Assembly (NCBI GenBank): GCA_045837725.1
Contig: JBEWZL010000232.1
Coordinates: 248,001-312,000 of the forward strand
DNA from: Vermamoeba vermiformis
Taxonomy: Eukaryota
Reading direction: 5' to 3'
Length of the DNA stretch: 64,000 nucleotides
Shown: one piece after another, positions 1 through 64,000 of the stretch
Numbering within the stretch: position 1 is the first letter of the stretch
How the letters are laid out: the number at the start of each line of letters is the position of its first letter
Program-made: the position numbers and the translations under genes
The notes under the pieces: generated by a model
Databases searched by the model: none
What the model saw: only the letters and a program-made list of their open reading frames with translations
What the model was told of the DNA's origin: nothing

Positions 1-557
1 AGGCACGTGTCGGGCGAGATCAGTGAGCAGCACGTGACCGCCCAATGTACCGAGCAGCAGCGGCAGTGTGAAGTGTGGTGGCACTGTGCCACGCAGCACG
101 AGGAGCGCGGTGATCACGTGATTGAACTGCACCTGCGTCACCACACTGCCCGTGCGCACATCGATCAGGTACAGTGTGCTGTGTGTGTGCGAGTCTGGCA
201 CGCGCGCACTAACGAGCAAGTATTTGCGGTGCTGGATGTGCACTTCAGCGGTGGTGTTGATCTCCTGTTGTGCGAGGTGAGGACTAGAGCTGTGGGATTT
301 TTAATAATTACCATTAATTCATCGTCATCATTCTTGAACGATATTAAGTGTGTTCGCTTGAATATAGACAGATTGAAAATTTGTAGATAATTTTTGGAGC
401 AAATCCAGGCAATGGTGCCGTCCTGCGCGAATGAGCCACGCAATAACTCCTGTCCCCTCTGCTGCTTATTATTGACTACGGAGGCATCGAATCCAATTGC
501 TGGATAGAGCTCATGGTGCGCTATGCTCGGTGTTGCAAAAGAAGATCCGATCTGCAT
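1..557 (-). CDS. ELYS/AHCTF1-like nucleoporin, N-terminal beta-propeller region (5' part; runs off window start)
   Basis: ATG at 557. Exon 1 has LRGSFAQDGTIAWICSKNYLQIFNLSIFKRTHLISF. After a short GT-AG intron (~266-311) the frame continues STLYLIDVRTGSVVTQVQFNHVITALL...LLLGTLGGHVLLTDL. Both segments recall the vertebrate ELYS N-terminus (recalled, not aligned). Confidence 0.65.
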
Positions 558-789
558 TGATTGATAGTGTAATTTAACGCTGCTATCTACAACATGCAGT
601 TATATAGGTAATATAAATATATACACTAGTGCTCAATCATACAACTGAGCAACACTAAATCAACAACAAAGAAAAAGGCGCGACTTTTTTTCGCGTGTGT
701 CAGATCTGAGAATCGATCAACCACAGTGACGTCATCGAGTCAATGGGGCTATATACAGTCGCATTTATTCTATGTACATCCGTATCGCA

Positions 790-1490
790 TCACTCGCTGT
801 CAGAGCCGTAGCCGAGCAGCGCACTGAGTCCAGATCCACTCGTCTCGCTCTCCGCACTCACTGCTGCACCGCTCTGCTCTTCAATCTTGCTGCGCTTGGC
901 TGCAGGTAGGGGTGAGTCATCATCATCGTTATTGTCCTCATCACGCTCCTTGCGCTTGTCCCCACTGTGCTCCGTCTTGGGCCGCACTCGCAGCACAGGC
1001 TTGGTGTCCTTGCTCTTATTGTTCTTATTCTTGGGCTTGGCGACGAGTGTGAGCACACTGGCAGTGTCGGGCTGATAGTGGAGCGACTGCACTTGTTGTT
1101 GAAAGGCTGCGGTCTCGCGGTCCACTTGCTTGGCGATCTGCTTCTGTTTGCGCTGCAGTTCAATGAAGAACATGTACTCCTCTTCGCTGATGGCACTCGG
1201 TCCTCCTGCGGGGGGGGCGGTGAGTGGATGTGGCGTGGATCAACCGCACACAATTATCACTGGACACATAACTGTGTAGCTTATAATATATATATACAGC
1301 ACTACGTACCAGCAGTGACGCGCTCAGTGTCGAATTGGATCTGCTTCTCTTTGTTGTCTTTGAGGCGTTCATACAAACTCTTGCCGTCCTCTGCGAAGCG
1401 TGGGGGCTCGGGATTGCTCGCCTCATCGCGCCGATTATTATTGCTATTATATGAGGGCTTGCTAGTGCTGCCTTCTGACACGAACTGCAT
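790..1490 (-). CDS. NIP30/FAM192A (PSME3IP1)-like protein
   Basis: Exons 1490-1310 and 1205-790 with GT-AG intron 1206-1309. Motif KSLYERLKDNKEKQ...AISEEEYMFFIE; C-terminus SALLGYGSDSE. Confidence 0.7.
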
Positions 1491-1640
1491 TGCTGTAGAT
1501 GTGTTCGGTGCGAATGAGAAATGACAATAACACTTTGCAACCAGTCGATTGAGCACCACGCACGGTGCCATGTGCTCGCAGTAGATTTGTACTATATATA
1601 TACCTCATATAACGCCAAATACGACATGACCAACTGAGTC

Positions 1641-3603
1641 ATGTACACATCCAGCCCACGCGTGTTATTATTATTGGCGAGTCTATGCGCGCTGTGCATC
1701 ACGCATGGCACATGTATATATTTATCGCGCGATATAGACCTCGCTGCAGCACCATTTGTCGATCTATTCACGTTTGGTTTTCAACAAGGCGGTGGGATCG
1801 AGCTGCGTCTCATCATCAAAGAACTACAACTCTATAACAATACTCCTATTTATTTTTATATATGCGAACACGACAAGTTCACTGCGGTATGTATTCGACG
1901 CGATCGCAAATAATTGAAATTGAATAATAATTTATTTTCAATTTTAAAATATTGTAATTAAACGCAACGACCATTAACTCAGTTATATGAAGATATCCGA
2001 GTCTAAGACTAGCACACAAGCACTGTGCAAGGCGCAATCAGAGTTCGGATCGTGTTTCGCAGCGCTCAATGTGCTGTCTCTGGCTGCGTGGGAGAGAGAT
2101 GACGAACTCGAGTATAGGACCTCGCTGATTATAGCCGAGCAGGGCATCTATCACTTTGTCGTCACCAACTGTCTCAGCCACACCGCAGCGCTGTCGTTGC
2201 AAGTGCATCTGCTCAATCCCAACAGCGAGCTCTCCACCCTCCAGTACGCAGAGCCATTCATAGCAGGCAGTGCGGCGCTCTTCTGGCTCGTGCTGCTGCT
2301 CGTGCTCGCCTACAATCTCACCCTCACCAGTCGCTACACGGACTGCAGATCTGCCCGTGCGCGCTACAAGCAACACCACGTGATCAAGCAGGTACGTGAT
2401 TGGTCCGCACGCGCGCCATTCATGAACGCACTAACGCGAGACTGCAGTGCGGAAAATTCTTCCGTCACGTGCGCGGACTGTGCTGCTTCGGCTACCGACC
2501 CACTGCGCGCCAAACACGCCAGCTGTACCTCAAGCGCAAGCACTCGTTTGCGATTGGCTGGCTGCTCACCTTCAATCTTACCAAATTAGGCTATCTTATC
2601 ACGTGCACTGTCGCGTGGGTACTCATGCACGTGACTGGACAGAGCTATCTCGTCAACGGAGATTTCAGCAAGCCCCTCGCGCAGTGGACGGTGATTGACA
2701 CGTGTCTAGTGGCGAGTCACGTGCTCAGCAACACGTGCTTCTACGTGCTATTAATAGCCCTCACCAGCGGACTCTACTTCACCACCGAGTTCAACTGGCG
2801 CGAGGCGAGATCGGTGCTCGCGGTGGCACTGGTGTACGCGCTGGTCCGCTCAGCCCTGATCGATATACCGCTGGCACGTGCCGTGGTGTTCGTGGTGACG
2901 TTCAAGCTGGTGACTTCCTATTTAGGACACAACATTCGCGCGCTCAAAGTGCAGCTGAGTGCACTGCACGAGCACGGTGGTGGTGGCGTGGAGTCAACGC
3001 GCACCTACTTCAAGTACCAGCTGCTCAAGTACGTACTGCGTGTCTCGGTGTGTGCTGACCACTTGCCTTATTTAGAAGTGTGCACACGGTGCTGATCACC
3101 TACGTGTTCCTCACACTGCTCACCTCCGTGGTGGTGCTCTACTTCCTCGCCAACTACCGCTGGATTGACTCGCTGCTCACGGCACTCTGGGAGCTATTTT
3201 TAGTCGCTGCACTCGCGTACGTACTCACTTGCCTAATTAGGCAATGCACTCACCCCCGCACAGGTACATCTACGCGCAGTACATTCGACGCCGTCGTCGT
3301 GTGCGCGCACGTGTTGCGAGCACTGAGCACGTGACACACGAGGCCCTGGTCGATGAACAGGACGAGGCCCTGGTAGAGATGACTGAACTGCGACCCCTCA
3401 CGCGCGACACCACTGGCACCCCGCAGACTGAACCGAGTGCCACCCCGCGCAGTCCCCGAGCTATAAATAGCGCGCGCTGGCCCGTGATGTTGGTGCTGCA
3501 ATCTCCGCCTGTATCTCGCGGGGGGGAGTGCGCCCCTCTGATACAGTACTGCGTGCGCGAGGGCGACGAGCACCTGTTGGAAGTGGAGCAGGAGGAGGAG
3601 TGA
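1641..3603 (+). CDS. GPR107/GPR108-like (lung seven-TM/GOST family) membrane protein
   Basis: Signal peptide, luminal domain (FTFGFQQGGGIEL, GIYHFVVTNC, LLNPNSELS), then several hydrophobic helices spread over ORFs 1987-2589, 2400-3095, 3080-3334 and 3244-3603 joined by short introns. Confidence 0.6.
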
Positions 3604-3713
3604 AGGTCATAGATGTGTATATAGCGAGAATACGGAATTAAATTCAATCACTCTTGTACATAACTCTGCGGATCTGACTAAATATGTATATTTAATAACA
3701 GAGGTGGCAGCAG

Positions 3714-4893
3714 CTACTTCTTGTTGAGGTGATTGCTGTCGTGCAAGTACTTGAACACGGAGCCAAAGTCGAGCGAGGCATAGCCCTGCTGTTGCGACAA
3801 GAGCGTGTACACTTGTGCCGCCACAGAGCCGAGGGGCAGCGGTGTCTTGCTCTCAATAGCGGCATTGAGTGCGAGATTGAGGTCCTTGGCCATCAGGGGC
3901 ACACCAAATCCACCCTTGTAGTCGTTGGATGCAGGCACGCCAGGCACCACACCGGGCACGGGATTGTACACCTCGCTGGACCAGCATCGACCTGAGCTCG
4001 AGTTGACTATCGCCGCCAGTACTTGCGGTGCAATGCCGAGTCGCATGCCGAGATTGAATGCCTCGCTCACACCAATCATGCTGATGCCGAGCAGCAAGTT
4101 GTTGCAGATCTTGGCCACTTGACCCGTGCCATTCGCGCCGCAGTGCACAATGTTCTTGCCCATGCTCTCCAACAAGGGTCGTGCTTGCGTGAAGGCCTTC
4201 TCCTCGCCTCCCACCATGAAAGTCAGCGTGCCTTTCTCCGCGCCACCCACGCCACCTGAGATCGGGGCATCGATCATTTCACCGCGTCCTGCGCGCACAA
4301 TCTCCTCGCGAACCTGCTTGGCAACTGTGGGGTCAATGGTGGAGGCGTCAATGAAGAGCAGTGGCTTGTCACGTGATTTGCTGCCACTGAGCACGGATTT
4401 GGGTCCGTCGATCAGCACAGATTTGACGTGTTGAGAGGCAGGCAACACGGAGACTACAGCCCATATGTCCTTGTGCGCACCTACAGCAGCAGGTTCACTC
4501 ACGCACTGCACAGCACTGCCGTACTCAGCCTGCAGCTTGGCAGTGGCGTTCTGATCGAGATCGTGCACCACCACACCGCGGCCAGACTTGAGTACATTGC
4601 GCACCATGCGACTGCCCATCTGTCCGAGGCCAATGAATCCGACCCACTCTTTGGGGGCTGCAAGGGCAACATTAGCTAAGTTATTTAACGGACACTCCAT
4701 ATTCAATGGCGTCTAATGTCCTTATTTAGAATTCATCTATTATATTTATGCAGGACTATTAATTAATGCAGTGGTCACTGGTGCAGTGAGTCTATATAGA
4801 GTGAATAATCAGACTGCTTAACTCACCAGTAGTATAGCCGCGAGTGTTGCGTGCACGCGATTGTACGACACGTTTGAATATGAGACTCGCCAT
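3714..4893 (-). CDS. HIBADH: 3-hydroxyisobutyrate dehydrogenase, mitochondrial
   Basis: GFIGLGQMG, DAPISGGVGGA, KICNN, SSGRCWSS and FGVPLMAKDL motifs. Presequence exon 4893-4827 (MASLIFKRVVQSRARNTRGYTT) splices in frame. Confidence 0.93.
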
Positions 4894-5042
4894 TGTGTGT
4901 ATTATATTAAATTAATTATTATTGGGGGACTGTTGTGCGCGAGTGCAGTGTTGAATAAAATATCTGCAATTATTTCACAGCGAGCAGTCCGAGCACCAGA
5001 ACAGCACCCTGCATATACACGCACTGCCTATACTACTAGACC

Positions 5043-5986
5043 ATGTTCGTGCCTAATCTCCCCAGTGTCGCTAAGCGGAAGCGCGCAGTGGACGAGCACG
5101 AGCACGAAGAGCACAGCCCCACCAAGCTGTTGCCGCGACGTGACTCGATCTTGAAGACTGAAGTGAAGCCGAGTGTGACGGCGAATATAGAGCACGAGGA
5201 TCAAGAGCTGAGTGGCGATGAAGAGCCTGAAGAACAACAGCGCATCTCGATCCGGGATTTAATGAAGAATACGCGTGCTGGCAAGCCCACCAAGGCTGCA
5301 TTAGAACGCATTGTATGCACCGAAAATAATAACGTTATTATTAATTACGCATAATAACAATTAATGTGCAGGAGAAACGCAAACTGGAGCGACAAAAGAA
5401 AAAAGAAACAAAAAAGCAATCCGACGAAGAACAAAGTGCTGAAGAGCCGAGTGTAGCATCGAATAAGAGTGCTGGAGTGAAGATTGAAGCCCCTCAGCAA
5501 GAAGAGCAGCATTCTGCAGCGTTTGCACCTTCAGTTCAGATCGTCGACGGCAAGATCGTTATCAACCCTGACAGTTTGACGGTGTTAACAACGCAGGTCG
5601 GTATTGATCAACTGAACGATGTGTCCAAGTGGCAAGTAGTGCCTGATGAGCAGCGCTACATCACTTCAGCCTCTTACCGCACACGCACTCCATCCGAGAA
5701 GTGGAGTGACGCCGAGACGACGCAATTCTACAACGCATTGCGCCAGTGCGGCACTGACTTCTCGCTCATTGAGAAGTTCTTTCCCACACGCACGCGACGT
5801 CAAATACGCAACAAGTTTAAGAAAGAAGAGCGCGACAGTCCACACCGCATTGATTATGCCTTGAAGCACAAACTGCCTCTCGATGTGAAGATGTTTCAAC
5901 GCATGGCTGGCCTCGATGAAGAGGAGGAGCAGCCCAGCACTGCACAAGTGACAAATGCGGAGAACAATAACAACAATAATAAATAA
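5043..5986 (+). CDS. BDP1: TFIIIB subunit B''/BDP1
   Basis: APSVQIVDGKIVINPDSL and SANT domain EKWSDAETTQFYNALRQCGTDFSLIEKFFPTRTRRQIRNKFKKEER; one intron at ~5313-5371. Confidence 0.9.
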
Positions 5987-6129
5987 CACTGTACAGAACG
6001 TTGATGTTGCGGAATAAACTGTAAATAGAACTAACTAATCACTCCTTAACACAGTACTAAGAGTAAATTAGCACAAGCATTATAAGAGGGATATTTTGGA
6101 GAATCAGGCTGGATTGGTAGTGAGAAGAG

Positions 6130-7310
6130 GGGCGGACGTCCCGTCCGGCAAAAATTGGACGTCCGCCACGGACCGCGCGTCCGCTGACCATACATCATAG
6201 TTTAAGCATATCCCTTCATTATATAACAAGGTTTGCCACCAGCTGGACAAAGTTACAACATAAAAAAGTATGAATGATTCAAAAATTTTTGCATAGCTAG
6301 GTGACAATGGATTGTAGCCAAAGTTCAGGGTTGCATAAAATACGTATAGTTGTGTTGTACCAAACATGTGCTGGTGGGTGGGTTCATACTTAATGCCGAA
6401 AATTTACAAATTGCTGTTATTACAATATCTTTTATGATTACATATTTTCTTGTTATATAGTGATAGGTCTAGGTATTTCCAAAGTTTAAATGATATTGCA
6501 GCCAATAGAACAAAGTTCTAGACTTAAGTTCTTTGCAGAACATTGCCTTTTCGGCCTCTGGCGTTTAGCCCAAAGTGTCCTGATGCCAAAGTAGTCTTCT
6601 TGGATCCACTGATGCTAATGGCAGAGTTTGGTATAAGTTGGTTAATTACTACATCAGCGGACACAGCAACCCCGGACGGCGCAATGTCCACGGACGGACG
6701 AAAAAGTTTTGCGGACAGGCGTCAACAAAGCATGCCTGATATCAAGTTTCACCGCTGATACACAGTGGATTAGGTCATCCTCCCATGAAGTGTGATGGGG
6801 AAACAGGAATGAATAAGGAGCTGAAAATATGAAGGCTGACAGCCTTGCCCATAAGATGTCTGCAATCACTTGCTTGGTACCTTTACTGGTACTTACCGAT
6901 TTGAAGTAGGGAGAGGTTGAAGGTGTCAGGCGAAATTGACACTAACAAATTAGTGTATGAGATTGTGAAGGTCAATTCAGTCCATGCTCTGTGTGATTGC
7001 TAATCACCGTGGTGGGACCTCCGAGAACTGGACGTATGTGATGTCAGTGCACACTGAATCCATAATTTCGTCTTGTTATAGTCCAAACATGTGTGGATGG
7101 ATAGGATCTGCTAATGGGAACTAACTGCTGTCGTGGTCCTAGGCCCATTTCAACTTGCATCAGCAGCACAGCAATTCTGCTTTGAAGTTCTTTGCAGAAC
7201 TTGCCATTTTTAGCCTCCAACACTTAGCCCAAAGCTGCCGCAAACTGTGTATGGGTTCACCAGTGCTCATGGCAAAGTTTGGTATAAGTTGGTCATTAAC
7301 ATCAGAAGGT
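6130..7310. repeat. Decayed repeat or possible transposon remnant (imperfect inverted repeats plus degenerate direct duplication)
   Basis: 6135-6187 is an imperfect reverse complement of 6654-6723. Shared blocks: CCAAACATGTG (6360/7083), AAGTTCTTTGCAGAAC (6526/7185), AGTTTGGTATAAGTTGGT (6625/7276). No convincing gene lies in 6000-7900. Confidence 0.5.
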
Positions 7311-7934
7311 GTGCTACACACAATTTTGCCAGACAGGACCCTGCCTCAAGGCATATGAAGCTACCTGTACCTTGTACTGTCTATGAAGACCTTTTCCAAT
7401 CTCTTCTTGGTAGTGGGGCTTGCCAGCGATGAGTGTCACGGCATTCTGTGCTTTTGCAGTGAACACTTCAAAGTGCAGTAATCTCCCTTAACAATCCCTG
7501 GATGACGAAACTACTGGATGTCCCCTTTGGGACTCTGGGTTGCTACAATGGTCAGAGTGCCCAGCTTCCTTTTCTGTCTGGCAATAGGCAGATAACCTCC
7601 AACAACTGGCGACTTAGCCACTGGACTGGTCGCCCTGTATCTCCAGTATGCTCTAGTAAGTCAGTGGCACAAATGGATTGCAATGAGAAAGTCCTGTTTC
7701 GAAAAATGTGAAGTCATGGATGTTGTGTGCCAGGCAATTGCAAACTCTCGAACTGTAGAAGTTAACGTCAACTCAGCAGTATTACATGGTGCTATTACAA
7801 ATTACGTGCACAAAGTTCAAAAAGCGTCTTGTGTGAGGCTACAAGGCATCTTTGTATGCTCTGAATTATCTTCCAGTGAATTTAGTACTTTTTATTCAAT
7901 ATGACTTCACTGATTATGTTACATTATTTACAGA

Positions 7935-10900
7935 TTATTTAGTTTTCAATTTCTTGCGAATGCTGTTGCGCACACTGATCGTGGACTTCTTTCTCTTCTT
8001 GCTGTTGGGCTCTGTCTCTCCAGCCAACAAATCTCCGCCAAACTTGAGGCGCTCCTTCTCATCGCGCTTTTCAATACGACGTGTGAGCTCATTTTGAATG
8101 GCGTCCAAGAGCTCAGCTTGAATCTTGTACGAGGTGATGTGCTCGGTGTCTGGTGTGATGTACTTGAGGTAGTCGCGCGTCACATCCACCGTGTAGCCGT
8201 GCTCGGTCAAGAAGCTGCGTCGCTTGGCTGCGTAATCAATCTCCTCCGTGTTGGCCGTCACCAGCGAGTAGAAGTAGGCGCGGATCTTGCGCTCTTGAGG
8301 ACGCTGCACACGACCAATGCGCTGTCCCTCTTGCATGCGCGATCCGTCCATGAGTGCCACTTGAATGACCACATCAGCCTCAGGCAAGTCAATCGAGTGA
8401 TCGCCCACACGCGAGAACAGCACGCAGTCCCCGCCCTTGGTGGTGCGGAAGTTCTCCAAGATCTTCTGTCGCTCTTCGTTGGGTGTGTCACCGTCAATCT
8501 TGGGCTTGCGCAACATGTGCGTGTACCACTCGAGACCGAACAAGTTGTCGCAGAACACCATGATCTTGTGATTCTTCTCCAAGTGCTGCTTGATCAGGGT
8601 GTGACACACGCGCGTCTTGTTCGGATTGGTCGCGTACATGAGTCGCTTCTCTTCCAGGCCACTCGCGGAATAATAGGCCTGATTGAACTCGGGTGTGAGG
8701 GGCACGTGCATCTCCAAGCACTGCACGTAGGCGATGTGACCGCGCATGCGCAGCGTGAAGATGTCGAGCTCAAAGATCTTGGGTCCCACCAAATAAGGCA
8801 AGTCCGAGATGAGCGTGTCCTCGCGCACCATGGTGGCAGTGAGTCCGAGCTTGACGTGACAGCGGATCGAGTTGGTCACTTGACGGATGTTGTTCGCAGG
8901 GGCCAAGTGCACCTCGTCCAAGATGAGCAGACCCCACTCGCGCGTCTTGCACTTGGCGATCATATTCAGCGCACTCTCGGAACGGCGCGAGGAGGTGTTG
9001 AACATGCCGTAGGTGGTGATGATGATCGGTGCGCGTGGATTCCACTCGTGACTGTAATCGGAGGTGAATCGACTCACGTGCTTGTCGCTGGGCAGGGTGG
9101 TCCAGCGCAGATACTGCTCCTTCCACTGATTCACACTCAGAATGGACTGGCAGAAGATGATCGTCGGCTTCTTGAGGGCCGCGGTGACGGTGATGCCGAC
9201 CAGTGTCTTGCCCGCACCGCACGGCAGCACCAGCACACCCGAGTGACAGCCCAAGCGACCAGTGGGCACCAAGGGCACATCGGAGCTATTTTTAGCCTCG
9301 CCGTCAGTGTCGAGTGAGCCCGCACGACTGGACATGATGGGCCAGAACAGCTTGAAGCCCGAGATGGTCTGATAGTCGCGCACGCGTGTGGTGCGTTTGA
9401 GATCGATGCTGATGTTCTCGCCCGTGTGCGTGGCAAAGTCGAACTCGTCCACCACGGGATAGCCGAACTGCGCGCAGAACTTCTTGATCTGCTCGGGCTG
9501 ATGCTCGTGCACTTCAAAGCTGTAGTGCAGTTCATTGCCGTTGAGGGTGAGCTGGTAGATCTGCTCGGGCTGGATGACGAGGGCGCGGATGGGCGGGTGC
9601 GACAAGAGGTGCAGCAAGACCTGCTTGTCCGTGCTCTGAATGTAGTACTTGTTGTCGCGCAGCACCATCACTGCCTTGTAGTAGTGTATGTACTCCTCCT
9701 CGCGCAGAATCAGCTGCAGCATGTTGGAGGGCATGGGATTCTGCGCCAGCACGCGGAACAAGCGAATGATCTGCTGCGCGCGATAGCCCTTCTTGTAGGC
9801 CACGTACAGACTGTGGCGCGTCATCACGTACTTGAAGGCCTTGATCGAGACTATCGTGTCAAAGTCCGCGACTGCATCCAAGAGCTCTTTGGCGAGTTGA
9901 AAGCCGCGCTGCAGCGTGAATTCATTGAGCTCGGTGATGCACTGCAGATATATGTCGCACTCCACACCGAACAGAATCGGCTGCGGATTGAAGGGTGTCT
10001 TGATCTCGTCCTCCTCCACCGTGATCTCTTCGGTGGCACTGCGCGACAGCACCGTCGTGTTCGCGCTGCTATTATTAGCACTGCCCGCACTCAGCACTGC
10101 ACCGGGCTCAATCAGCAGACTGGGCTTCTTGTTCGGCTTGGTGGCACCAGTGCGCGCAGGGCCAGTGCCAGCACGTGACAGCGGTTGTTTGCGCGTCTTG
10201 TCGTCCGCACTCGTGGCCTGGCTCGGCTCGGGCACGGGGGTCGCGCTCTGTGTTTGCAACAATTCGTTCAGCTGTTCGCGCAACGGCTGCAACTCTTTGT
10301 CCACCAGGGCCAGCAGTCGCTTGGTGTTTTCTATTTTCAGCGTGTTGTCCACGTGCTCCAATGCACTCTTGCAATATTTGCAGGCATAGCCATTGGGATG
10401 GCGACTGTCCAGCAGAGAGTCAATGTCAATCGAGCGGAATTTGACCTGACAGGTGGGACAATAGAGGATCTGGCCCTTGAGGTCCTCGAGCTCCGTATTG
10501 AGCACGGTGGTCATCATCATCACGCGGTACCGAATCACGTCCAGTGTCTCGTCCAGATCCAGCGTCCACGTGTTGAAGGTGCGCGCACTCGCGGTCACAC
10601 CTTTCTGCTCGCACAGGGTGCGTCTGAGCAGCTGATGATTGAGCAGTCGCGTGAGTATGATGCCGATCTGCTTCGGTGTCAGCAGCAGCATCTTGCTCAG
10701 ATCTGACTCGCGGTACACTTTCTGTTCCAGGAAACAGCTCAGCAACAGCGCCACTTCGTCGTCGTAGAACCAGTGTGCCACCAGCTTGAGCAGATCCGCG
10801 ACTTTATCGAACTGTTCGGGATTGGCCTCGATGTTGTGGTACATGTACTGCTTCTTCTTCTTGTTCGGATCTGACTCGCCCTCCGCACCCTCGCCGGCAC

Positions 10901-11734
10901 TCTCTTCAATCTTGAGCACGTGATTGCTCTCCTTGCCGTCGCTCGTCACGTTGTTGAACAGCTGCACCTGTCGCGCCAGTGCCTCGAGCTGCGAGTTGTA
11001 CTTGCTGCGCTTGACACGTGTCTTGCGCGCACTCTTCTTGTCCTCGGCACGCGCACTCGACTCCACGCGATTCACGGCCAGTTGACTCGCGGGTATGCCC
11101 TTGCGCTTCAACACATTGCGCAGCTCAGACAGCTCCACGCGCTTCACATCGCCCCACACCTTCTTGAGCTCGTCGGGCAGGGTCCACATCTGAACTTCGC
11201 GCGTCTGAGGCTCGGGGAATATGACTTCGTGCTTGCTGGAACTGTGCACTATAATCAAAATCTTGTGCTGTTTGTATAGGGCCTGCACAATACGGGTTAA
11301 TAAACGAATTAAATGTTGTTATTTGACACTCAAGGGCAAATCTGAGAAAAAGAACAACTAATTCTTGAATATTTGCAAGTGACGTAATAGTGCGAGGTAC
11401 AATGCAAATATGTATTCGGAGAATTAATTACCTCAATATCGTCCTTAATAGTCACGTAGGAGGACAACACTTTGTCATCGAGCACAAGAGGTTTTTCTTC
11501 AATGTATTTTAATATATCCTCTTTGTTGTTAACAGTACTCTCAAATTTATATGAGAACTTCTTCTCCGTGGCATCGAAATTTAAATATTCATTTTTTTTG
11601 AGTAATTCCAGCAAATCAGGAGTGATCTTGACTTTGGCTTCGAGCTCTAATTCAGGGAGCGTGAACCATTTGCGACTCTTTTTGAGTACATTGACAACAA
11701 ACACTTGAGCGGTGGCATTTGATGGTTGGCTCAT
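7935..11734 (-). CDS. TFIIE-beta / TFIIE-alpha / XPB(Ssl2)-like helicase fusion protein (~1216 aa)
   Basis: Exon 1 11734-11432 (101 codons), phase-0 GT-AG intron 11431-11283, exon 2 11282-7935. Beta-like: LLKKNEYL..KKFSYKFESTVNNKEDILKYI..LPDELKKVWGDVK..VLKRKGI. Alpha-like: LLKLVAHWFY..RESDLSKMLLLTPKQI..LDVIRYRV..CPTC..CKYC. XPB-like: HSLYVAYKKG, LPCGAGKT, DEVH, LGLTATMVRED, QEGQRIGR. Confidence 0.85.
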
Positions 11735-11864
11735 ATGTGGTGTTGTTCTCTAAAGTATTGAGCGAATGACTGGTAGCAGTGCGCTGTATTTATTTATTTC
11801 TGCACGCGCAACTAGTTGGCAACTATTCTCATGCTGGAGTGAGCGACACATTATCTGCAGAGTC

Positions 11865-13819
11865 ATGTGGTCGTTAGTGCGCAAGTCTGTAACACCTGTG
11901 CAGCGCTGTGAGTTCAACTTTCAGATCGCCAAAAAATTAATTACAACAATATTCATAATATTCATAATAATAATTTGCATTTATTAGTCCTTAGGAGCAA
12001 CAAGTCGCAAATAACACGCAGCGTGCACGGTAATTAACAACGTAACTTGACGCGCCTTTTAACGCTCCCAGCAGAACACCAGCCGCGCGAGTGGTCAGAG
12101 TCTGACTCAGGTCACGTGACTGGCGTGCGCGTCATCAACTCGCTGCTCCACCACGACAGACTGGTGCCACTCAAGACACGTGAGCCCAACACGATCACGT
12201 GGTATACCTGTGGCCCGACGGTGTACGATCACGCGCACTTGGGACACGCGCGGAATTATGTGACAGTAGACATCTTGCACCGCATATTGAAAGAGTTTTT
12301 CCGCTTCGATGTCCACCACGTGCTCGGCATGACAGACATTGACGACAAGATTCTCAATCGCGCACGTGACTTGCAAGTGTCACCTGTCACCCTGGCACGT
12401 CAATTCGAGCGCGAATTCTTTGCAGACATGCGCGCAATGAATGTGCAGCCCCCGAGTGTGGTGACACGTGTCTCGGAGCACGTGCCCGAGATTCAACAGT
12501 TCGTGGAGCAGATTACCAAAAATGGCTATGCGTACAAAGCAGCGAGTGACAGCATCTACTTTGACGTGACAGCCTTTCAACAGCAGCACGTGTACGGCAA
12601 GCTCAAGCCAGAGCTCACACTCGTGCCCGAGTCAGATCCAGATCTCACCGCGCAGCAGCACCTCCACGACAAGCGCGCACCACGTGACTTTGCGCTGTGG
12701 AAGTCGCAGGACGGCGGTCGACCAGGGTGGCACATTGAGTGCGTGGCCATGTCGCATGCCATATTAGGCAAGCACTTCGATGTGCACAGCGGTGGCATTG
12801 ACTTGAAATTTCCGCACCACAACAACGAGGTCGCGATTGCCGATGCGTATTTGAGTGGTGACAGGTGCCAGCACGCGTCAGAGCGCGAGTGGGTGAACTA
12901 CTTTGTGCACATTGGCCACTTGAACATCAAGGGCCTCAAGATGAGCAAGTCCCTCAAGAACTTCATCTCCATCAAGGTACGTACTCGCGGTACTGCGTTG
13001 TGCGCCATTCACTGAACCACGCATTCACTGAACCAGGAGTATCTGAGTCAGTACGGAGCGAATGAATTCCGTCTGTTCTGTCTCATGTCGCCCTATCACA
13101 GCACCCTCGACTACACCGAGCAGCGTGTCGTGGATGCGCGGCAGATCTTCAAGCGATTCGACGAATTCTTTTCTTCGCTCAATCACGTGATTCGTCGCGC
13201 GGAACAACAGGAGCACGTGTCACATCGCTGGTACGCCGAAGAACACGCCCTCCACGCGTCCCTGGTCGAGTGTCAGCAGTCCGTGCGCAGGTCGCTGAGT
13301 GACAACTTTGACACGCCCCTCGCGATCAGTGCGCTGCTGCACCTCACGACACGCACGGCACACTATCTGCACGCCACGGAACTGCGCGGACACGTGCTGC
13401 TGCTCATCACCCTCGTGCGGGACTATGTCTCGCGCATGTTGACCACATTTGGACTGCAGGGCTACGATCACGTGACGGTGCAGCGCGGCAGTGCATCACG
13501 TGACCAGCAGCAGTTCACGCAGCTGCTCGATGTCTTGGTGCACGCGCGACACGAACTGCGCGCTGAACTGTTGCACGCACTCAAAGCGAGCAGCGAGTCA
13601 CGTGATCAAGCACGTGATCTCATTCAACGCCTGCTGCCACTCGTGGACAAGATGCGCGATGAGCTGGTGCCGCTCGGCATCAAGCTGGAAGACAGCAAGG
13701 GCAGCACGGTGATCAAAGAGATCAGATCTGATCCGCGTACTGAAGCTGCGCTGCAACAAATGCGCGCCAAGAGCAAACAACGCAGTGAAGAGCTCAAAGA
13801 GCCGCACAAGCAGTCCTAA
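11865..13819 (+). CDS. CARS2: Cysteinyl-tRNA synthetase, probably mitochondrial
   Basis: WYTCGPTVYDHAHLGH, GRPGWHIEC, GGIDLKFPHHNNE and KMSKS motifs. Basic presequence MWSLVRKSVTPVQR from two small upstream exons. Confidence 0.9.
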
Positions 13820-13862
13820 TACCACTACTAGTAGCACCATGTACATAAATCAGTTTACATCC

Positions 13863-14498
13863 CTACACGAGTCTGAGAATAGCCGCCATGAATTCGGGCA
13901 AGTCTTCAGGTGTTTGCGCGGAGACGAGCGTGCCATCCACCACCACCTTGTCGGTCGAGTACTCGGCACCTGCATTGATCACATCGTCCTTGATCGCAAA
14001 GAAGCACGTGCTGCGTCGTCCTTTGAGGATCTTGGCGCTGATCGACACCCAAGGGCCGTGGCAGATGTGACCGATAATGCCGCCTGCTTCGTGCACGGCT
14101 TTCACCAGCGACAAGCACGCATCGTAACGGCGCAATCGATCGGGGGCATACCCACCGGGTATAATCAGCACTGCTACTCTACAGTCCAAGTGCGGTGTTA
14201 AGCTAGGTGCATATATAGAGTGGCACTGTAGTCTACTCACTTGGCGGGGTCAATGTCACTGAAGACACAGTCTGATTGGGCCCAATAGCCCTCCTTAGAC
14301 TTGTAGGTCTTATTCGCTTCGGGTCCTGCAACTTTGACTTCGAATCCTGCTTCTTTAAGGCGCAATCTGGGGCAAGCAATAATTAATTTGCATGCAATTT
14401 AATTATACTGGAAATATTAACAATTAATACCTCGGATAGTGCAGCTCTAAGTTCTCGTAATTATCATCAGCTAATATTACTCCGAGTTTTTTGGCCAT
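13863..14498 (-). CDS. PfpI/DJ-1 family (type 1 glutamine amidotransferase-like) protein
   Basis: Three exons: DNYENLELHYP, IIPGGYAPDRLR, ICHGPW, VVVDGTLVSAQTPEDL. Confidence 0.9.
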
Positions 14499-14682
14499 CT
14501 GTTTTATTACAACTTAGTTCAAGCTCGCAAGTGGTATATAATATCTCAATAATAATCTTTCTATATCAGTTGAAATACTACTCACTTGTGCTGTGCTTGA
14601 CGTGATTTAAATGTCATTCAATTCTTTCACGAGTCATTTTATTTTTTTGCACGCGAGCGCAGCACTTGGATTCGACGCAGAG

Positions 14683-17600
14683 ATGAGTCGATCACTGTAT
14701 ATACCACTGCTCAATGGTACTGAACAAGTCGCAGTGCCGCTCGATGCATTGCCTGACGCTAGCGAGTTCATTCAACTCTTGCGAGATGAGAAGTGCTCCA
14801 TCCGCACTTGGCTCAAATGTGCAGTAAGTGGTGTATTTATTAGTATTTATTTATCTACATTCAGCCACAATTCTCGTGTTTGTAAGCAATAGCACGGAAT
14901 TGATAATATTATTAAATTATCAAAAAATTCACTTTAAAATGCACAATAAATGCAGTGCTTCCAATTAGCACGAAAATACTGCATATAGCACTCACATAAC
15001 AATATGCATCTATTAATAAATTGCTAGTCTGCCTACAATCGTCAAGGCAAGTTCGAGGCCTATCGACAGCTGTTAACGGGTCTGCAAGCTGAGCGTGGTG
15101 AGTATCTAATTGACGCACACACAGCACGCAGCAATTGATTATATATCGCTGCTGAATAGGCGAGCAGTTGAACAAAGAGTCCAAAGCAGATCGACTCGCG
15201 GTGCTGAATGCGCTCGCTTCCATGTACACACAACTGGCGCGCAAAGAAAAAGACAACAAGAAGCGCGAAGAATATTACAATCAAGCCACACAACACTACA
15301 ACCAAGCTGATCGCATTGATGTGCACGAAGAACAGACCTGGATCGGCAAAGGTGTCACGTACTTGGCGCGCGGTCAGACAGAGCGCGCTGAATTTCAATT
15401 CGAGACCGTGCTGCAGCAGAATGCGCGCAACATTGCCGCACAACTCGGCAAGGCGAGTGTGCAGATGGAGAAGAAGAACTATCACCACGCCCTCGCGAGT
15501 TATTCCGCCGTGCTGGAACAGCTGGGCAGTGTGGGGCAAGGTCAGTACGCGAGTCACTACGAGGTGGAGGCCCATCGACACGTGTTCACCACGGCACTGC
15601 TCGGACTCGGCGAGGCGTACTGGCGACTCAATCACAGCGAGCGCGCACGAGCCTGCTTTGAACGCGCGAGTCAGCTCGACGACAGCTTGGCCCTGCCCCT
15701 CGTGTACCGCGGTCTGCTCGATCTGAATGTAGCGGCGCGTCACGAGGACAAGCACGCGCGCAACAGATACGTGGTGTCGGCAGTGACGTTGTTCAAGCGC
15801 GCGTACGATCTGCACGCCCAGAACAGCGTGGCACTGAATCACCTGTCGAGTCATCTGTTCAGCAAGCGCGACTACGACAAGGCACGCACACTGGCACTGC
15901 AGGCCTATCATCAGACCAATCAGAAGAAGATACAAGCCGAGGCCTGCTACAACATTGGCCGCACCTATCACGCAGAGGACAATCTCGATCAGGCCTTCAA
16001 GTACTACACGCAGGCCATTCAGCTCTGGCCCGATTACGTGCTGGCACTCTACACGCTGGCACAGCTGTACATTGCACGCAACGAACTCGACAAGGCGACA
16101 GATCTGCTCGACAAGGCCACCAAGCACCAACAGAGCGACACGACTGAAGTGATCAAGCTACTCGCTGAGCTCTGTGCTGCACGTGAGGACGAGACCCGCG
16201 CACTGAATCTGTTGAAGCACGTGACCAATCAGATCGAGTCACGTGACACTGCGGATGTGGTGCTGTGGCTGGCACGTGCACAACTCACACAGCGTCATGA
16301 TCCGCACGATGCACTCGTGGCCTATCAGCGCGCACGTGATCTGCTGGGTCTGGACAAGGACGACAGCAGTGCCCTGACCAGTCAGACCCTCGCCGTGCTC
16401 AACAACAGTGCCGTGCTCAAACACTTGCTGCACGACGATCAGGGTGCAGAACAAGATCTAAAGCGCGCACTGAGCAGCGATGAAGAGCAGTGGATGAGTC
16501 CTGCGCGCGTCACACTGGCCTACAACCTCGCGCGACTGTGGGAGGACGAGCACCACACGCGCCGCGCACACGATCTGTACAAGCGCATATTGAACGAGCA
16601 CCCAGCCTACTTGGAGTGCTACTTCAGACTCGGACTCATGGCCCGTGCTCGCGGTGATATATTGGAGGCCGGCGAGTGGTTCAAAGAGCCAATGAGTGTG
16701 CAGCCCAACGATCTCGGGGCCTGGACGCTCTGGGCCAATATGAACCTCGAGAAAGGCGAGCTCAACACGGCGCAGAAGAAGTTTGAGCGCGTGCTGGCAG
16801 TGGACAAGAACGAGCCCTACGCCAATGTGCAGCTCGCCACTGTGTACGCCACTGCAGCCCATCAGACTGTGGTGAGTGACAGCGCGAGTGAGACACGCCG
16901 CGACAAGCACTTGAAGAACGCGCTGGACTTTTATCATCGCGCACTCAAGCAAGACCCCAGCAACATCTACGCCGCTGTGGGTGTGGCCATCGTGTTTGCT
17001 GAGCGCAAAGAATACGCGACAGCCATCGACCTGTTCAATCGCATTCGCGAACAGATCACCGCTGCCAACAAGCAGAACAAGACGCAGTGGGACATTGAAG
17101 AGCCGCACCTCAATCTCGCGCACTGCTACATGCACACCAAGCAGCACGAGAAGGCGGTGCTCTTGTACGAGATGTGCTCGAGCAAGTTCCACCACAACAA
17201 GGACGCAGCACATCTGTTGTACCTCGCCCACGCGTACTTCAAGAACGAGCAGTACGAGCACTGCTTCAGAGCGCTGAACAAGGCACTCTTCTTGAGCCCA
17301 CAGCTGCTGGACTCGTGGTACGGCATGGCAGTGTGTCTCAAAGAGTTCGGAGTGCGCGCGTTGATGCAGTTCCCGCGCAACAATGTGTCGCAAGGTGCAC
17401 TGCTCATCGCGATCAGTGAGGTGCGTCAGGCCATCAAGTCACTGGAAGTGGCAGCACCGATATTTGAACGATTGCACTCGATGAAAGATGAGCGCAGCAA
17501 GCGCATGTTCAGCACGACCAAGTGCGCACTGTACGAGCGCATCTGCAGCAACAATGTCGAGCAGTTGAAAGAGAACCTGAACGAGCTGGAGAAGCGGTTG

Positions 17601-18520
17601 TCTGACGCAGAACAAAGTGCGCGCGAACGTCAAGAGAAAGCCCGTCAATTCATGGAACAAAGGCTGCGCAATGAAGAAGAGAAGGCGCGCTTGGAAGAGG
17701 AACAACGAGCACGCGAAGAAGAACTGGCGCAGAAGGTACTCGAGGAGAGTCGTCAATTGAAAGAACAATACAAGCGACTGCACGAACAAGAGGAGCAGTT
17801 GAACAACTTGGCAGCTGAAGAGGACGAGGGCAAAAGGGTAATTAGACTTAATATTTTTGACTGTATTATCGCGCCATATTAATCGCATTGACCTTCAGAA
17901 ACGCGGCAAGAAGAAAAAGAAAGCAGAGGACGACGAAGAAGAGATTGTATATGACACTTCAGCACCTGAATATGCTGAGCCTACTGAACCACTCACTGCC
18001 GAGCAACAAGAGGGTCGCAGATTGGTACGTAGCATTGCTCGATAACTCGGTACAATAGGCACTCATCGCACTACAGAGTGCACTGGATGAAATCAAAAAG
18101 AAGCGAGGAGCCAAGCGCCCTCGTGACAGCGAAGAAGAAGAGGGCTCGAGTGAGCGCAAGAAGAAGAAGAAGCACAAGTCCAAGGACAAGAAAGACAAGA
18201 AGGAGAAGCGACGCGAAAAGAAGCGCAAGCGACGCGAGGAGGAAGCAGAGGAGGGCGAAGAAGAGCAGCGTAAAGAGAAGCGAAGGCGCATTCGCAAGCA
18301 GACCGACGACGAGTCGAAAGAGAGTGACTTGGAACTGGATCTGTCGAATGAAATTTCGAGCGTGAGTGGCGACAGACACAACGAGATGAGAGACGACGAG
18401 GACAATAAGGAGAGGGAACGAGGACAATAAGGAGGCAGGTGATAATGTTAACGAGGACAATAACGAGGACAATGGCAACCAAGTCCCGCAAGAGGAGCCC
18501 GCGAATGCCGAGACCACTGA
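14683..18520 (+). CDS. CTR9: PAF1 complex subunit CTR9
   Basis: N-terminus SLYIPLLNGTEQVAVPLDALPD...LRDEKCSIRTWL, long TPR array, DPSNIYAAVGVAIVFAE, HLNLAHCY, charged coiled-coil tail; multi-exon. Confidence 0.88.
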
Positions 18521-18575
18521 TTAGAGCTCATATGACACGAGTTCTATTTACTTGTAATAAAAAAAGAATTCAAAT

Positions 18576-20399
18576 TTACAATTTGCTGAGCACTGTCTTC
18601 ACGTGCGTGTACTCTTGCAAGGCATATTCACCCAGATCACGACCAGCACCGGTCTGTTTGGCCCCTCCGAATGGTGCGTTGTACTTGACAATGTTGTACG
18701 TGTTGATCCACACCAGACCTGACTTGACGCGCTGATGACACGAGAGTTAATAAGCACCCCATTCAATGGGTAGTGTAGTGTCCCTTACTTGTGCAAATTT
18801 GTTGGCTTTGGAAATGTCTTGGGTCCACACCGCTGCTGCGAGACCGTACGGCGAGTCATTGGCTGCACATCAATTGGTGAGACTAGTGGCCACTACGCTC
18901 GAATACTGCACTCACCCTTGGCCACGGCATCTTCCAAGTCCTTGAACTTGAGCACACTCAGCACGGGACCGAAGATCTCTTCGCGTGCAATCGCCATGTT
19001 GTCAGTCACTTCGCTGAACACCGTGGGCTCCACGAAAAATCCTTTGTCGCCAATGCGCTGATGCAGTGATTAATAGGGCACTGCACTGCAGTAGTGACAC
19101 GACTCACCTTGCCACCGCACATCAATTTGGCACCCGCTTGTTTGCCCTTATTCACGTAATCGAGCACTGCAGCACGTTAGACATAGCCACTGCCATTGAG
19201 GCACGTACCTTTGTTGAACTGTTGCTGGTCTATCAATGGACCATTCATCGTGTTCGCAGCGAAGGGGTCGCCAACCACAATCTTGCGCGTCTCTTCAACC
19301 ACGCGCTGCACAAACTGGTCGTAGATCTCCTCTTGCACGTAGAGTCGACTGCCTGCACAACAGTTCTCGCCCATGTTAGCGAACAGGGCCATGGCACACT
19401 CGGGTGCGGCCTTGTCCATGTCACAGTCTGCAAACACAATGTTGGGACTCTTGCCTCCGAGTTCCAAGCTGACTTTCTTCAAGTTGGATTGTGCGCTGTA
19501 CTGCATGATCAAGCGACCAGTCTGCGTGCTGCCAGTGAAGGCAATCTTGTCCACGTCACTGTGCAGGGCCAGTGCCTTGCCTGCAGTCGCGCCAAAGCCA
19601 GTGACGACATTGAGCACACCGCTGGGCAGACCAGCTTCAAGTGCCAGTTGACCGAACAAGAGCGCTGTGAGCGAGGTCTGTTCCGCTGGCTTCACGACCA
19701 CTGTGCAGCCCACCGCGAGGGCTGGTGCGACTTTCCAGGTCAACAACATGAGCGGATAGTTCCACGGCACAATGATGCCGCACACACCAATCGGCTCGTG
19801 CGTGGTGTAGCACAAGTAGTCGCGCTCAGTGGGGATTGTCTTGCCGTGGTACTTGTCCACCCAGCCTATCACGTGTCAGTCCAAACATGTCACGCATTCA
19901 GTGAACACACGTGCACGTACCAGCATAGTAACGCACCACATTGGAGGCCTGCACGACATCGTAGCCCAGCACCGCTTGGAATGGTTTGCCAGAGTCGAGT
20001 GCTTCCACTTTGGCGAGCAATTCGCCGTTCTGTTCAATCAAATCTGCGAGTCTAATAATGTGGTCATTATTATAGCGCTATTAATGTATATGTAGTCTGT
20101 AATTGATTGAAGGGACACAAATTGAAATGTAAAATATTTGCAAAATGAGAGTTAATGCCAACTCACTTGAGCAACACCTTAGCTCGTTCCATAGGCAACA
20201 TATTGCGCCAAGGACCAGTCTCAAATGCAGCTCTAGCCTCCTTCACTGCCAGATCTACATCTGCTGCATCAGCTTCAGCGAGGGTTGTCAACACAGCGCC
20301 AGTGGCTGGATTGAGTGTTTCAAATCGTTTGTTGCTCGCAGCCTCGCGCCAAGTGCCGCCAATGAGCAGCTTCGTGTTCACTTTGCTGAGTGCGTCCAT
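18576..20399 (-). CDS. Aldehyde dehydrogenase (ALDH1/2-like)
   Basis: [52 protein letters not shown]; multi-exon. Confidence 0.95.
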
Positions 20400-21055
20400 T
20401 GTGTTGTTGCGCGTTGTGTCGAGAGTGCTTTGTCTCGTGCCGCGCGCAGTACTTGCAGTGTCAACGAGGCATAGTGTTCCAGCACTATGGGCGGTGTGGC
20501 TGCGTCATCGTCGATAGTCGAGTCCACATATGGTGCTTCCACTGGTCCCTCAAACAGCTCCGAATCCGCTTTGGCCAAGAATCTTTTCGCATTGCGGCTA
20601 GAGTCGTGCAGTGTTAGCCATCGACCGCGCTCAATGGTGTGATTGACTGCAGACCTCTTCTTAGGTTGCAACGCGACAGAGCAATGTGCTTGTTCTTCAA
20701 CACTTGGAAGAGGCTCAACGGGATCTGATCGCAAAACAGGTGTGTAGCTGACTTGTAGCGGCTTCGGACGACTACTAGGATACTTCATAGCTACTTTAGG
20801 CGGCAACTTGACGACTGAAGCCTCTCTGTCGCGGTTCGTTGTGGCCCGAGCAGTACGCGGCTCAGACTGGATGCGCGAATAGAGCTGTGCTCGGCGTCGA
20901 TTAGGCACTACATTAGGTGGCAGTGGTGCAGCTGGGGGCTGGTATGGCTCGACAGGCTTGCAACTGAGCGGAGGTTGAGGCAGCGAGGAGCAGACATAGA
21001 GCGAGGGCTTGGTTCTGTTGAGCCACGAGCGCAGTACCGCTCTCTTGTGGTCCAT
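20378..21055 (-). CDS. Hypothetical Pro/Arg-rich protein
   Basis: 225-codon ORF filling the gap between ALDH and the MAPR gene. No recognisable family; exon structure uncertain. Confidence 0.4.
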   Translation of the reverse strand: MDHKRAVLRSWLNRTKPSLYVCSSLPQPPLSCKPVEPYQPPAAPLPPNVVPNRRRAQLYSRIQSEPRTARATTNRDREASVVKLPPKVAMKYPSSRPKPLQVSYTPVLRSDPVEPLPSVEEQAHCSVALQPKKRSAVNHTIERGRWLTLHDSSRNAKRFLAKADSELFEGPVEAPYVDSTIDDDAATPPIVLEHYASLTLQVLRAARDKALSTQRATTQWTHSAK

Positions 21056-21192
21056 GGCAGTGTAGCGGAGTGAGCAATGAACTTCAATCGCTGCGAATTG
21101 TAACGACTGAATCCAAGCACGTGATCAAGCACGTGACTGAGTGACATTTCATGATGCGCACCAGATTGTAGATTCTTCAACTAGAAACAAAG

Positions 21193-22060
21193 ATGGCAAC
21201 AGTTAGCAGACGACAGAAGGTTGAAGGCAATATTAAACAAGATAAGCCGGCAGCAAAACAAGTCACGGCAGCGAAGAGCGGATTTGGCATTAAAGTTGTC
21301 TTATTTACTGTGTGGCTTATGTAAGTAGAAATTAGATAAATTAATACCATAATATTTCCACAAATTATGAACACATTTCGGCACGTTACAAATACCGACA
21401 CTCCATCCAGCGGGCTGGTCGCTATTCTGCACTACACCGAGCTCTTGTCCCTCAGCGCATTCACCAATTACGCGCGCAACACATTCTCAGGCAAAGGCGG
21501 GCGCGTATTCACCAAAGAAGAGCTGAGCAAATACGACGGTAAGCAGCAGCACCGATTGCAGTCCCCCGCGCCACTCACACAGCAGTCCTATGTGCAGGCC
21601 AGGACCCCTCGCTGCCCCTCATGCTCTCAGTGCGCGGACGAGTGTACGATGTGAGCAAGGGCAAGAAGCACTACGGGCCTGGCACGGGCTACAACTTCTT
21701 CACTGGCCGCGATGCCACGCGCTCCTTCTTGACGTGAGTAGTGAGAATAGACCCAGATATATATATATATGGTGCAGTAGTCTCAGCTGACCACTCGCAG
21801 GGGCTGTTTCGACAAAGAATGTTTCGCCAAACAAGCCAAGGGCACTGCAGGGCTGAGTGAGAGCGAGCTGAAAGAGATTGACGACTGGGTGGCATTCTAC
21901 GACAAGGTACTACTATATATGGCTATATTGGCAACTGCTCTTTGTTGCTGATCGTGCGATTTCCTTATTTGGAATTACAATCGTGCGACACGTGTAGCAA
22001 GTCACTGACATTTTGCAGACTTACGAGTACGTGGGTCAGTTGCCAGACTGGGACCAGTGA
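21193..22060 (+). CDS. MAPR / cytochrome b5-like heme/steroid-binding protein
   Basis: One TM helix, then [61 protein letters not shown] over five exons. Confidence 0.9.
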
Positions 22061-22213
22061 GCTACGACTAGTACTATCAGCGAGCAGTGCTGTGTAACGT
22101 GTTGCTTGTGCCAGCTGGCAGCAGTGTAGTTAAATTCTCGGCTAATTTACGCCAAATTTCCGCGTGTCTTGTCTTTGAGATTCTTTACTTGAAATATTGC
22201 TCAATGCAGCACA

Positions 22214-24910
22214 ATGGACAACCCCACCGAATATGTATTCGATTGTACTGCTAGACTCAGAAAAAAGGTTGAGGGCAGATTCAAGGTGACGAGGAACAAT
22301 CAAATCCACTTTGTTTCTGCTGGGGACCCTATTGTAATTCATATTGCAAAAATAGACGGTAGGTAGATCATTATATGATGAATAATATGCTTATTAGACA
22401 CAGCTTATTAGTCAAGCAAAATTTCTCGTTTGAAAAATAGGAAAATTTGTCGTGCTTAACAATAAAATTCAATTATAGGCGATGTAGGAATTAATGATCC
22501 CACTAAAACCAATGGCAAAGCATATATCAAAATTAAATACGCTGGCGAAGACTTAATATTCGAGTTGCGATCTCAACATGGATCGCCCAGTCCAGCAGAA
22601 CTCCAGAGCGAATTTATGCGACTATACTCGCGTATTATCAAGCACGTCAAATCGTCGAGCAACAGCGAACACATCTCACCACGCAACAACGAGCCAGCAG
22701 TCCCCAACAACAATTCTCAGAATGAGCTGTCGAATGGCAGCCTGGATCCTGAGACTGGCCAGCCCAAGAAGAATAAGGTGCAGTTTGATATACAAGTAGT
22801 GGACTCGAAGAAGATTGAAGAGGGTGCTGATCCTCACGTCGAATATCGCGTGGTGAGCAAGACCAATCTGCCGCACTACAGCAGCACGCACCACGAGGTC
22901 TATCACCGCTACTCGGAGTTTGAACTGCTGCGCCGTCAACTGACTGAGCGCTATCCGAGCATCGCTGTGCCGAGTCTGCCCAGCAAGTCATTCGTCAGTA
23001 CGTACCAGCAGACCTCTCGATGCATTGATGACTAATTCGCCGCTAGATCGATTCAATCCGCAGTTCATTGAAAATAGATGCAAAGATTTGAACGAATTCA
23101 TGAAAAAGATTGCAACTTACAAGGAAATGTACCGCGACAGCTATCTGCAGCACTTCTTGGAGCACTCATCGGTAAGTCACCACTAGCACAACTCTCGTGT
23201 TGACACGTGTCAATCTCAGACCAGCGACACCAAGCCAGCCCCACCGAGCTCGAGTGGCTATCTGAGTGTCATCAGTCAAAAGCTGGCCGATCAGCTGATT
23301 GACAACCGACTCATCTCCGCAGCCGAGAAGAAGATCGTCAAAGCATTCGGCGAGGGGCCACAACCGCTGTTCAAATCAGCCGTGGAAGAGGACTACTGGA
23401 AGATCAAACAGCTCATGAAGCGGTGGCACTTGACGCCCAAGAAGTTGCCGTTTGACAAGTTTGTGGTGCTGTTGCTGGGCGTGACGAGTGCGGGCAAGAG
23501 TGCCTTTGTGAATCACTTCTTCACACTGCCCTGCAAGAAGTCGAGTGCGGGACAGCTCGACACCAACTACACCATCATTGAAGTCGTCTCGGCCGATGTG
23601 TTCGCCAAGTAAGTCCTGCACACTGCACGCAGCCCTCACTAACGCGCTGCTCAGATTCTCAAAGCGGTACCGTGAAGTGCGCGACACGCAGCACGGTGAG
23701 CCGATGACGTGGTTCACGAGTGACGAGCTGCATGCCCCAGTGAAAGAGCTCAGCAGCGACAAGCGGTAAGTGCATGCACTCGACACGATGCAGTCTCTAA
23801 GCACAGTGCAGCAATGGCGTGGTGTTCCACTATCTGAGCAATGTCGAGACCTACACGCGGTACGAAGAGCAACTGTCGCAGATCATGATGGACAAGACCT
23901 CGCGCGAGGTGAATTTGTTTCAGAGCATTCTCATCAACGACGAGTTCTTGCTTGCCGATGACGAGGAGCACCCTGACATGTACGTGGCACTCGCTGACCT
24001 CTGTTTGACACGTGTCACTCACCCATTCCGTTCAGTGAACTCGCCCGTCGCACGATCATGATTGACAGTCCAGGCTTTGACAGCGGTGACGACTATCATC
24101 AGCTCGCAGACGACTTCTTGGGCAATCTGCGTCTGTTGCAGTTCTTGATCAACATGAGCGACTTCACGCTCTACATGATCCCTGCCACGCAACTCAACAT
24201 GGTCTCCACGCAGATAGCCATGCTCGAGCTCGCCATTCTCTACGCCATTCACGGTGCCTCGGCGATGAATGATCTGACACAGGCCGCGTACTCGTTCAAA
24301 AAGACGACCAAGAAGAACTTGATGGCGCAGCTGAGTGACTTCATTGGTGCGCATATAACTATTGTAGTGCTGCTCTGTCATTCACTAACTGCGCGTGATT
24401 AGCTTCCAAGATCAGCAAGAACGCAGATGAAGTGCGCTACAAAGGCACGGCCTATTGGAACAAGTTCTTGTTTGTCCTCTCGCAGATTGGTAAGACCATC
24501 CATATTGTTACTTGTTCGCTGTTGACACTTTGCTTCCAGATCTGGTCTCGCGCTCGTACGGCAAGCAGTCAGTGAATGACTTCCGCGAGCAGTTCTACGA
24601 GATTGGTCGCTTGCTTGGCCGCACCCTGTCGTACTTGGATCCGCCCGTGTGTGACAGCATTGTGTGCATTGGACTGCCCGAACACCAACAGACCTCCAAT
24701 GTGGTCGTGCAGGGGGACCTAGCCGTGCTCAAGTCCAAGCTGCAGGCACGCGATGCACAAGCTCCGTATTATCAGAAGCTCGAAGAAGCCATTCGAAACA
24801 TGAGTCACGAGCTGCAGACGCAGATCAGCTCGTCGTGGAGCACGCTGCTGACGAGTGACTTGCAGACTGTGAGCGACATACTCAAGCGGTCCCTTGAACG
24901 CACCAAGTGA
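22214..24910 (+). CDS. PH-like + PX domain + EHD/dynamin-like P-loop NTPase
   Basis: PX: HVEYRV..VYHRYSEFELLRRQL..PSLPSK..FIENRCKDLNEFM. NTPase: LLGVTSAGKS, IDSPG, NKFLFVLSQID. Exons join in frame through GT-AG introns. Confidence 0.7.
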
Positions 24911-25037
24911 GTACTCGCAGCTACCTTGGACTGCCCTCCTTGTACATAGCCTGATCACGTGGTTTGTAAATAAAATTGAGATTGCGCGTGAGATTTTGTT
25001 ATTCCAACTCGATTGAATTGAACACCAACCACTAGAT

Positions 25038-26087
25038 ATGGCATATGACATATTCACTGCCGCTGAAAACAACGATGTGGCGCGCATTAAAGCACTATTA
25101 GCTGCAGGCACTGATGTTAATTGCGAGGATTTCGATCGCAGCTCCACACCCCTGCACTGGGCCTGTGCTAAGGGCAATTTCCAAGCCATGGAAGTGCTCG
25201 TTGATGCAGGTGCTGAACTCAACAAAACTAATAAGAACGGTCGCGCACCTCTGCATAATTTAGTCAGTGGCAGATTTGACAAGCTTGCAGTGTGGCTTGT
25301 TAAACGAGGAGCAGATCCAAACTTGCCTGATAAAAAAGGATTCAGTGCCATTGATTTAGCGTTACCATTCTTGCAAAAGGATCTACAAGGTATGATTAAT
25401 TGGGAATTTCTAAATATAATTACTCACCGTATTTAAATTTTCCATTGAACAGAAGCCTGGGCGAAGAGAGGACAAGGTAAATATTTGCAGCAACAGCGAA
25501 TTAAATAGGTCTTAACAACCCTTTAGAAACCGATGACGACGATGATATTGACGAGTTGCCCACGGTAAAGAAGATCGAAAAAGAAGCGGAGCGAAAACGA
25601 TCCTTGTCCAACTCAGGCAGCAGATCTGTTACTTCTGAAGAGGGGTACTGACTTGGCGTTAGATACTCGGAGCCGGGTGGAAAAATTGCATCACAAACGA
25701 AAATTACTAAAAAAGGACAAAATTTATCGATGCAGTTAGGTACTGACCCCTATTTATCAGGAAATCATGAAAGTTTATCTGCGCAATGGCTCGTACAAGA
25801 GTGTCAAAGTGACGCACAAGGACAACAGCGAAGCAGTCTGCGAACTCGTCGCTGAGAAGTGCAACTTGCCGCCTGGATTTGGCAAGTACTTTGAGCTGTA
25901 TGAGAAAGTCAAGGACAAAGAGCGTCGTTTAGGAGGTAAAGACAATCTATTTGACGTCAAGAAACAGTGGCCCATGATCTTCGGGCCCAGTGGAAATGAA
26001 ACACATCTGAAATGCTATTTTATTGCCGCACTCAAGCCTGGTGCACCTGAAAAAGTGCAACAAGTGTACAAAGCCATTCTCAAATAA
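25038..26087 (+). CDS. Ankyrin-repeat protein with C-terminal RA/ubiquitin-like domain
   Basis: TPLHWACAKG and APLHNL ankyrin repeats; final exon KVYLRNGSYKSVKV..VCELVAEKCNL..FELYE. Confidence 0.75.
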
Positions 26088-27147
26088 TTTGTTGTAGTTG
26101 TATAAATATTGTACTGACTTTGAATAGTATTTAAGTCATCAACTTGTCAGCGGATCAATTAATCGATCTAGATTACTTTAGTGCCTTACTTACGGTTCCG
26201 TAGCAATTTAAAATATGCCTTATCACAACACGCGTGTACTCCGGCCCATCAACAAATCGACGCAGTTAATTTGAGCAGTGGAACTTCGATCAGGGTTTTC
26301 GTTGGCGCAAAGAAAATACATTAAAGAACGCAATCGCAGTTGCGTGCAGTGTTTTTTTATTTCATTATCAGAACACTAGTCCACTGTAGCAGCACACAAC
26401 TGCAATCAATACTCCAATTGTATTTGCGCAGCTATTACAGTCACTGTAACGGTCAATAGTCTCGATCTCAATTCAGACTACAACGCACGAGGACTGATAG
26501 TTCAAATACCACGTTGTGTATATATAGTTGCTCAGTAAGTATTGTCCATGCTGGCCTCTCGCATCGGCGAGACGGTAAATTAACGTAATCTTTCTGTAAA
26601 TTTAGCTGCTAGCGTGCTGGCAGTACTCTTTTCCATCATACATATTAATAATATGGTTTATATGTTTAATACTAATTTTTGAAATCTAATTTCAAGTTTT
26701 ATTTTATGGAATGAATAATAATAATTTTTGGCGACAGATCAAGGCGTAACTTTGACCCTGCACTCACTGGCCATTATTTTTGTTCACTGATAATATGCAC
26801 TTGTTTGTTTAGATGGAATGTGCAATCAGACCAAGTAAGCGCGCTTTTAGATTTGCTGCTAAAACCCCGAAGAAATTTGATTATAACGGCGATCAAATTT
26901 ATATGCAAATGGGTACAACACACTTTTTCAATCTGTTTGTACTCCACTATGCAGCCGTGCAGAGAGCTGAATTGGAGCGGATGATCAGCCCACGAAATTT
27001 CACTAATTATTGCAATTATTTTTTGTTTTCTGGTCACAATTTCAATGTTTAGTGATTGGATCTGTGCTTGCAATAGTGAGATCTGACTAACAATTGACAA
27101 CCGTTGCAGGCATCGATATATTTCAAGCGGGCAGATCAGGCACATCA

Positions 27148-29046
27148 ATGAGCAGCAATATCTCACTTCACAACTACACTTACGTACAAAAACACACCAT
27201 CGACACACGACCGCGCGCAGGCACTGACGGACTCATGACCACGCAGCTCGGGCAGCGCAAGGTACGCGAGGCTGGCACGCCCTCGCCGACCCCCAAGAAG
27301 AAGTTGCACACCTCGCGGCCCAATTCACCGCCGACTGCGTATGGCCGCGATCGCTCGCTGACAGAGGTGATTGAAGTGCGCGAGGACGATGAGAGCATGG
27401 ACGAGACCGAGCCCTCTGACGGCGCACCGGTCACTGCCCCGCACCTCACCTTCTACGACGCGCGCATGAGCATGCAACACGCGCAACTCTCGCTCGAGAA
27501 TGGCGTGCAGCACGTGACAGTGAGCAGTTCACTGAACGAGTTAAATTACATGACTGGCACCGTGCCACACCCCATGGCTGAACACGCAGTCTATTATCCG
27601 CAGCACGGTGCTGGTCCGACATCCACAGCCGGCACAGGTGCAGCGCTGCTCAATGCATCGCCGCTCAGAGCACAGCAGCCCTCACCGCGCTTGCAGTCGA
27701 GCACGAGTTCGATGAGCGACACCTCTGCGCCACTGCGACCACGCATCACTGCACCTGTGAACATGGCGACCATGGGACTCGTGCAGACCTACACCAATCT
27801 GACCAAGAACTTCAAGAAGATGTTGCGCAAGACACAGCAAGCCAAAAAGAACAACTACTACAACGTGGCCATTGGCGAAGTGCTCAACAGCAAGTATGAA
27901 GTGCTCAGTGTGCTCGGCAAGGGCTCGTTTGGACAAGTAGTCAAAGCCAAGCTCGTGGGGCACAGCGAAGAGGATCGCGAGGCCCTGGTGGCTATCAAAA
28001 TCATTCGCAAGAGCACGCCCTTCCTCAATCAGGGCCGACAAGAGGTTCGCATATTGAAGTTACTCGATCAAGTCAAATTTGATCGCAGCAACAATTTTCT
28101 GGGTGAGTGTCCTTATTCTCTGTATTTAATGCAGCCCAATTATTAACCGCACCGCAGTGAATATGAAAGAAGAATTCATGCACGAGGGACACTTGTGCAT
28201 TGTATTTGAGCTCTTGTCGAGTTCGCTGTTGGAGCTCGTGAGCTGGACCAACAACGACGAAGTGCAGGGCCTCTCACTGCGCATGGTGCACAAGTTCAGT
28301 CATCAGCTCGTCTGTGCCCTCGCCACTCTGCGCACCCTGCAAGTGATACACTGCGACTTGAAGCCCGAGAACATTGCCCTGCTCAATCCCAATCGCGCGC
28401 ACATCAAAGTGCTGGACTTTGGTTCTGCGTGTCAGCCCTGGGAGAATCAAGTGAATGTAAGTCGGACTCGGCTCTGTACCTCTCATGGCTGTGACTAATG
28501 CGAGTGCAGCACTTCCCGTACATTCAGAGTCGCTTCTACCGCGCGCCAGAGATATTGTTGGGCACGCCGTACAGCTTTCCCATTGACATGTGGAGTCTCG
28601 GCTGCGTGTTGGTGGAGCTCTACACCGCGCGACCACTGTTCCCTGGCCGCGACAGCATTGAACAGCTGTACAAGATTATGGAGGTACTCGGCCCTCCTCC
28701 GAACAACATGCTCGAACAAGCTGTCTATTTGAAGAAATATTTTGTCAAGAAGGGCAACGAGCTGTTCTTGAAAGAGGTATGCGAGCGAAGCAGATCTGTC
28801 CCGCAGTCAGCTAATCAATGTGTTCATTAGGACTATCCGTTCAAAGCGAGGAATCTGCGCGAGTTAATATTCTTTAAGAATCATTTAGAAGAGCAAAAAC
28901 ATTTAGAGAACTTTCTCGATCTCGTTACGCGCATGCTGGTCTACGATCCGAATGCGCGAATATCACCAACAGAGGCCTTAAACCACCCATTTATATTATA
29001 TGGCCCCGGTATCAAACAGCCTGCCACCAACCCTTTCAACAAATAA
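27148..29046 (+). CDS. DYRK-family dual-specificity protein kinase
   Basis: [48 protein letters not shown]. Start ATG uncertain. Confidence 0.9.
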
Positions 29047-29455
29047 CCGTTTATGTACATACCAACTACCCCTCCTTGCCTGTAATATATTGCCCCCAAA
29101 GCAAAGTTGTATGATCTACTGCCAAATATCTTCGTTTTTGTGCAATAAAAACTTAATTTATTGTTAAATTGTGTTCGGTATACCTCGCTGCAATCTCCTT
29201 TTGCAAATTTCCACGAGAAAGGAAAAAATGTCAAAAGCAGTTCCGTTCATCTTGTTCATTTGAGCCCTTTCCACCCTTTATAACCACCACCTTACCCCTT
29301 TGTTCTCCCGTCCCTTTGACTATTCTAGTCTACTTTTGTTCTCGTTCTCACGATGCAGGTTGGTAGCTTCCTTCTTTTGTTTACTGCTTTTGCAATCTTT
29401 TCCTTTTCAAATTTCTTTGTGTAGGTTGTGGTTGAAACTAATTTTGCTATTTGTA

Positions 29456-31182
29456 ATGCAGGCTATCAGTTCTAAATTCGATCAGTTGGATTCGCATTCA
29501 GAATCAAATTACTTCAGAAGTCCTAATACAACTCCTGTTCACCACTCAGTATGTTGCATATCAATTAGCATACCTATATTTCACCATACGATAATTTTCC
29601 TGCTTTTTTTTTCGTCGCTGACCAAATCAAATCAGGTTTTGGAAGATCTTCCCTCAGGTTACTGGGATATTTCACAACCTTCTTATAATCAACCACAAAC
29701 TTTCCGTCAACAACACTCTAATATCTACAGCAAGTAAGTTAACGCATCGGTTAAATCAACCTTTCCATAATCAAAAAGATTCGCTTAACCGTTGTTCGGT
29801 ATTATAAAACGATCAATCCGAATGACATTTAATCGACCATCTCTCCAATTAACTCACATTTGAGTTACGAAAAACATTTTCTTGAATCCAAGTTGCACGA
29901 TCTAACCGAATTTGTTTCAGTCCTGAGCCGTCTTACTTCAAGCCCAAGCCGATCGAACAATACAGCCAACCAATGCAGTACCCGTACAACACCAGCTCTC
30001 CTCGTCCTATCACTCAATTGACGCCAGTAGCTTATGCTCAATCTCCTCAAGGAGGCTTTGTTCAAATCCCCGTGGATCAGACCTTGATGAACATCTTGCT
30101 GGCCCAGTCCAAGCAAGTCCCTCAGTACTCACCGATGGTCTCCTACGTCCCTCTCTCATCTTCAGCCCCCTCAATGGTCTCAGTGCCCATCAATCTTGCC
30201 ATCCCTGCCAGTTCCAGTGCCCCACGCGCTCCTCAAATCAAGCTCGAAGCTGTCACCAAGAAGGCTTTGCACGTGCGCAAGCCCAAGAGCCAAACTGCCT
30301 CGCCTTTGTCCACCAGTCCCACTTCACCTGGTGCTGTCAAGCGTGCGCGCAAAGTGCGTCCTAAGGTACAAGCTACCAAGGGCTCAATGCAATGCCAAGG
30401 CATCAACCGCAAGAAGGGCTGTCAGTGCAAGAACGCAGCACTGATGGAGTACTTTGGTCCTCGTCCGCTCTACTGCGCTGAGCACATTGAACAAGATCCC
30501 AACTGCTACTACACTAAGTGCAAGTCTCCTCACCAAAAGACCCCTGGTGACAACAAAGGCTGCCGCGAAGTGGTGCTCAAAGAGTTCGAGTACTGCCACA
30601 AGCACTTCCAAATGTACACGAGCAAGATCCAAGGCAATGATGCGTGTTCTTTCTCCGTCGAACGCTTGCGCCGTGTTGAAGACTTGTTGCAGCAATTGGA
30701 ACAAGAGGCTGCTCACGCCAAGAAGACAGATGCGGATCTGTATCAACGCAAGAACAAATTGATCCCCAAATTCACTGAGATGAGAATGATGTTGATCAAG
30801 CGCGCTGCTGAATTGGGTGCTGATCAAGCCCTGCTCAACAGACCCACTGAGTTGGCCACACCTCTGAGCCCCAGCAGCAGCATGGTCAGCTCGCCCTCCG
30901 ACATGTCACCTAACTGCGCGGGTGTTGACGACATCAACGCAGAGAGCCAAGAGACCTATGAGAACTCCATGTCCGACAACGACTCGTTGGAGGATGTGTT
31001 TGCTACTGCACACGACATGGACTCCCCTGATGCTATTGAACACCAATCTCACCACAACATTGATATGTGGCACGTAGACGAGTCTACTGCTCGAGGTACG
31101 TAGTTGGATCTGAGTGGTTGTTATGCACGAATATTTAACTTAAGACCAATTAGTAGATGAGAACACTCACTTCGTATACTAA
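29456..31182 (+). CDS. Putative nuclear protein with two C-C-C-H (WRC-like) zinc fingers and a coiled coil
   Basis: CQGINRKKGCQC..LYCAEH and CKSPHQ..KGCREVVLKEFEYCHKH, preceded by basic KRARKVRPK; Pro/Ser/Gln-rich N-terminus and acidic tail. Confidence 0.7.
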
Positions 31183-31790
31183 GAGAACAAACAACTATTA
31201 ACCCCCAACCCCACCGCCCATCACCTGCCCAACCCTCCAATTCTGCAAAGGATCTCGCCGAATGCAGAACTCTCAGTATTGCTCCGCCCACAGCTTGGTT
31301 TGATTAAAGAGTCTACAAAATATTCTTCAATAATAATAATCCTTCAATTAATAACAAATGCTCGTAATAACAACAATAACTGCGAACTATCAATATCTAT
31401 CAATAACGTCAAGTACGTACTCTCAAACCAACAAGCGGACTGGATGCACACAGTAGAGTTCAGCAATTGGACAGATTCTTTGTGCGCGTGTAGTGTCGTA
31501 AAAAGGGCCGAACGCGCGCCATTTAAAGTTTGGATTGACAGGCCTCCGTTGTGCTGTTATTCTTACAAAGAATCAGACACACGGGGCTTGTGGTTTTTTA
31601 TTTGTTTTTGACAGAGTATCAGAAATAAATAAATCTGACTTTATTTGCTTTATACAATCGCCAACACTGTGCAAGAATGCTGTATCTTTGCGAATTCTTT
31701 GGTAAATTTCCGCGAGAAGAGATCCTGTCACGCGGTAAGGTTTATAAAAGCAAAATTCGAATAGCCACCTCAAACAACCATCAAATTACA

Positions 31791-32171
31791 ATGAACACCA
31801 ACACAACTACCACCCCTATTGCTGTACCTGTTGTACAACCTACTTACGGCGAAACGGTACCAGATGTGAGTGCGCCAACTATTAAACACAGAGAAGTGCG
31901 CTCTGTGCGAGACCCTATCACCGACAAACAACACATTGAAGTTGTGAAGACTAAGATCGAACACCCTTCACGAGCTCGAGAGCTTGGCAGAGCTGTTATG
32001 TATTATCTGGCCTGGATGGTATGACACGCTTGTTTTTTCCCTTGTGTATTATGCCTCTAACACGATGATTTATAGGCTGTAGTTACTGGCTTATTATATT
32101 TCAGCAACTTGTTGCCAATTGATAATGGTCCAACATTCAAATCTGCTACCCAGCCTCCAGATGAGATCTAA
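31791..32171 (+). CDS. Small single-pass membrane protein
   Basis: Two exons; TM helix AVMYYLAWMAVVTGLLYF spans the intron; TATAAAAG lies ~48 nt upstream. Confidence 0.6.
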
Positions 32172-32324
32172 GTTGTAACAATTTTGTAAATAGCTAACAA
32201 TCAGTAAAACAATATTTTTTGTTTTAAATCCGAGGTTTTATTAACTATATTTACTTATCACGTCCGATAGACGAACAATAAAACAAAGGATCCGCTTTTT
32301 TGATAATATTTTTGTATTATTGTT

Positions 32325-33081
32325 TTATTTAAGAGGAATGAAGCGAGAAGAGTGGGTAGCACCAATACCGGGTTTACCGTGCTTAACGGGTTTGTAAGTA
32401 AGAGCAAACTCGCCCAAGTAGTGGCCGATCATTTCAGGCTGCAATAAAAAAAATTAGATCGTGCTCCATAAATACCAAATCAATAACTAGTGGCTTAATA
32501 TAACGATATGTACCTTAATTTCGACGTTAGTGAAACCCTTGCCGTTGTGAACACCAACAATAGAGCCGATCATCTCGGGGACGATGATAGCATCACGCAA
32601 GTGGGTCTTGACAGCCTCAGGCTTGTCACCGACGGCAGCTTCGCGCTTAGACTTGCGGAGCTTCTTAACCAAGCCCTTTTGATTTTGGTTCAAACCTCTG
32701 TTGAACTTTCTGCGAGCACGAGCGTGGAAAAGCTCACGCAATTGCTTGGTGCCAAGCTCCAACAAGTTGTCCAAATCAATTCCTCTGTAAGAGAACTTTC
32801 TGAAGATTCTCTTCTTATTAGCCTGATAAATAATAATAATTAATTTTTGTTGTAATTATTAAAATCCAATAATTATTGTTTCATGATAGTATTAAATGTA
32901 ATAGGAACGCAGTCTTGTGTGGTCGTTAATAATAACATAATTCTATCATTTTTGAATTATTATTCACAGATAAATATTGTTGAGATGCAGATTAAATCTG
33001 AAGTCGACCGCCGTTCCATTGCTGTATTACAAGCTTTCATAAGATTAACTACTCCCAAATACATACGTCGTCGTCGGCCAT
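32325..33081 (-). CDS. RPS15: 40S ribosomal protein S15 (uS19)
   Basis: [65 protein letters not shown]; three exons. Confidence 0.97.
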
Positions 33082-33486
33082 TTTAATCGAACGTGATAGT
33101 GTGTCCACGGAAAAGGAAGGAATGAAAAGGTGCAGAAAACAAAAAAAGAGGTCGAAATTATCAATTTTATTTTCGACCAATCAGAAACTAGATCAGGAAA
33201 TTTCACATGATAACCGTTCCTTTGTCTTTCAATGCTTGATGCAGTGGCACTTGCCGTAGTTAAGCTTCAGCCACTAAGAAGCTAAAAGAAGTGTGCGGAT
33301 TTATGTTCAGATCTGGATTCGCTTGCAGAAAAGCGCATCCTGTCTTCCGTTTTTGAATTCAGTGAAGCATTACAACGCCTTTGTATCAAGTGGTAGACGT
33401 GGACAGCTTTCTAGCGTTTTCGGACACTGAAGGGTAATTTCACACTTTATTGATATTTACACAAATACATAGTTTTGGGTTTGGTT

Positions 33487-36400
33487 TTACGTTAATTGAT
33501 GAGGCTTAGCGCCACGCGGTTCGCACTGCAATGAATGTTCGAACAGTTCATCGTCGTTGAGCTGCGAGGCTTCTTTGATGAGCCTTTCAATGGGATAGTC
33601 ATCAGCGACTGTAATGGGCTCGATAATGTAGTCGATTTTGTTGAATCGCAAAAAGTTAGCGACCACAGTGTAGATTAGTTTACGCTTCGCCCAGTTAATT
33701 AGATCGCCAATCATGTTCGGGTTACCGTCTTCTACAAATGTCATGTCCTTCAATGTGACACCACTGCAGTGTTGCGAGTTAATACCAATGTACGAAGTTG
33801 TTAAACTAAGACTTACATGTACGGCACACAGGGCACACCAGAGACACCAGACACGGAGTCACGATAGTTCTTAAATGATCCCTCCATGCCCATCAGTTGC
33901 TCTAAGTTTTGTAACATCTAATGAAGCATTAGTATCTGCTACGAAGCCAATTAACGGATTGCCCTTACTAGTTTCGGCGCTCGTCCGAGTTTCTCAATGG
34001 TCCATTTTAATCGAGACACAGCGACGTTATTCAGGCCAGTGATGAGAGCATAGGCCAAGTGATAGTTGTTCATCTCGCGCAGTAGCTGAGAGAGGTGTCA
34101 GTAAGTCCAAAAGCGCTCGTTAATTACTGTTGTACCTGTGCAATTTTGATCACTTTAGCGACGAGGACACGTCGTTGTCGGAGCTTCTTTTCCATCACAA
34201 TTTCCGAGGCTACCCAATTAGAGTAATAATTGAAGCTGTTAATGAGCTTAAGGACATTAGGAGCTAGGTGCTGCAATGACGGCTTGGCCCAGGCTTGATC
34301 GAAGAATTCTTCAGGCTACAGCGAATTAGCGCAAGCACAGATATTTGACGAGACTTACTTTGATGCGGGCGTAGATTCGCCAGACATCGAGGGTGAGCTG
34401 GCGTGCAATGGTGACTTCATCCAAGTCAATCAGTTTGGGTGTTCTGATTGTTCCTTTGAACTTGAACGGCACGTGCGCCAGTGAGAGGTTCGGTGATTCG
34501 GGCTTGGTCTTGCTAACACGCTGCACGAGAGTTAAAATCGAGGCGGCTCATTCACGGCACCAGTACTTACGTCAAGAATTTTCAAGAGCTGTTGACCGCG
34601 CTCGTGACCGACAGTAGTCTCAATGAAAATCATCAACTTCTCCACCACACTCTTGTCCAGGTTGTGATAGTCTCGCTCGAGCCATTGACACACGAAGAAA
34701 ATGACGCGGACTCGAATGCGTTCAGCGACACTCTCACTGACCTTGTCTTTTGTCGAATATCGCTGGATCAGCTTGTGGAGCAACATGTCAGGTGAGGTGA
34801 AGGAGCGGTAAGTGAAGATAAATATGTCTTGGAAGTTCGCATCTACGAGCAGTGTTAGTTGTTAGATCAGAGCTATCGCCACCTCTTACCGTAATTATCT
34901 GCATCAGTAACACGGGCCACGAGTTTGTTGAGTGTTGCGTGCTCAATTTCCATTTTATTTGAAGTGGTGTCTCTGCTGTTGTTGAGCTGAGGTGATGGTG
35001 TTTGCGCATAACAGATGAACTTGTCGCCGTCACCTTCGTCGTAAATGTTGACATCGTCTTCATCAATCGCAGCACGTGATCCTTCTTCTGTGATTGTTGA
35101 TTCCTGCGCACCTGTGAGCACATTGATCGCATGGACGTCGTTCATTCCTTACCTCTTTCAGTATCAGATGATCGCCAGGAGATACACCAGCTTCTTTAAG
35201 GGACTGACGTCGGTTCAACAGCTTGTCATTCATGTACAACGAGTACGTGCCCGAGTAGTTCTCAGTCTTGCACACGTAGTAAATGATTTCTGAGATCTTT
35301 TCGTCCAAATTCACCGTAAACTTCTTCTCGTCGTCGATGACCTTGATGAACACGTCTTGAGGCTGTGAAGTGTAGCGCAAACGATATCTGTTCTTGAATG
35401 GATCGGTGTAGCTCCGCAGAGTACGATCGGGTTCCAGCCATTCACTGTGCGCTGACGTGTCATTGGCCTGTGTCTTAGTCTCGAGTACAAGGCCGTAGTC
35501 GCGCATGCTGGTGCCTTTCAACTCTTCATTGATGGCTGCAATTACGTCCTTGACAAGATCGCGAGCATAGACTTCAATATTCACATAGGTCTCGTCGTTG
35601 AACATAACTTTCACCACTTCAGGTTTCGGTTTGAGATGAATTTCACCCTAAAATAGTGTCAGCTAAGGTGATTAAATATATTGTTGTACATACTGCGTGC
35701 ATCTCATGCTGGTAAAACATGAGCGGCTTTGTGTCGAGCAAGCGGACCTCTGTGAAGTTCATGTCAGCAACACTAACGCTTGCAACTCGAGATACGTACC
35801 GTCGAATCCAGTGTTTTTATCGCTCAAACTCTTCAGTGCACGTGTTTGAATTTCTTCGTTTTCATCGTGATCAGGGTCTGCTCGTTGTTCGTTCGCGTTG
35901 CTCGATGGTTTTAGCACAGCCAACACGTACTCGTCGTCGCTTGGCAATGCTAACTGCTTAACAATGCGCATAACAAACTCGGACAAGAGCGTGAACGGAT
36001 CTGCTTCAACTGTGACAGCTCGCTTAGTGCCAGACTCGCTCACATTGCAGTGAATGGTGATCTTCCACGGCAACAACTTGAGGTAGCCCAGTCCCTCGGC
36101 AGTGAGACTCGCCACTGCTGTCACTAGAGTTGACGGGTCTGCAAAGGATCCTTCGCTTGGTGCGCGTGAATCTGGTCCTCGATCATTGTCGACATCCGTC
36201 GAGTCTGTGAGTGAGGTCGGTGAACCGTCACGGAAGTTATCAGGAATAACAAACAGTCCGCACTTATTGTTCTGCAAAGGCTTCAACTGTTCAGCCGGCA
36301 GTCGTCCCAATACTTTGTCAATCAACTCTTGCACAGTCGTGTCGTCAGTGTACATCATCATGTAGCTGTTTGCACCAGTGCCTGCGACATCAGTAACGAC

Positions 36401-39290
36401 GACTTTGAAAGGCTTGCGATCACCAGCGACACGAGCGCGACTGAGTGAGGCGAGCAGTGATGAACCTGACGGCTTCTTTTCAGGTCCGTCATCGATCTTG
36501 TTGTCTTCAGTGGCGTTGATGCTGATCATCACATTGACATCGGAGGCAGAGGCACTCTTGAGGTCCTCTTCGTCCTCTTGTCTGCTCTCGTTGAAGTGTT
36601 CAATCACCACCTTCACTTGCTCGTTCTCATCTGCTAGTTTTTCCAACTCTTTGAACGTGTCACTGGTAACGAGTTTGATGATCTCATTGCGCAGTCGACA
36701 TCGCTCAATAAGGCTCTCATTACTATCCAAGACCTCGTTGATGATTGCTAGCGCCATTGCCTGCATTTTCATTAATATACGAGTTCATAGTTGTGCTAGA
36801 CGTACCTTAATTTCGATGTTTTTCGTTTTCAGTATTGAGGCAATTGGACTTGTTAAGAATGGACTCTTACGTCTCTTCTTCAATTGCACCAATCCTTCGA
36901 CGAGCAATCTAACAAACGGGTTAGTAAATATGGTTTGTATGCTCAGATAAACATACTTGGGGCCAATTTCAGGATCGACGGCCGTGATGATCTCCAACAA
37001 TGTGACCGACAGACGCATAACCGTGTCGTCATCAATATCGAGGCACGCGAGAATTGAACTAACGAGATTCGGTGTTGTTAACAGGGTCTTGATGGTTGTC
37101 TGCATAATAAAGTGAGTATGACAATGTACTTGAATAATCGTCGTACCTCAGCCAGTTCCAGCAAACAACTCAACACCTCAATTTGACGGTCTTTGACGCC
37201 GCTCGTGTCTCGTGGTGTCATGGCAGTTTGTTGCAACAAATCAACGAGCAGTGGCACACCGCCAGTGTCCACAAATAAGTACAATTGTGCATCTGATTGC
37301 GCCAACAGCTCGTGCAGTCGCTTCAAATAGCTGATGTCATCGCTCTTCAGGCCATCAATCAACGACATCATTTCATCGCGCTCTTTGTTCTTTTTCTTCG
37401 GCTACGAATCATACAAGTGAGTTACTGTGCGGCACTGAGGGTGGATAGTACTGTCTTACCTTGTTGTCCAACAACAAGCTGATTGTGTCGCCCTTGTAAA
37501 GTCTTAACATGCGCCATTTGTCTGCGTCTTTCATTCGCTTTAGTTGTTCTTTTCTGTTTTCTGAGAGATCTTGTGTTTCCTATTTAACGCAATTAGACGC
37601 TATTCACCACACTAGTGCAATTCAAACTCACCAGTAGGGACTCGAATGCCTCTCTGAATTTCGAATAAGGAGGGACAACGCCCTTCAATTCTTCCAAAAA
37701 TCCAAGTTCAACATCGCTCAGTGACAAGCTCGTTGACTTGCGACGACGAACAACATCGGGTGAGGACGCAGTGAGTGACCTCTCTTGCTTATCTTTCGAT
37801 TCTTTTTGTGACGTTACTGTGAAATTTCGTGTTCTAGTCGGTGATGGATTGTTGTTACTGGCTTCGGCTTCTTTAATCTGAGAGAGCGAGCGAATGGACC
37901 GTCGCTTGGCTTTGCTGGGACTAGTGGGTGCTGAGGCTGATTCGGTCACGGTGACGACAGGCAGTGAACTGGAGCTGTGTGACATGACCACGACATCGCT
38001 CAGCTTGCGGCGTCGAGTTGATGAGCCTGCAGAGGACGAGCGACCAACAGTGTCGTATTTGCGACCGAGAATTGGTACTTCGGGGAGCGAGAGGGAGCCT
38101 TCTACACCGCTGCTGGACAGGGGCTGTGCATCTTGACTAGTCTCTGATTTTTCTGCTGCGTTGTCGAGCAGATAAATTCGACTGCCCTTCTCTTTGATCA
38201 CTTTCATGTCACTCTCGGGCAACGGATTGTCGTCCAATGACACTGTGAACACGTGCTTGAGGAAGTTGCTGTCCAGTAGTGCTGCGGGTATTGTGGTCAA
38301 ATTGTTGCTATGCAGCATTAATACTGTAAGTTTTTCGAGTTGCTTCGTCTTCACCGGAACATCCGAGATTTTGTTGTACTCGGCGCGGATAATAGTGAGT
38401 TGCACACAACGATGAATATTTTTTGGCAGTGCTTCTATTTGATTTTCATGGACATATAATTCTTTCAGCTCGCTCAACAATTTAATGGTGCTTGGGAGTC
38501 GATCCAGGGCGTTGTCGTTGACTTTGAACACGACTAATTTTGAAAGTTGTGGTAATTGAGAGTGGGGCAGCCTCTTAATTTTGTTGTGAGCCAAATTGAG
38601 TTTTGTTAAATTAGTCAAGCCGAAAAGTTTCTTTGGGAACACTTCAAAATTGTTGCTTGCGAGTTCGAGGTGTTCGATCTTGGTTAACTGCTGAAATCCA
38701 ACTGGCAATTTCTTCAAATTATTTGCATTTAAAAAGAGCTGTTGCAAATTGACGAGTTTAGTAATCTCCGCTGGGATGGAACCAACTCCACAAGATGTAA
38801 GATTCAAAGAAGTCAGCTTGGTCAATGAGAGCACCACACGAGGAAATTTGGAGAAGCAATTTCCTTCTAGATTTAACTCTACAAGGTTGTTGAGAGTGCT
38901 GAGCTGATCGGGCAATTCGGTGATCAGATTGAAAGAAATATCCACGTGTGTGATTGATTGTGAGTTGAGAATGAGACTCGGGATTTGAACAATTTGATTC
39001 TTTCGTAATGATATTCGCTGTATTTTTTTGAGCTGAACCTTGGGCAAATCCGATAAACCCGCGTCTTCGAGTACCAAAGAAACCAGATTTTCCAAAGCTG
39101 ATATTTCGTTCGGAATTGCTTTGAGCTTGCACGATTTGATAATGCATTGTTCTAGTTGAGGCAGTGTTTTGATGATTTTTGAGAGGTAATTATCAACGCT
39201 CGCTTTTAATTTTTTTGATCGCACCTCAATCTTCGGCGCTTCCTTGCTCTTCGCTGCCTCTTGAATTAACAACGCAAATTTATTGCCCAT
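33487..39290 (-). CDS. LRR + GBD/FH3-like + ubiquitin-like + REM + RasGEF protein (Dictyostelium GefL-like)
   Basis: LRR array (39290-38200), formin GBD/FH3-like segment (KWRMLRLYK, FVDTGGVPLL, ERCRLRNEI), REM (HATLNKLV, FIFTYRSFTSP), CDC25 domain (IARQLTL, PCVPY, TFVEDGNPN..INWAKR). Confidence 0.85.
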
Positions 39291-39826
39291 ATTCTTCCGG
39301 TTATAATTTAATTATTCTCCATTTAATTGCTTGTCACTGTCGAGCTCGAAATGTAAGTTTAATTTTGGCTATCGTTTCACACTTAGTAAAATTATTTTAT
39401 CAAATTTATAATTTCGAGATATAAATCTCCCCCGTAACCGACGACCTTGGCAACCGCCACGAAGTGGAAGATAGAGGATAGATGATCGCCGATTCCTCCC
39501 CTTGAACGATACGAAAAACCCCGCGATCGGAGTCTCATCCGCAACCGAAACCGATCTGTGCATGCTGAATCAACAGCCGCTTAAGATAAATGCATATGAC
39601 ATCATATTTTAGAGTGTAATCGCGCAAAGCAATAAGGCGTAATACTTTTCAGATCAACCGAAGTTCATTTTCGCTTCTCTCACTGATTGCCTTCGGCGCG
39701 ACTAACCACTATATTAATATTGGTTAAGAGTTATTTTACTCTAACAATGAGAGTTGTTGCGTGCTGTTGCTGGGTGGAACATACAACACAATTTTATTTC
39801 GTTAGTTTTTTATTGAACACGCAGCC

Positions 39827-42448
39827 ATGTCTTCACGACCAAACAACCCTCGCGGGGGTAGCAGTAACCGCGGTCAACAACATGGTGGCAATAGAGGCGG
39901 TCAGTCGCGTGGCCAGTCTACCAATTACCGCGGCAACAATAACAGAAATAATACTAGCAATAGCAACAATTACCACAAAAAAAATAACAATGATAACCAA
40001 GATCAACAAGGACCTACTAAGAAAGAAATTCAAGAGAAGCAGCGACAAAAAATATGGGTAATTTTATTTCAACAATTTTTCTCAATTTCAATTCAAAATT
40101 AATTTGTTGCTTAGACCGAGGAACAAAAACTAGAGGAAGAGATAAGAAAATACGACCAAGAAAAAATATCTTCGCCTCAACCTTTAGAGAGTTCATTCTC
40201 GCTCATGAAAAACGATCTAGGTGAACTGACAAAAGTTGAAGATCTGTCTCCTCGATGGCTCAAACACTACGATTTTATGGCATTTTTCCCCGAGGATAAC
40301 GGTAATTACAATTTAATTATCTATTTCAAGCTCAAGTCTCACGAGAAGTAATTACAGAAAAAGATGATATCATCGCTCTGTTGATAGAAGATGTCACTGA
40401 TTTGTTGAAGCTCAAATACAACCGCTTTTGGAGTCACATTATTTACGATAAGAGCTTGCAGAAGTTTTTGGATACTTATCTGCGCTATGTCAAGCGTCCT
40501 TACGAGCCCATCCAGGACGGTAAGAGTGCCCTCCTATTATTGCCTTTAGCTGACGCATCTACTTAGGACCTTTGCAACAAGAGCTCTTCTTATGCGTGTT
40601 CAAAGTACTGGTTCGTTTGTCCACTTATCGCGAGAGTCCCACACACTTTATGAGCAAGGAGTTCTATGCCTCGTTGATTGTCAAACACGAGGTCTTGGAC
40701 ATTGCCAAGTTATTTGATATTTGCAGTATTTACGGCCCGTATAATCCAACACTGTTAACTAAGATGATTGGCCAGCTGTTCAGCGTCATCGACAAGCTCA
40801 AAGCAGATCTACACCAGGCAATTGTATTGATGAGCAAAGTGTTTGTTGAACTCAAACAGAAGCTCATCAAGGCACTATCACTCGATGACGAACATGCTGA
40901 ACAACGTGTCGGAGAAGTCACTGAACTGTGCACTTACATGACCGACATCTCAACTACTTTGTCGTCCTTCATCAAGATCTACCCTGCTGCGATTGATGTA
41001 TTGCGCGATGAGCACTATGTTGCATCTATCAGCAAACTCTATGACTCGGTTATACCCGCCCTGGAAGAGCACTACCAAGTGGATTTGGAATTGCAATTAC
41101 GCTTTTCGAAGAAGTGTCTGCTGGAAATAGTGGACCTTGTGATCAAAGACGGCTATTTGTTGCCTCTCAAGGACGAAAAGCTGACCCAAGAGATGAAGAG
41201 ACAACGAGCACGCGATGCCGCAGATGAACTGACCAAACTGTTGTCTCAAATGAGCGCTGCTGATGAAAAGAGGAACTACGCAGCGTTCAAGGAGCAGTGG
41301 ATTGGCACTATGATTCGAGACTATCACAAGAAATATGACTTTATTCAACAGATCTCTGCTTTGGATTCCTTTGTGTAAGTTGTGCTACCGTCAAGTAGAT
41401 CCGGACTAACCATCTCTTGCAGTGAATCTGCGCGTATTCAACAGCTCAAGAATCAATACACTTCAGTGTGTGCAGGTGTCTCAAGTGCAGCTGGCAAACC
41501 TGCACAACCAGCAGCCGATTCAGCCAAAGTTCAATCCATGGTCAGTCACGTGCGAGAGCTGTTGCCGAACTACAGCGAAGGGTTTATTCTCGTATGCTTG
41601 CATCACTTCAAGTACAATCAAGATCAAGTGGTCAACAGTCTGCTCGAGAATGCTCTGCCAGCAGAATTGAAGGCCGTCAGCCACAATATTTCTATGAACG
41701 AGGCCAAGGCCATTGTCGGTAAACCAGACACTGCAGCTGTGTCCAGTCTCAGCGATCGCACTCGAGGAAATGAAGCCTTTGATATTATTAGTGACAAGTC
41801 TCGCGTTTTGTTGCCCAAGAGGTGAGTTGGCTTGTAAATTCGTAATATCGATTATGATTCACTCAATTTATTAACAGTCACCGCAAGAATGATTGGGAAA
41901 ATGAGTTGAATGACAAGTCCTGGCTCAATAACAACGTGAAACAGAAGCTACTCAACACAGTGTACGATGACGAGCCGGATGACTCGTTAGATGAGTTCCA
42001 AAATCTTACTATTGTGGATGGTGAGACGGTCGATGAAGAACAAGAAACACTGCGCAAGTCACTCACCCTGCGCAACCCTAATCCTGACGAAGAAGAGGAC
42101 GAGCAGGGCACCGAGAACTATCAAGGTGGAGAAGATGATGAAGATACAGACGAAGACAACGAGTCTAACACCAACACCAATGCTCAACGAGGACGTGGCA
42201 CCGTGCGTGGATCTAACTCGCGCGGTCGAGGAGAGCGTGGTGCACACAGAGGTCGTGGACGAGGCAGTGACGCGCACCAAGGACAAGACGATGAGGAAGA
42301 AGGTGAGGAGCACTCTGGTCGCGGAGGTCGAGGTGGCCGTGGAGCCCCTCGCGGAGGTCGTGGCGGTCCTCGATTGACGGGTGCTACCGCGAACAAGTGG
42401 AAGTCACACAACAGAAAGGAAATGTCGTCGCGAAAACGTAAAATGTAA
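39827..42448 (+). CDS. ASCC2: Activating signal cointegrator 1 complex subunit 2 (CUE domain)
   Basis: LLKLKYNRFWSHIIYDKSLQKFLDTYL, LDIAKLFDICSIYG, CUE domain VRELLPNYSEGFI..VVNSLLE, YDDEPDDS, RGG tail ending HNRKEMSSRKR. Confidence 0.88.
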
Positions 42449-42518
42449 AGCTGTACGACACTAAATTGTGAATATGTTCATCGCGATCGATTAATGCCCG
42501 CAGCTATTAATTTCACTT

Positions 42519-45496
42519 ATGCAATACCGTGTGCTCGGTCAGGTGATTTCACGTGGACAAAAAATACTCCGTGAACGAGGGTTTATTTCAAATTATTTTT
42601 TGAGCTCGAAACTACACGTATTAGGCAGACAAGTACAATGTATTCGGTACGATATCTTACGCATCAAACGATCGATAAAATTATCGTGGATCAATGGCAT
42701 CTACTCCGGCCGTGTTGAGCATTCCGACCTAATTTAAATTTATTTATTAGGTGCTAAGAAATCCTCGTGTGCTCGGCTCATTCAAGAACGCCCACAATGT
42801 TCTTGGGAAAAAGTAATTACTCGTCATAAAAATTTTTCAAATTAGAAAATTTAATTATTGATAATAGACATGACACAATAGCGTTATTAATTCCAAATAA
42901 TTATACAATAACTAAATTGCTAACCGTTATGTTTTTATCCGATAATTCAGAAACGATCTGCGCAGTAGAACTCTGTGGCGTGATTACTCTTTAAAAAAGC
43001 CAGACATGGTTAATAAGGTCAACACCTTGGCGCAAAAGAAGCCAAACACATTGTTTGGACGTAAGTTCTTTAAGCGTTTACGTTTACCAGAGATTCATGA
43101 ATCTAAAACGTGTTTCAGAACTTCAACGCAGATTGTACAGTACAACTCCTGAATCTAATGGAGCTGGACAAGCGACGAAGAAGACCTTTTCACGACGACG
43201 AATTTGGAAAATGATGAGTGGATCTGCAGGTCAGAAGACGGCAGGCGAAGCATCTAGCGCAGCCAAAGCTTCGGAGACTATGTGGGCTCGCATTGTAGAG
43301 TCATTCAGATACCCAATGCAAATTATTGGACGAGTACGGCATCGCGAATATTTAATTATTTCGGCAGTCCTAATGAACGTTACATTTCAGGATCCCAAAC
43401 GATTGGAGGCTTATTTAGCGATGCTCGCAGCACGCGGCGATTGGATGAAAGTCATGGTGGCATTTGAAAAGTATGTTGAGTTGTCTGTGCAATGTATTTA
43501 CGACAAATACTAATTCGATTGTAGTGCCAAGCCGTGGGCGCAAACAGACGCAGCCCTGCGCTATTACATGGAAGCAGTGGTTGAGGCTGACAAGCGAAAA
43601 ATGATCTCATTGCCCGAGTACGTGCGATCATACGGAGGATCATTTGGAGGCAATCGTGGTCCTCTCGGTGGTGGCGCGGGACCTCGTCAACCGCTGCACG
43701 TAGCACTGGCCACGAACTGGGCCTATCTGTTGATCTACATCATCATGGGCCTCGCATTCTTGATCATCTTCTTCTTGACTTTCCGCTCGTCTGGCATGAA
43801 CAACTTGTTGTAATACCTTGCAGAGCGACTTTAAGATGACTAATACGCGATTGTATTTAGTTCCAAGAAGTACCAGCCCATTGAGACCGCGACAGTGACC
43901 TTTGACGACGTGAAGGGCAATGATGAGGCCAAAGAAGAGTTGAAGGACTTGGTCAGCTATTTGCGCGAGCCATGGAAGTTCAAAGAGCTCGGTGTCAAAG
44001 TGCCCAAAGGTGTCTTGTTAGTGGGTCCTCCCGGCACTGGTAAGACCTTGTTGGCCCGTGCTCTGGCGGGTGAGGCAGGTGTTCCTTTCATCTCCACCAG
44101 CGGCTCTGAATTCGAAGAAATGCTCGTTGGTGTTGGTGCTCGCCGCATTCGCGAGTTATTCCGTAAGTGAAGTTTGACACGAGAGTGAAGCAGTTACTTA
44201 CTTGGCCACAGAAACTGCTCGTGAAAGAGCTCCTTGCATCATCTTCATTGACGAGATTGACGCGTTGGGTTCTCGCCGCGAAGACATCACGAACAGAAAC
44301 AAGATGTCGCTCAATCAACTGCTCGTCGAGTTGGACGGTTTCAGTCCCAGCTCTGGTGTAGTTATCATCGGTGCGACGAACATGGCTGAAATTCTTGACC
44401 CCGCTCTGGTACGTCCTGGTAGATTTGACCGCAAAGTCGTGGTAGAATTGCCTGACGTGAAGGGTCGTCGTGATATTTTGGACCATTACCTCGAGAACAA
44501 GCGCGGTGAAGACGTGAACACTGATACTCTTGCTGCTGCTACACCTGGTTTCTCGGGTGCTGACATTGAAAACATGGTCAACTGGGCTGCAATTGAAGCC
44601 ACCAAGCGACACGAAAAGAAGATTCGCATGCGCCTCTTAGAAGACGCGTTGTTGAATGTGGCTATGGGTCGTGAACGCAAGTCACTGCTGTTGTCTGATC
44701 ACGTCAAGAGACTGTGCGCCTATCACGAGGCTGGTCACGCCATTGTCGCTCTCAACACACCTGGAGCTAGCGCTATTCGCAAGGCCACACTGATCCCTCG
44801 TGGTCACGCACTTGGCATGGTCAACTTCTTGCCCAAGGACGATTCACTTGTCACCAAGAAGGAGCTCCAAGCTCAAATGGACGTGGCCATGGGCGGTCGT
44901 GTCGCTGAAGAGTTGTTCTATGGTCCCAATGAAGTCACTCAAGGTGCTGGATCTGACTTCAAGCAAGCAACATCTATTGCCAAACAGATGGTCACCAAGC
45001 TCGGCATGAGTGAGAAAGTTGGTCCTATTCACTTGGGCGAGCGCGATCTCAAGCAGTTGAGTCCTGACATGCACAACCTCGTTGAAAATGAGATTCGTCG
45101 CCTGTTGGACGTAAGTACCAGTGTTATTATTAACAATGTGAATGTCAGTGCTCATTGCTGTTGTAGGAATCTTATTCACGATCACGTCAAGTGTTGACTG
45201 ACAAAAAAGAGCAAGTGAATCGATTGGCTGCAGCACTGCTCAAGTACGAGACCTTGTCCTTGGAAGAGATCAATCAAGTCATTCAAGGTCACGAGTTGAA
45301 GCACAAACTCGAAGAAATGACGCGTGAAAAAGCAATTGAAGAACAACGTCGTCGCGATGAAGCTGAATTGAAGCGCAAGCTCAAGGACGAGCGTGCACAA
45401 CAACTTGCCGAGTTGAAGCGTATGCTGGAGGGCTATGAAAAGAAGGAACCAGCTACTTCACGCATGGATAAGAAAGAACAAGAGCAAGATAATTAA
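42519..45496 (+). CDS. YME1: Mitochondrial i-AAA protease YME1/FtsH
   Basis: [29 protein letters not shown] and HEAGH motifs; one TM helix before the AAA domain. 5' exons inferred. Confidence 0.88.
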
Positions 45497-45568
45497 GACT
45501 ACTGCATTAGCCACTGCTTTTATTAGCAGATCCATCAACCCACTGTAAATAAGTAAATAGTTTTGCGC

Positions 45569-46376
45569 TTACGACAAACAATGCAGCAACAGGACAATAA
45601 TGCTTTGCAACCAAGAGTCAGGGGCAAATAAAAATGAAATTGCTCCGGATGTGTTCTCTGGCGCTGCGAGCGGGACACTTGTTGGCTCGTTGGTTGTTGT
45701 AGGTGGGATCCCATCTGAACTGGGCAGGCAAACATTGGGCCTGTTCAATAAAGTGCCTCCTGCGCATGTTCCAGCAGCGACAGGGATCACTTGGAATGGT
45801 TGGAGCGTGGTGCTGCAGTTGGTGTTGCACGTGAAATCTTGACAGCGTGTCAACCAGGGATATCCCGTGCTGTTGCAGTGCATAATCTGATAGGAATACG
45901 AATCTCCGCGGTCACTAACAATGCAGGTATCGAGCTTTGGTTGCCATGTTTCTCGGGCAAGATGAGTACAGTTTTCATCCGTAGCATCAGTGTAGTATAG
46001 CATCAGCGTGTCAGGGGCCTGATCCGAACACACAACTTGGATGCCGTTGTCGCAATTATTAGGAGCGGCTTGCACAGTATTTGAAGGCTGTTGGCCGCAC
46101 GTATTTGATGAATAAGTTGTTATCGTTGGGTTGTTTCCTTCGCACGTATTGAGCGCACCTTGGTAACAGGCTAAATATTTGTAGGCACCCACAACTTGAC
46201 CACTGCAATCATTGCCGCTCCAGTGCAGCGACCAGAAGTTTTTTGCTAAGCATGTAGATAACAAGGCCAACACTGTGTAAGATAACAAGATGGATCGCAC
46301 TAAATTATTGCAAATTATATTAATATCAATTTTTTTCCCATCAAGTCCCAAAGATTGGACGCATATACATACCCAT
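45569..46376 (-). CDS. Secreted or surface Cys-rich protein, possibly GPI-anchored
   Basis: 4-nt coding first exon (ATGG, 46376-46373) spliced to VRSILLSYTVLALLSTCLA gives a signal peptide. Many Cys, a Thr/Pro stalk and a hydrophobic C-terminus follow. Confidence 0.7.
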
Positions 46377-46504
46377 TATTTGTGTTGATCAATGCAAGGC
46401 GGAATAACACAATAAATAAAAGTTATGATTCGTGTACCACATGTCATCAATCACGGACAAACACAGCCAAACAAGCAGCAATGTTAAAGCTCAGATTTAT
46501 TGCT

Positions 46505-46573
46505 GTTAAAGCATATCACTTGTTGTGACCTCAATGCATTGAGTTAGTCGTAAACAAGGTCATTCGCATTAAC
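46505..46573 (-). promoter_or_regulatory. SECIS element (type II) in the 3' UTR of the selenophosphate synthetase gene
   Basis: Minus strand: GTTAATGC GA ATGAC CTTGTT TAC GAC T AA CTCAATGCATTGAG GTC AC AACAAG TGAT AT GCTTTAAC. Shows helix I, AUGA/GA core, helix II, unpaired AA and an apical minihelix; AATAAA follows at 46501-46496. Confidence 0.88.
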
Positions 46574-46745
46574 TAGATCTGAGCGAGAGAAAAGTTGTAA
46601 CGGGTCCCCCAATAGTAGGATTAGTAATATATCATGATACCAGCTGCAATAGTACCATAATACGTAGGTTTAGGTGATAGAAAGTAATCGAATTATGTTT
46701 GAAAGTGCATTGTAGTGCTCCTCTCGAAGTGGATCTTGATCTGAT

Positions 46746-48425
46746 TTAGAACTCGGTCTTGGTGTTGAGTTTGATCTTGTCGCGCGGTGGCATGACTGAA
46801 ATGATCTTCAAGTTGTCTTTGTCAATGAAAGCGTGCTCGTCCAGTGTTGTGGTCTGTCCTTCAATGACCTCGCCAATGATCCACGCAGGCTGTCCTTCGA
46901 GCTCTTCAATCTCACGACAAAATTGTTCCGCTTTGTCACGTGGCATCATCATGAGCAGTCCTCCACTCGTCTCAGCTGAAGTGCCCTCGAGCAGTCTGAA
47001 CACGTTCATCGAACTGCTCACCACGTCCATGTGAGCTATGACGGGCAGCGTGTGAATTCTGAACACGAGGTTCTTGATGTTTTGGTGGTGTGCCAAATTG
47101 CGCGAGTGACCCAACAGACCAAAGCCTGTCACATCAGTGGCACCATGAGCACCTGTGACACGTGTTAGCTGCAATTAGTAATGACAGTACGGGACACTTG
47201 CCATATTTCTTCATCAATTCAGCGGCGGTGCGATTGAGGCGAGACATCGAGAACATGGCGTATTCATACGCTTCAATCGCCTGGCGCTTGTTGGTGTATT
47301 GCTGCGCTTGTTCCCAGCGCGTTGGATTGATATTGAGCCATTGATTGACATTCACGGCCACTTGTGTGCCGATGGGCTTGGTCAACACGAGCACATCACC
47401 GACTTGACCTCCTTTGGGGCTGCAATAACATTGTTAGTGTTCGATTGTTTGATGCCGCATGTCTCGCACGTACTCGACGACATCGTTCTTGTGCGCAATG
47501 CTCGTGACCACTCCACCGATGATGGGCCAGGGATTCAGCTGACACGTGTTAGTCACCCACTCTACGCGACTCTAATAGCCACCAATCACTTACCACTGTT
47601 TGGCCACCTGTCACACTCGAGCCTGCTTCCTTGGCACAGTCTAAACAGCAATCGTCAGTGTCAAGCTGTGGTTTGGTGTGTCATACCATTGAAGCCAGCA
47701 ATAATGGCGCGTGTGACGACGAGTCGCTCGGTCTCGCTCATTTCATTCGAGGCCGCCAACAGCATCAGTATTGTGTCGCAGTTGGTGATGCCCATGGAGA
47801 ACATGTCGCTCAGCACATTGGCGCAACCAATGCGACCCATGTAATACGGATCATCGACGAGTGGATAGAAAAACTGGTTTAGGATGTTAAGGAAATGTTG
47901 ATGTAGTACGATTGAATAGCTTGGGCTATAATAAGTCGAAAGGATACATCCGTTGTCGAAATCATGAGAAGATCCGGGAAACGAGCCAGAGGCTTTACAC
48001 TACAATCCAATCCGTCTGTTTCATGTTCACCTAATCCTAATCCTTCTAATAAATGCAGCAGCTGTTTTTGGGGGACCTTACAACCTGATTGAAATTTAGA
48101 TCTATTCGCCGACGAGTACCAGTAGTCTTACCTCACCCTTTTAATTTAGTGAAGTCTGTTAATCGAAAATCGGGGCGCAAGCCTAGCTTTTGAGGTTGGA
48201 AGGCATAGCTCTAATTAAAAGAATTATTAATTACCTTACAGAATGTATCAAATACGTGCGAAAACTGGCTTTATAATTATGATAATAATCGGTTAATTTT
48301 AGATTAAGTCCCTTAATTAATTTCAGAATGTCGGAATAACAGATCCAGATCTGCATTTTTCAGTCATTTGAAATACTTACCACCTCTTCAAGAACACCCG
48401 AGGACTTATTTTCAGTGTCACTCAT
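46746..48425 (-). CDS. SEPHS2: Selenophosphate synthetase, selenocysteine-containing (SPS2/SelD type)
   Basis: [18 protein letters not shown] (TGA at 48135-48133), [70 protein letters not shown]. Confidence 0.95.
47874..47947 (-). other. U12-type (minor spliceosome) GT-AG intron
   Basis: 5' site GTATCCTTT; branch site TTTCCTTAAC at 47895-47886, ending 12 nt before the intron 3' end. Removal restores [13 protein letters not shown]. Confidence 0.85.
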
Positions 48426-48604
48426 GGTTTTGTAGTGGATAAAAGAAGAGCACTGTTGACCAAACAAAAAATTTGAAGGCGGCGCTTTGTAACTCCGGTC
48501 GACAGGAAGCTTGCTACTTGATGCAGATGATTAATAAGAGGTTACCCATCCAATCTATCAACCCTCAGAACATAATTCTTCACCGTCAGGGCACTTTATT
48601 TAGT

Positions 48605-50420
48605 TTAATTCAAAGTTCGATACATCTTTTCGACTTGATCCACCACTCGGCCGAGCTCCGTATTCAGTGCTTGGATCTTCTCAATCGGATTGTCTTCCAA
48701 TGTAGCTAATGTAACTTGAAGGTCAAAAGTTCCTGCAGAACAACAATTAGACTTCGTATTAATTCGTTCTACTATTAACAATTATCTTACTATACGCGTC
48801 GATGAGTCTATTGAATTCTTTCTTCAGCTCTGAGAATTTTTGTTCTGTGGTCAGCGCAGAGGTGCTGTTCAGTGCCGGCGCTTTTGGTGCCATTGGTGGA
48901 AGTGGCGGGAGAGGAGCGTTATTGCTGTCATTAGTTTGTGGCGATCCGAGTGGTGGGCGAGGTTGTACTGGCTTTTTCACATGTGACAGCTTGGGCAAAG
49001 TGAACGTGTTGGTTGTGGTAGTTGCCGTCGCTGTTGCCTTCGGAGCCATTGGAGGAGGTGGCGGAGGAAGAGGGCCATTGCTCGAGTTCGTATTGGCAGT
49101 TGGAGCAGCAGTGGTGTTGGTTCCAGCTGATCCAAACTGAGGACTTTTCTTCGGAGCTGCTCCGAAGGTTGACACTTTTCCGCCAAAGTTCGTTTTCGGC
49201 GCAGTTGCTACGACGGTACTCTTGGGCATCATTGGTGGAGGAGGGGGCGTAGAGATATCGCTCGGTGGTAGCACACTCGCGACACTGCCCGTATATGCAA
49301 TCTTGACTGGGGCTTTGGGGATCGGAGTAGAAGCCGCTTGACTTGTTTGAGCCACTTTGACGGACGGTTTAGTGCCGAGCTCGCGGTGCTTGCGTAGCAC
49401 TTTGGTGACCCACTCCCACTTGTTAGCAATGGCGAAGTCGAGCGCAGTCTCCATCTTTCTGTTCTCGAAGTTGAGGTCCGTGCGTGGGTCATTGATGAGC
49501 AGTTCAGCTGCTTCGTCCCACCCGTACGTATTTGCAACGTACATGAGCGCTGTTCTGCCGTGCTTGTCAGTCGCATTGACGTCGGTGCCAGGGTGTTTCA
49601 ACAAGACTTCAATCATCTTAGCCTGAGCCTCCATCTCTCTGTCTCGGGTCCATGACGCTCTACAGGCGGCGATCAGTGGTGTCTCGCCATTGGCATCTCT
49701 GACATTTGGATTCTTGACGTGCGGCAACAACATCTCAGCCAGCTTGGGCTTCCAGCTATTAATGAGCACGAAGAGCGGGTAGTTATATTCTTTGGTCATT
49801 GGCAAGTCTACGATGTCTTTCTCGATCAACGTTCGGACCGCGGCAATAGGCTTGTCTCCTTCACCATGCATCAAGTCGTGTAGCAAGGCCTCGCCAAGGC
49901 CAGCGGACAACTTGACGCCTTTCTGTTGCACTGCAGCATCTAGAACGCTCAGCAAGTCTGCACCCCACTCGTGGATGTTCGCAACCGCTTTGATGTGGTA
50001 GATCAGCTTGCCGTCCGCATACTCGCTCTCGCAATAGTTGTCAATGCTGTAGTTAGGAAATAGAACCAACACGCGCTTTGATGTAGCGTCCTTAAAGCGT
50101 TGCAGAAAAGTTGGATCTTTGGACGACCACCACTCTATCTTTTGAATCAGCGTCGGAATGATGTCTTGGGATAACAAATAGCTCAAGCTCTCATTAGGGG
50201 CATACTCTCCTTGATTATAGAGTGCCCACATGTCCGTTTCGATAGTCCATGCACCAGGTGCAGTCGCTTGAGCTAACTTCGTCATCTGCTTCAACAGTTG
50301 TTCTTGGTCCTCTTTGAAGTTTTGTCGCTCCTCATCCGGCAAGCGAGAGTCATTGCACCAGCTCTTAATTATGGCTAACATGTTCAAATTTGAGCTTGTC
50401 TGGGCTTCGTCTTTCAAATT
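48605..50420 (-). CDS. Ankyrin-repeat protein with poly-proline tracts and C-terminal coiled coil (5' end uncertain)
   Basis: GETPLIAAC, GRTALMYVA and ETALDFAI repeats; PPPPPPM tracts; last exon ends at TAA 48607-48605. Confidence 0.75.
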
Positions 50421-50921
50421 CTGTAATAAATAAAATAATCAGAGTTTGCCGACCTTTTAAATGTTTCAAGTGTGCATTTATGTCCCACTAGAATTCTGGT
50501 TTGTGTTCGGAATGTCTCCTTACACTAGACATACCAGTAGTTCCGTTCATCGGAAAACCTCGGCCGAGACTCTGCTATGAGTAAATTATGAGTTTACTGA
50601 TCTTTTAGTTCTATTGAGTGAGTGGTTGACAGGCCAGCCACAAATAATTACCCGATTCCAAAAAAGGAGAAATCAACAACAATTTAGATACCTACGTGAT
50701 TCCTTCTAGATGTGTGCTTCGTTTATCATCGCCCGAGCGCTTCATATGCTCAACCATCTTGAGTTAATGTGATGTCTGCGGTTCGGAAGTTAGGAACAAC
50801 AACTTTTCGGTACACTTCCACATTAGTCATCTGCATGCTAATCGAATCGATTTCACAACGTAATACCACTTGGCTATCATAGCGAGCAGATAACGTCAAC
50901 GCCATTTAAATCATCCTTGTT

Positions 50922-52063
50922 TTACTTCTTTTTGTCAGTTTTGCTCTTCTCAAGTTCAGGTGTCAGTGCCTGCTTGTCAGTTGATTTGTTCTTGTTGTTC
51001 GCACGGTACTTGGTCTTAGTCGTGTTACTATTGTCGTTATTATTAGCTGATACTCGTCGCAAGTTCTGTTCGTATTGTGCAGCGGGCAACAGTTCTTTGT
51101 GCATCTGCTTCAGTTTGTTCAAGCCAACAGTCGCTAATGTCCTGTCATTCACTGCTGATAGTCCCAACAGATATGCCTCGCCGTTTTTCTAAAATAAGAC
51201 GGAGTTATTATCACTAGTAATGAGTGTCGCTCGTATTGCGTACCTTTCTAGCTTGCTCGATCTGTTTCGAGCGGATGAAATGAATGACAGGATAGGGTGA
51301 TCGTGAGGTATAATTAGCCGTGCTGGCCTCAGGGTCGTCAGTAGCATCAGCGTAGGTGAATGAAGGGTGGAACAGTGCGAGTTGAATGGGATTTCCTTAA
51401 TGAACGATATCAGTAATCATGAGTACTTGCAGGCCATCGCTCGTACCAGCAGTCTCAATCAGCTCTTGCATGAGATTGACAAATTGATTGAACTCCACGA
51501 ATGAATACATGCGTTCAATGCCGCTCACTGCAAGCAGTTTGGTCGTCTCGCTCTTCTTGTTGTTCTTGGACATCAAGCGCACGTGCTTCAAGACCTCTTC
51601 TTGCAAATCCTCCATGGTCTTGGCTTTAGACACCTAATGCACGATAAGTCAGTCAGTGGATTAAGATAGAGACCTGCACACTTACACGATAGAGGATCTT
51701 GTTTTTCTTTTGAGCAGTGACGGCAAAAGGGCACAGTTTGTAGCGCAAGACGATTGACTCGACCCAATCTTTGGTAGCTTGTTTGACTACATCTTTAGGG
51801 GCTTGTTCGTACTGGACTTGGGCTGGATCGACCGAAAGATCAGCGACAGAATAATAATTAAAAATATTAATTTAAATTATTAGGTGCTTAGCGCTTGCAA
51901 AATATTGTCTAAATATGAAGATTTCACGACTGAAATAATTTTAAAACTTACCAGCAAGTAGTTTTCTGCGGCTCACTTGTGCTGAGGTTCTGCTAATTGA
52001 TTTAGCGAGGCGAATTGTTCGATAAAGATATGTCCTTGATGGGTTTAACAACCTATTCAACAT
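50922..52063 (-). CDS. DUF1415-family protein with probable mitochondrial presequence
   Basis: TKDWVESIVLRYKLCPFA, IQLALFHP, NYTSRSPYPVIHFIR; Arg-rich N-terminus MLNRLLNPSRTYLYRTIRL. Confidence 0.8.
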
Positions 52064-52210
52064 CGTTTGTTTTTGTGCGTTATGTTAGAGTTTCTGAAGA
52101 TCTGTCAACGCGATAGCAAGGAACCGAACACAATTTATTAAATTTAACAAATGAAGAAATCATATTCGGCAGATGTCGCCTAAAGTTACGTAAGAGATAG
52201 TATATTAATA

Positions 52211-53648
52211 TTACAATCGAATGGTGATGACAGAGATATTGTCTTGACTGCCGCTCTATTTGTAAACAACATTAGGCCAATTCTTTATAGTACAAAAGCA
52301 TTCATATTGTGCCTACCTGAATGGCTTTGACGAGCAGTTTGCGGCTCAATTGATCACACGGTAAGTCTTCTTTTGTCATGTCAATCACTTCTTGCACGCC
52401 AACTGTTTCGAACAGCTGCAAGGAGTAACATTAGCACCCACGTGGCACACTACATATAACACCTATCACATTACTTACACCGTCACAGGCGAGTACTAGG
52501 GTCGTGTCTTCAGGCTTCAGCTCTACAGCTGTCACATGCGGCAAGTTGCTGAGATATTCTTTCATCAAGTGATCGCCCAACGAGCGTGTGATTGCAATCA
52601 TTCCTAATGCACGAGAGGTCAATACACACCTGTTGCAGCACACAACACCTCACTGCGTACCATTGACACGACCATTGTTCACAAATCCACCTGCATCGCG
52701 CACACGTTGTGCTTCTTTTTCATCATTGGCAGTGTGATCCACAGTCAATTTCACGGCTTCACCACCGCGGCTAGTATTGTAATTGCGTCAACAGACAATT
52801 CATTTGTAACACGATGTTAATACTCACCTCAAAATAGCAGCAGCGTCACCGGCATTGGCCACGAACAACACGCGCTTGGGCTGATTGTCAACCACTACTT
52901 GTCGAATAAGTGCAATAACAACACAAGCACCTGCAACGACATGTAAATAGATATCATATATATACATCTCAATATATCTTACCAGCGCTGGGAACGTCAG
53001 TTTTCATAGCGAGATCTGCTTTAACGAATACAGTTGTGAGCACGTCTTTCATTTTTTCTTCGTTGTAATCTGCGTCAGTGAGGTCTTTAATCTCGTCTAA
53101 TAAGAACTGTAGTAATAAAGAACACGTGAGATTGCAGATTACTAAGGAATCAGAATTGACATTGCGAGCTTGGAGCCAATAACGTTAACTCGCGCAGCTT
53201 ATTCATAGTATTAACACAACGTACCTGATGTAATTTATCTTTGCACCAATCAGCGGCTTCTTTACCGCCATGGCCGTCAAATACACCAAAATATCCTTGG
53301 TGCGACACTCCGCCAAAGTTATCAATAATGGCATGTGCGTCCTATATAATTATAATTTAATTCTTCAAGAGGATAAGGCACAAATCTGTTGTGTTTTAAA
53401 AGCGAATTTTCAAATTAATTTTTTAATTGATTTTTTATGTCAATATTACCAGCCGCGTTTCAGCAAATTAAGAGCAAGAATTAACAATAAATATGTAAAT
53501 ACTATAAATTGAACATTATTTTGACCAGCGGTGGTTGATTTACCTCCATTTTTCTTCTGCGACCGCGATCAGCAGCCACTCCAGCTTCTTTAACTGAAGT
53601 GAATGCAATTTTCTCTTCTACTTTATCAGCAACTTTTTCTTCGGCCAT
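52211..53648 (-). CDS. PP2C/PPM protein phosphatase
   Basis: GRRRKMED, GVFDGHGG, VANAGDA, AITRSLGD, LACDG and SQDNISV motifs across many short exons. Confidence 0.93.
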
Positions 53649-54092
53649 TGTGCAATAATTTGTAATATGTAGTGTTGCAACGCACAATAAAAGTTAGAAA
53701 GATTTCACGCACAGACCTGAGCACAACAACGCTTGCTCAAAATGAGATTTTATTTGTAATTACAGCATTAACGGCACCGCACCAAAATTAAGCACTGAAT
53801 TACGTTGCTAATGAAGCTGAAATGCTGCGTTAATTTTATTTGTTTGGATCTGCAGAGATAATTCAAACCCAACTACAGCGACCATTAAAGGTACATGTAA
53901 AAATGCAGCGAAATTCTACAATTGGTGCCGGGCACACTCTGGACGTCAAATGAATGTCAATTCTGGCAGCGCAACACGGCAATTAATCAGTGATTAATAA
54001 TTATTTATAGTAGAATTTTTTTTTTTTTTTTTTTTTTCCTTGTGGCGCTCGTGTTCTTGTTTTAACGCTACACTTTGTAACGGAACAGCACA

Positions 54093-54584
54093 ATGTCGGT
54101 CCTTACCACTAAAAATCCAGCCTCACTTGTGGGAGCATTGTACTATAACTGCTTAGTTGTGATAGTTATGTCGACGATCTTCGTTGGTACAGCTATAAGC
54201 GGAGTAACGGATGATAAGGACTCGATCCAAGAGGGCTTTTTTTTGGTTCTCTCTGTTGTTCCAAGCGTATTATTAGCATTAATTGGTATGGGAATGATGA
54301 AGAAAGGCGTTGCTCCCGGAGATAATCAACCATTAATTTTTGGAGTTCTTTCGCTGATCTTGGCTATCGGTGAAGGTTTCATGGCAGCCATTTGTCTTTC
54401 TGGATTAATTCAGGTAAGCGTGGTCATTTATGATGAATTTAAGAGCGGTGCGTAATTTTTGTAACAAAAATAGAAAATGTACGCCGCAGTCGCAGCTTTA
54501 CAATTCAGCAGCACTATCCTCGCGATTATGTTATGGCAATCTGTAGTTAAGCCTGAAGATTTTGTCCACTTTGAACGAGTGTAA
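54093..54584 (+). CDS. Small four-TM membrane protein
   Basis: Two exons with four hydrophobic segments; ends DFVHFERV. Confidence 0.65.
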
Positions 54585-54690
54585 TGAAGTCAACGGTTCC
54601 TCTAAAGGATTTGGATTTGCTTGATCTTGTATTTTATTTACACTAAAAGACTTTCTACATAATGCACAAGTAACACTAGCTTTCATATAA

Positions 54691-55798
54691 TTACTTGTCG
54701 GTGGTCAGCACAGGAATATAGTAGGTCAAGAACAAATCATCGAGCAGCACATGCAACACGAGGGCTTGGTTCTCAACGATGCAGCAAATTACGTTCTGCG
54801 GCGAGACTTGATAGCTGTACAAGAACTTGACGAACTTCTTGATGTCGACTTTGACCGAGGCTGATTGCTCAGGGGTGTGGCGCGGTGGACTTCTACCCTC
54901 TGTTACCCGATTAGCACACCATGCATAATAGTAACTATGAAGTACATACCGATATGAGGGTGCTCTAAATTGCGATAGAACGTCGCGACTGAGACCATGT
55001 CCGTCTCAACTTTTAATGTTAGTTCTCCAGCCATGTTCGCTTGCATGGTCAAGTAGTCGTCCAAGTTCTTCATGTGATCGACGACACTGCGCAACAACTT
55101 CAAGGGCGGCATCATAATGTACACTTCTGGGTCAGGCAGAGTAGGCTCGACAAACGCGGCCACTTGAAGAGGACCAAGCAAGTTGATAGGAATGTCGTGA
55201 TTGACTGTCATCGCTTGAGTTGTCTACCAAGAAAATCAGCCACGATCTCGACATTAATTGTTGTCATAGAATAATACTTACAGTGGTCTCGATACACAAC
55301 GAGAGATAAGGAATGCCATTCTTTTTCGTGAGTTTGACCAAAGTCTCTTGCGCGTATTGACTTGATTTTAGTGCTCTTTGTAAGTGATCTAAGGTGATGT
55401 TGAATGATATTTCATTGTTGTTCATGCTTTCGACGGTGTAATCCGAGAATAATGAGGCCTGATCCCAAAATTAATCAGAAAAATTTCAAATAATTATTTT
55501 TTGGCTAATTTGAGAGCATTTACGATTTACTATTACTCGTATTATTATTATAAATATTTTTATAATTTATTGGAAACTTACGGCGTTCATTCCGGCCCAA
55601 ACTTGAAATCCATCAGTTATATCGCAAACTAAAATGAATTGAATCTTTCGTTGCGACAAATGAATGACGCAAGTCTTATTAATCTTTTCGATGGTTTGAA
55701 CCACCCCTAAAAGCAAAGTCAATCGCGAATCTAACGAGCAAGTCTAATTACTTACGTAAAAACAAGCCAGTATCTTGAATCTTTGCCTTAAATCGCAT
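54691..55798 (-). CDS. HUS1: 9-1-1 checkpoint clamp subunit HUS1
   Basis: MRFKAKI, VKLTKKNGIPYLSL, NHDIPI, EPTLPDPEVYIMMPPL, LRSVVDHMKNL, ANMAGEL, LTYYIPV. Confidence 0.92.
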
Positions 55799-55976
55799 TT
55801 TAGTTGTGTTGTGGTCGCTGTAATCGTTATGAAAATGAAACCAACAAAAGTTCTTCGAATTTTTTCTCGGAACTCAAAGCCCGCGCAAAGTTACCGTTGA
55901 CGAAATTCAAAAATAAGAAAATGAAAATTGGTTGCTCACCGCAAATAAACCTTACCAAAGCAGCACGTACCACAAC

Positions 55977-57419
55977 ATGGATCAAGAAATTGAAATTATC
56001 CCTGGTATGACTTTTTTTGTTAAACTTGGGCTAATCTGCCTTTCTCAACCTTCGTGTTTACTAATAATACTCTATTAAGGTCGATTATCATTTGCGTTTT
56101 ATTCGGATAAACCAAAAAGAATACGTAACAGACACACGTTTACACTGGACAACCAGGTGATCTACATCCCTTTTTACAAAGATTTCGGTCCCCCAAACAC
56201 CGCCGTACTTTATCGCTTTTGCCAACGCATTCATAAAAAGATGGTATGAATAATATTATTTGTATTTGCATTAATTAACCAATTTTTTTAGCACGTCAAC
56301 CCCAAAGTAGTCTTCTACTCTCAATCGGCTGGTGAAAAACTAACTAACTCTGTATTTTTAATGGCTGCTTATTGTGTAAGCGAATTTTATCTGTCTTGTT
56401 TGGTGACACATTACTAAGCAGCCCGTAGATTATGATCCGTAACCAAAGTGCTGAAGAAACACAAAAGCAATTCGAAATTTATGACGGTAAGATATTTGCA
56501 AATATCTGCAAGAGACAACGGCAATTAACAAAGCTTTAGAATACTTGATTCCTTTCCGCGACGCTGGATCAGAAAATGACACCTTCGGTTTAACTGTTTG
56601 GGACTGCATCTCTGGCTTGGAGAAAGGAAAGAAGTTCGGTTGGATTGACTTGCAAGGCTTCAATGTTCGAGAGTAAGTCGTTATATTTCTAAAAGCTCAG
56701 CCGAGGCTAACTGTATTGAAGGTACGAACATTACGAGCGTGTAGAGAACGGTGACTTGAATTGGATCATCCCTGGCAAGATTATGGCCTGTGCCTCACCG
56801 ACTGATACTCCCACTGACAGCAACTACGTCAAGACTCATCCCCCAGCCACCTACATTGACCTCTTCAAGAAGTTTGGTGTCAACACCTTGATCCGCTTAA
56901 ACGAAAAGATTTACAACGCACAACACTTTGAGAAAGTTGGCATTGAGCACTTTGACCTCTATTTTGACGACGGCACGACACCTTCAACACGCATTGTACA
57001 TAAGTTCATTGAAATCCTCGAAGCTGATCATCGTGTCGTGGCTGTCCATTGCAAACAAGGTCTTGGCCGTACTGGCACTCTGAACGCGTGCTACTTGATG
57101 AAATACTACGACATTAACACCCGAGAGATCATTGGCTTTACTCGCGTTCAGCGTCCTGGTTCAATCGTTGGTGTGCAGCAATTCTTCCTTGAAAGGTAAG
57201 TTACCACTAAATTAACGCATCCACACAAGCTAACGAATTTTTCAAACTAGAATGGAACCTCTTATTAAGAAGAGTGTGCGCAAGCCTGGATTCAGTTTGG
57301 CTCTGAACAAGTCCACCGAATCTAAGAGTGACGAGTCGCTGGAAGAGTCTGATACAGCTCTCACTTCCATCAGCACCATTGCGCGCAAGCGAAAGCATTC
57401 ATCTTCCCAGACCAAGTGA
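55977..57419 (+). CDS. CDC14: Cdc14-family dual-specificity phosphatase
   Basis: YIPFYKDFGP, PFRDAG, YEHYERVENGDLNWIIPGK, IRLNEKIY, FDDGTTP, HCKQGLGRTG, RPGSIVG. Confidence 0.92.
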
Positions 57420-57782
57420 AGCAACAATGTATTTATAACCCAAACCCGAGAACTCGACCTGTAAAATCTAACCCAACCCAGCCCTCGTTGAACGAGCAGC
57501 AAACCAATTTTGAAAGTGGTTGAAATAAAACGCAACCGCGGCGCATATCATTAATGTAATTTCAGTTTTAATGTTATGTACAACGGCTATATTTACAAGT
57601 TGGGAGGCACTCAGGCTTCGTGCTGCAGCTTGAAAATTTGCAGAATTTTGAAGTGATTTGACTGTGTTTAACTTACCCAGGCACGGCTCTTACCTAAAAT
57701 GATTAGCGAAGGATGAAAACAAAATTAAGCTGCAACACGAAGCCCAAGCAAAGTGGTGAGTTGCACACGCGGATCGAGTAGC

Positions 57783-58845
57783 TTATTCGACTTGAATCAT
57801 GTCCACAGCGACAGTTTCAGTGACAGTGGTGACAGTCGTTGTTGTTTCAACTTCTAATTTTGGTCTTTTAGGCTCGGGCTCGCCATCAACAATAGCCTCT
57901 TCTTCCTCTCGGTGACGTTTTTGACCAACATGCGTCTCATCGCCACTATTGTTAGTAACACTCGCGCTTACGTCGGCCACATCAACGTCATCGAGTTCTT
58001 CATCAACGGGCTCTTCACGATTGACAGTGCTCTTGGTCTCAATGACCAAGGATTCTTCAACCTTGGTGCCATTACTGGTACTAACCTCATGCGATTCAAT
58101 TGTTGTGCTCACGAGCACCTCATTGTGGATCTCAGCGTCGTTGATGACAGTGCTCGTTTGAACGATTGTCTCTTCGCGCACGCTTGTGGGAGGAGAATCA
58201 ATGTCTAGATCGACCTCTTCGTCGTCTTCCTCCACTGTCGCCTGCTGGTCAGTGCTCACTACAGCAGCGTTGCTAACTACATCATCCACGCTGTTGTCCA
58301 AGAGGGCTGAGACGGGTGCGTGATCGACTACATTGCAAATGACTACGTTAGCCCCGTCAAAGTACGAGGTGTCCAAGGATAATGAACGATCGTTACCTTT
58401 GCATTGTTGAAGCAAAGCAGTCCAGCGCTCATTGAATGCTTGTTGCTCGTCTTCCACAACGAGTAGCAGTGGATCTTGCGTGGACTGTTGGTGCAGAGCA
58501 AGCAGGTGGAGAGGTGTTAGTTCCTAAATAAAGACGTCAGATCAGGCTTCGCATAATTAATTCAACTTACCGTTGTGCAAGATAGGGCAGGACTGATACG
58601 CAGGGACATTGAAGGAATGGACAAAGTAGGTTCGCCAGCTAACCGAAAGTGACCGTGGATTTCTCGTAGAAGAAGCTGCAGAGATGATTCAAGAAGATTT
58701 GGCTTATCAACAAATAATATTTCATCGCTCTTTTCACCGGAAAAGTTGTTAACTGTTCGTAAAGGTGCGAAGAGTTGGTAAATCTGGGATGCCACCGAGA
58801 TCAGAATTGTTGGTGCAGTAGTGGGACTCAAAGTCTGGGAAGAAA
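57783..58845 (-). CDS. Hypothetical protein: DUF2420-like N-terminal domain with acidic/NLS-like tail (start uncertain, possibly 59053)
   Basis: Exons PTILISVASQIYQLF..LLESSLQLLLREIH..PTLSIPSMSLRIS and ELTPLHLLALH..PLLLVVEDEQQAFNERWTAL; acidic tail with KRHREEE and PEPKRPK. Confidence 0.55.
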
Positions 58846-59460
58846 CTATAATGCAATTGGTTAGCATTTTTGTTGACAAACAAAAGCAAATCAAATATTT
58901 AGGAATATTCTTCGTTTTTAAGAAAATTAGATCTTTTGTTCTAGACCGTGCCTAAAAAGATTTTTAAGTCTAATGTAACTTACGATTATTAAGAGCATTT
59001 TTTAGGGCAGGAATTTGATCAAAAGACTGGATGCAGTTCGTTGTCTTTTCCATGACGCGTTCTGATAGTGACTAGAATAGAACAGACCTGTTTGTTATAA
59101 TATACACTAATTTCGAATAAACAAAAGATTTGCTTGATGCGACTTCTGTTGTTGTTGCTCGTTCGCTTCGACAGAAAATGATCTGGTCTCTGATCGGACA
59201 CTTCTACCACTGTCAGCCTGGTAAGAAGCCTTCAAACTTGTTTGCTTGCCAGACAATGTGCTGGAGTAATATTAGATGGAGAGGCGCTTTTTCTGTAAGT
59301 TCGAGTCTTCGTTATCAGACCGTTCCGATTAAGTCACGTTTTTTTGGATTGGCCGGTTCGCGGACTTAACTTTGTTGCGCTGCATTTCTTATTTTCGTTG
59401 CTTTATTATAACCGATAACAATACATAAATAATTTAAAAGTTCCTTTTCATTAGCCCATA

Positions 59461-61523
59461 ATGAGTGGTAAGCGATCAGATTAACAACCTGGATTTGTGT
59501 TTTGATTCTTGCGTTCTTTGTCCAAAAATCAATTCATATAGTTTTTATATAACATGAATAACATTTTCATCATTCAGATAAGTCTGGATTGAACTCTTCC
59601 GGTGTCAACTTGGCCGAATATTTGTCCTCTGACAAGAGTAAGCATTACTAATATTCACATAATATAGTATACATCTTGTGTGAGATACGTATACAATTTA
59701 TATAATTTTTGTAAGCTTCAGTAATTAACTCGGTTCCAAATCAGAAAACAAGAGTTGGGCAGATCAAACCATCGAAGAGACCCAAGAACCTGGTAATTAT
59801 CACAATTTATTCACGATCTTAATAATTTTATCCGAGTCGCTAATGATGCTTCGTCACTCCCTTTCTTTGGATTATTCTTGATCACGAACATTCTTCTTTA
59901 TTTCTCTGTAAATTTCAGCTAAATGCACTAAATTTCTTGTTATGATGCTTGACGATCAGCAAATAGTGCGATTCTAAATACCCACCGAAAGTTTTCGATC
60001 TGATCGTATTTTTTCAATAGCTCAAAAGCCCAAGAAGTCTGCTTGGGGTACCGTAGCTCCCCCTAAGTTGGATCGTAAGTTTTTGTTATTGTCACATTTC
60101 GTCTGCAATACCTAACCGAGGTACAGAGGAGATCCAATGGCCCACTCCTGCCCCTTCTCAACAAGAAGCTCCTCGTGAGCGCGAACAACGTGGTCCTCGT
60201 GACTACGATGATCGTCCTCCTCGCGACTACGATGGTGGTCGTCGCGGTGGTTACGGTGGTGGCCGTTATGGTGACCGCGAAGATCGTGGTGATCGTCCTC
60301 CTCGTGACTACGATGGTGGTCGTCGTGGTGGCTACGGCGGTGATCGCGAAGACAGAGGCGAGCGCGGTGGCTACCGTGGTCGTGGCCGTGGAGGGTAAGT
60401 TATCTTAAACACACTATTACAGGTGATATAGTCAAGCTAACACAATACTCAGCTACCGTGGTGGCTATGGCGATCGTGAAGAACGTGGTGATCGTCCTCC
60501 TCGTGATTACGAAGGTGGTCGTCGTTACGGTGATCGTCCTCCTCGCGACTACGAAGGTCGTCGTGGTGAACGTGGTGATCGCGAAGATCGTGAACGTGAT
60601 AACTCCGAAGAGCGTTCTCCTGTCCGTCCTCCTGTTAACTTGCCCACCAACCCTCCTTACACTGCCTTTATTGGCAACTTGCCGTTCTCTCTTACCGAAG
60701 AAGATATTGCTGCCTTCTTCCGCGGCACTGACATCAAGTCCATCCGCTTGCCTGCTGACAAGGACGGCAAGCTCCGCGGCTACGGCTACGTAGAATTTGA
60801 AGATGTTGAATCTTTGGAGAAGGCTCTCCGTTCTACCGGTCGATTTATCTTGGACCGCAAGGTTCGCGTTGACGTCGCCACTGAGCGCAAGCAAGAAGAC
60901 AGACCTCCTCGCCGTGAGCGCCCTGAACGCAGCGACCGTGACAATGGTCCCGCCAACTGGAGATCAGAGCCCAAAGACACTGATCCCCGTGACGGTCACC
61001 AATCTCCTCCCAGAGAGCGCAAGAGACTCGACTTGAAGCCTCGTACTGCTCCCATCTCTGGCCCTGCCTCCACTGGTGGCGCTAACAAGCCCAAGGAAGA
61101 CATCTTTGGTGGTGCTACTCTCTCCGTTGAGAAGCAAAAGAAGCGCGAAGAAGAACTCGCTGCCAAGTTGGCTCAAAGCCGAGACTACGCCGAGAAGAAG
61201 GCTCGCGAAGATAGAGAAAGAGAAAACAACCGCGAGGAAAGAGGCACTTGGAGCAACAACCGCGGTGGCCGAGGTGGTCGCGGTGGTCGCCAACAACACA
61301 GTGACAGGTAAGTCTATAACATAGTATAATAAGCAGTTGACTAACACTGCTCAGAAACGGAAACGACGGCGAGTTCAGAAGCCAAAACAGAGCTAGAACC
61401 TCCAGCCAATCTGAGAAGCGTGACCGTGACAACACCAACACCAAGAAGAAGGGCAACGACGATACTGTCGAGAACAGATTTGCTGCGTTGACCGTTCAAG
61501 GAGGTGATGATGCCGACGAATAA
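59461..61523 (+). CDS. EIF4B: Translation initiation factor eIF4B
   Basis: SWADQT, LPTNPPYTAFIGNLPF RRM, RKRLDLKPRT, DIFGGA, D/R/Y/G-rich repeats; multi-exon. Confidence 0.85.
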
Positions 61524-61774
61524 ACTCGTCGGATCTCTCTTGCGGATCGAATTACATTGAAAAAATTGGACGCTTCTGTTACTCATTTTTGTAAGTACTA
61601 GTCAATTTAGATGTACAAGGCTAACTAATTATTATTAGGACGATTTTTGAGCTGGAGGATCCAAGCAAAAAAATTTTAATATTTAAAAATCCAAACTTGT
61701 TAACATTATTAATACTTGTATTGATCGTATTTAAAAACCTATTTACAAATCATATGTTTATTAATGTACAGTTG

Positions 61775-62408
61775 TTATTTGGCTTGCGGTTTGTCTTTCT
61801 TTTTTCGTTTTGCTTTGGAAAGTTTGATATGAATAGCAGAGTTGTACCGCACTTGTGTTAATACTGGCAGATTCTGGTATCAAATAATTAGATGTTAATC
61901 AGGGAGTATTTGTGTCACATACCGGTTCTAAGGGTTCAAAATCGTCGATTAGAGGTTCAGTGGATGTCGTTGTTGAGGCTACCAAGTCTCCAAGACTTCG
62001 TTTAACAATACTCAACGCAAGGTCTACGGCTAGATTAATAGCTGCACCAAGTCCGTGGATAACAACCTCGGCATCACTGCAAAAATGACAGATCAGTACT
62101 TTTGCTTGAGATCGCAACTAACTTACGGGTCTTTATCGAAGATTTTGGCTACTCGCTTGCTTGCAACGACAAAATTTGTTTGTGTAGATACGTAAATCTC
62201 GTTTTTCTTGCCGAACGTACGAATAGGCGGCCGTTTTACCATTCGATCTGCCAATAATTCCAAAAATTCAGAAAAAAATCGAATTAAATGCACTGAATAT
62301 CATACATTTAGTAGGATCGACGTCGTGTATTTCTGGAAATTCCCAGCCCCAGGTTGCGTCACCTTCTTCCTCGATCTCCATGTTATCTTCGGTTTCTTGC
62401 TTATCCAT
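61775..62408 (-). CDS. POP7: RNase P/MRP subunit Rpp20/Pop7 (Alba-like)
   Basis: VKRPP..NEIYVSTQTNF, VVIHGLGAAINLAVDLAL, TSTEPLIDDFEP, RYNSAIHIKL. Confidence 0.9.
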
Positions 62409-62728
62409 GACTGAGTATGGACGTCAAAGCAGTTGGAATCGCAAGTATTTAGCCGTCAAGATAGCCTTGAGCCGTGGCAGTGGATGATAAGCACGTGGGT
62501 TTGAGCTTTTATCAATTTTAGTTTGATTTTTGAACACGAAACTTTTGAATTTATTTGACTGCAGGAGCGAAGTAAAGAAAGACACAAAGGGCAGCTATCT
62601 TATATATTTTTTTCATTGCTATTATTGGGCACCTAGCTCCTATCCAATGAACAACTAGAGGCTAGTTTACTTCCCGCATCAAAAAAAATCAAAAAATTAA
62701 ATAAAAGCAGCGCAACGCATGAATTAAG

Positions 62729-64000
62729 ATGGCAATGATTCAACGTAGAGACATCCTTGATAAGAAGGATGAGGCCGAACATGTAAGTCGATATCAAAGC
62801 TCAAAGGGCAACCCACATAAGATCGGATCGCTGCAGAAACATTCTCGTTTTCTGAAGAGCTGATTTAAGTGAAATTACATTATTCAACCATTTTTTGCTC
62901 GGCACAGTATCTCAAACGTGATCCAGTGCCACTTCCAATCGAGCTACACAATGGTTGACTTTTTCCTTTTATGGAAGTCCCTGTCATTGCTAACGCAACA
63001 TTTTTAGTTTTGGTCCGAACACTTTCGAAAGCTGCTTGAAATGACAGCCGGCAAGAGCGAGCAAGAAACAAATTCAATTCTCGTCGGTCTGGTACGTACA
63101 TACATGTCACACTTCTAAAAATAGGCTCACACGTGATAGGTCTCTTCAATGGATCGACACAACGAGATCACTGAAGGAATCATGTACGGCATTATGACCG
63201 ACAAAACCAACGCGTTAAAGGTATGCGCATAATATCTTCGCTAAAAATATTATTAACCATTCTGATAGTACTTTCAATACTTGAATTTGGTGAATAGAGA
63301 CAAGTTCAGCTGCTGCATTCAACGACTTAGATTTCTATGCCTCGATCGATACGCAAAACTGACCGACACTGCAAGAGTTCAAGTACGTCCACTCAAACTG
63401 TAGTATACCAATACTAACCGTGCCTGTAGCTGTTATGGTTCGTGAACCGAATGATTGATCTCGATGTGCGCGAGACAGATGCGCTGTTCAACGCATTATT
63501 GCGACAAATTGTCACGGGGGATCTGACGCCAAAGAACATTTGGCTTATTCATCAAATGATGGACATGTGGACGAATCATCAAAGCTGGGTCTTAACTCAA
63601 CCCGCTTTGCTGCCACAATTGTTATACACCATTTTATCTGTCATGGTCGATCACTTTAAGCCTGGCTTTGAGGCCGTGAAAGATCGAGAAGTGGCCCTGT
63701 GTCTACAGATCTTAAAAGAACGGGCCAATGAAGTGAAGGTCATTGGACGCGATTTAATTCGACTCGTGCAACAAGTGGCGTATTATCCCGAGTTTGATGA
63801 CATTTGGCGCGACATTCTCAACAACAAACAGTCGCCGTTGTACTTCCCAGAACTCACTAAGATGCGCACGTCTCGGCTGTATTTCCAATTGCGGTCACAG
63901 CCTGAGATGGAATCGTTATTGCTCTTCATCATGAAACAGGTACGAGAAGCTTAACAGCCTTATCATAGCCGCGACTAATTGTGACGTTTAACAGGTCAAA
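62729..64000 (+). CDS. INTS3: Integrator complex subunit 3 (5' part; runs off window end)
   Basis: DILDKKDEAE, LLRQIVTGDLTPKNIWL, IGRDLIRLVQQVA..PEFDDIWRDIL, RTSRLYFQLR..PEME..LLFIM. Confidence 0.9.

What the first reader, a model, noticed from the sequence alone, without database searches (positions are those of the whole stretch)
7935..11734. Single gene fusing TFIIE-beta, TFIIE-alpha and an XPB/Ssl2 DNA translocase
Seen: one intron-free frame (11282-7935) contains, in order, a TFIIE-beta-like C-terminal region (~11282-10990), a TFIIE-alpha-like winged helix with a CPTC/CKYC zinc ribbon (~10800-10250), a low-complexity linker, and a complete XPB-like protein (~9995-8100). A clean phase-0 intron (11431-11283) adds an upstream exon encoding the TFIIE-beta-like winged helices. 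The beta/alpha and alpha/XPB junctions therefore do not depend on splice prediction. Known: TFIIE-alpha, TFIIE-beta and XPB are normally separate genes, and TFIIE helps recruit TFIIH, whose XPB opens promoter DNA. Inference: this may be a self-contained promoter-opening module that tethers the translocase to the Pol II clamp through TFIIE. The acidic TFIIE-alpha tail that binds the p62 PH domain seems to be replaced by the linker to XPB. I know of no described example, but I ran no search.
Basis: partly seen in the sequence, partly recalled or inferred. Interest (0 to 1): 0.93.

Follow-up and report, generated by a model that had tools for sequence, protein, structure and literature searches.

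The report
Single-chain TFIIE fused to XPB
An amoeba gene, confirmed by spliced RNA, joins both subunits of the transcription factor TFIIE to the DNA-opening motor XPB in one protein; several amoebae share this arrangement, and none of the papers I searched describes it.

Summary
One minus-strand frame (7935-11318) is open for 1127 codons. A 149-nt GT..AG intron (11283-11431) joins it in phase to a 101-codon first exon starting at ATG 11734, giving 1216 aa. Assembled contigs from 3 of 3 contig runs skip exactly this intron, and one 3519-nt contig crosses every domain junction. A 1213-aa Vermamoeba vermiformis transcript ORF has the same junction.

Profile, sequence and fold searches identify three parts in order:
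- TFIIE-beta: WH1, WH2 and the alpha-binding C-terminus.
- The N-terminal half of TFIIE-alpha: winged helix, 4-Cys ribbon and linker helices.
- A complete eukaryote-type XPB after an ~82-residue disordered linker.

The TFIIH-binding C-terminal half of alpha is absent. The same architecture occurs in Rhizamoeba and Nolandella transcripts and in unnamed environmental contigs. The XPB parts form their own clade. Eight literature searches found no description.

Most likely this is a working single-chain TFIIE that carries the promoter-opening translocase. I could not test whether these amoebae also keep separate TFIIE and XPB genes.

The parts
11432..11734 (-). Exon 1 (101 codons, ATG at 11734). 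Encodes TFIIE-beta WH1 (about 11546-11704) and the first part of WH2 (11432-11530).
   Evidence: Sequence read and translated. Pfam TFIIE_beta 29.5 bits against cut-off 28.1, aa 11-63. The same N-terminus occurs in P0168 and P0155.
11283..11431 (-). Intron, 149 nt, GT..AG, phase 0. It interrupts the WH2 domain.
   Evidence: sequence. Skipped by contigs of 3 of 3 contig runs laid. Junction ...KDD[IV]E|AL[YH]K... in the transcript ORF P0168.
11214..11282 (-). Start of exon 2: the rest of TFIIE-beta WH2.
   Evidence: Pfam TFA2_Winged_2 on aa 69-124 of the spliced relative P0168 (22.8 bits, below cut-off 26). 6 of 7 family members hit at E <= 0.1, best 7.3e-8. The family profile aligns to yeast Tfa2 132-311 at E 1.4e-13.
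10944..11213 (-). TFIIE-beta C-terminal region (helices at exon-2 aa 37-45, 51-60 and 97-113, plus a basic stretch), the part that binds alpha in TFIIE.
   Evidence: The family profile reaches Tfa2 residue 311 of 328 and human TFIIE-beta residue 282 of 291. It also matches 5gpy_B, the beta piece crystallised with alpha (E 0.0064). pLDDT 80-93 for aa 31-70.
10869..10943 (-). Short acidic/low-confidence connector between the beta and alpha parts.
   Evidence: pLDDT below 50 at aa 113-134. The connector is 23-54 residues in the 10 family members measured.
10473..10868 (-). TFIIE-alpha extended winged helix.
   Evidence: Pfam TFIIE_alpha 31.9-33.6 bits, cut-off 22.9. phmmer to human GTF2E1, E 1.1e-12. 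Foldseek: the top 16 hits are all TFIIE-alpha chains, best E 3.8e-11.
10353..10472 (-). TFIIE-alpha zinc ribbon (CPTC at aa 275-278, CKYC at aa 301-304).
   Evidence: positions. C275, C278 and C304 are invariant and C301 at least 90% conserved in the 12-row family alignment. Aligned to the human ribbon.
10242..10352 (-). TFIIE-alpha E-linker helices (aa 314-330 and 332-347). Recognisable alpha ends here.
   Evidence: Model helices with pLDDT about 90. The alignment to human alpha ends at residue 210.
9993..10241 (-). Low-complexity, predicted disordered tether between alpha and XPB (about 82 aa). It stands where the TFIIH-binding half of alpha would be.
   Evidence: pLDDT 28-37 over aa 349-430. 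The equivalent linker is 53-247 residues in the 10 family members measured, 74-88% polar or small residues.
9258..9992 (-). XPB N-terminal domain and damage-recognition-like domain, with a lineage-specific low-confidence insert at aa 651-675.
   Evidence: Pfam Helicase_C_3 46.7 bits, aa 476-581. The model aligns over about 650 columns to XPB/Ssl2 chains of TFIIH structures. The insert is present only in P0168 and P0155 in alignment A1.
8034..9257 (-). XPB ATPase lobes 1 and 2: GAGKT at aa 689, DEVH at 789, TAT at 815, RED at 820, motif VI QRIGRVQR at 987.
   Evidence: Pfam ResIII and ERCC3_RAD25_C (220.5 bits). Motif positions. The motifs are invariant in the 10-row family alignment. Foldseek TMt up to 0.90 to human and yeast XPB.
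7935..8033 (-). Basic C-terminal tail and stop codon (7935-7937).
   Evidence: The C-terminus is identical in P0168 and P0155.

Best explanation
Shown: the gene is real, spliced and expressed as one mRNA, and it is conserved. It encodes a 1216-aa polypeptide that is a single-chain TFIIE covalently tethered to a complete XPB translocase. The TFIIE portion consists of beta WH1, beta WH2 and the beta C-terminal alpha-binding region, followed by alpha's winged helix, zinc ribbon and E-linker helices. A flexible linker of about 82 residues connects it to XPB.

Inferred mechanism: the TFIIE module folds in cis like the alpha/beta heterodimer and docks on the Pol II clamp and stalk. XPB, still seated in a TFIIH core through its N-terminal domain, binds downstream promoter DNA and pumps it towards the polymerase to open the promoter. 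The covalent tether replaces the non-covalent contacts that the C-terminal half of alpha normally makes with TFIIH (E-dock, E-bridge, E-floater, acidic domain with p62 and XPB). That half has been lost.

Open: whether this is the cell's only TFIIE and XPB, or a transcription-dedicated copy beside a second XPB.
For: Gene and transcript:
- 1127-codon open frame and a canonical phase-0 intron.
- The intron is skipped in contigs of 3 of 3 contig runs, and one contig crosses all junctions.
- A 1213-aa V. vermiformis Trinity ORF (P0168) and a 1216-aa JGI protein (P0155) have the same junction and the same ends.

Domain identity:
- Beta: Pfam TFIIE_beta above its cut-off. The family profile hits yeast Tfa2 at E 1.4e-13 and human TFIIE-beta at E 3.9e-7.
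- Alpha: Pfam above its cut-off and human GTF2E1 at E 1.1e-12. By Foldseek the top 16 hits are all TFIIE-alpha chains (best E 3.8e-11), against about 1e-4 for Pol III C82.
- XPB: 220-bit Pfam hit. The top 26 Foldseek hits are eukaryotic XPB/Ssl2 chains, TMt up to 0.90, and archaeal XPB is far weaker.

Selection:
- Of the 40 strain differences listed (3 more not shown), 33 are synonymous, 5 non-synonymous and 2 outside the CDS. They are spread over all parts.
- The four zinc-ribbon cysteines and all ATPase motifs are conserved across the family.

Conservation of the architecture:
- Full beta+alpha+XPB proteins occur in Nolandella (P0169, 1169 aa), in unnamed P0013, P0010 and P0165, and in P0007 (labelled Schistocerca). 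Rhizamoeba P0006 has an incomplete N-terminus.
- Of 7 long environmental ORFs scanned, 6 have a TFIIE_alpha hit at E <= 0.01 (4 above the cut-off), 6 have a beta-type hit, and 7 have XPB.
- Of the 150 best library hits, 9 carry both TFIIE modules. Eight of these have the clade's motif VI and the ninth, P0018, is cut before the helicase. None of the other 132 hits without that motif carries either module. Several of the 9 were also rows of the HMM training alignment.

Loss of alpha's TFIIH-binding half: with passages of PMC5980561, PMC7111264 and PMC2275666.
Against: - Nothing here shows the protein itself, its binding to Pol II or TFIIH, or any activity.
- The XPB part belongs to a divergent clade. 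Motif VI reads GSRMQExQR[IV]GR[IV]QR, against the near-invariant GSRRQEAQRLGRILR of the canonical hits. The clade sits on a 0.6 substitutions/site stem. It falls outside 117 canonical XPBs when the tree is rooted on prokaryote-like XPBs, though the canonical group has only 65% support. This pattern would suit a specialised paralogue.
- Passages of PMC4138998 say that trypanosomatids, plants and 'a wider range of protists' have two XPBs. A second, canonical XPB and free TFIIE may therefore exist in this genome. I could not look, because no genome is held.
- Two clade members, P0016 (749 aa) and P0084 (789 aa), show no TFIIE part. They may be cut gene models or truly unfused.
- Three of the 8 long relatives scanned had no Pfam TFIIE_alpha hit at E <= 0.01, although they align through the alpha region.
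Confidence: 0.6

Rival explanations
1. Specialised paralogue. The genome also holds ordinary, separate TFIIE-alpha, TFIIE-beta and XPB genes that do general initiation and repair. The fusion is an extra TFIIE-like/XPB-like machine with a narrower or different job, such as a subset of promoters, a life-cycle stage, or a repair or transcription-coupled process.
For: The XPB clade is divergent, with altered motif VI and a long stem. It is placed outside the canonical XPBs in a rooted FastTree. There is precedent for two functionally split XPBs in protists (passages of PMC4138998).
Against: - All three modules keep their defining motifs and are under purifying selection: 33 synonymous against 5 non-synonymous strain differences.
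- The TFIIE parts score best against genuine TFIIE, not against Pol III or archaeal relatives.
- No stand-alone TFIIE or canonical XPB from a named tubulinid turned up. The searches able to find one were weak, however.
Confidence: 0.28
2. Precursor or multi-product gene. The long mRNA exists, but the working proteins are separate. Proteolysis in the disordered linkers, or internal transcription or translation starts, would yield free TFIIE-like and XPB proteins.
For: Two long, low-complexity, predicted-disordered linkers lie exactly between the modules. Contigs cannot show transcript ends or minor isoforms.
Against: - The fusion and its order are kept across relatives only 31-46% identical, while linker length varies from 53 to 247 residues.
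- Alpha has lost the very region that would let a free TFIIE bind TFIIH. That loss is easier to explain if the link is kept.
- The second Nolandella Trinity isoform (P0011) is only a cut copy that starts inside the XPB N-terminal domain. It is not an XPB-only form.
Confidence: 0.08
3. Artefact: a mis-join, or read-through of neighbouring genes in this assembly.
For: None found.
Against: The same continuous frame occurs in independent sources. These are another NCBI-derived contig (P0003), Logan contigs (P0004), JGI contigs up to 552 kb (P0005 cluster), three EukProt transcriptomes and at least five further environmental contigs. RNA-type contigs from three studies also cross the junctions.
Confidence: 0.01

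Closest known systems
TFIIE (human GTF2E1/GTF2E2, yeast Tfa1/Tfa2) working with TFIIH XPB/Ssl2 in the Pol II pre-initiation complex
   Same: The same domains: beta WH1, WH2 and C-terminal alpha-binding region; alpha winged helix, zinc ribbon and E-linker; XPB N-terminal domain, damage-recognition-like domain and two ATPase lobes with the RED motif. TFIIE is known to recruit and orient TFIIH and to touch XPB lobe 2 (passages of PMC5980561).
   Different: Three separate genes and proteins there, one polypeptide here. The N-terminal region of beta before WH1 is missing. The C-terminal half of alpha (E-dock, E-bridge, E-floater, acidic p62-binding domain) is missing and replaced by a disordered tether to XPB. 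XPB motif VI deviates from the canonical sequence.
Protists with two XPBs, e.g. Trypanosoma brucei XPB (transcription, in TFIIH) and XPBz/XPB-R (repair only)
   Same: A divergent XPB lineage next to the canonical type, with possible division of labour between transcription and repair (passages of PMC4138998).
   Different: No TFIIE fusion is described there. Here a second XPB has not been shown. Badjatia et al. 2013 (PMC3864625), which lists the other protists, is not held, so I could not check whether amoebae are among them.
Permanently attached TFIIE-like modules: Pol III subunits hRPC62/hRPC39 (C82/C34) and archaeal TFE-alpha/beta
   Same: TFIIE-type winged-helix modules that are stably built into, or tightly tied to, the transcription machine rather than recruited as a free factor (title and abstract of PMC4495717 seen in the listing). 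Both appear as weaker fold matches.
   Different: Those are not fused to a translocase. The alpha part here matches TFIIE-alpha far better (E 3.8e-11) than C82 (about 1e-4) or archaeal TFE-alpha (about 3e-3).

Membership tests
TFIIE-beta (GTF2E2/Tfa2) | First winged helix (core domain, Pfam PF02186) | tested here: met
   29.5 bits on exon 1 and 30.2 bits on P0168, against cut-off 28.1. 4 of 7 family members hit at E <= 0.1.
TFIIE-beta (GTF2E2/Tfa2) | Second winged helix (PF18121) followed by the C-terminal alpha-binding/basic region | tested here: met
   PF18121 hits 6 of 7 members, best 7.3e-8, but scores 22.8 bits (below cut-off 26) in the Vermamoeba protein. The family profile aligns to Tfa2 132-311 at E 1.4e-13, to human beta 111-282 at E 3.9e-7, and to 5gpy_B at E 0.0064. 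Exon 2 alone gives no Pfam hit because WH2 is split by the intron.
TFIIE-alpha (GTF2E1/Tfa1) | Extended winged helix (PF02002) | tested here: met
   31.9-33.6 bits against cut-off 22.9. PDB phmmer E 1.1e-12. Foldseek top 16 hits are all TFIIE-alpha.
TFIIE-alpha (GTF2E1/Tfa1) | Four-cysteine zinc ribbon and E-linker helices | tested here: met
   CPTC/CKYC at aa 275/301. The cysteines are conserved in the family. Two helices, aa 314-347, at pLDDT about 90.
TFIIE-alpha (GTF2E1/Tfa1) | C-terminal half with TFIIH-binding elements (E-dock, E-bridge, E-floater, acidic p62-binding domain) | tested here: not met
   The alignment to human alpha stops at residue 210 and to yeast at 190. What follows is 82 residues at pLDDT about 30, then XPB. 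So it is a truncated alpha, not a full family member.
XPB/ERCC3/Ssl2 | SF2 ATPase core with Walker A, DEVH, RED motif and motif VI, and the ERCC3_RAD25_C domain | tested here: met
   PF16203 220.5 bits. Motifs located and invariant in the family. Motif VI keeps Q, R, G and R but differs from the canonical wording.
XPB/ERCC3/Ssl2 | Eukaryote-type N-terminal domain plus damage-recognition domain before the ATPase | tested here: met
   PF13625 46.7 bits. About 650 aligned columns and TMt 0.84-0.90 to XPB chains in TFIIH structures.
TFIIH core subunit (assembled with p52, p8, p62, XPD) | Physical association with p52/p8 and the rest of TFIIH | not testable with these tools
   No genome or proteome of the organism is held. 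Only retention of the N-terminal domain (which by established knowledge binds p52) speaks for it.

The most novel reading that the evidence does not exclude
In tubulinid amoebae TFIIE no longer exists as a free factor. Both of its subunits and the promoter-opening translocase are one polypeptide, which is the only TFIIE and the only transcription XPB of the cell. TFIIE and TFIIH would then arrive at the promoter as one pre-joined unit, and the TFIIE-alpha/p62 handshake has been replaced by a peptide tether. Repair would have to use either this same tethered XPB or a separate repair XPB.
Probability: 0.35. Interest if true: 0.88.

Novelty: new variant of a known kind. Interest (0 to 1): 0.77.

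Why it matters
TFIIE and TFIIH are textbook separate factors, and how TFIIE positions and stimulates XPB is still being worked out from cryo-EM structures. A natural fusion that is expressed and conserved is a 'Rosetta stone' for that question. It indicates that the TFIIE-XPB connection is the one that matters, and that the p62-binding half of alpha can be dispensed with once a tether exists.

It also offers a ready-made single-chain TFIIE-XPB for biochemistry and structural work. And it raises a question about how XPB is shared between transcription and nucleotide excision repair when it is permanently tied to an initiation factor. All of this can be tested in cultivable amoebae.

Tried and rejected
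- Whole-genome search of the window's own assembly: no genome is held. The sole-copy question therefore stays open.
- Word-index protein searches for stand-alone TFIIE-alpha (one 104-aa fragment) and, with a family alignment, for more fusion members (the same 3 close relatives). These added nothing. They are no evidence of absence.
- Cluster look-up of the 10 canonical XPB representatives nearest to the fusion: all were unnamed environmental sequences. No amoebozoan canonical XPB could be identified.
- ESM Atlas: only ordinary XPB clusters. No fused cluster appeared among those shown.
- Exon 1 alone against PDB sequences: Tfa2 only at E 0.42. The family profile was needed.
- First 140 aa of exon 2 alone against Pfam: no hit, because WH2 is split by the intron.
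- RNA runs: no RNA holder is listed. The one raw-read RNA run laid (X23, about 2% of it read) gave 0 reads, which is no test.
- Nolandella 'isoform 2' (P0011) as a possible XPB-only product: it is a cut copy that starts inside the XPB N-terminal domain.
- Earlier notes of this scan: nothing on this genome or on this kind of protein. They hold only bacterial XPB operons.
- Badjatia et al. 2013 (PMC3864625) is not held.
- Supplements of papers were not consulted. Fig. S6 of PMC4138998, which compares XPB pairs, may bear on the paralogue question.
- Rejected: Pol III C82/C34 or archaeal TFE identity of the N-terminal module, because those matches are much weaker.
- Rejected: mis-assembly, because many independent sources agree.
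Full report
**Observation.** The minus strand carries an open frame of 1127 codons from stop to stop (7935..11318).

Reading the sequence shows an ATG at 11734 and 101 codons down to 11432. A GT follows at 11431/11430 and an AG lies at 11284/11283. The intron is 149 nt and in phase 0. Exon 2 runs from 11282 to the stop at 7935-7937 (1115 codons).

**RNA evidence.** I laid public runs on 7700-11900.
- The Logan contigs of all three contig runs laid (X1, X2, X5; three studies, three organism labels) skip exactly 149 bases at the predicted intron. The skipped ends are CT..AC on the + strand, which is GT..AG on the gene's strand.
- These contigs give no depth upstream or downstream of the gene (7700-7840; from 11789 on in X1 and X2).
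- One X5 contig of 3519 nt runs from 8028 through the alpha and beta parts and the splice into exon 1. A contig is an assembly and cannot show transcript ends.
- The fourth run, of raw reads, gave no reads and is no test.

Independently, a 1213-aa ORF from a Trinity transcriptome of Vermamoeba vermiformis (EukProt, P0168) is 92% identical to exon 2. It has the same first residues, the same junction and the same last residues. So does a 1216-aa JGI protein, P0155.

From this I infer that the window comes from a Vermamoeba-like tubulinid amoeba.

**Identity of the three modules.**

Beta:
- Exon 1 passes Pfam's own threshold for the TFIIE-beta core domain (29.5 against 28.1 bits).
- A profile of the N-terminal parts of seven full-length family members hits yeast Tfa2 residues 132-311 at E 1.4e-13 and human TFIIE-beta 111-282 at E 3.9e-7.
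- The same profile also matches the beta fragment crystallised with alpha, 5gpy_B (E 0.0064).
- Pfam's second winged helix (TFA2_Winged_2) hits 6 of 7 members. In the Vermamoeba protein it covers aa 69-124, so it spans the splice junction. This explains why exon 2 alone gave no Pfam hit in its first 140 aa.

Alpha:
- Pfam TFIIE_alpha scores 31.9 bits against a cut-off of 22.9.
- phmmer against PDB sequences gives human TFIIE-alpha 16-210 at E 1.1e-12 and yeast Tfa1 7-190 at about 3e-9.
- An AlphaFold model of the first 360 aa of exon 2 (pLDDT 73.6, pTM 0.68) finds TFIIE-alpha chains as its 16 best Foldseek matches, best E 3.8e-11. Archaeal TFE and Pol III C82 are far weaker.
- The CPTC/CKYC cysteines are conserved in the family.

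XPB:
- ERCC3_RAD25_C scores 220.5 bits, together with ResIII and the N-terminal Helicase_C_3 domain.
- Walker A, DEVH, TAT, RED and motif VI are all present and invariant in the family.
- The full exon-2 model (pLDDT 78.9) aligns over about 650 columns to human and yeast XPB/Ssl2 chains of TFIIH structures, with TMt up to 0.90. Archaeal XPBs are much weaker matches.

**What is missing.**
- The beta part starts at WH1 and lacks the N-terminal region of Tfa2 and human beta.
- The alpha part ends after the E-linker helices.
- In yeast and human TFIIE-alpha the elements that bind TFIIH lie further C-terminal. The E-dock is at Tfa1 200-250. The E-bridge touches XPB lobe 2 and p62. The E-floater is at Tfa1 351-373. 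The acidic domain binds the p62 PH domain. I saw passages only, in PMC7111264, PMC5980561 and PMC2275666.
- Here that half is replaced by about 82 residues of pLDDT about 30 that run straight into the XPB N-terminal domain.
- In ten family members this tether is 53-247 residues and 74-88% polar or small residues. The beta-alpha connector is 23-54 residues.

**Conservation and spread.**

A scan of 1.84 billion representatives gave 5663 hits at E <= 0.001. Of the 150 best:
- 17 carry a distinctive motif VI (GSRMQExQR[IV]GR[IV]QR), against the canonical GSRRQEAQRLGRILR.
- 9 carry both TFIIE modules. Eight of these also have that motif, and the ninth (P0018) is a model cut before the helicase.
- None of the remaining 132 carries a TFIIE module. 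Several of the 9 were rows of the HMM training alignment, so their match is partly by construction.
- The other 9 motif-bearing hits are 245-789 aa, either fragments or cut models. Among them are P0016 and P0084, which may be truly unfused.

Named members are V. vermiformis, Rhizamoeba saxonica and Nolandella sp. AFSM9, all from EukProt transcriptomes. By my knowledge of taxonomy, not checked with a tool, all three are tubulinid amoebae. One further protein is filed under the locust Schistocerca gregaria.

A scan of JGI metagenome contigs returned further single ORFs of 1187-1370 aa. Of 7 scanned, 7 have XPB, 6 have a TFIIE_alpha hit at E <= 0.01 (4 above the Pfam cut-off) and 6 have a beta-type hit. 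GC content ranges from 0.34 to 0.58.

Against relatives only 31-46% identical overall, the ATPase lobes keep 47-68% identity and the TFIIE parts 13-49%.

Between strains, 33 of the 38 coding differences listed are synonymous.

**Phylogeny of the XPB part.**
- In a FastTree of the helicase core (133 rows) the 15 motif-bearing rows form one side of a branch, with support 100 and a stem of 0.6.
- I then added five environmental fusions and ten XPBs from long, prokaryote-like metagenome contigs as root. That origin is assumed, not verified.
- The 20 fusion-clade rows stay together (support 99). They are sister to 117 canonical XPBs, whose own monophyly has only 65% support. One long-branched row, P0143, falls outside.
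- This fits either an old paralogue or a fast-evolving orthologue drawn to the base by its long branch. FastTree joins long branches readily, so I do not read more into it.

**Mechanism.**

Shown: one expressed, conserved reading frame with a complete TFIIE DNA/Pol II-binding portion and a complete XPB, joined by flexible linkers, with alpha's TFIIH-binding half lost.

Inferred from established knowledge of the pre-initiation complex:
- The TFIIE module folds in cis as the alpha/beta heterodimer and binds the Pol II clamp and stalk.
- XPB sits on downstream DNA within a TFIIH core, since its N-terminal domain, which by established knowledge binds p52, is kept.
- The peptide tether substitutes for the lost non-covalent TFIIE-TFIIH contacts.

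I put about 0.6 on this.

**The main open point.** I could not test whether the cell also has free TFIIE and a canonical XPB.
- No genome is held.
- The word-based searches and the cluster look-ups did not reach named amoebozoan proteins.
- Passages of PMC4138998 state that trypanosomatids, plants and 'a wider range of protists' have two XPBs, with a repair-only copy in T. brucei. This makes a two-XPB arrangement here quite possible.
- The paper that lists those protists is not held.

**Novelty.**
- Eight full-text searches were run. They combined TFIIE, XPB/ERCC3, TFIIH, fusion, Amoebozoa, Tubulinea, Vermamoeba, domain architecture and related terms. None found a paper that describes a TFIIE-XPB or TFIIE alpha-beta fusion.
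- In one search, the 15 papers listed (of 41 found) that mention the amoeba terms have zero occurrences of XPB or TFIIH.
- The library lacks most subscription journals, and supplements were closed.
- The proteins themselves are already in public collections under generic names.
- I therefore class this as a new variant of a known system. It is not a new kind of system, and the architecture, as opposed to the sequences, is not 'already known'.

**Verdict.** Its interpretation is plausible and partly supported. The finding deserves follow-up.

Noticed in passing
P0007, not in the window: A full-length member of the fusion family (1227 aa) is filed in NCBI as an uncharacterised protein of the locust Schistocerca gregaria, on a 342,834-bp contig. 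All other named members are amoebae. That contig may therefore be DNA of an amoeba-like associate or parasite rather than of the insect.
   Followed up: no
window 9258-9332 (exon-2 aa 651-675): A low-confidence insert of about 25-30 residues sits just before the Walker A motif of XPB. It is present only in the Vermamoeba-level sequences (P0168, P0155, window) and is absent from all other family members and from canonical XPBs.
   Followed up: partly
window 12038-13819 (+): A cysteinyl-tRNA synthetase gene is transcribed divergently from the fusion gene, about 300 bp from its start codon. Two same-frame ORFs (12038-13015 and 13016-13819) are separated by a stop, probably inside a small intron.
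   Followed up: no
window 9740-9890 (exon-2 aa 464-525): The family HMM of the TFIIE-beta part gives a second, weaker match inside the XPB N-terminal domain (beta profile positions 27-80). This may be a winged-helix-like resemblance or chance.
   Followed up: no
window 3714-4712 (-), 15156-17882 (+), 37593-39311 (-), 44178-45197 (+), 48759-50438 (-): The neighbouring long ORFs are ordinary eukaryotic genes: a 3-hydroxyisobutyrate-dehydrogenase-like protein, a 908-aa TPR protein, an LRR protein, an FtsH-type AAA/M41 protease fragment and an ankyrin-repeat protein. Three other long ORFs (19018-20055, 27091-28146, 29886-31103) have no Pfam hit at E <= 1e-5.
   Followed up: no
P0016 and P0084: Two members of the fusion-type XPB clade (749 and 789 aa) start at the XPB N-terminal domain and have no TFIIE part. 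They are either cut gene models from intron-bearing DNA or truly unfused relatives. If unfused, that would bear on how the fusion arose.
   Followed up: partly

What the first reader, a model, noticed from the sequence alone, without database searches (positions are those of the whole stretch)
47874..47947. U12-type minor-spliceosome intron inside selenophosphate synthetase
Seen: a 74-nt intron with 5' GTATCCTTT and branch TTTCCTTAAC close to the AG, unlike the GTAAGT/GTACGT...CTAAC introns elsewhere in the window. Its removal is needed to restore the conserved TTDFFYP motif. Known: these are the U11/U12 recognition consensi, and the minor spliceosome is patchily retained in protists. Inference: this organism has a working minor spliceosome, and selenophosphate synthesis depends on it.
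Basis: partly seen in the sequence, partly recalled or inferred. Interest (0 to 1): 0.7.

Follow-up and report, generated by a model that had tools for sequence, protein, structure and literature searches.

The report
Minor-class intron in amoeba selenium gene
A rare minor-class (U12) intron interrupts the selenium-activating enzyme gene of a common water amoeba, which turns out to carry the minor splicing machinery and over a hundred such introns, a known system in a branch of amoebae missing from the surveys checked.

Summary
Confirmed. Window 47947-47874 (minus strand, 74 nt) is a GT-AG U12-type intron with donor GTATCCTTT and branch TTTCCTTAAC ending 12 nt before the AG. All 4 of 4 public runs laid show exactly this joint.

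The host is the only selenophosphate synthetase locus found: an 8-exon SPS2 with a Sec TGA and a SECIS-like hairpin. The organism is Vermamoeba vermiformis or a close relative (Tubulinea).

The genome has U11, U12 and U6atac above Rfam cut-offs, and CENATAC, 59K and 25K domains. A paired U12 motif occurs 122 times against 11 for the control. U4atac was not found in six searches, a known gap outside opisthokonts. The odd U6atac box is the published CC variant.

A relative keeps the U12 signals. Two other eukaryotes have a U2-type intron at the same site, and SepSecS shows no U12 intron. So this looks like an old intron position, not a selenium-specific switch.

Known system; its presence in Tubulinea is not in the papers I searched. 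Side finding: one U4 gene copy carries a 70-nt GT-AG insert.

The parts
47874..47947 (-). U12-type GT-AG intron, 74 nt, phase 0, intron 3 of 7 of the SPS2 gene
   Evidence: sequence; joint in 4 of 4 runs laid
47939..47947 (-). U12 5' splice site GTATCCTTT
   Evidence: equals the consensus /RTATCCTTT given in PMC2846911; first 8 nt identical in relative L034
47886..47895 (-). U12 branch sequence TTTCCTTAAC; branch A inferred at 47887 or 47888
   Evidence: pairs with this genome's U12 at -8.4 kcal/mol, against -1.4 to -4.5 for the six other introns; TCCTTAAC kept in L034
48381..48425 (-). SPS2 exon 1, coding part from the inferred ATG
   Evidence: joint 48210/48381 in 2 of 4 runs; open frame
48132..48210 (-). 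SPS2 exon 2
48133..48135 (-). in-frame TGA, codon 41, in KLKG-U-GCK: selenocysteine codon (inferred)
   Evidence: only internal stop of the 394-codon frame; also TGA in L034 and L036; an X1 contig covers it with no differing letter
47948..48084 (-). SPS2 exon 3, ends in ...ISTTD
47687..47873 (-). SPS2 exon 4, starts [10 protein letters not shown] (AIRS N-terminal domain)
   Evidence: Pfam PF00586 E 6.8e-5, 23.7 bits, just under the cut-off of 24
47594..47640 (-). SPS2 exon 5
47474..47538 (-). SPS2 exon 6
47202..47419 (-). SPS2 exon 7, followed by a 49-nt GC-AG U2-type intron (47201-47153)
   Evidence: that joint in 3 of 4 runs
46746..47152 (-). SPS2 exon 8, coding part to the stop (AIRS_C domain)
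   Evidence: Pfam PF02769 46.6 bits; homologues named selenide,water dikinase
46504..46573 (-). SECIS-like hairpin in the 3' UTR (AUGA 46563-46560, apical AA 46545-46544, GA 46517-46516, extra apical mini-stem)
   Evidence: fold z -2.13, 5 of 200 shuffles as good; AUGA core and AA kept in L034, whose contig ends inside the element; covered by contigs of X1, X3 and X16; no Rfam SECIS match; motif names recalled

Best explanation
A genuine U12-type intron, removed by the minor spliceosome, in the single Sec-containing selenophosphate synthetase (SPS2) gene of a Vermamoeba. Shown: the splice joint, the consensus sites, the snRNA and protein genes, and the genome-wide intron class. Inferred from established mechanism: U11 binds the donor and U12 the branch site, U6atac and U5 then catalyse, and the six flanking introns go through the major spliceosome. 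Because retention truncates the enzyme at codon 110, selenophosphate supply needs minor splicing (inferred). The intron most likely marks an old intron position that stayed U12-type in Vermamoeba and became U2-type in other lineages (inferred), one of 100-200 ordinary minor introns rather than a dedicated selenium switch.
For: Joint in 4 of 4 runs. Close relative's protein P0001, on short JGI contigs that encode it without a break, reads ISTTDFFFP. U11, U12 and U6atac over cut-off, with U11 5' end AAAAAGGG and U12 GUAAGGAAAA intact. CENATAC 102.6, PDCD7 42.5 and 25K 37.4 bits; the 25K exon matches human U11/U12-25K at E 0.0015. Paired motif 122 vs 11 and, loosened, 301 vs 110. Of the first 30 strict matches, 20 are GT and 10 AT; 28 of 30 have the matching AG or AC 8-18 nt after the branch motif. 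Hosts include prohibitin, a VPS9 protein, a kinase and apyrase. Relative L034 keeps donor and branch while the intron middle differs in length (81 nt) and aligns only with gaps. L035 and L036 have GTGTGC and GTGAGA donors with pyrimidine tracts at the same TTD|FF site. One SPS locus, a tRNA-Sec and SepSecS are present.
Against: No U4atac in six searches and no 48K zinc finger. U6atac has GCCGA in place of AAGGA and cannot pair with C6 and U7 of the donor in the usual register; this is the published, unexplained CC variant. The U11-donor duplex (-6.2) is no better than that of the GC-AG intron of the same gene (-6.2), so that energy alone does not discriminate. The intron is phase 0, while minor introns lean away from phase 0 (PMC10639083 passage). 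No inhibition experiment exists. The U12-to-U2 direction rests on three loci, and L035 and L036 could not be placed firmly. The runs are other strains (mostly 90-99% alike), and X1, X3 and X16 are not on record as RNA.
Confidence: 0.9

Rival explanations
1. The intron is kept U12-type because slow minor splicing serves as a control point for selenoprotein synthesis, for example retained under low selenium or stress.
For: Single SPS locus; retention gives an early stop; U12 signals kept in relative L034. A regulatory role for minor introns has been proposed elsewhere (abstract of PMC8767276 in the listing).
Against: SepSecS has no RTATCC donor with a branch motif on its strand within the gene. 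The same position is U2-type in 2 of the 3 metagenome loci found. None of the 24 listed contig pieces (9 more not shown) spans the intron. PMC10639083 argues for largely neutral retention (title and passages). Conservation in L034 is expected of any minor intron.
Confidence: 0.06
2. The intron has U12-like signals but is removed by the major spliceosome (hybrid or converting intron), the minor machinery being incomplete or vestigial.
For: U4atac and 48K not found; CC-type U6atac; GT-AG termini suit either machine.
Against: Over a hundred paired motifs, a third of the first 30 with AT donors; intact U11 and U12 with upstream promoter-like motifs; three minor-specific protein domains; no U2-type GTRAG donor at this site. 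Failure to detect U4atac outside opisthokonts is common (PMC11347168 passages).
Confidence: 0.03
3. Chance motifs, wrong splice sites or an assembly artefact.
For: None found.
Against: Exact joint in 4 of 4 runs; same sites in L034; chance about 6e-8.
Confidence: 0.005

Closest known systems
U12-type (minor) spliceosomal introns, GT-AG subtype
   Same: Donor RTATCCTTT, branch UCCUUAAC close to the 3' end, no long pyrimidine tract (consensus from PMC2846911); one minor intron among major introns in one gene.
   Different: Nothing in kind. I found no paper pairing a minor intron with selenophosphate synthetase (0 papers each).
Minor spliceosomes of Amoebozoa: Acanthamoeba castellanii, Physarum polycephalum, Protostelium aurantium, Pelomyxa schiedti
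   Same: U11, U12 and U6atac present; U6atac is the CC variant reported for Acanthamoeba and Physarum; U4atac was not among the RNAs reported for those two (PMC2396436).
   Different: Vermamoeba is in Tubulinea. No tubulinean is in the amoebozoan part of the species list I saw in the supplement of PMC10639083. The motif excess here (about 110 strict, about 190 loose) is far above the 12 called for Acanthamoeba and between the 90 of Pelomyxa and the 265 of Protostelium; the methods differ, so the comparison is rough.
Eukaryotic SPS2 (Sec-containing selenophosphate synthetase, SelD family)
   Same: AIRS and AIRS_C domains, Sec TGA at the active-site position, SECIS-like 3' hairpin; SPS2 is reported as scattered across Amoebozoa (PMC4561486 passage).
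   Different: Holds a U12-type intron at TTD|FFYP; two other eukaryotic SPS genes hold a U2-type intron there.

Membership tests
U12-type intron | 5' splice site RTATCCTTT | tested here: met
   9 of 9 match; consensus from PMC2846911
U12-type intron | branch sequence UCCUUAAC a short distance from the 3' splice site | tested here: met
   TTTCCTTAAC ends 12 nt before the intron end; U12 pairing -8.4 vs -1.4 to -4.5 in six controls
U12-type intron | the predicted sites are used in transcripts | tested here: met
   joint 47873/47948 in 4 of 4 runs
U12-type intron | intronIC / position-weight-matrix score above threshold | not testable with these tools
   intronIC and its reference matrices are not among the tools
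U12-type intron | splicing fails when the minor spliceosome is inhibited | not testable with these tools
   needs an experiment
Minor spliceosome | U11, U12 and U6atac genes | tested here: met
   72.8, 69.8 and 54.8 bits vs cut-offs 39, 53 and 33; one exact U6atac core in the genome
Minor spliceosome | U4atac gene | tested here: inconclusive
   not found by Rfam at E 0.1 or 10 (only 50 of 1827 first-look candidates scored) nor by four patterns; the pattern recovered only 1 of 4 U4 copies, so sensitivity is low
Minor spliceosome | U6atac AAGGA box that pairs with the donor | tested here: not met
   reads GCCGA; this is the known CC variant of Acanthamoeba, Physarum, oomycetes, cnidarians and moss (PMC2396436 section 16), so it does not exclude membership
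Minor spliceosome | minor-specific proteins | tested here: met
   3 of 4 Pfam families searched are over cut-off: CCDC84/CENATAC, PDCD7, Ubiquitin_4/25K; zf-U11-48K not found; 65K, 35K, 31K and 20K not searched
Minor spliceosome | a population of U12 introns including AT-AC | tested here: met
   122 vs 11; 10 of the first 30 have AT donors, of which L024, L028 and L029 look like chance
SPS2 (Sec-containing selenophosphate synthetase) | AIRS + AIRS_C protein with in-frame TGA at the active-site position | tested here: met
SPS2 (Sec-containing selenophosphate synthetase) | SECIS element in the 3' UTR | tested here: inconclusive
   AUGA/AA/GA hairpin, z -2.13, 5' half kept in L034; no Rfam match; SECISearch not available
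SPS2 (Sec-containing selenophosphate synthetase) | Sec machinery in the genome | tested here: met
   tRNA-Sec with TCA anticodon, 68.1 bits; SepSecS; eEFSec, SBP2 and PSTK not searched

The most novel reading that the evidence does not exclude
This culturable amoeba splices 100-200 minor introns with a CC-type U6atac and no dedicated U4atac, one of its four divergent U4 genes (for example the insert-bearing copy next to U11) doing that job. That would be a natural hybrid tri-snRNP and a test of the proposal in PMC11347168 that U4 can replace U4atac. Against it: the 5' ends of all four U4 copies pair with U6 at -26.6 to -30.7 kcal/mol but with U6atac at only -14.4 to -18.8, matched by 5-13% of shuffles. 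A diverged or intron-split U4atac that my searches missed is far more likely.
Probability: 0.05. Interest if true: 0.75.

Novelty: new member of a known kind. Interest (0 to 1): 0.38.

Why it matters
It adds Tubulinea to Discosea and Evosea among the amoebozoan groups with a minor spliceosome (group placement of the other taxa partly recalled), with many more minor introns than reported for Acanthamoeba. That supports a minor-intron-rich amoebozoan ancestor. The SPS site is a clean case of one intron position in both classes. A culturable amoeba with a CC-type U6atac and no detectable U4atac offers a way to test two questions left open in print: how the CC variant reads the donor, and what pairs with U6atac outside opisthokonts. 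The intron itself is textbook.

Tried and rejected
U6atac box change (AAGGA to GCCGA) as a new finding: rejected, it is the published CC variant. A shifted pairing of U6atac with this donor is out of the catalytic register and was treated as chance.

U4atac: Rfam found nothing at E 0.1 and only the U4 gene at E 10. Patterns gave 0, 6 vs 15 in control, 7 vs 12 and 24 vs 11. None of the 6 loci looked like U4atac. Of the 7 loci, 6 were examined (L049 repeats the match of L048); the best by position, L046 (stem II -21.7), has no fitting K-turn, stem I or Sm site that I could see and no Rfam match. Of the 24 loci only a U4 copy had both the upstream motif and a K-turn.

U4 copies as stand-ins for U4atac: not supported by duplex energies.

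Pathway-wide U12 gating of selenium genes: none seen in SepSecS; other Sec genes not examined.

Placing L035 and L036: the 83-column tree had not converged; L035 is unplaced, and L036 groups with an unnamed protein at 88/87.

Rfam found no SECIS family. The run search listed no holder on record as RNA; the lay itself supplied the evidence. Retention levels could not be measured from contigs or from 116 reads. Two look-ups of earlier scan findings returned nothing. The metagenome pattern sees only AG-ending introns directly before FFYP, so it gives no count of SPS genes without the intron.

Full report
Observation. The stretch 47874-47947 read on the minus strand is a 74-nt intron that starts GTATCCTTT, holds TTTCCTTAAC at 47895-47886 and ends in CAG 12 nt later. 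It falls between the codons for TTD and FFYP (phase 0). Of 23 frame-keeping donor-acceptor pairs listed around it, it is the only GT-AG pair and the only one that gives TTDFFYP. If it stays in, the frame stops at codon 110. The base make-up of the gene's other introns puts the chance of both motifs in one GT intron at about 6e-8.

Transcripts. I laid 4 of the 22 listed runs. All four show the joint 47873/47948: one contig each in X1, X3 and X16, and four raw RNA reads in X20. X1, X3 and X16 are not on record as RNA, but their contigs skip the introns. All four differ from the window by some per cent, so they are other strains. The joints define eight exons and a 394-codon frame with one internal TGA at codon 41. 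The six other introns have U2-type donors, one of them GC.

The gene. Homologues are named selenide,water dikinase, and the exons match AIRS (23.7 bits, just under the cut-off) and AIRS_C. The TGA sits in KLKG-U-GCK and is also TGA in loci L034 and L036. A hairpin with AUGA, AA and GA lies at 46573-46504 (z -2.13); its 5' half is kept in L034. Rfam did not call it a SECIS, so that label rests on recalled motifs. A search with P0001 found this locus only. A tRNA-Sec and SepSecS are present. This is an SPS2.

The organism. A window protein (3-hydroxyisobutyrate dehydrogenase) is identical at 301 of 314 positions to a EukProt protein labelled Vermamoeba vermiformis, and 58% or less to the three other amoeba proteins compared. 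NCBI places that species in Tubulinea.

The machinery. U11, U12 and U6atac score 72.8, 69.8 and 54.8 bits against cut-offs of 39, 53 and 33, with none of 14 prokaryotic control genomes over the cut-off. U11 keeps its 5' AAAAAGGG and U12 its GUAAGGAAAA. U12 pairs with this branch at -8.4 kcal/mol and with the six other introns at -1.4 to -4.5; the U11-donor energy (-6.2) ties with that of the GC-AG intron and does not discriminate. CENATAC, PDCD7/59K and 25K domains pass their Pfam cut-offs; the 48K zinc finger was not found. The pattern RTATCCT-N20-80-TCCTTRAC occurs 122 times against 11 for the reversed control; a looser one 301 against 110. Of the first 30 strict matches, 20 start GT and 10 AT, and 28 have the matching AG or AC 8-18 nt behind the branch motif; L028 and L029 do not and L024 looks doubtful. 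Of 13 upstream exons scanned, two passed a Pfam cut-off (kinase, apyrase), one fell just short (VPS9), six gave weak hits and four none; one of the four matched prohibitin in the PDB.

Results against a neat picture. U6atac reads GCCGA where AAGGA is usual and is the only exact copy of its core. PMC2396436 (section 16 read whole) reports this CC variant in Acanthamoeba, Physarum, oomycetes, cnidarians and moss and calls it hard to explain. U4atac was not found in six searches, which had limited sensitivity. PMC11347168 (passages) also failed to detect it outside opisthokonts except in one oomycete, and raises replacement by U4. The four U4 copies here pair far better with U6 than with U6atac. 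The intron is phase 0, the less usual phase for minor introns.

Relatives. A metagenome scan for an AG directly before FFYP gave three loci. L034, a close relative (tree support 100/98; flanking exons 65 of 81 and 104 of 120 nt identical), has an 81-nt intron at the same site with GTATCCTT and TCCTTAAC intact and a middle that aligns only with gaps. L035 and L036 are more distant eukaryotes with 140-nt and 59-nt introns at exactly TTD|FF, but with GTGTGC and GTGAGA donors and pyrimidine tracts. So the position is shared and the class differs. PMC10639083 (passages) finds little de novo gain of minor introns outside Physarum and frequent conversion, so an ancestral U12 intron converted elsewhere is the likelier history. 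That step is inferred from three loci, two of them unplaced.

Mechanism. Shown: sites, joint, machinery genes, intron class. Inferred: removal by U11/U12 then U6atac, and so a need for minor splicing to make selenophosphate. A dedicated regulatory link is unlikely (about 0.06): SepSecS shows no U12 intron and the site is U2-type elsewhere. Removal by the major spliceosome is less likely still (about 0.03).

Novelty. Minor spliceosomes are known in Acanthamoeba and Physarum (PMC2396436), and minor introns in Protostelium (265) and Pelomyxa (90). 'Vermamoeba' with 'U12' gave 0 papers. None of the 15 listed of 494 papers held the name. It does not occur in the main text of PMC10639083, PMC11347168 or the Physarum preprint 10.1101/2020.10.12.336362 (term searches), nor in the supplement of PMC10639083. 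'U12-type intron' with 'selenophosphate synthetase' and 'SEPHS1' with 'minor intron' gave 0. These searches cover the open library only. I did not see the preprint's supplements, the supplements of PMC11347168, the FigShare tables or intron databases, which may list the species or the gene. PMC2846911, PMC4561486 and PMC5855946 were seen as passages only.

Verdict. It is a new member of a known kind, and a useful data point for Tubulinea. Interest 0.38.

Noticed in passing
L002:1939-2139 = L055:1421-1621 (G000:C102), insert at L055:1448-1517: One of four U4 snRNA gene copies carries a 70-nt insert with GTAAGC donor, CTAAT branch-like motif and CAG end in its 5' stem-loop. Removing it gives a gap-free match to the uninterrupted copy L054 over that region. 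It looks like a spliceosomal intron in U4; splicing was not shown. Introns in U1, U2, U5 and U6 genes are known in fungi; I saw no U4 case in those passages or in the listings.
   Followed up: partly
L002 (G000:C102) and L054 (G000:C56): snRNA genes come in pairs: U11 lies about 310 nt upstream of the insert-bearing U4, and U1 lies about 330 nt downstream of the uninterrupted U4.
   Followed up: no
L001, L002, L003, L054, L055, L057, 52-60 nt upstream of the snRNA starts: A shared upstream motif CCCA(C/T/A)AA precedes U6atac, U11, U12 and three of four U4 copies. It resembles the Dictyostelium upstream sequence element (recalled, not tested).
   Followed up: partly
L001:1501-1608 (G000:C146:77204-77311): U6atac is the CC variant (GCCGA), yet all strict U12 donors searched for keep C5 and C6 by construction of the pattern, and they are over a hundred. 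Among the first 30, position +8 is T in 23, A in 6 and C in 1.
   Followed up: yes
window 47153-47201 (minus): A GC-AG intron in the SPS gene, joint seen in 3 of 4 runs; relative L034 also has a GCAAG donor candidate at about the same place.
   Followed up: partly
L020-L023 (G000:C30:340290-424448) and L015-L016 (G000:C13): Paralogous genes share a U12 intron at the same position (four membrane-protein-like genes, three of them about 9 kb apart in all; two kinase-like genes), so duplication raises the count of minor introns.
   Followed up: no
G000:C102, C289, C163, C123 (L088-L093): Seven U6 matches: four of equal score (114.6 bits) on C102 and three diverged copies of 75-79 bits.
   Followed up: no
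window 7935-11318 (minus): A 1127-codon open frame whose front looks like TFIIE-alpha (zinc ribbon) and whose back looks like an XPB/Ssl2 helicase, by recalled motifs only; a possible fusion.
   Followed up: no
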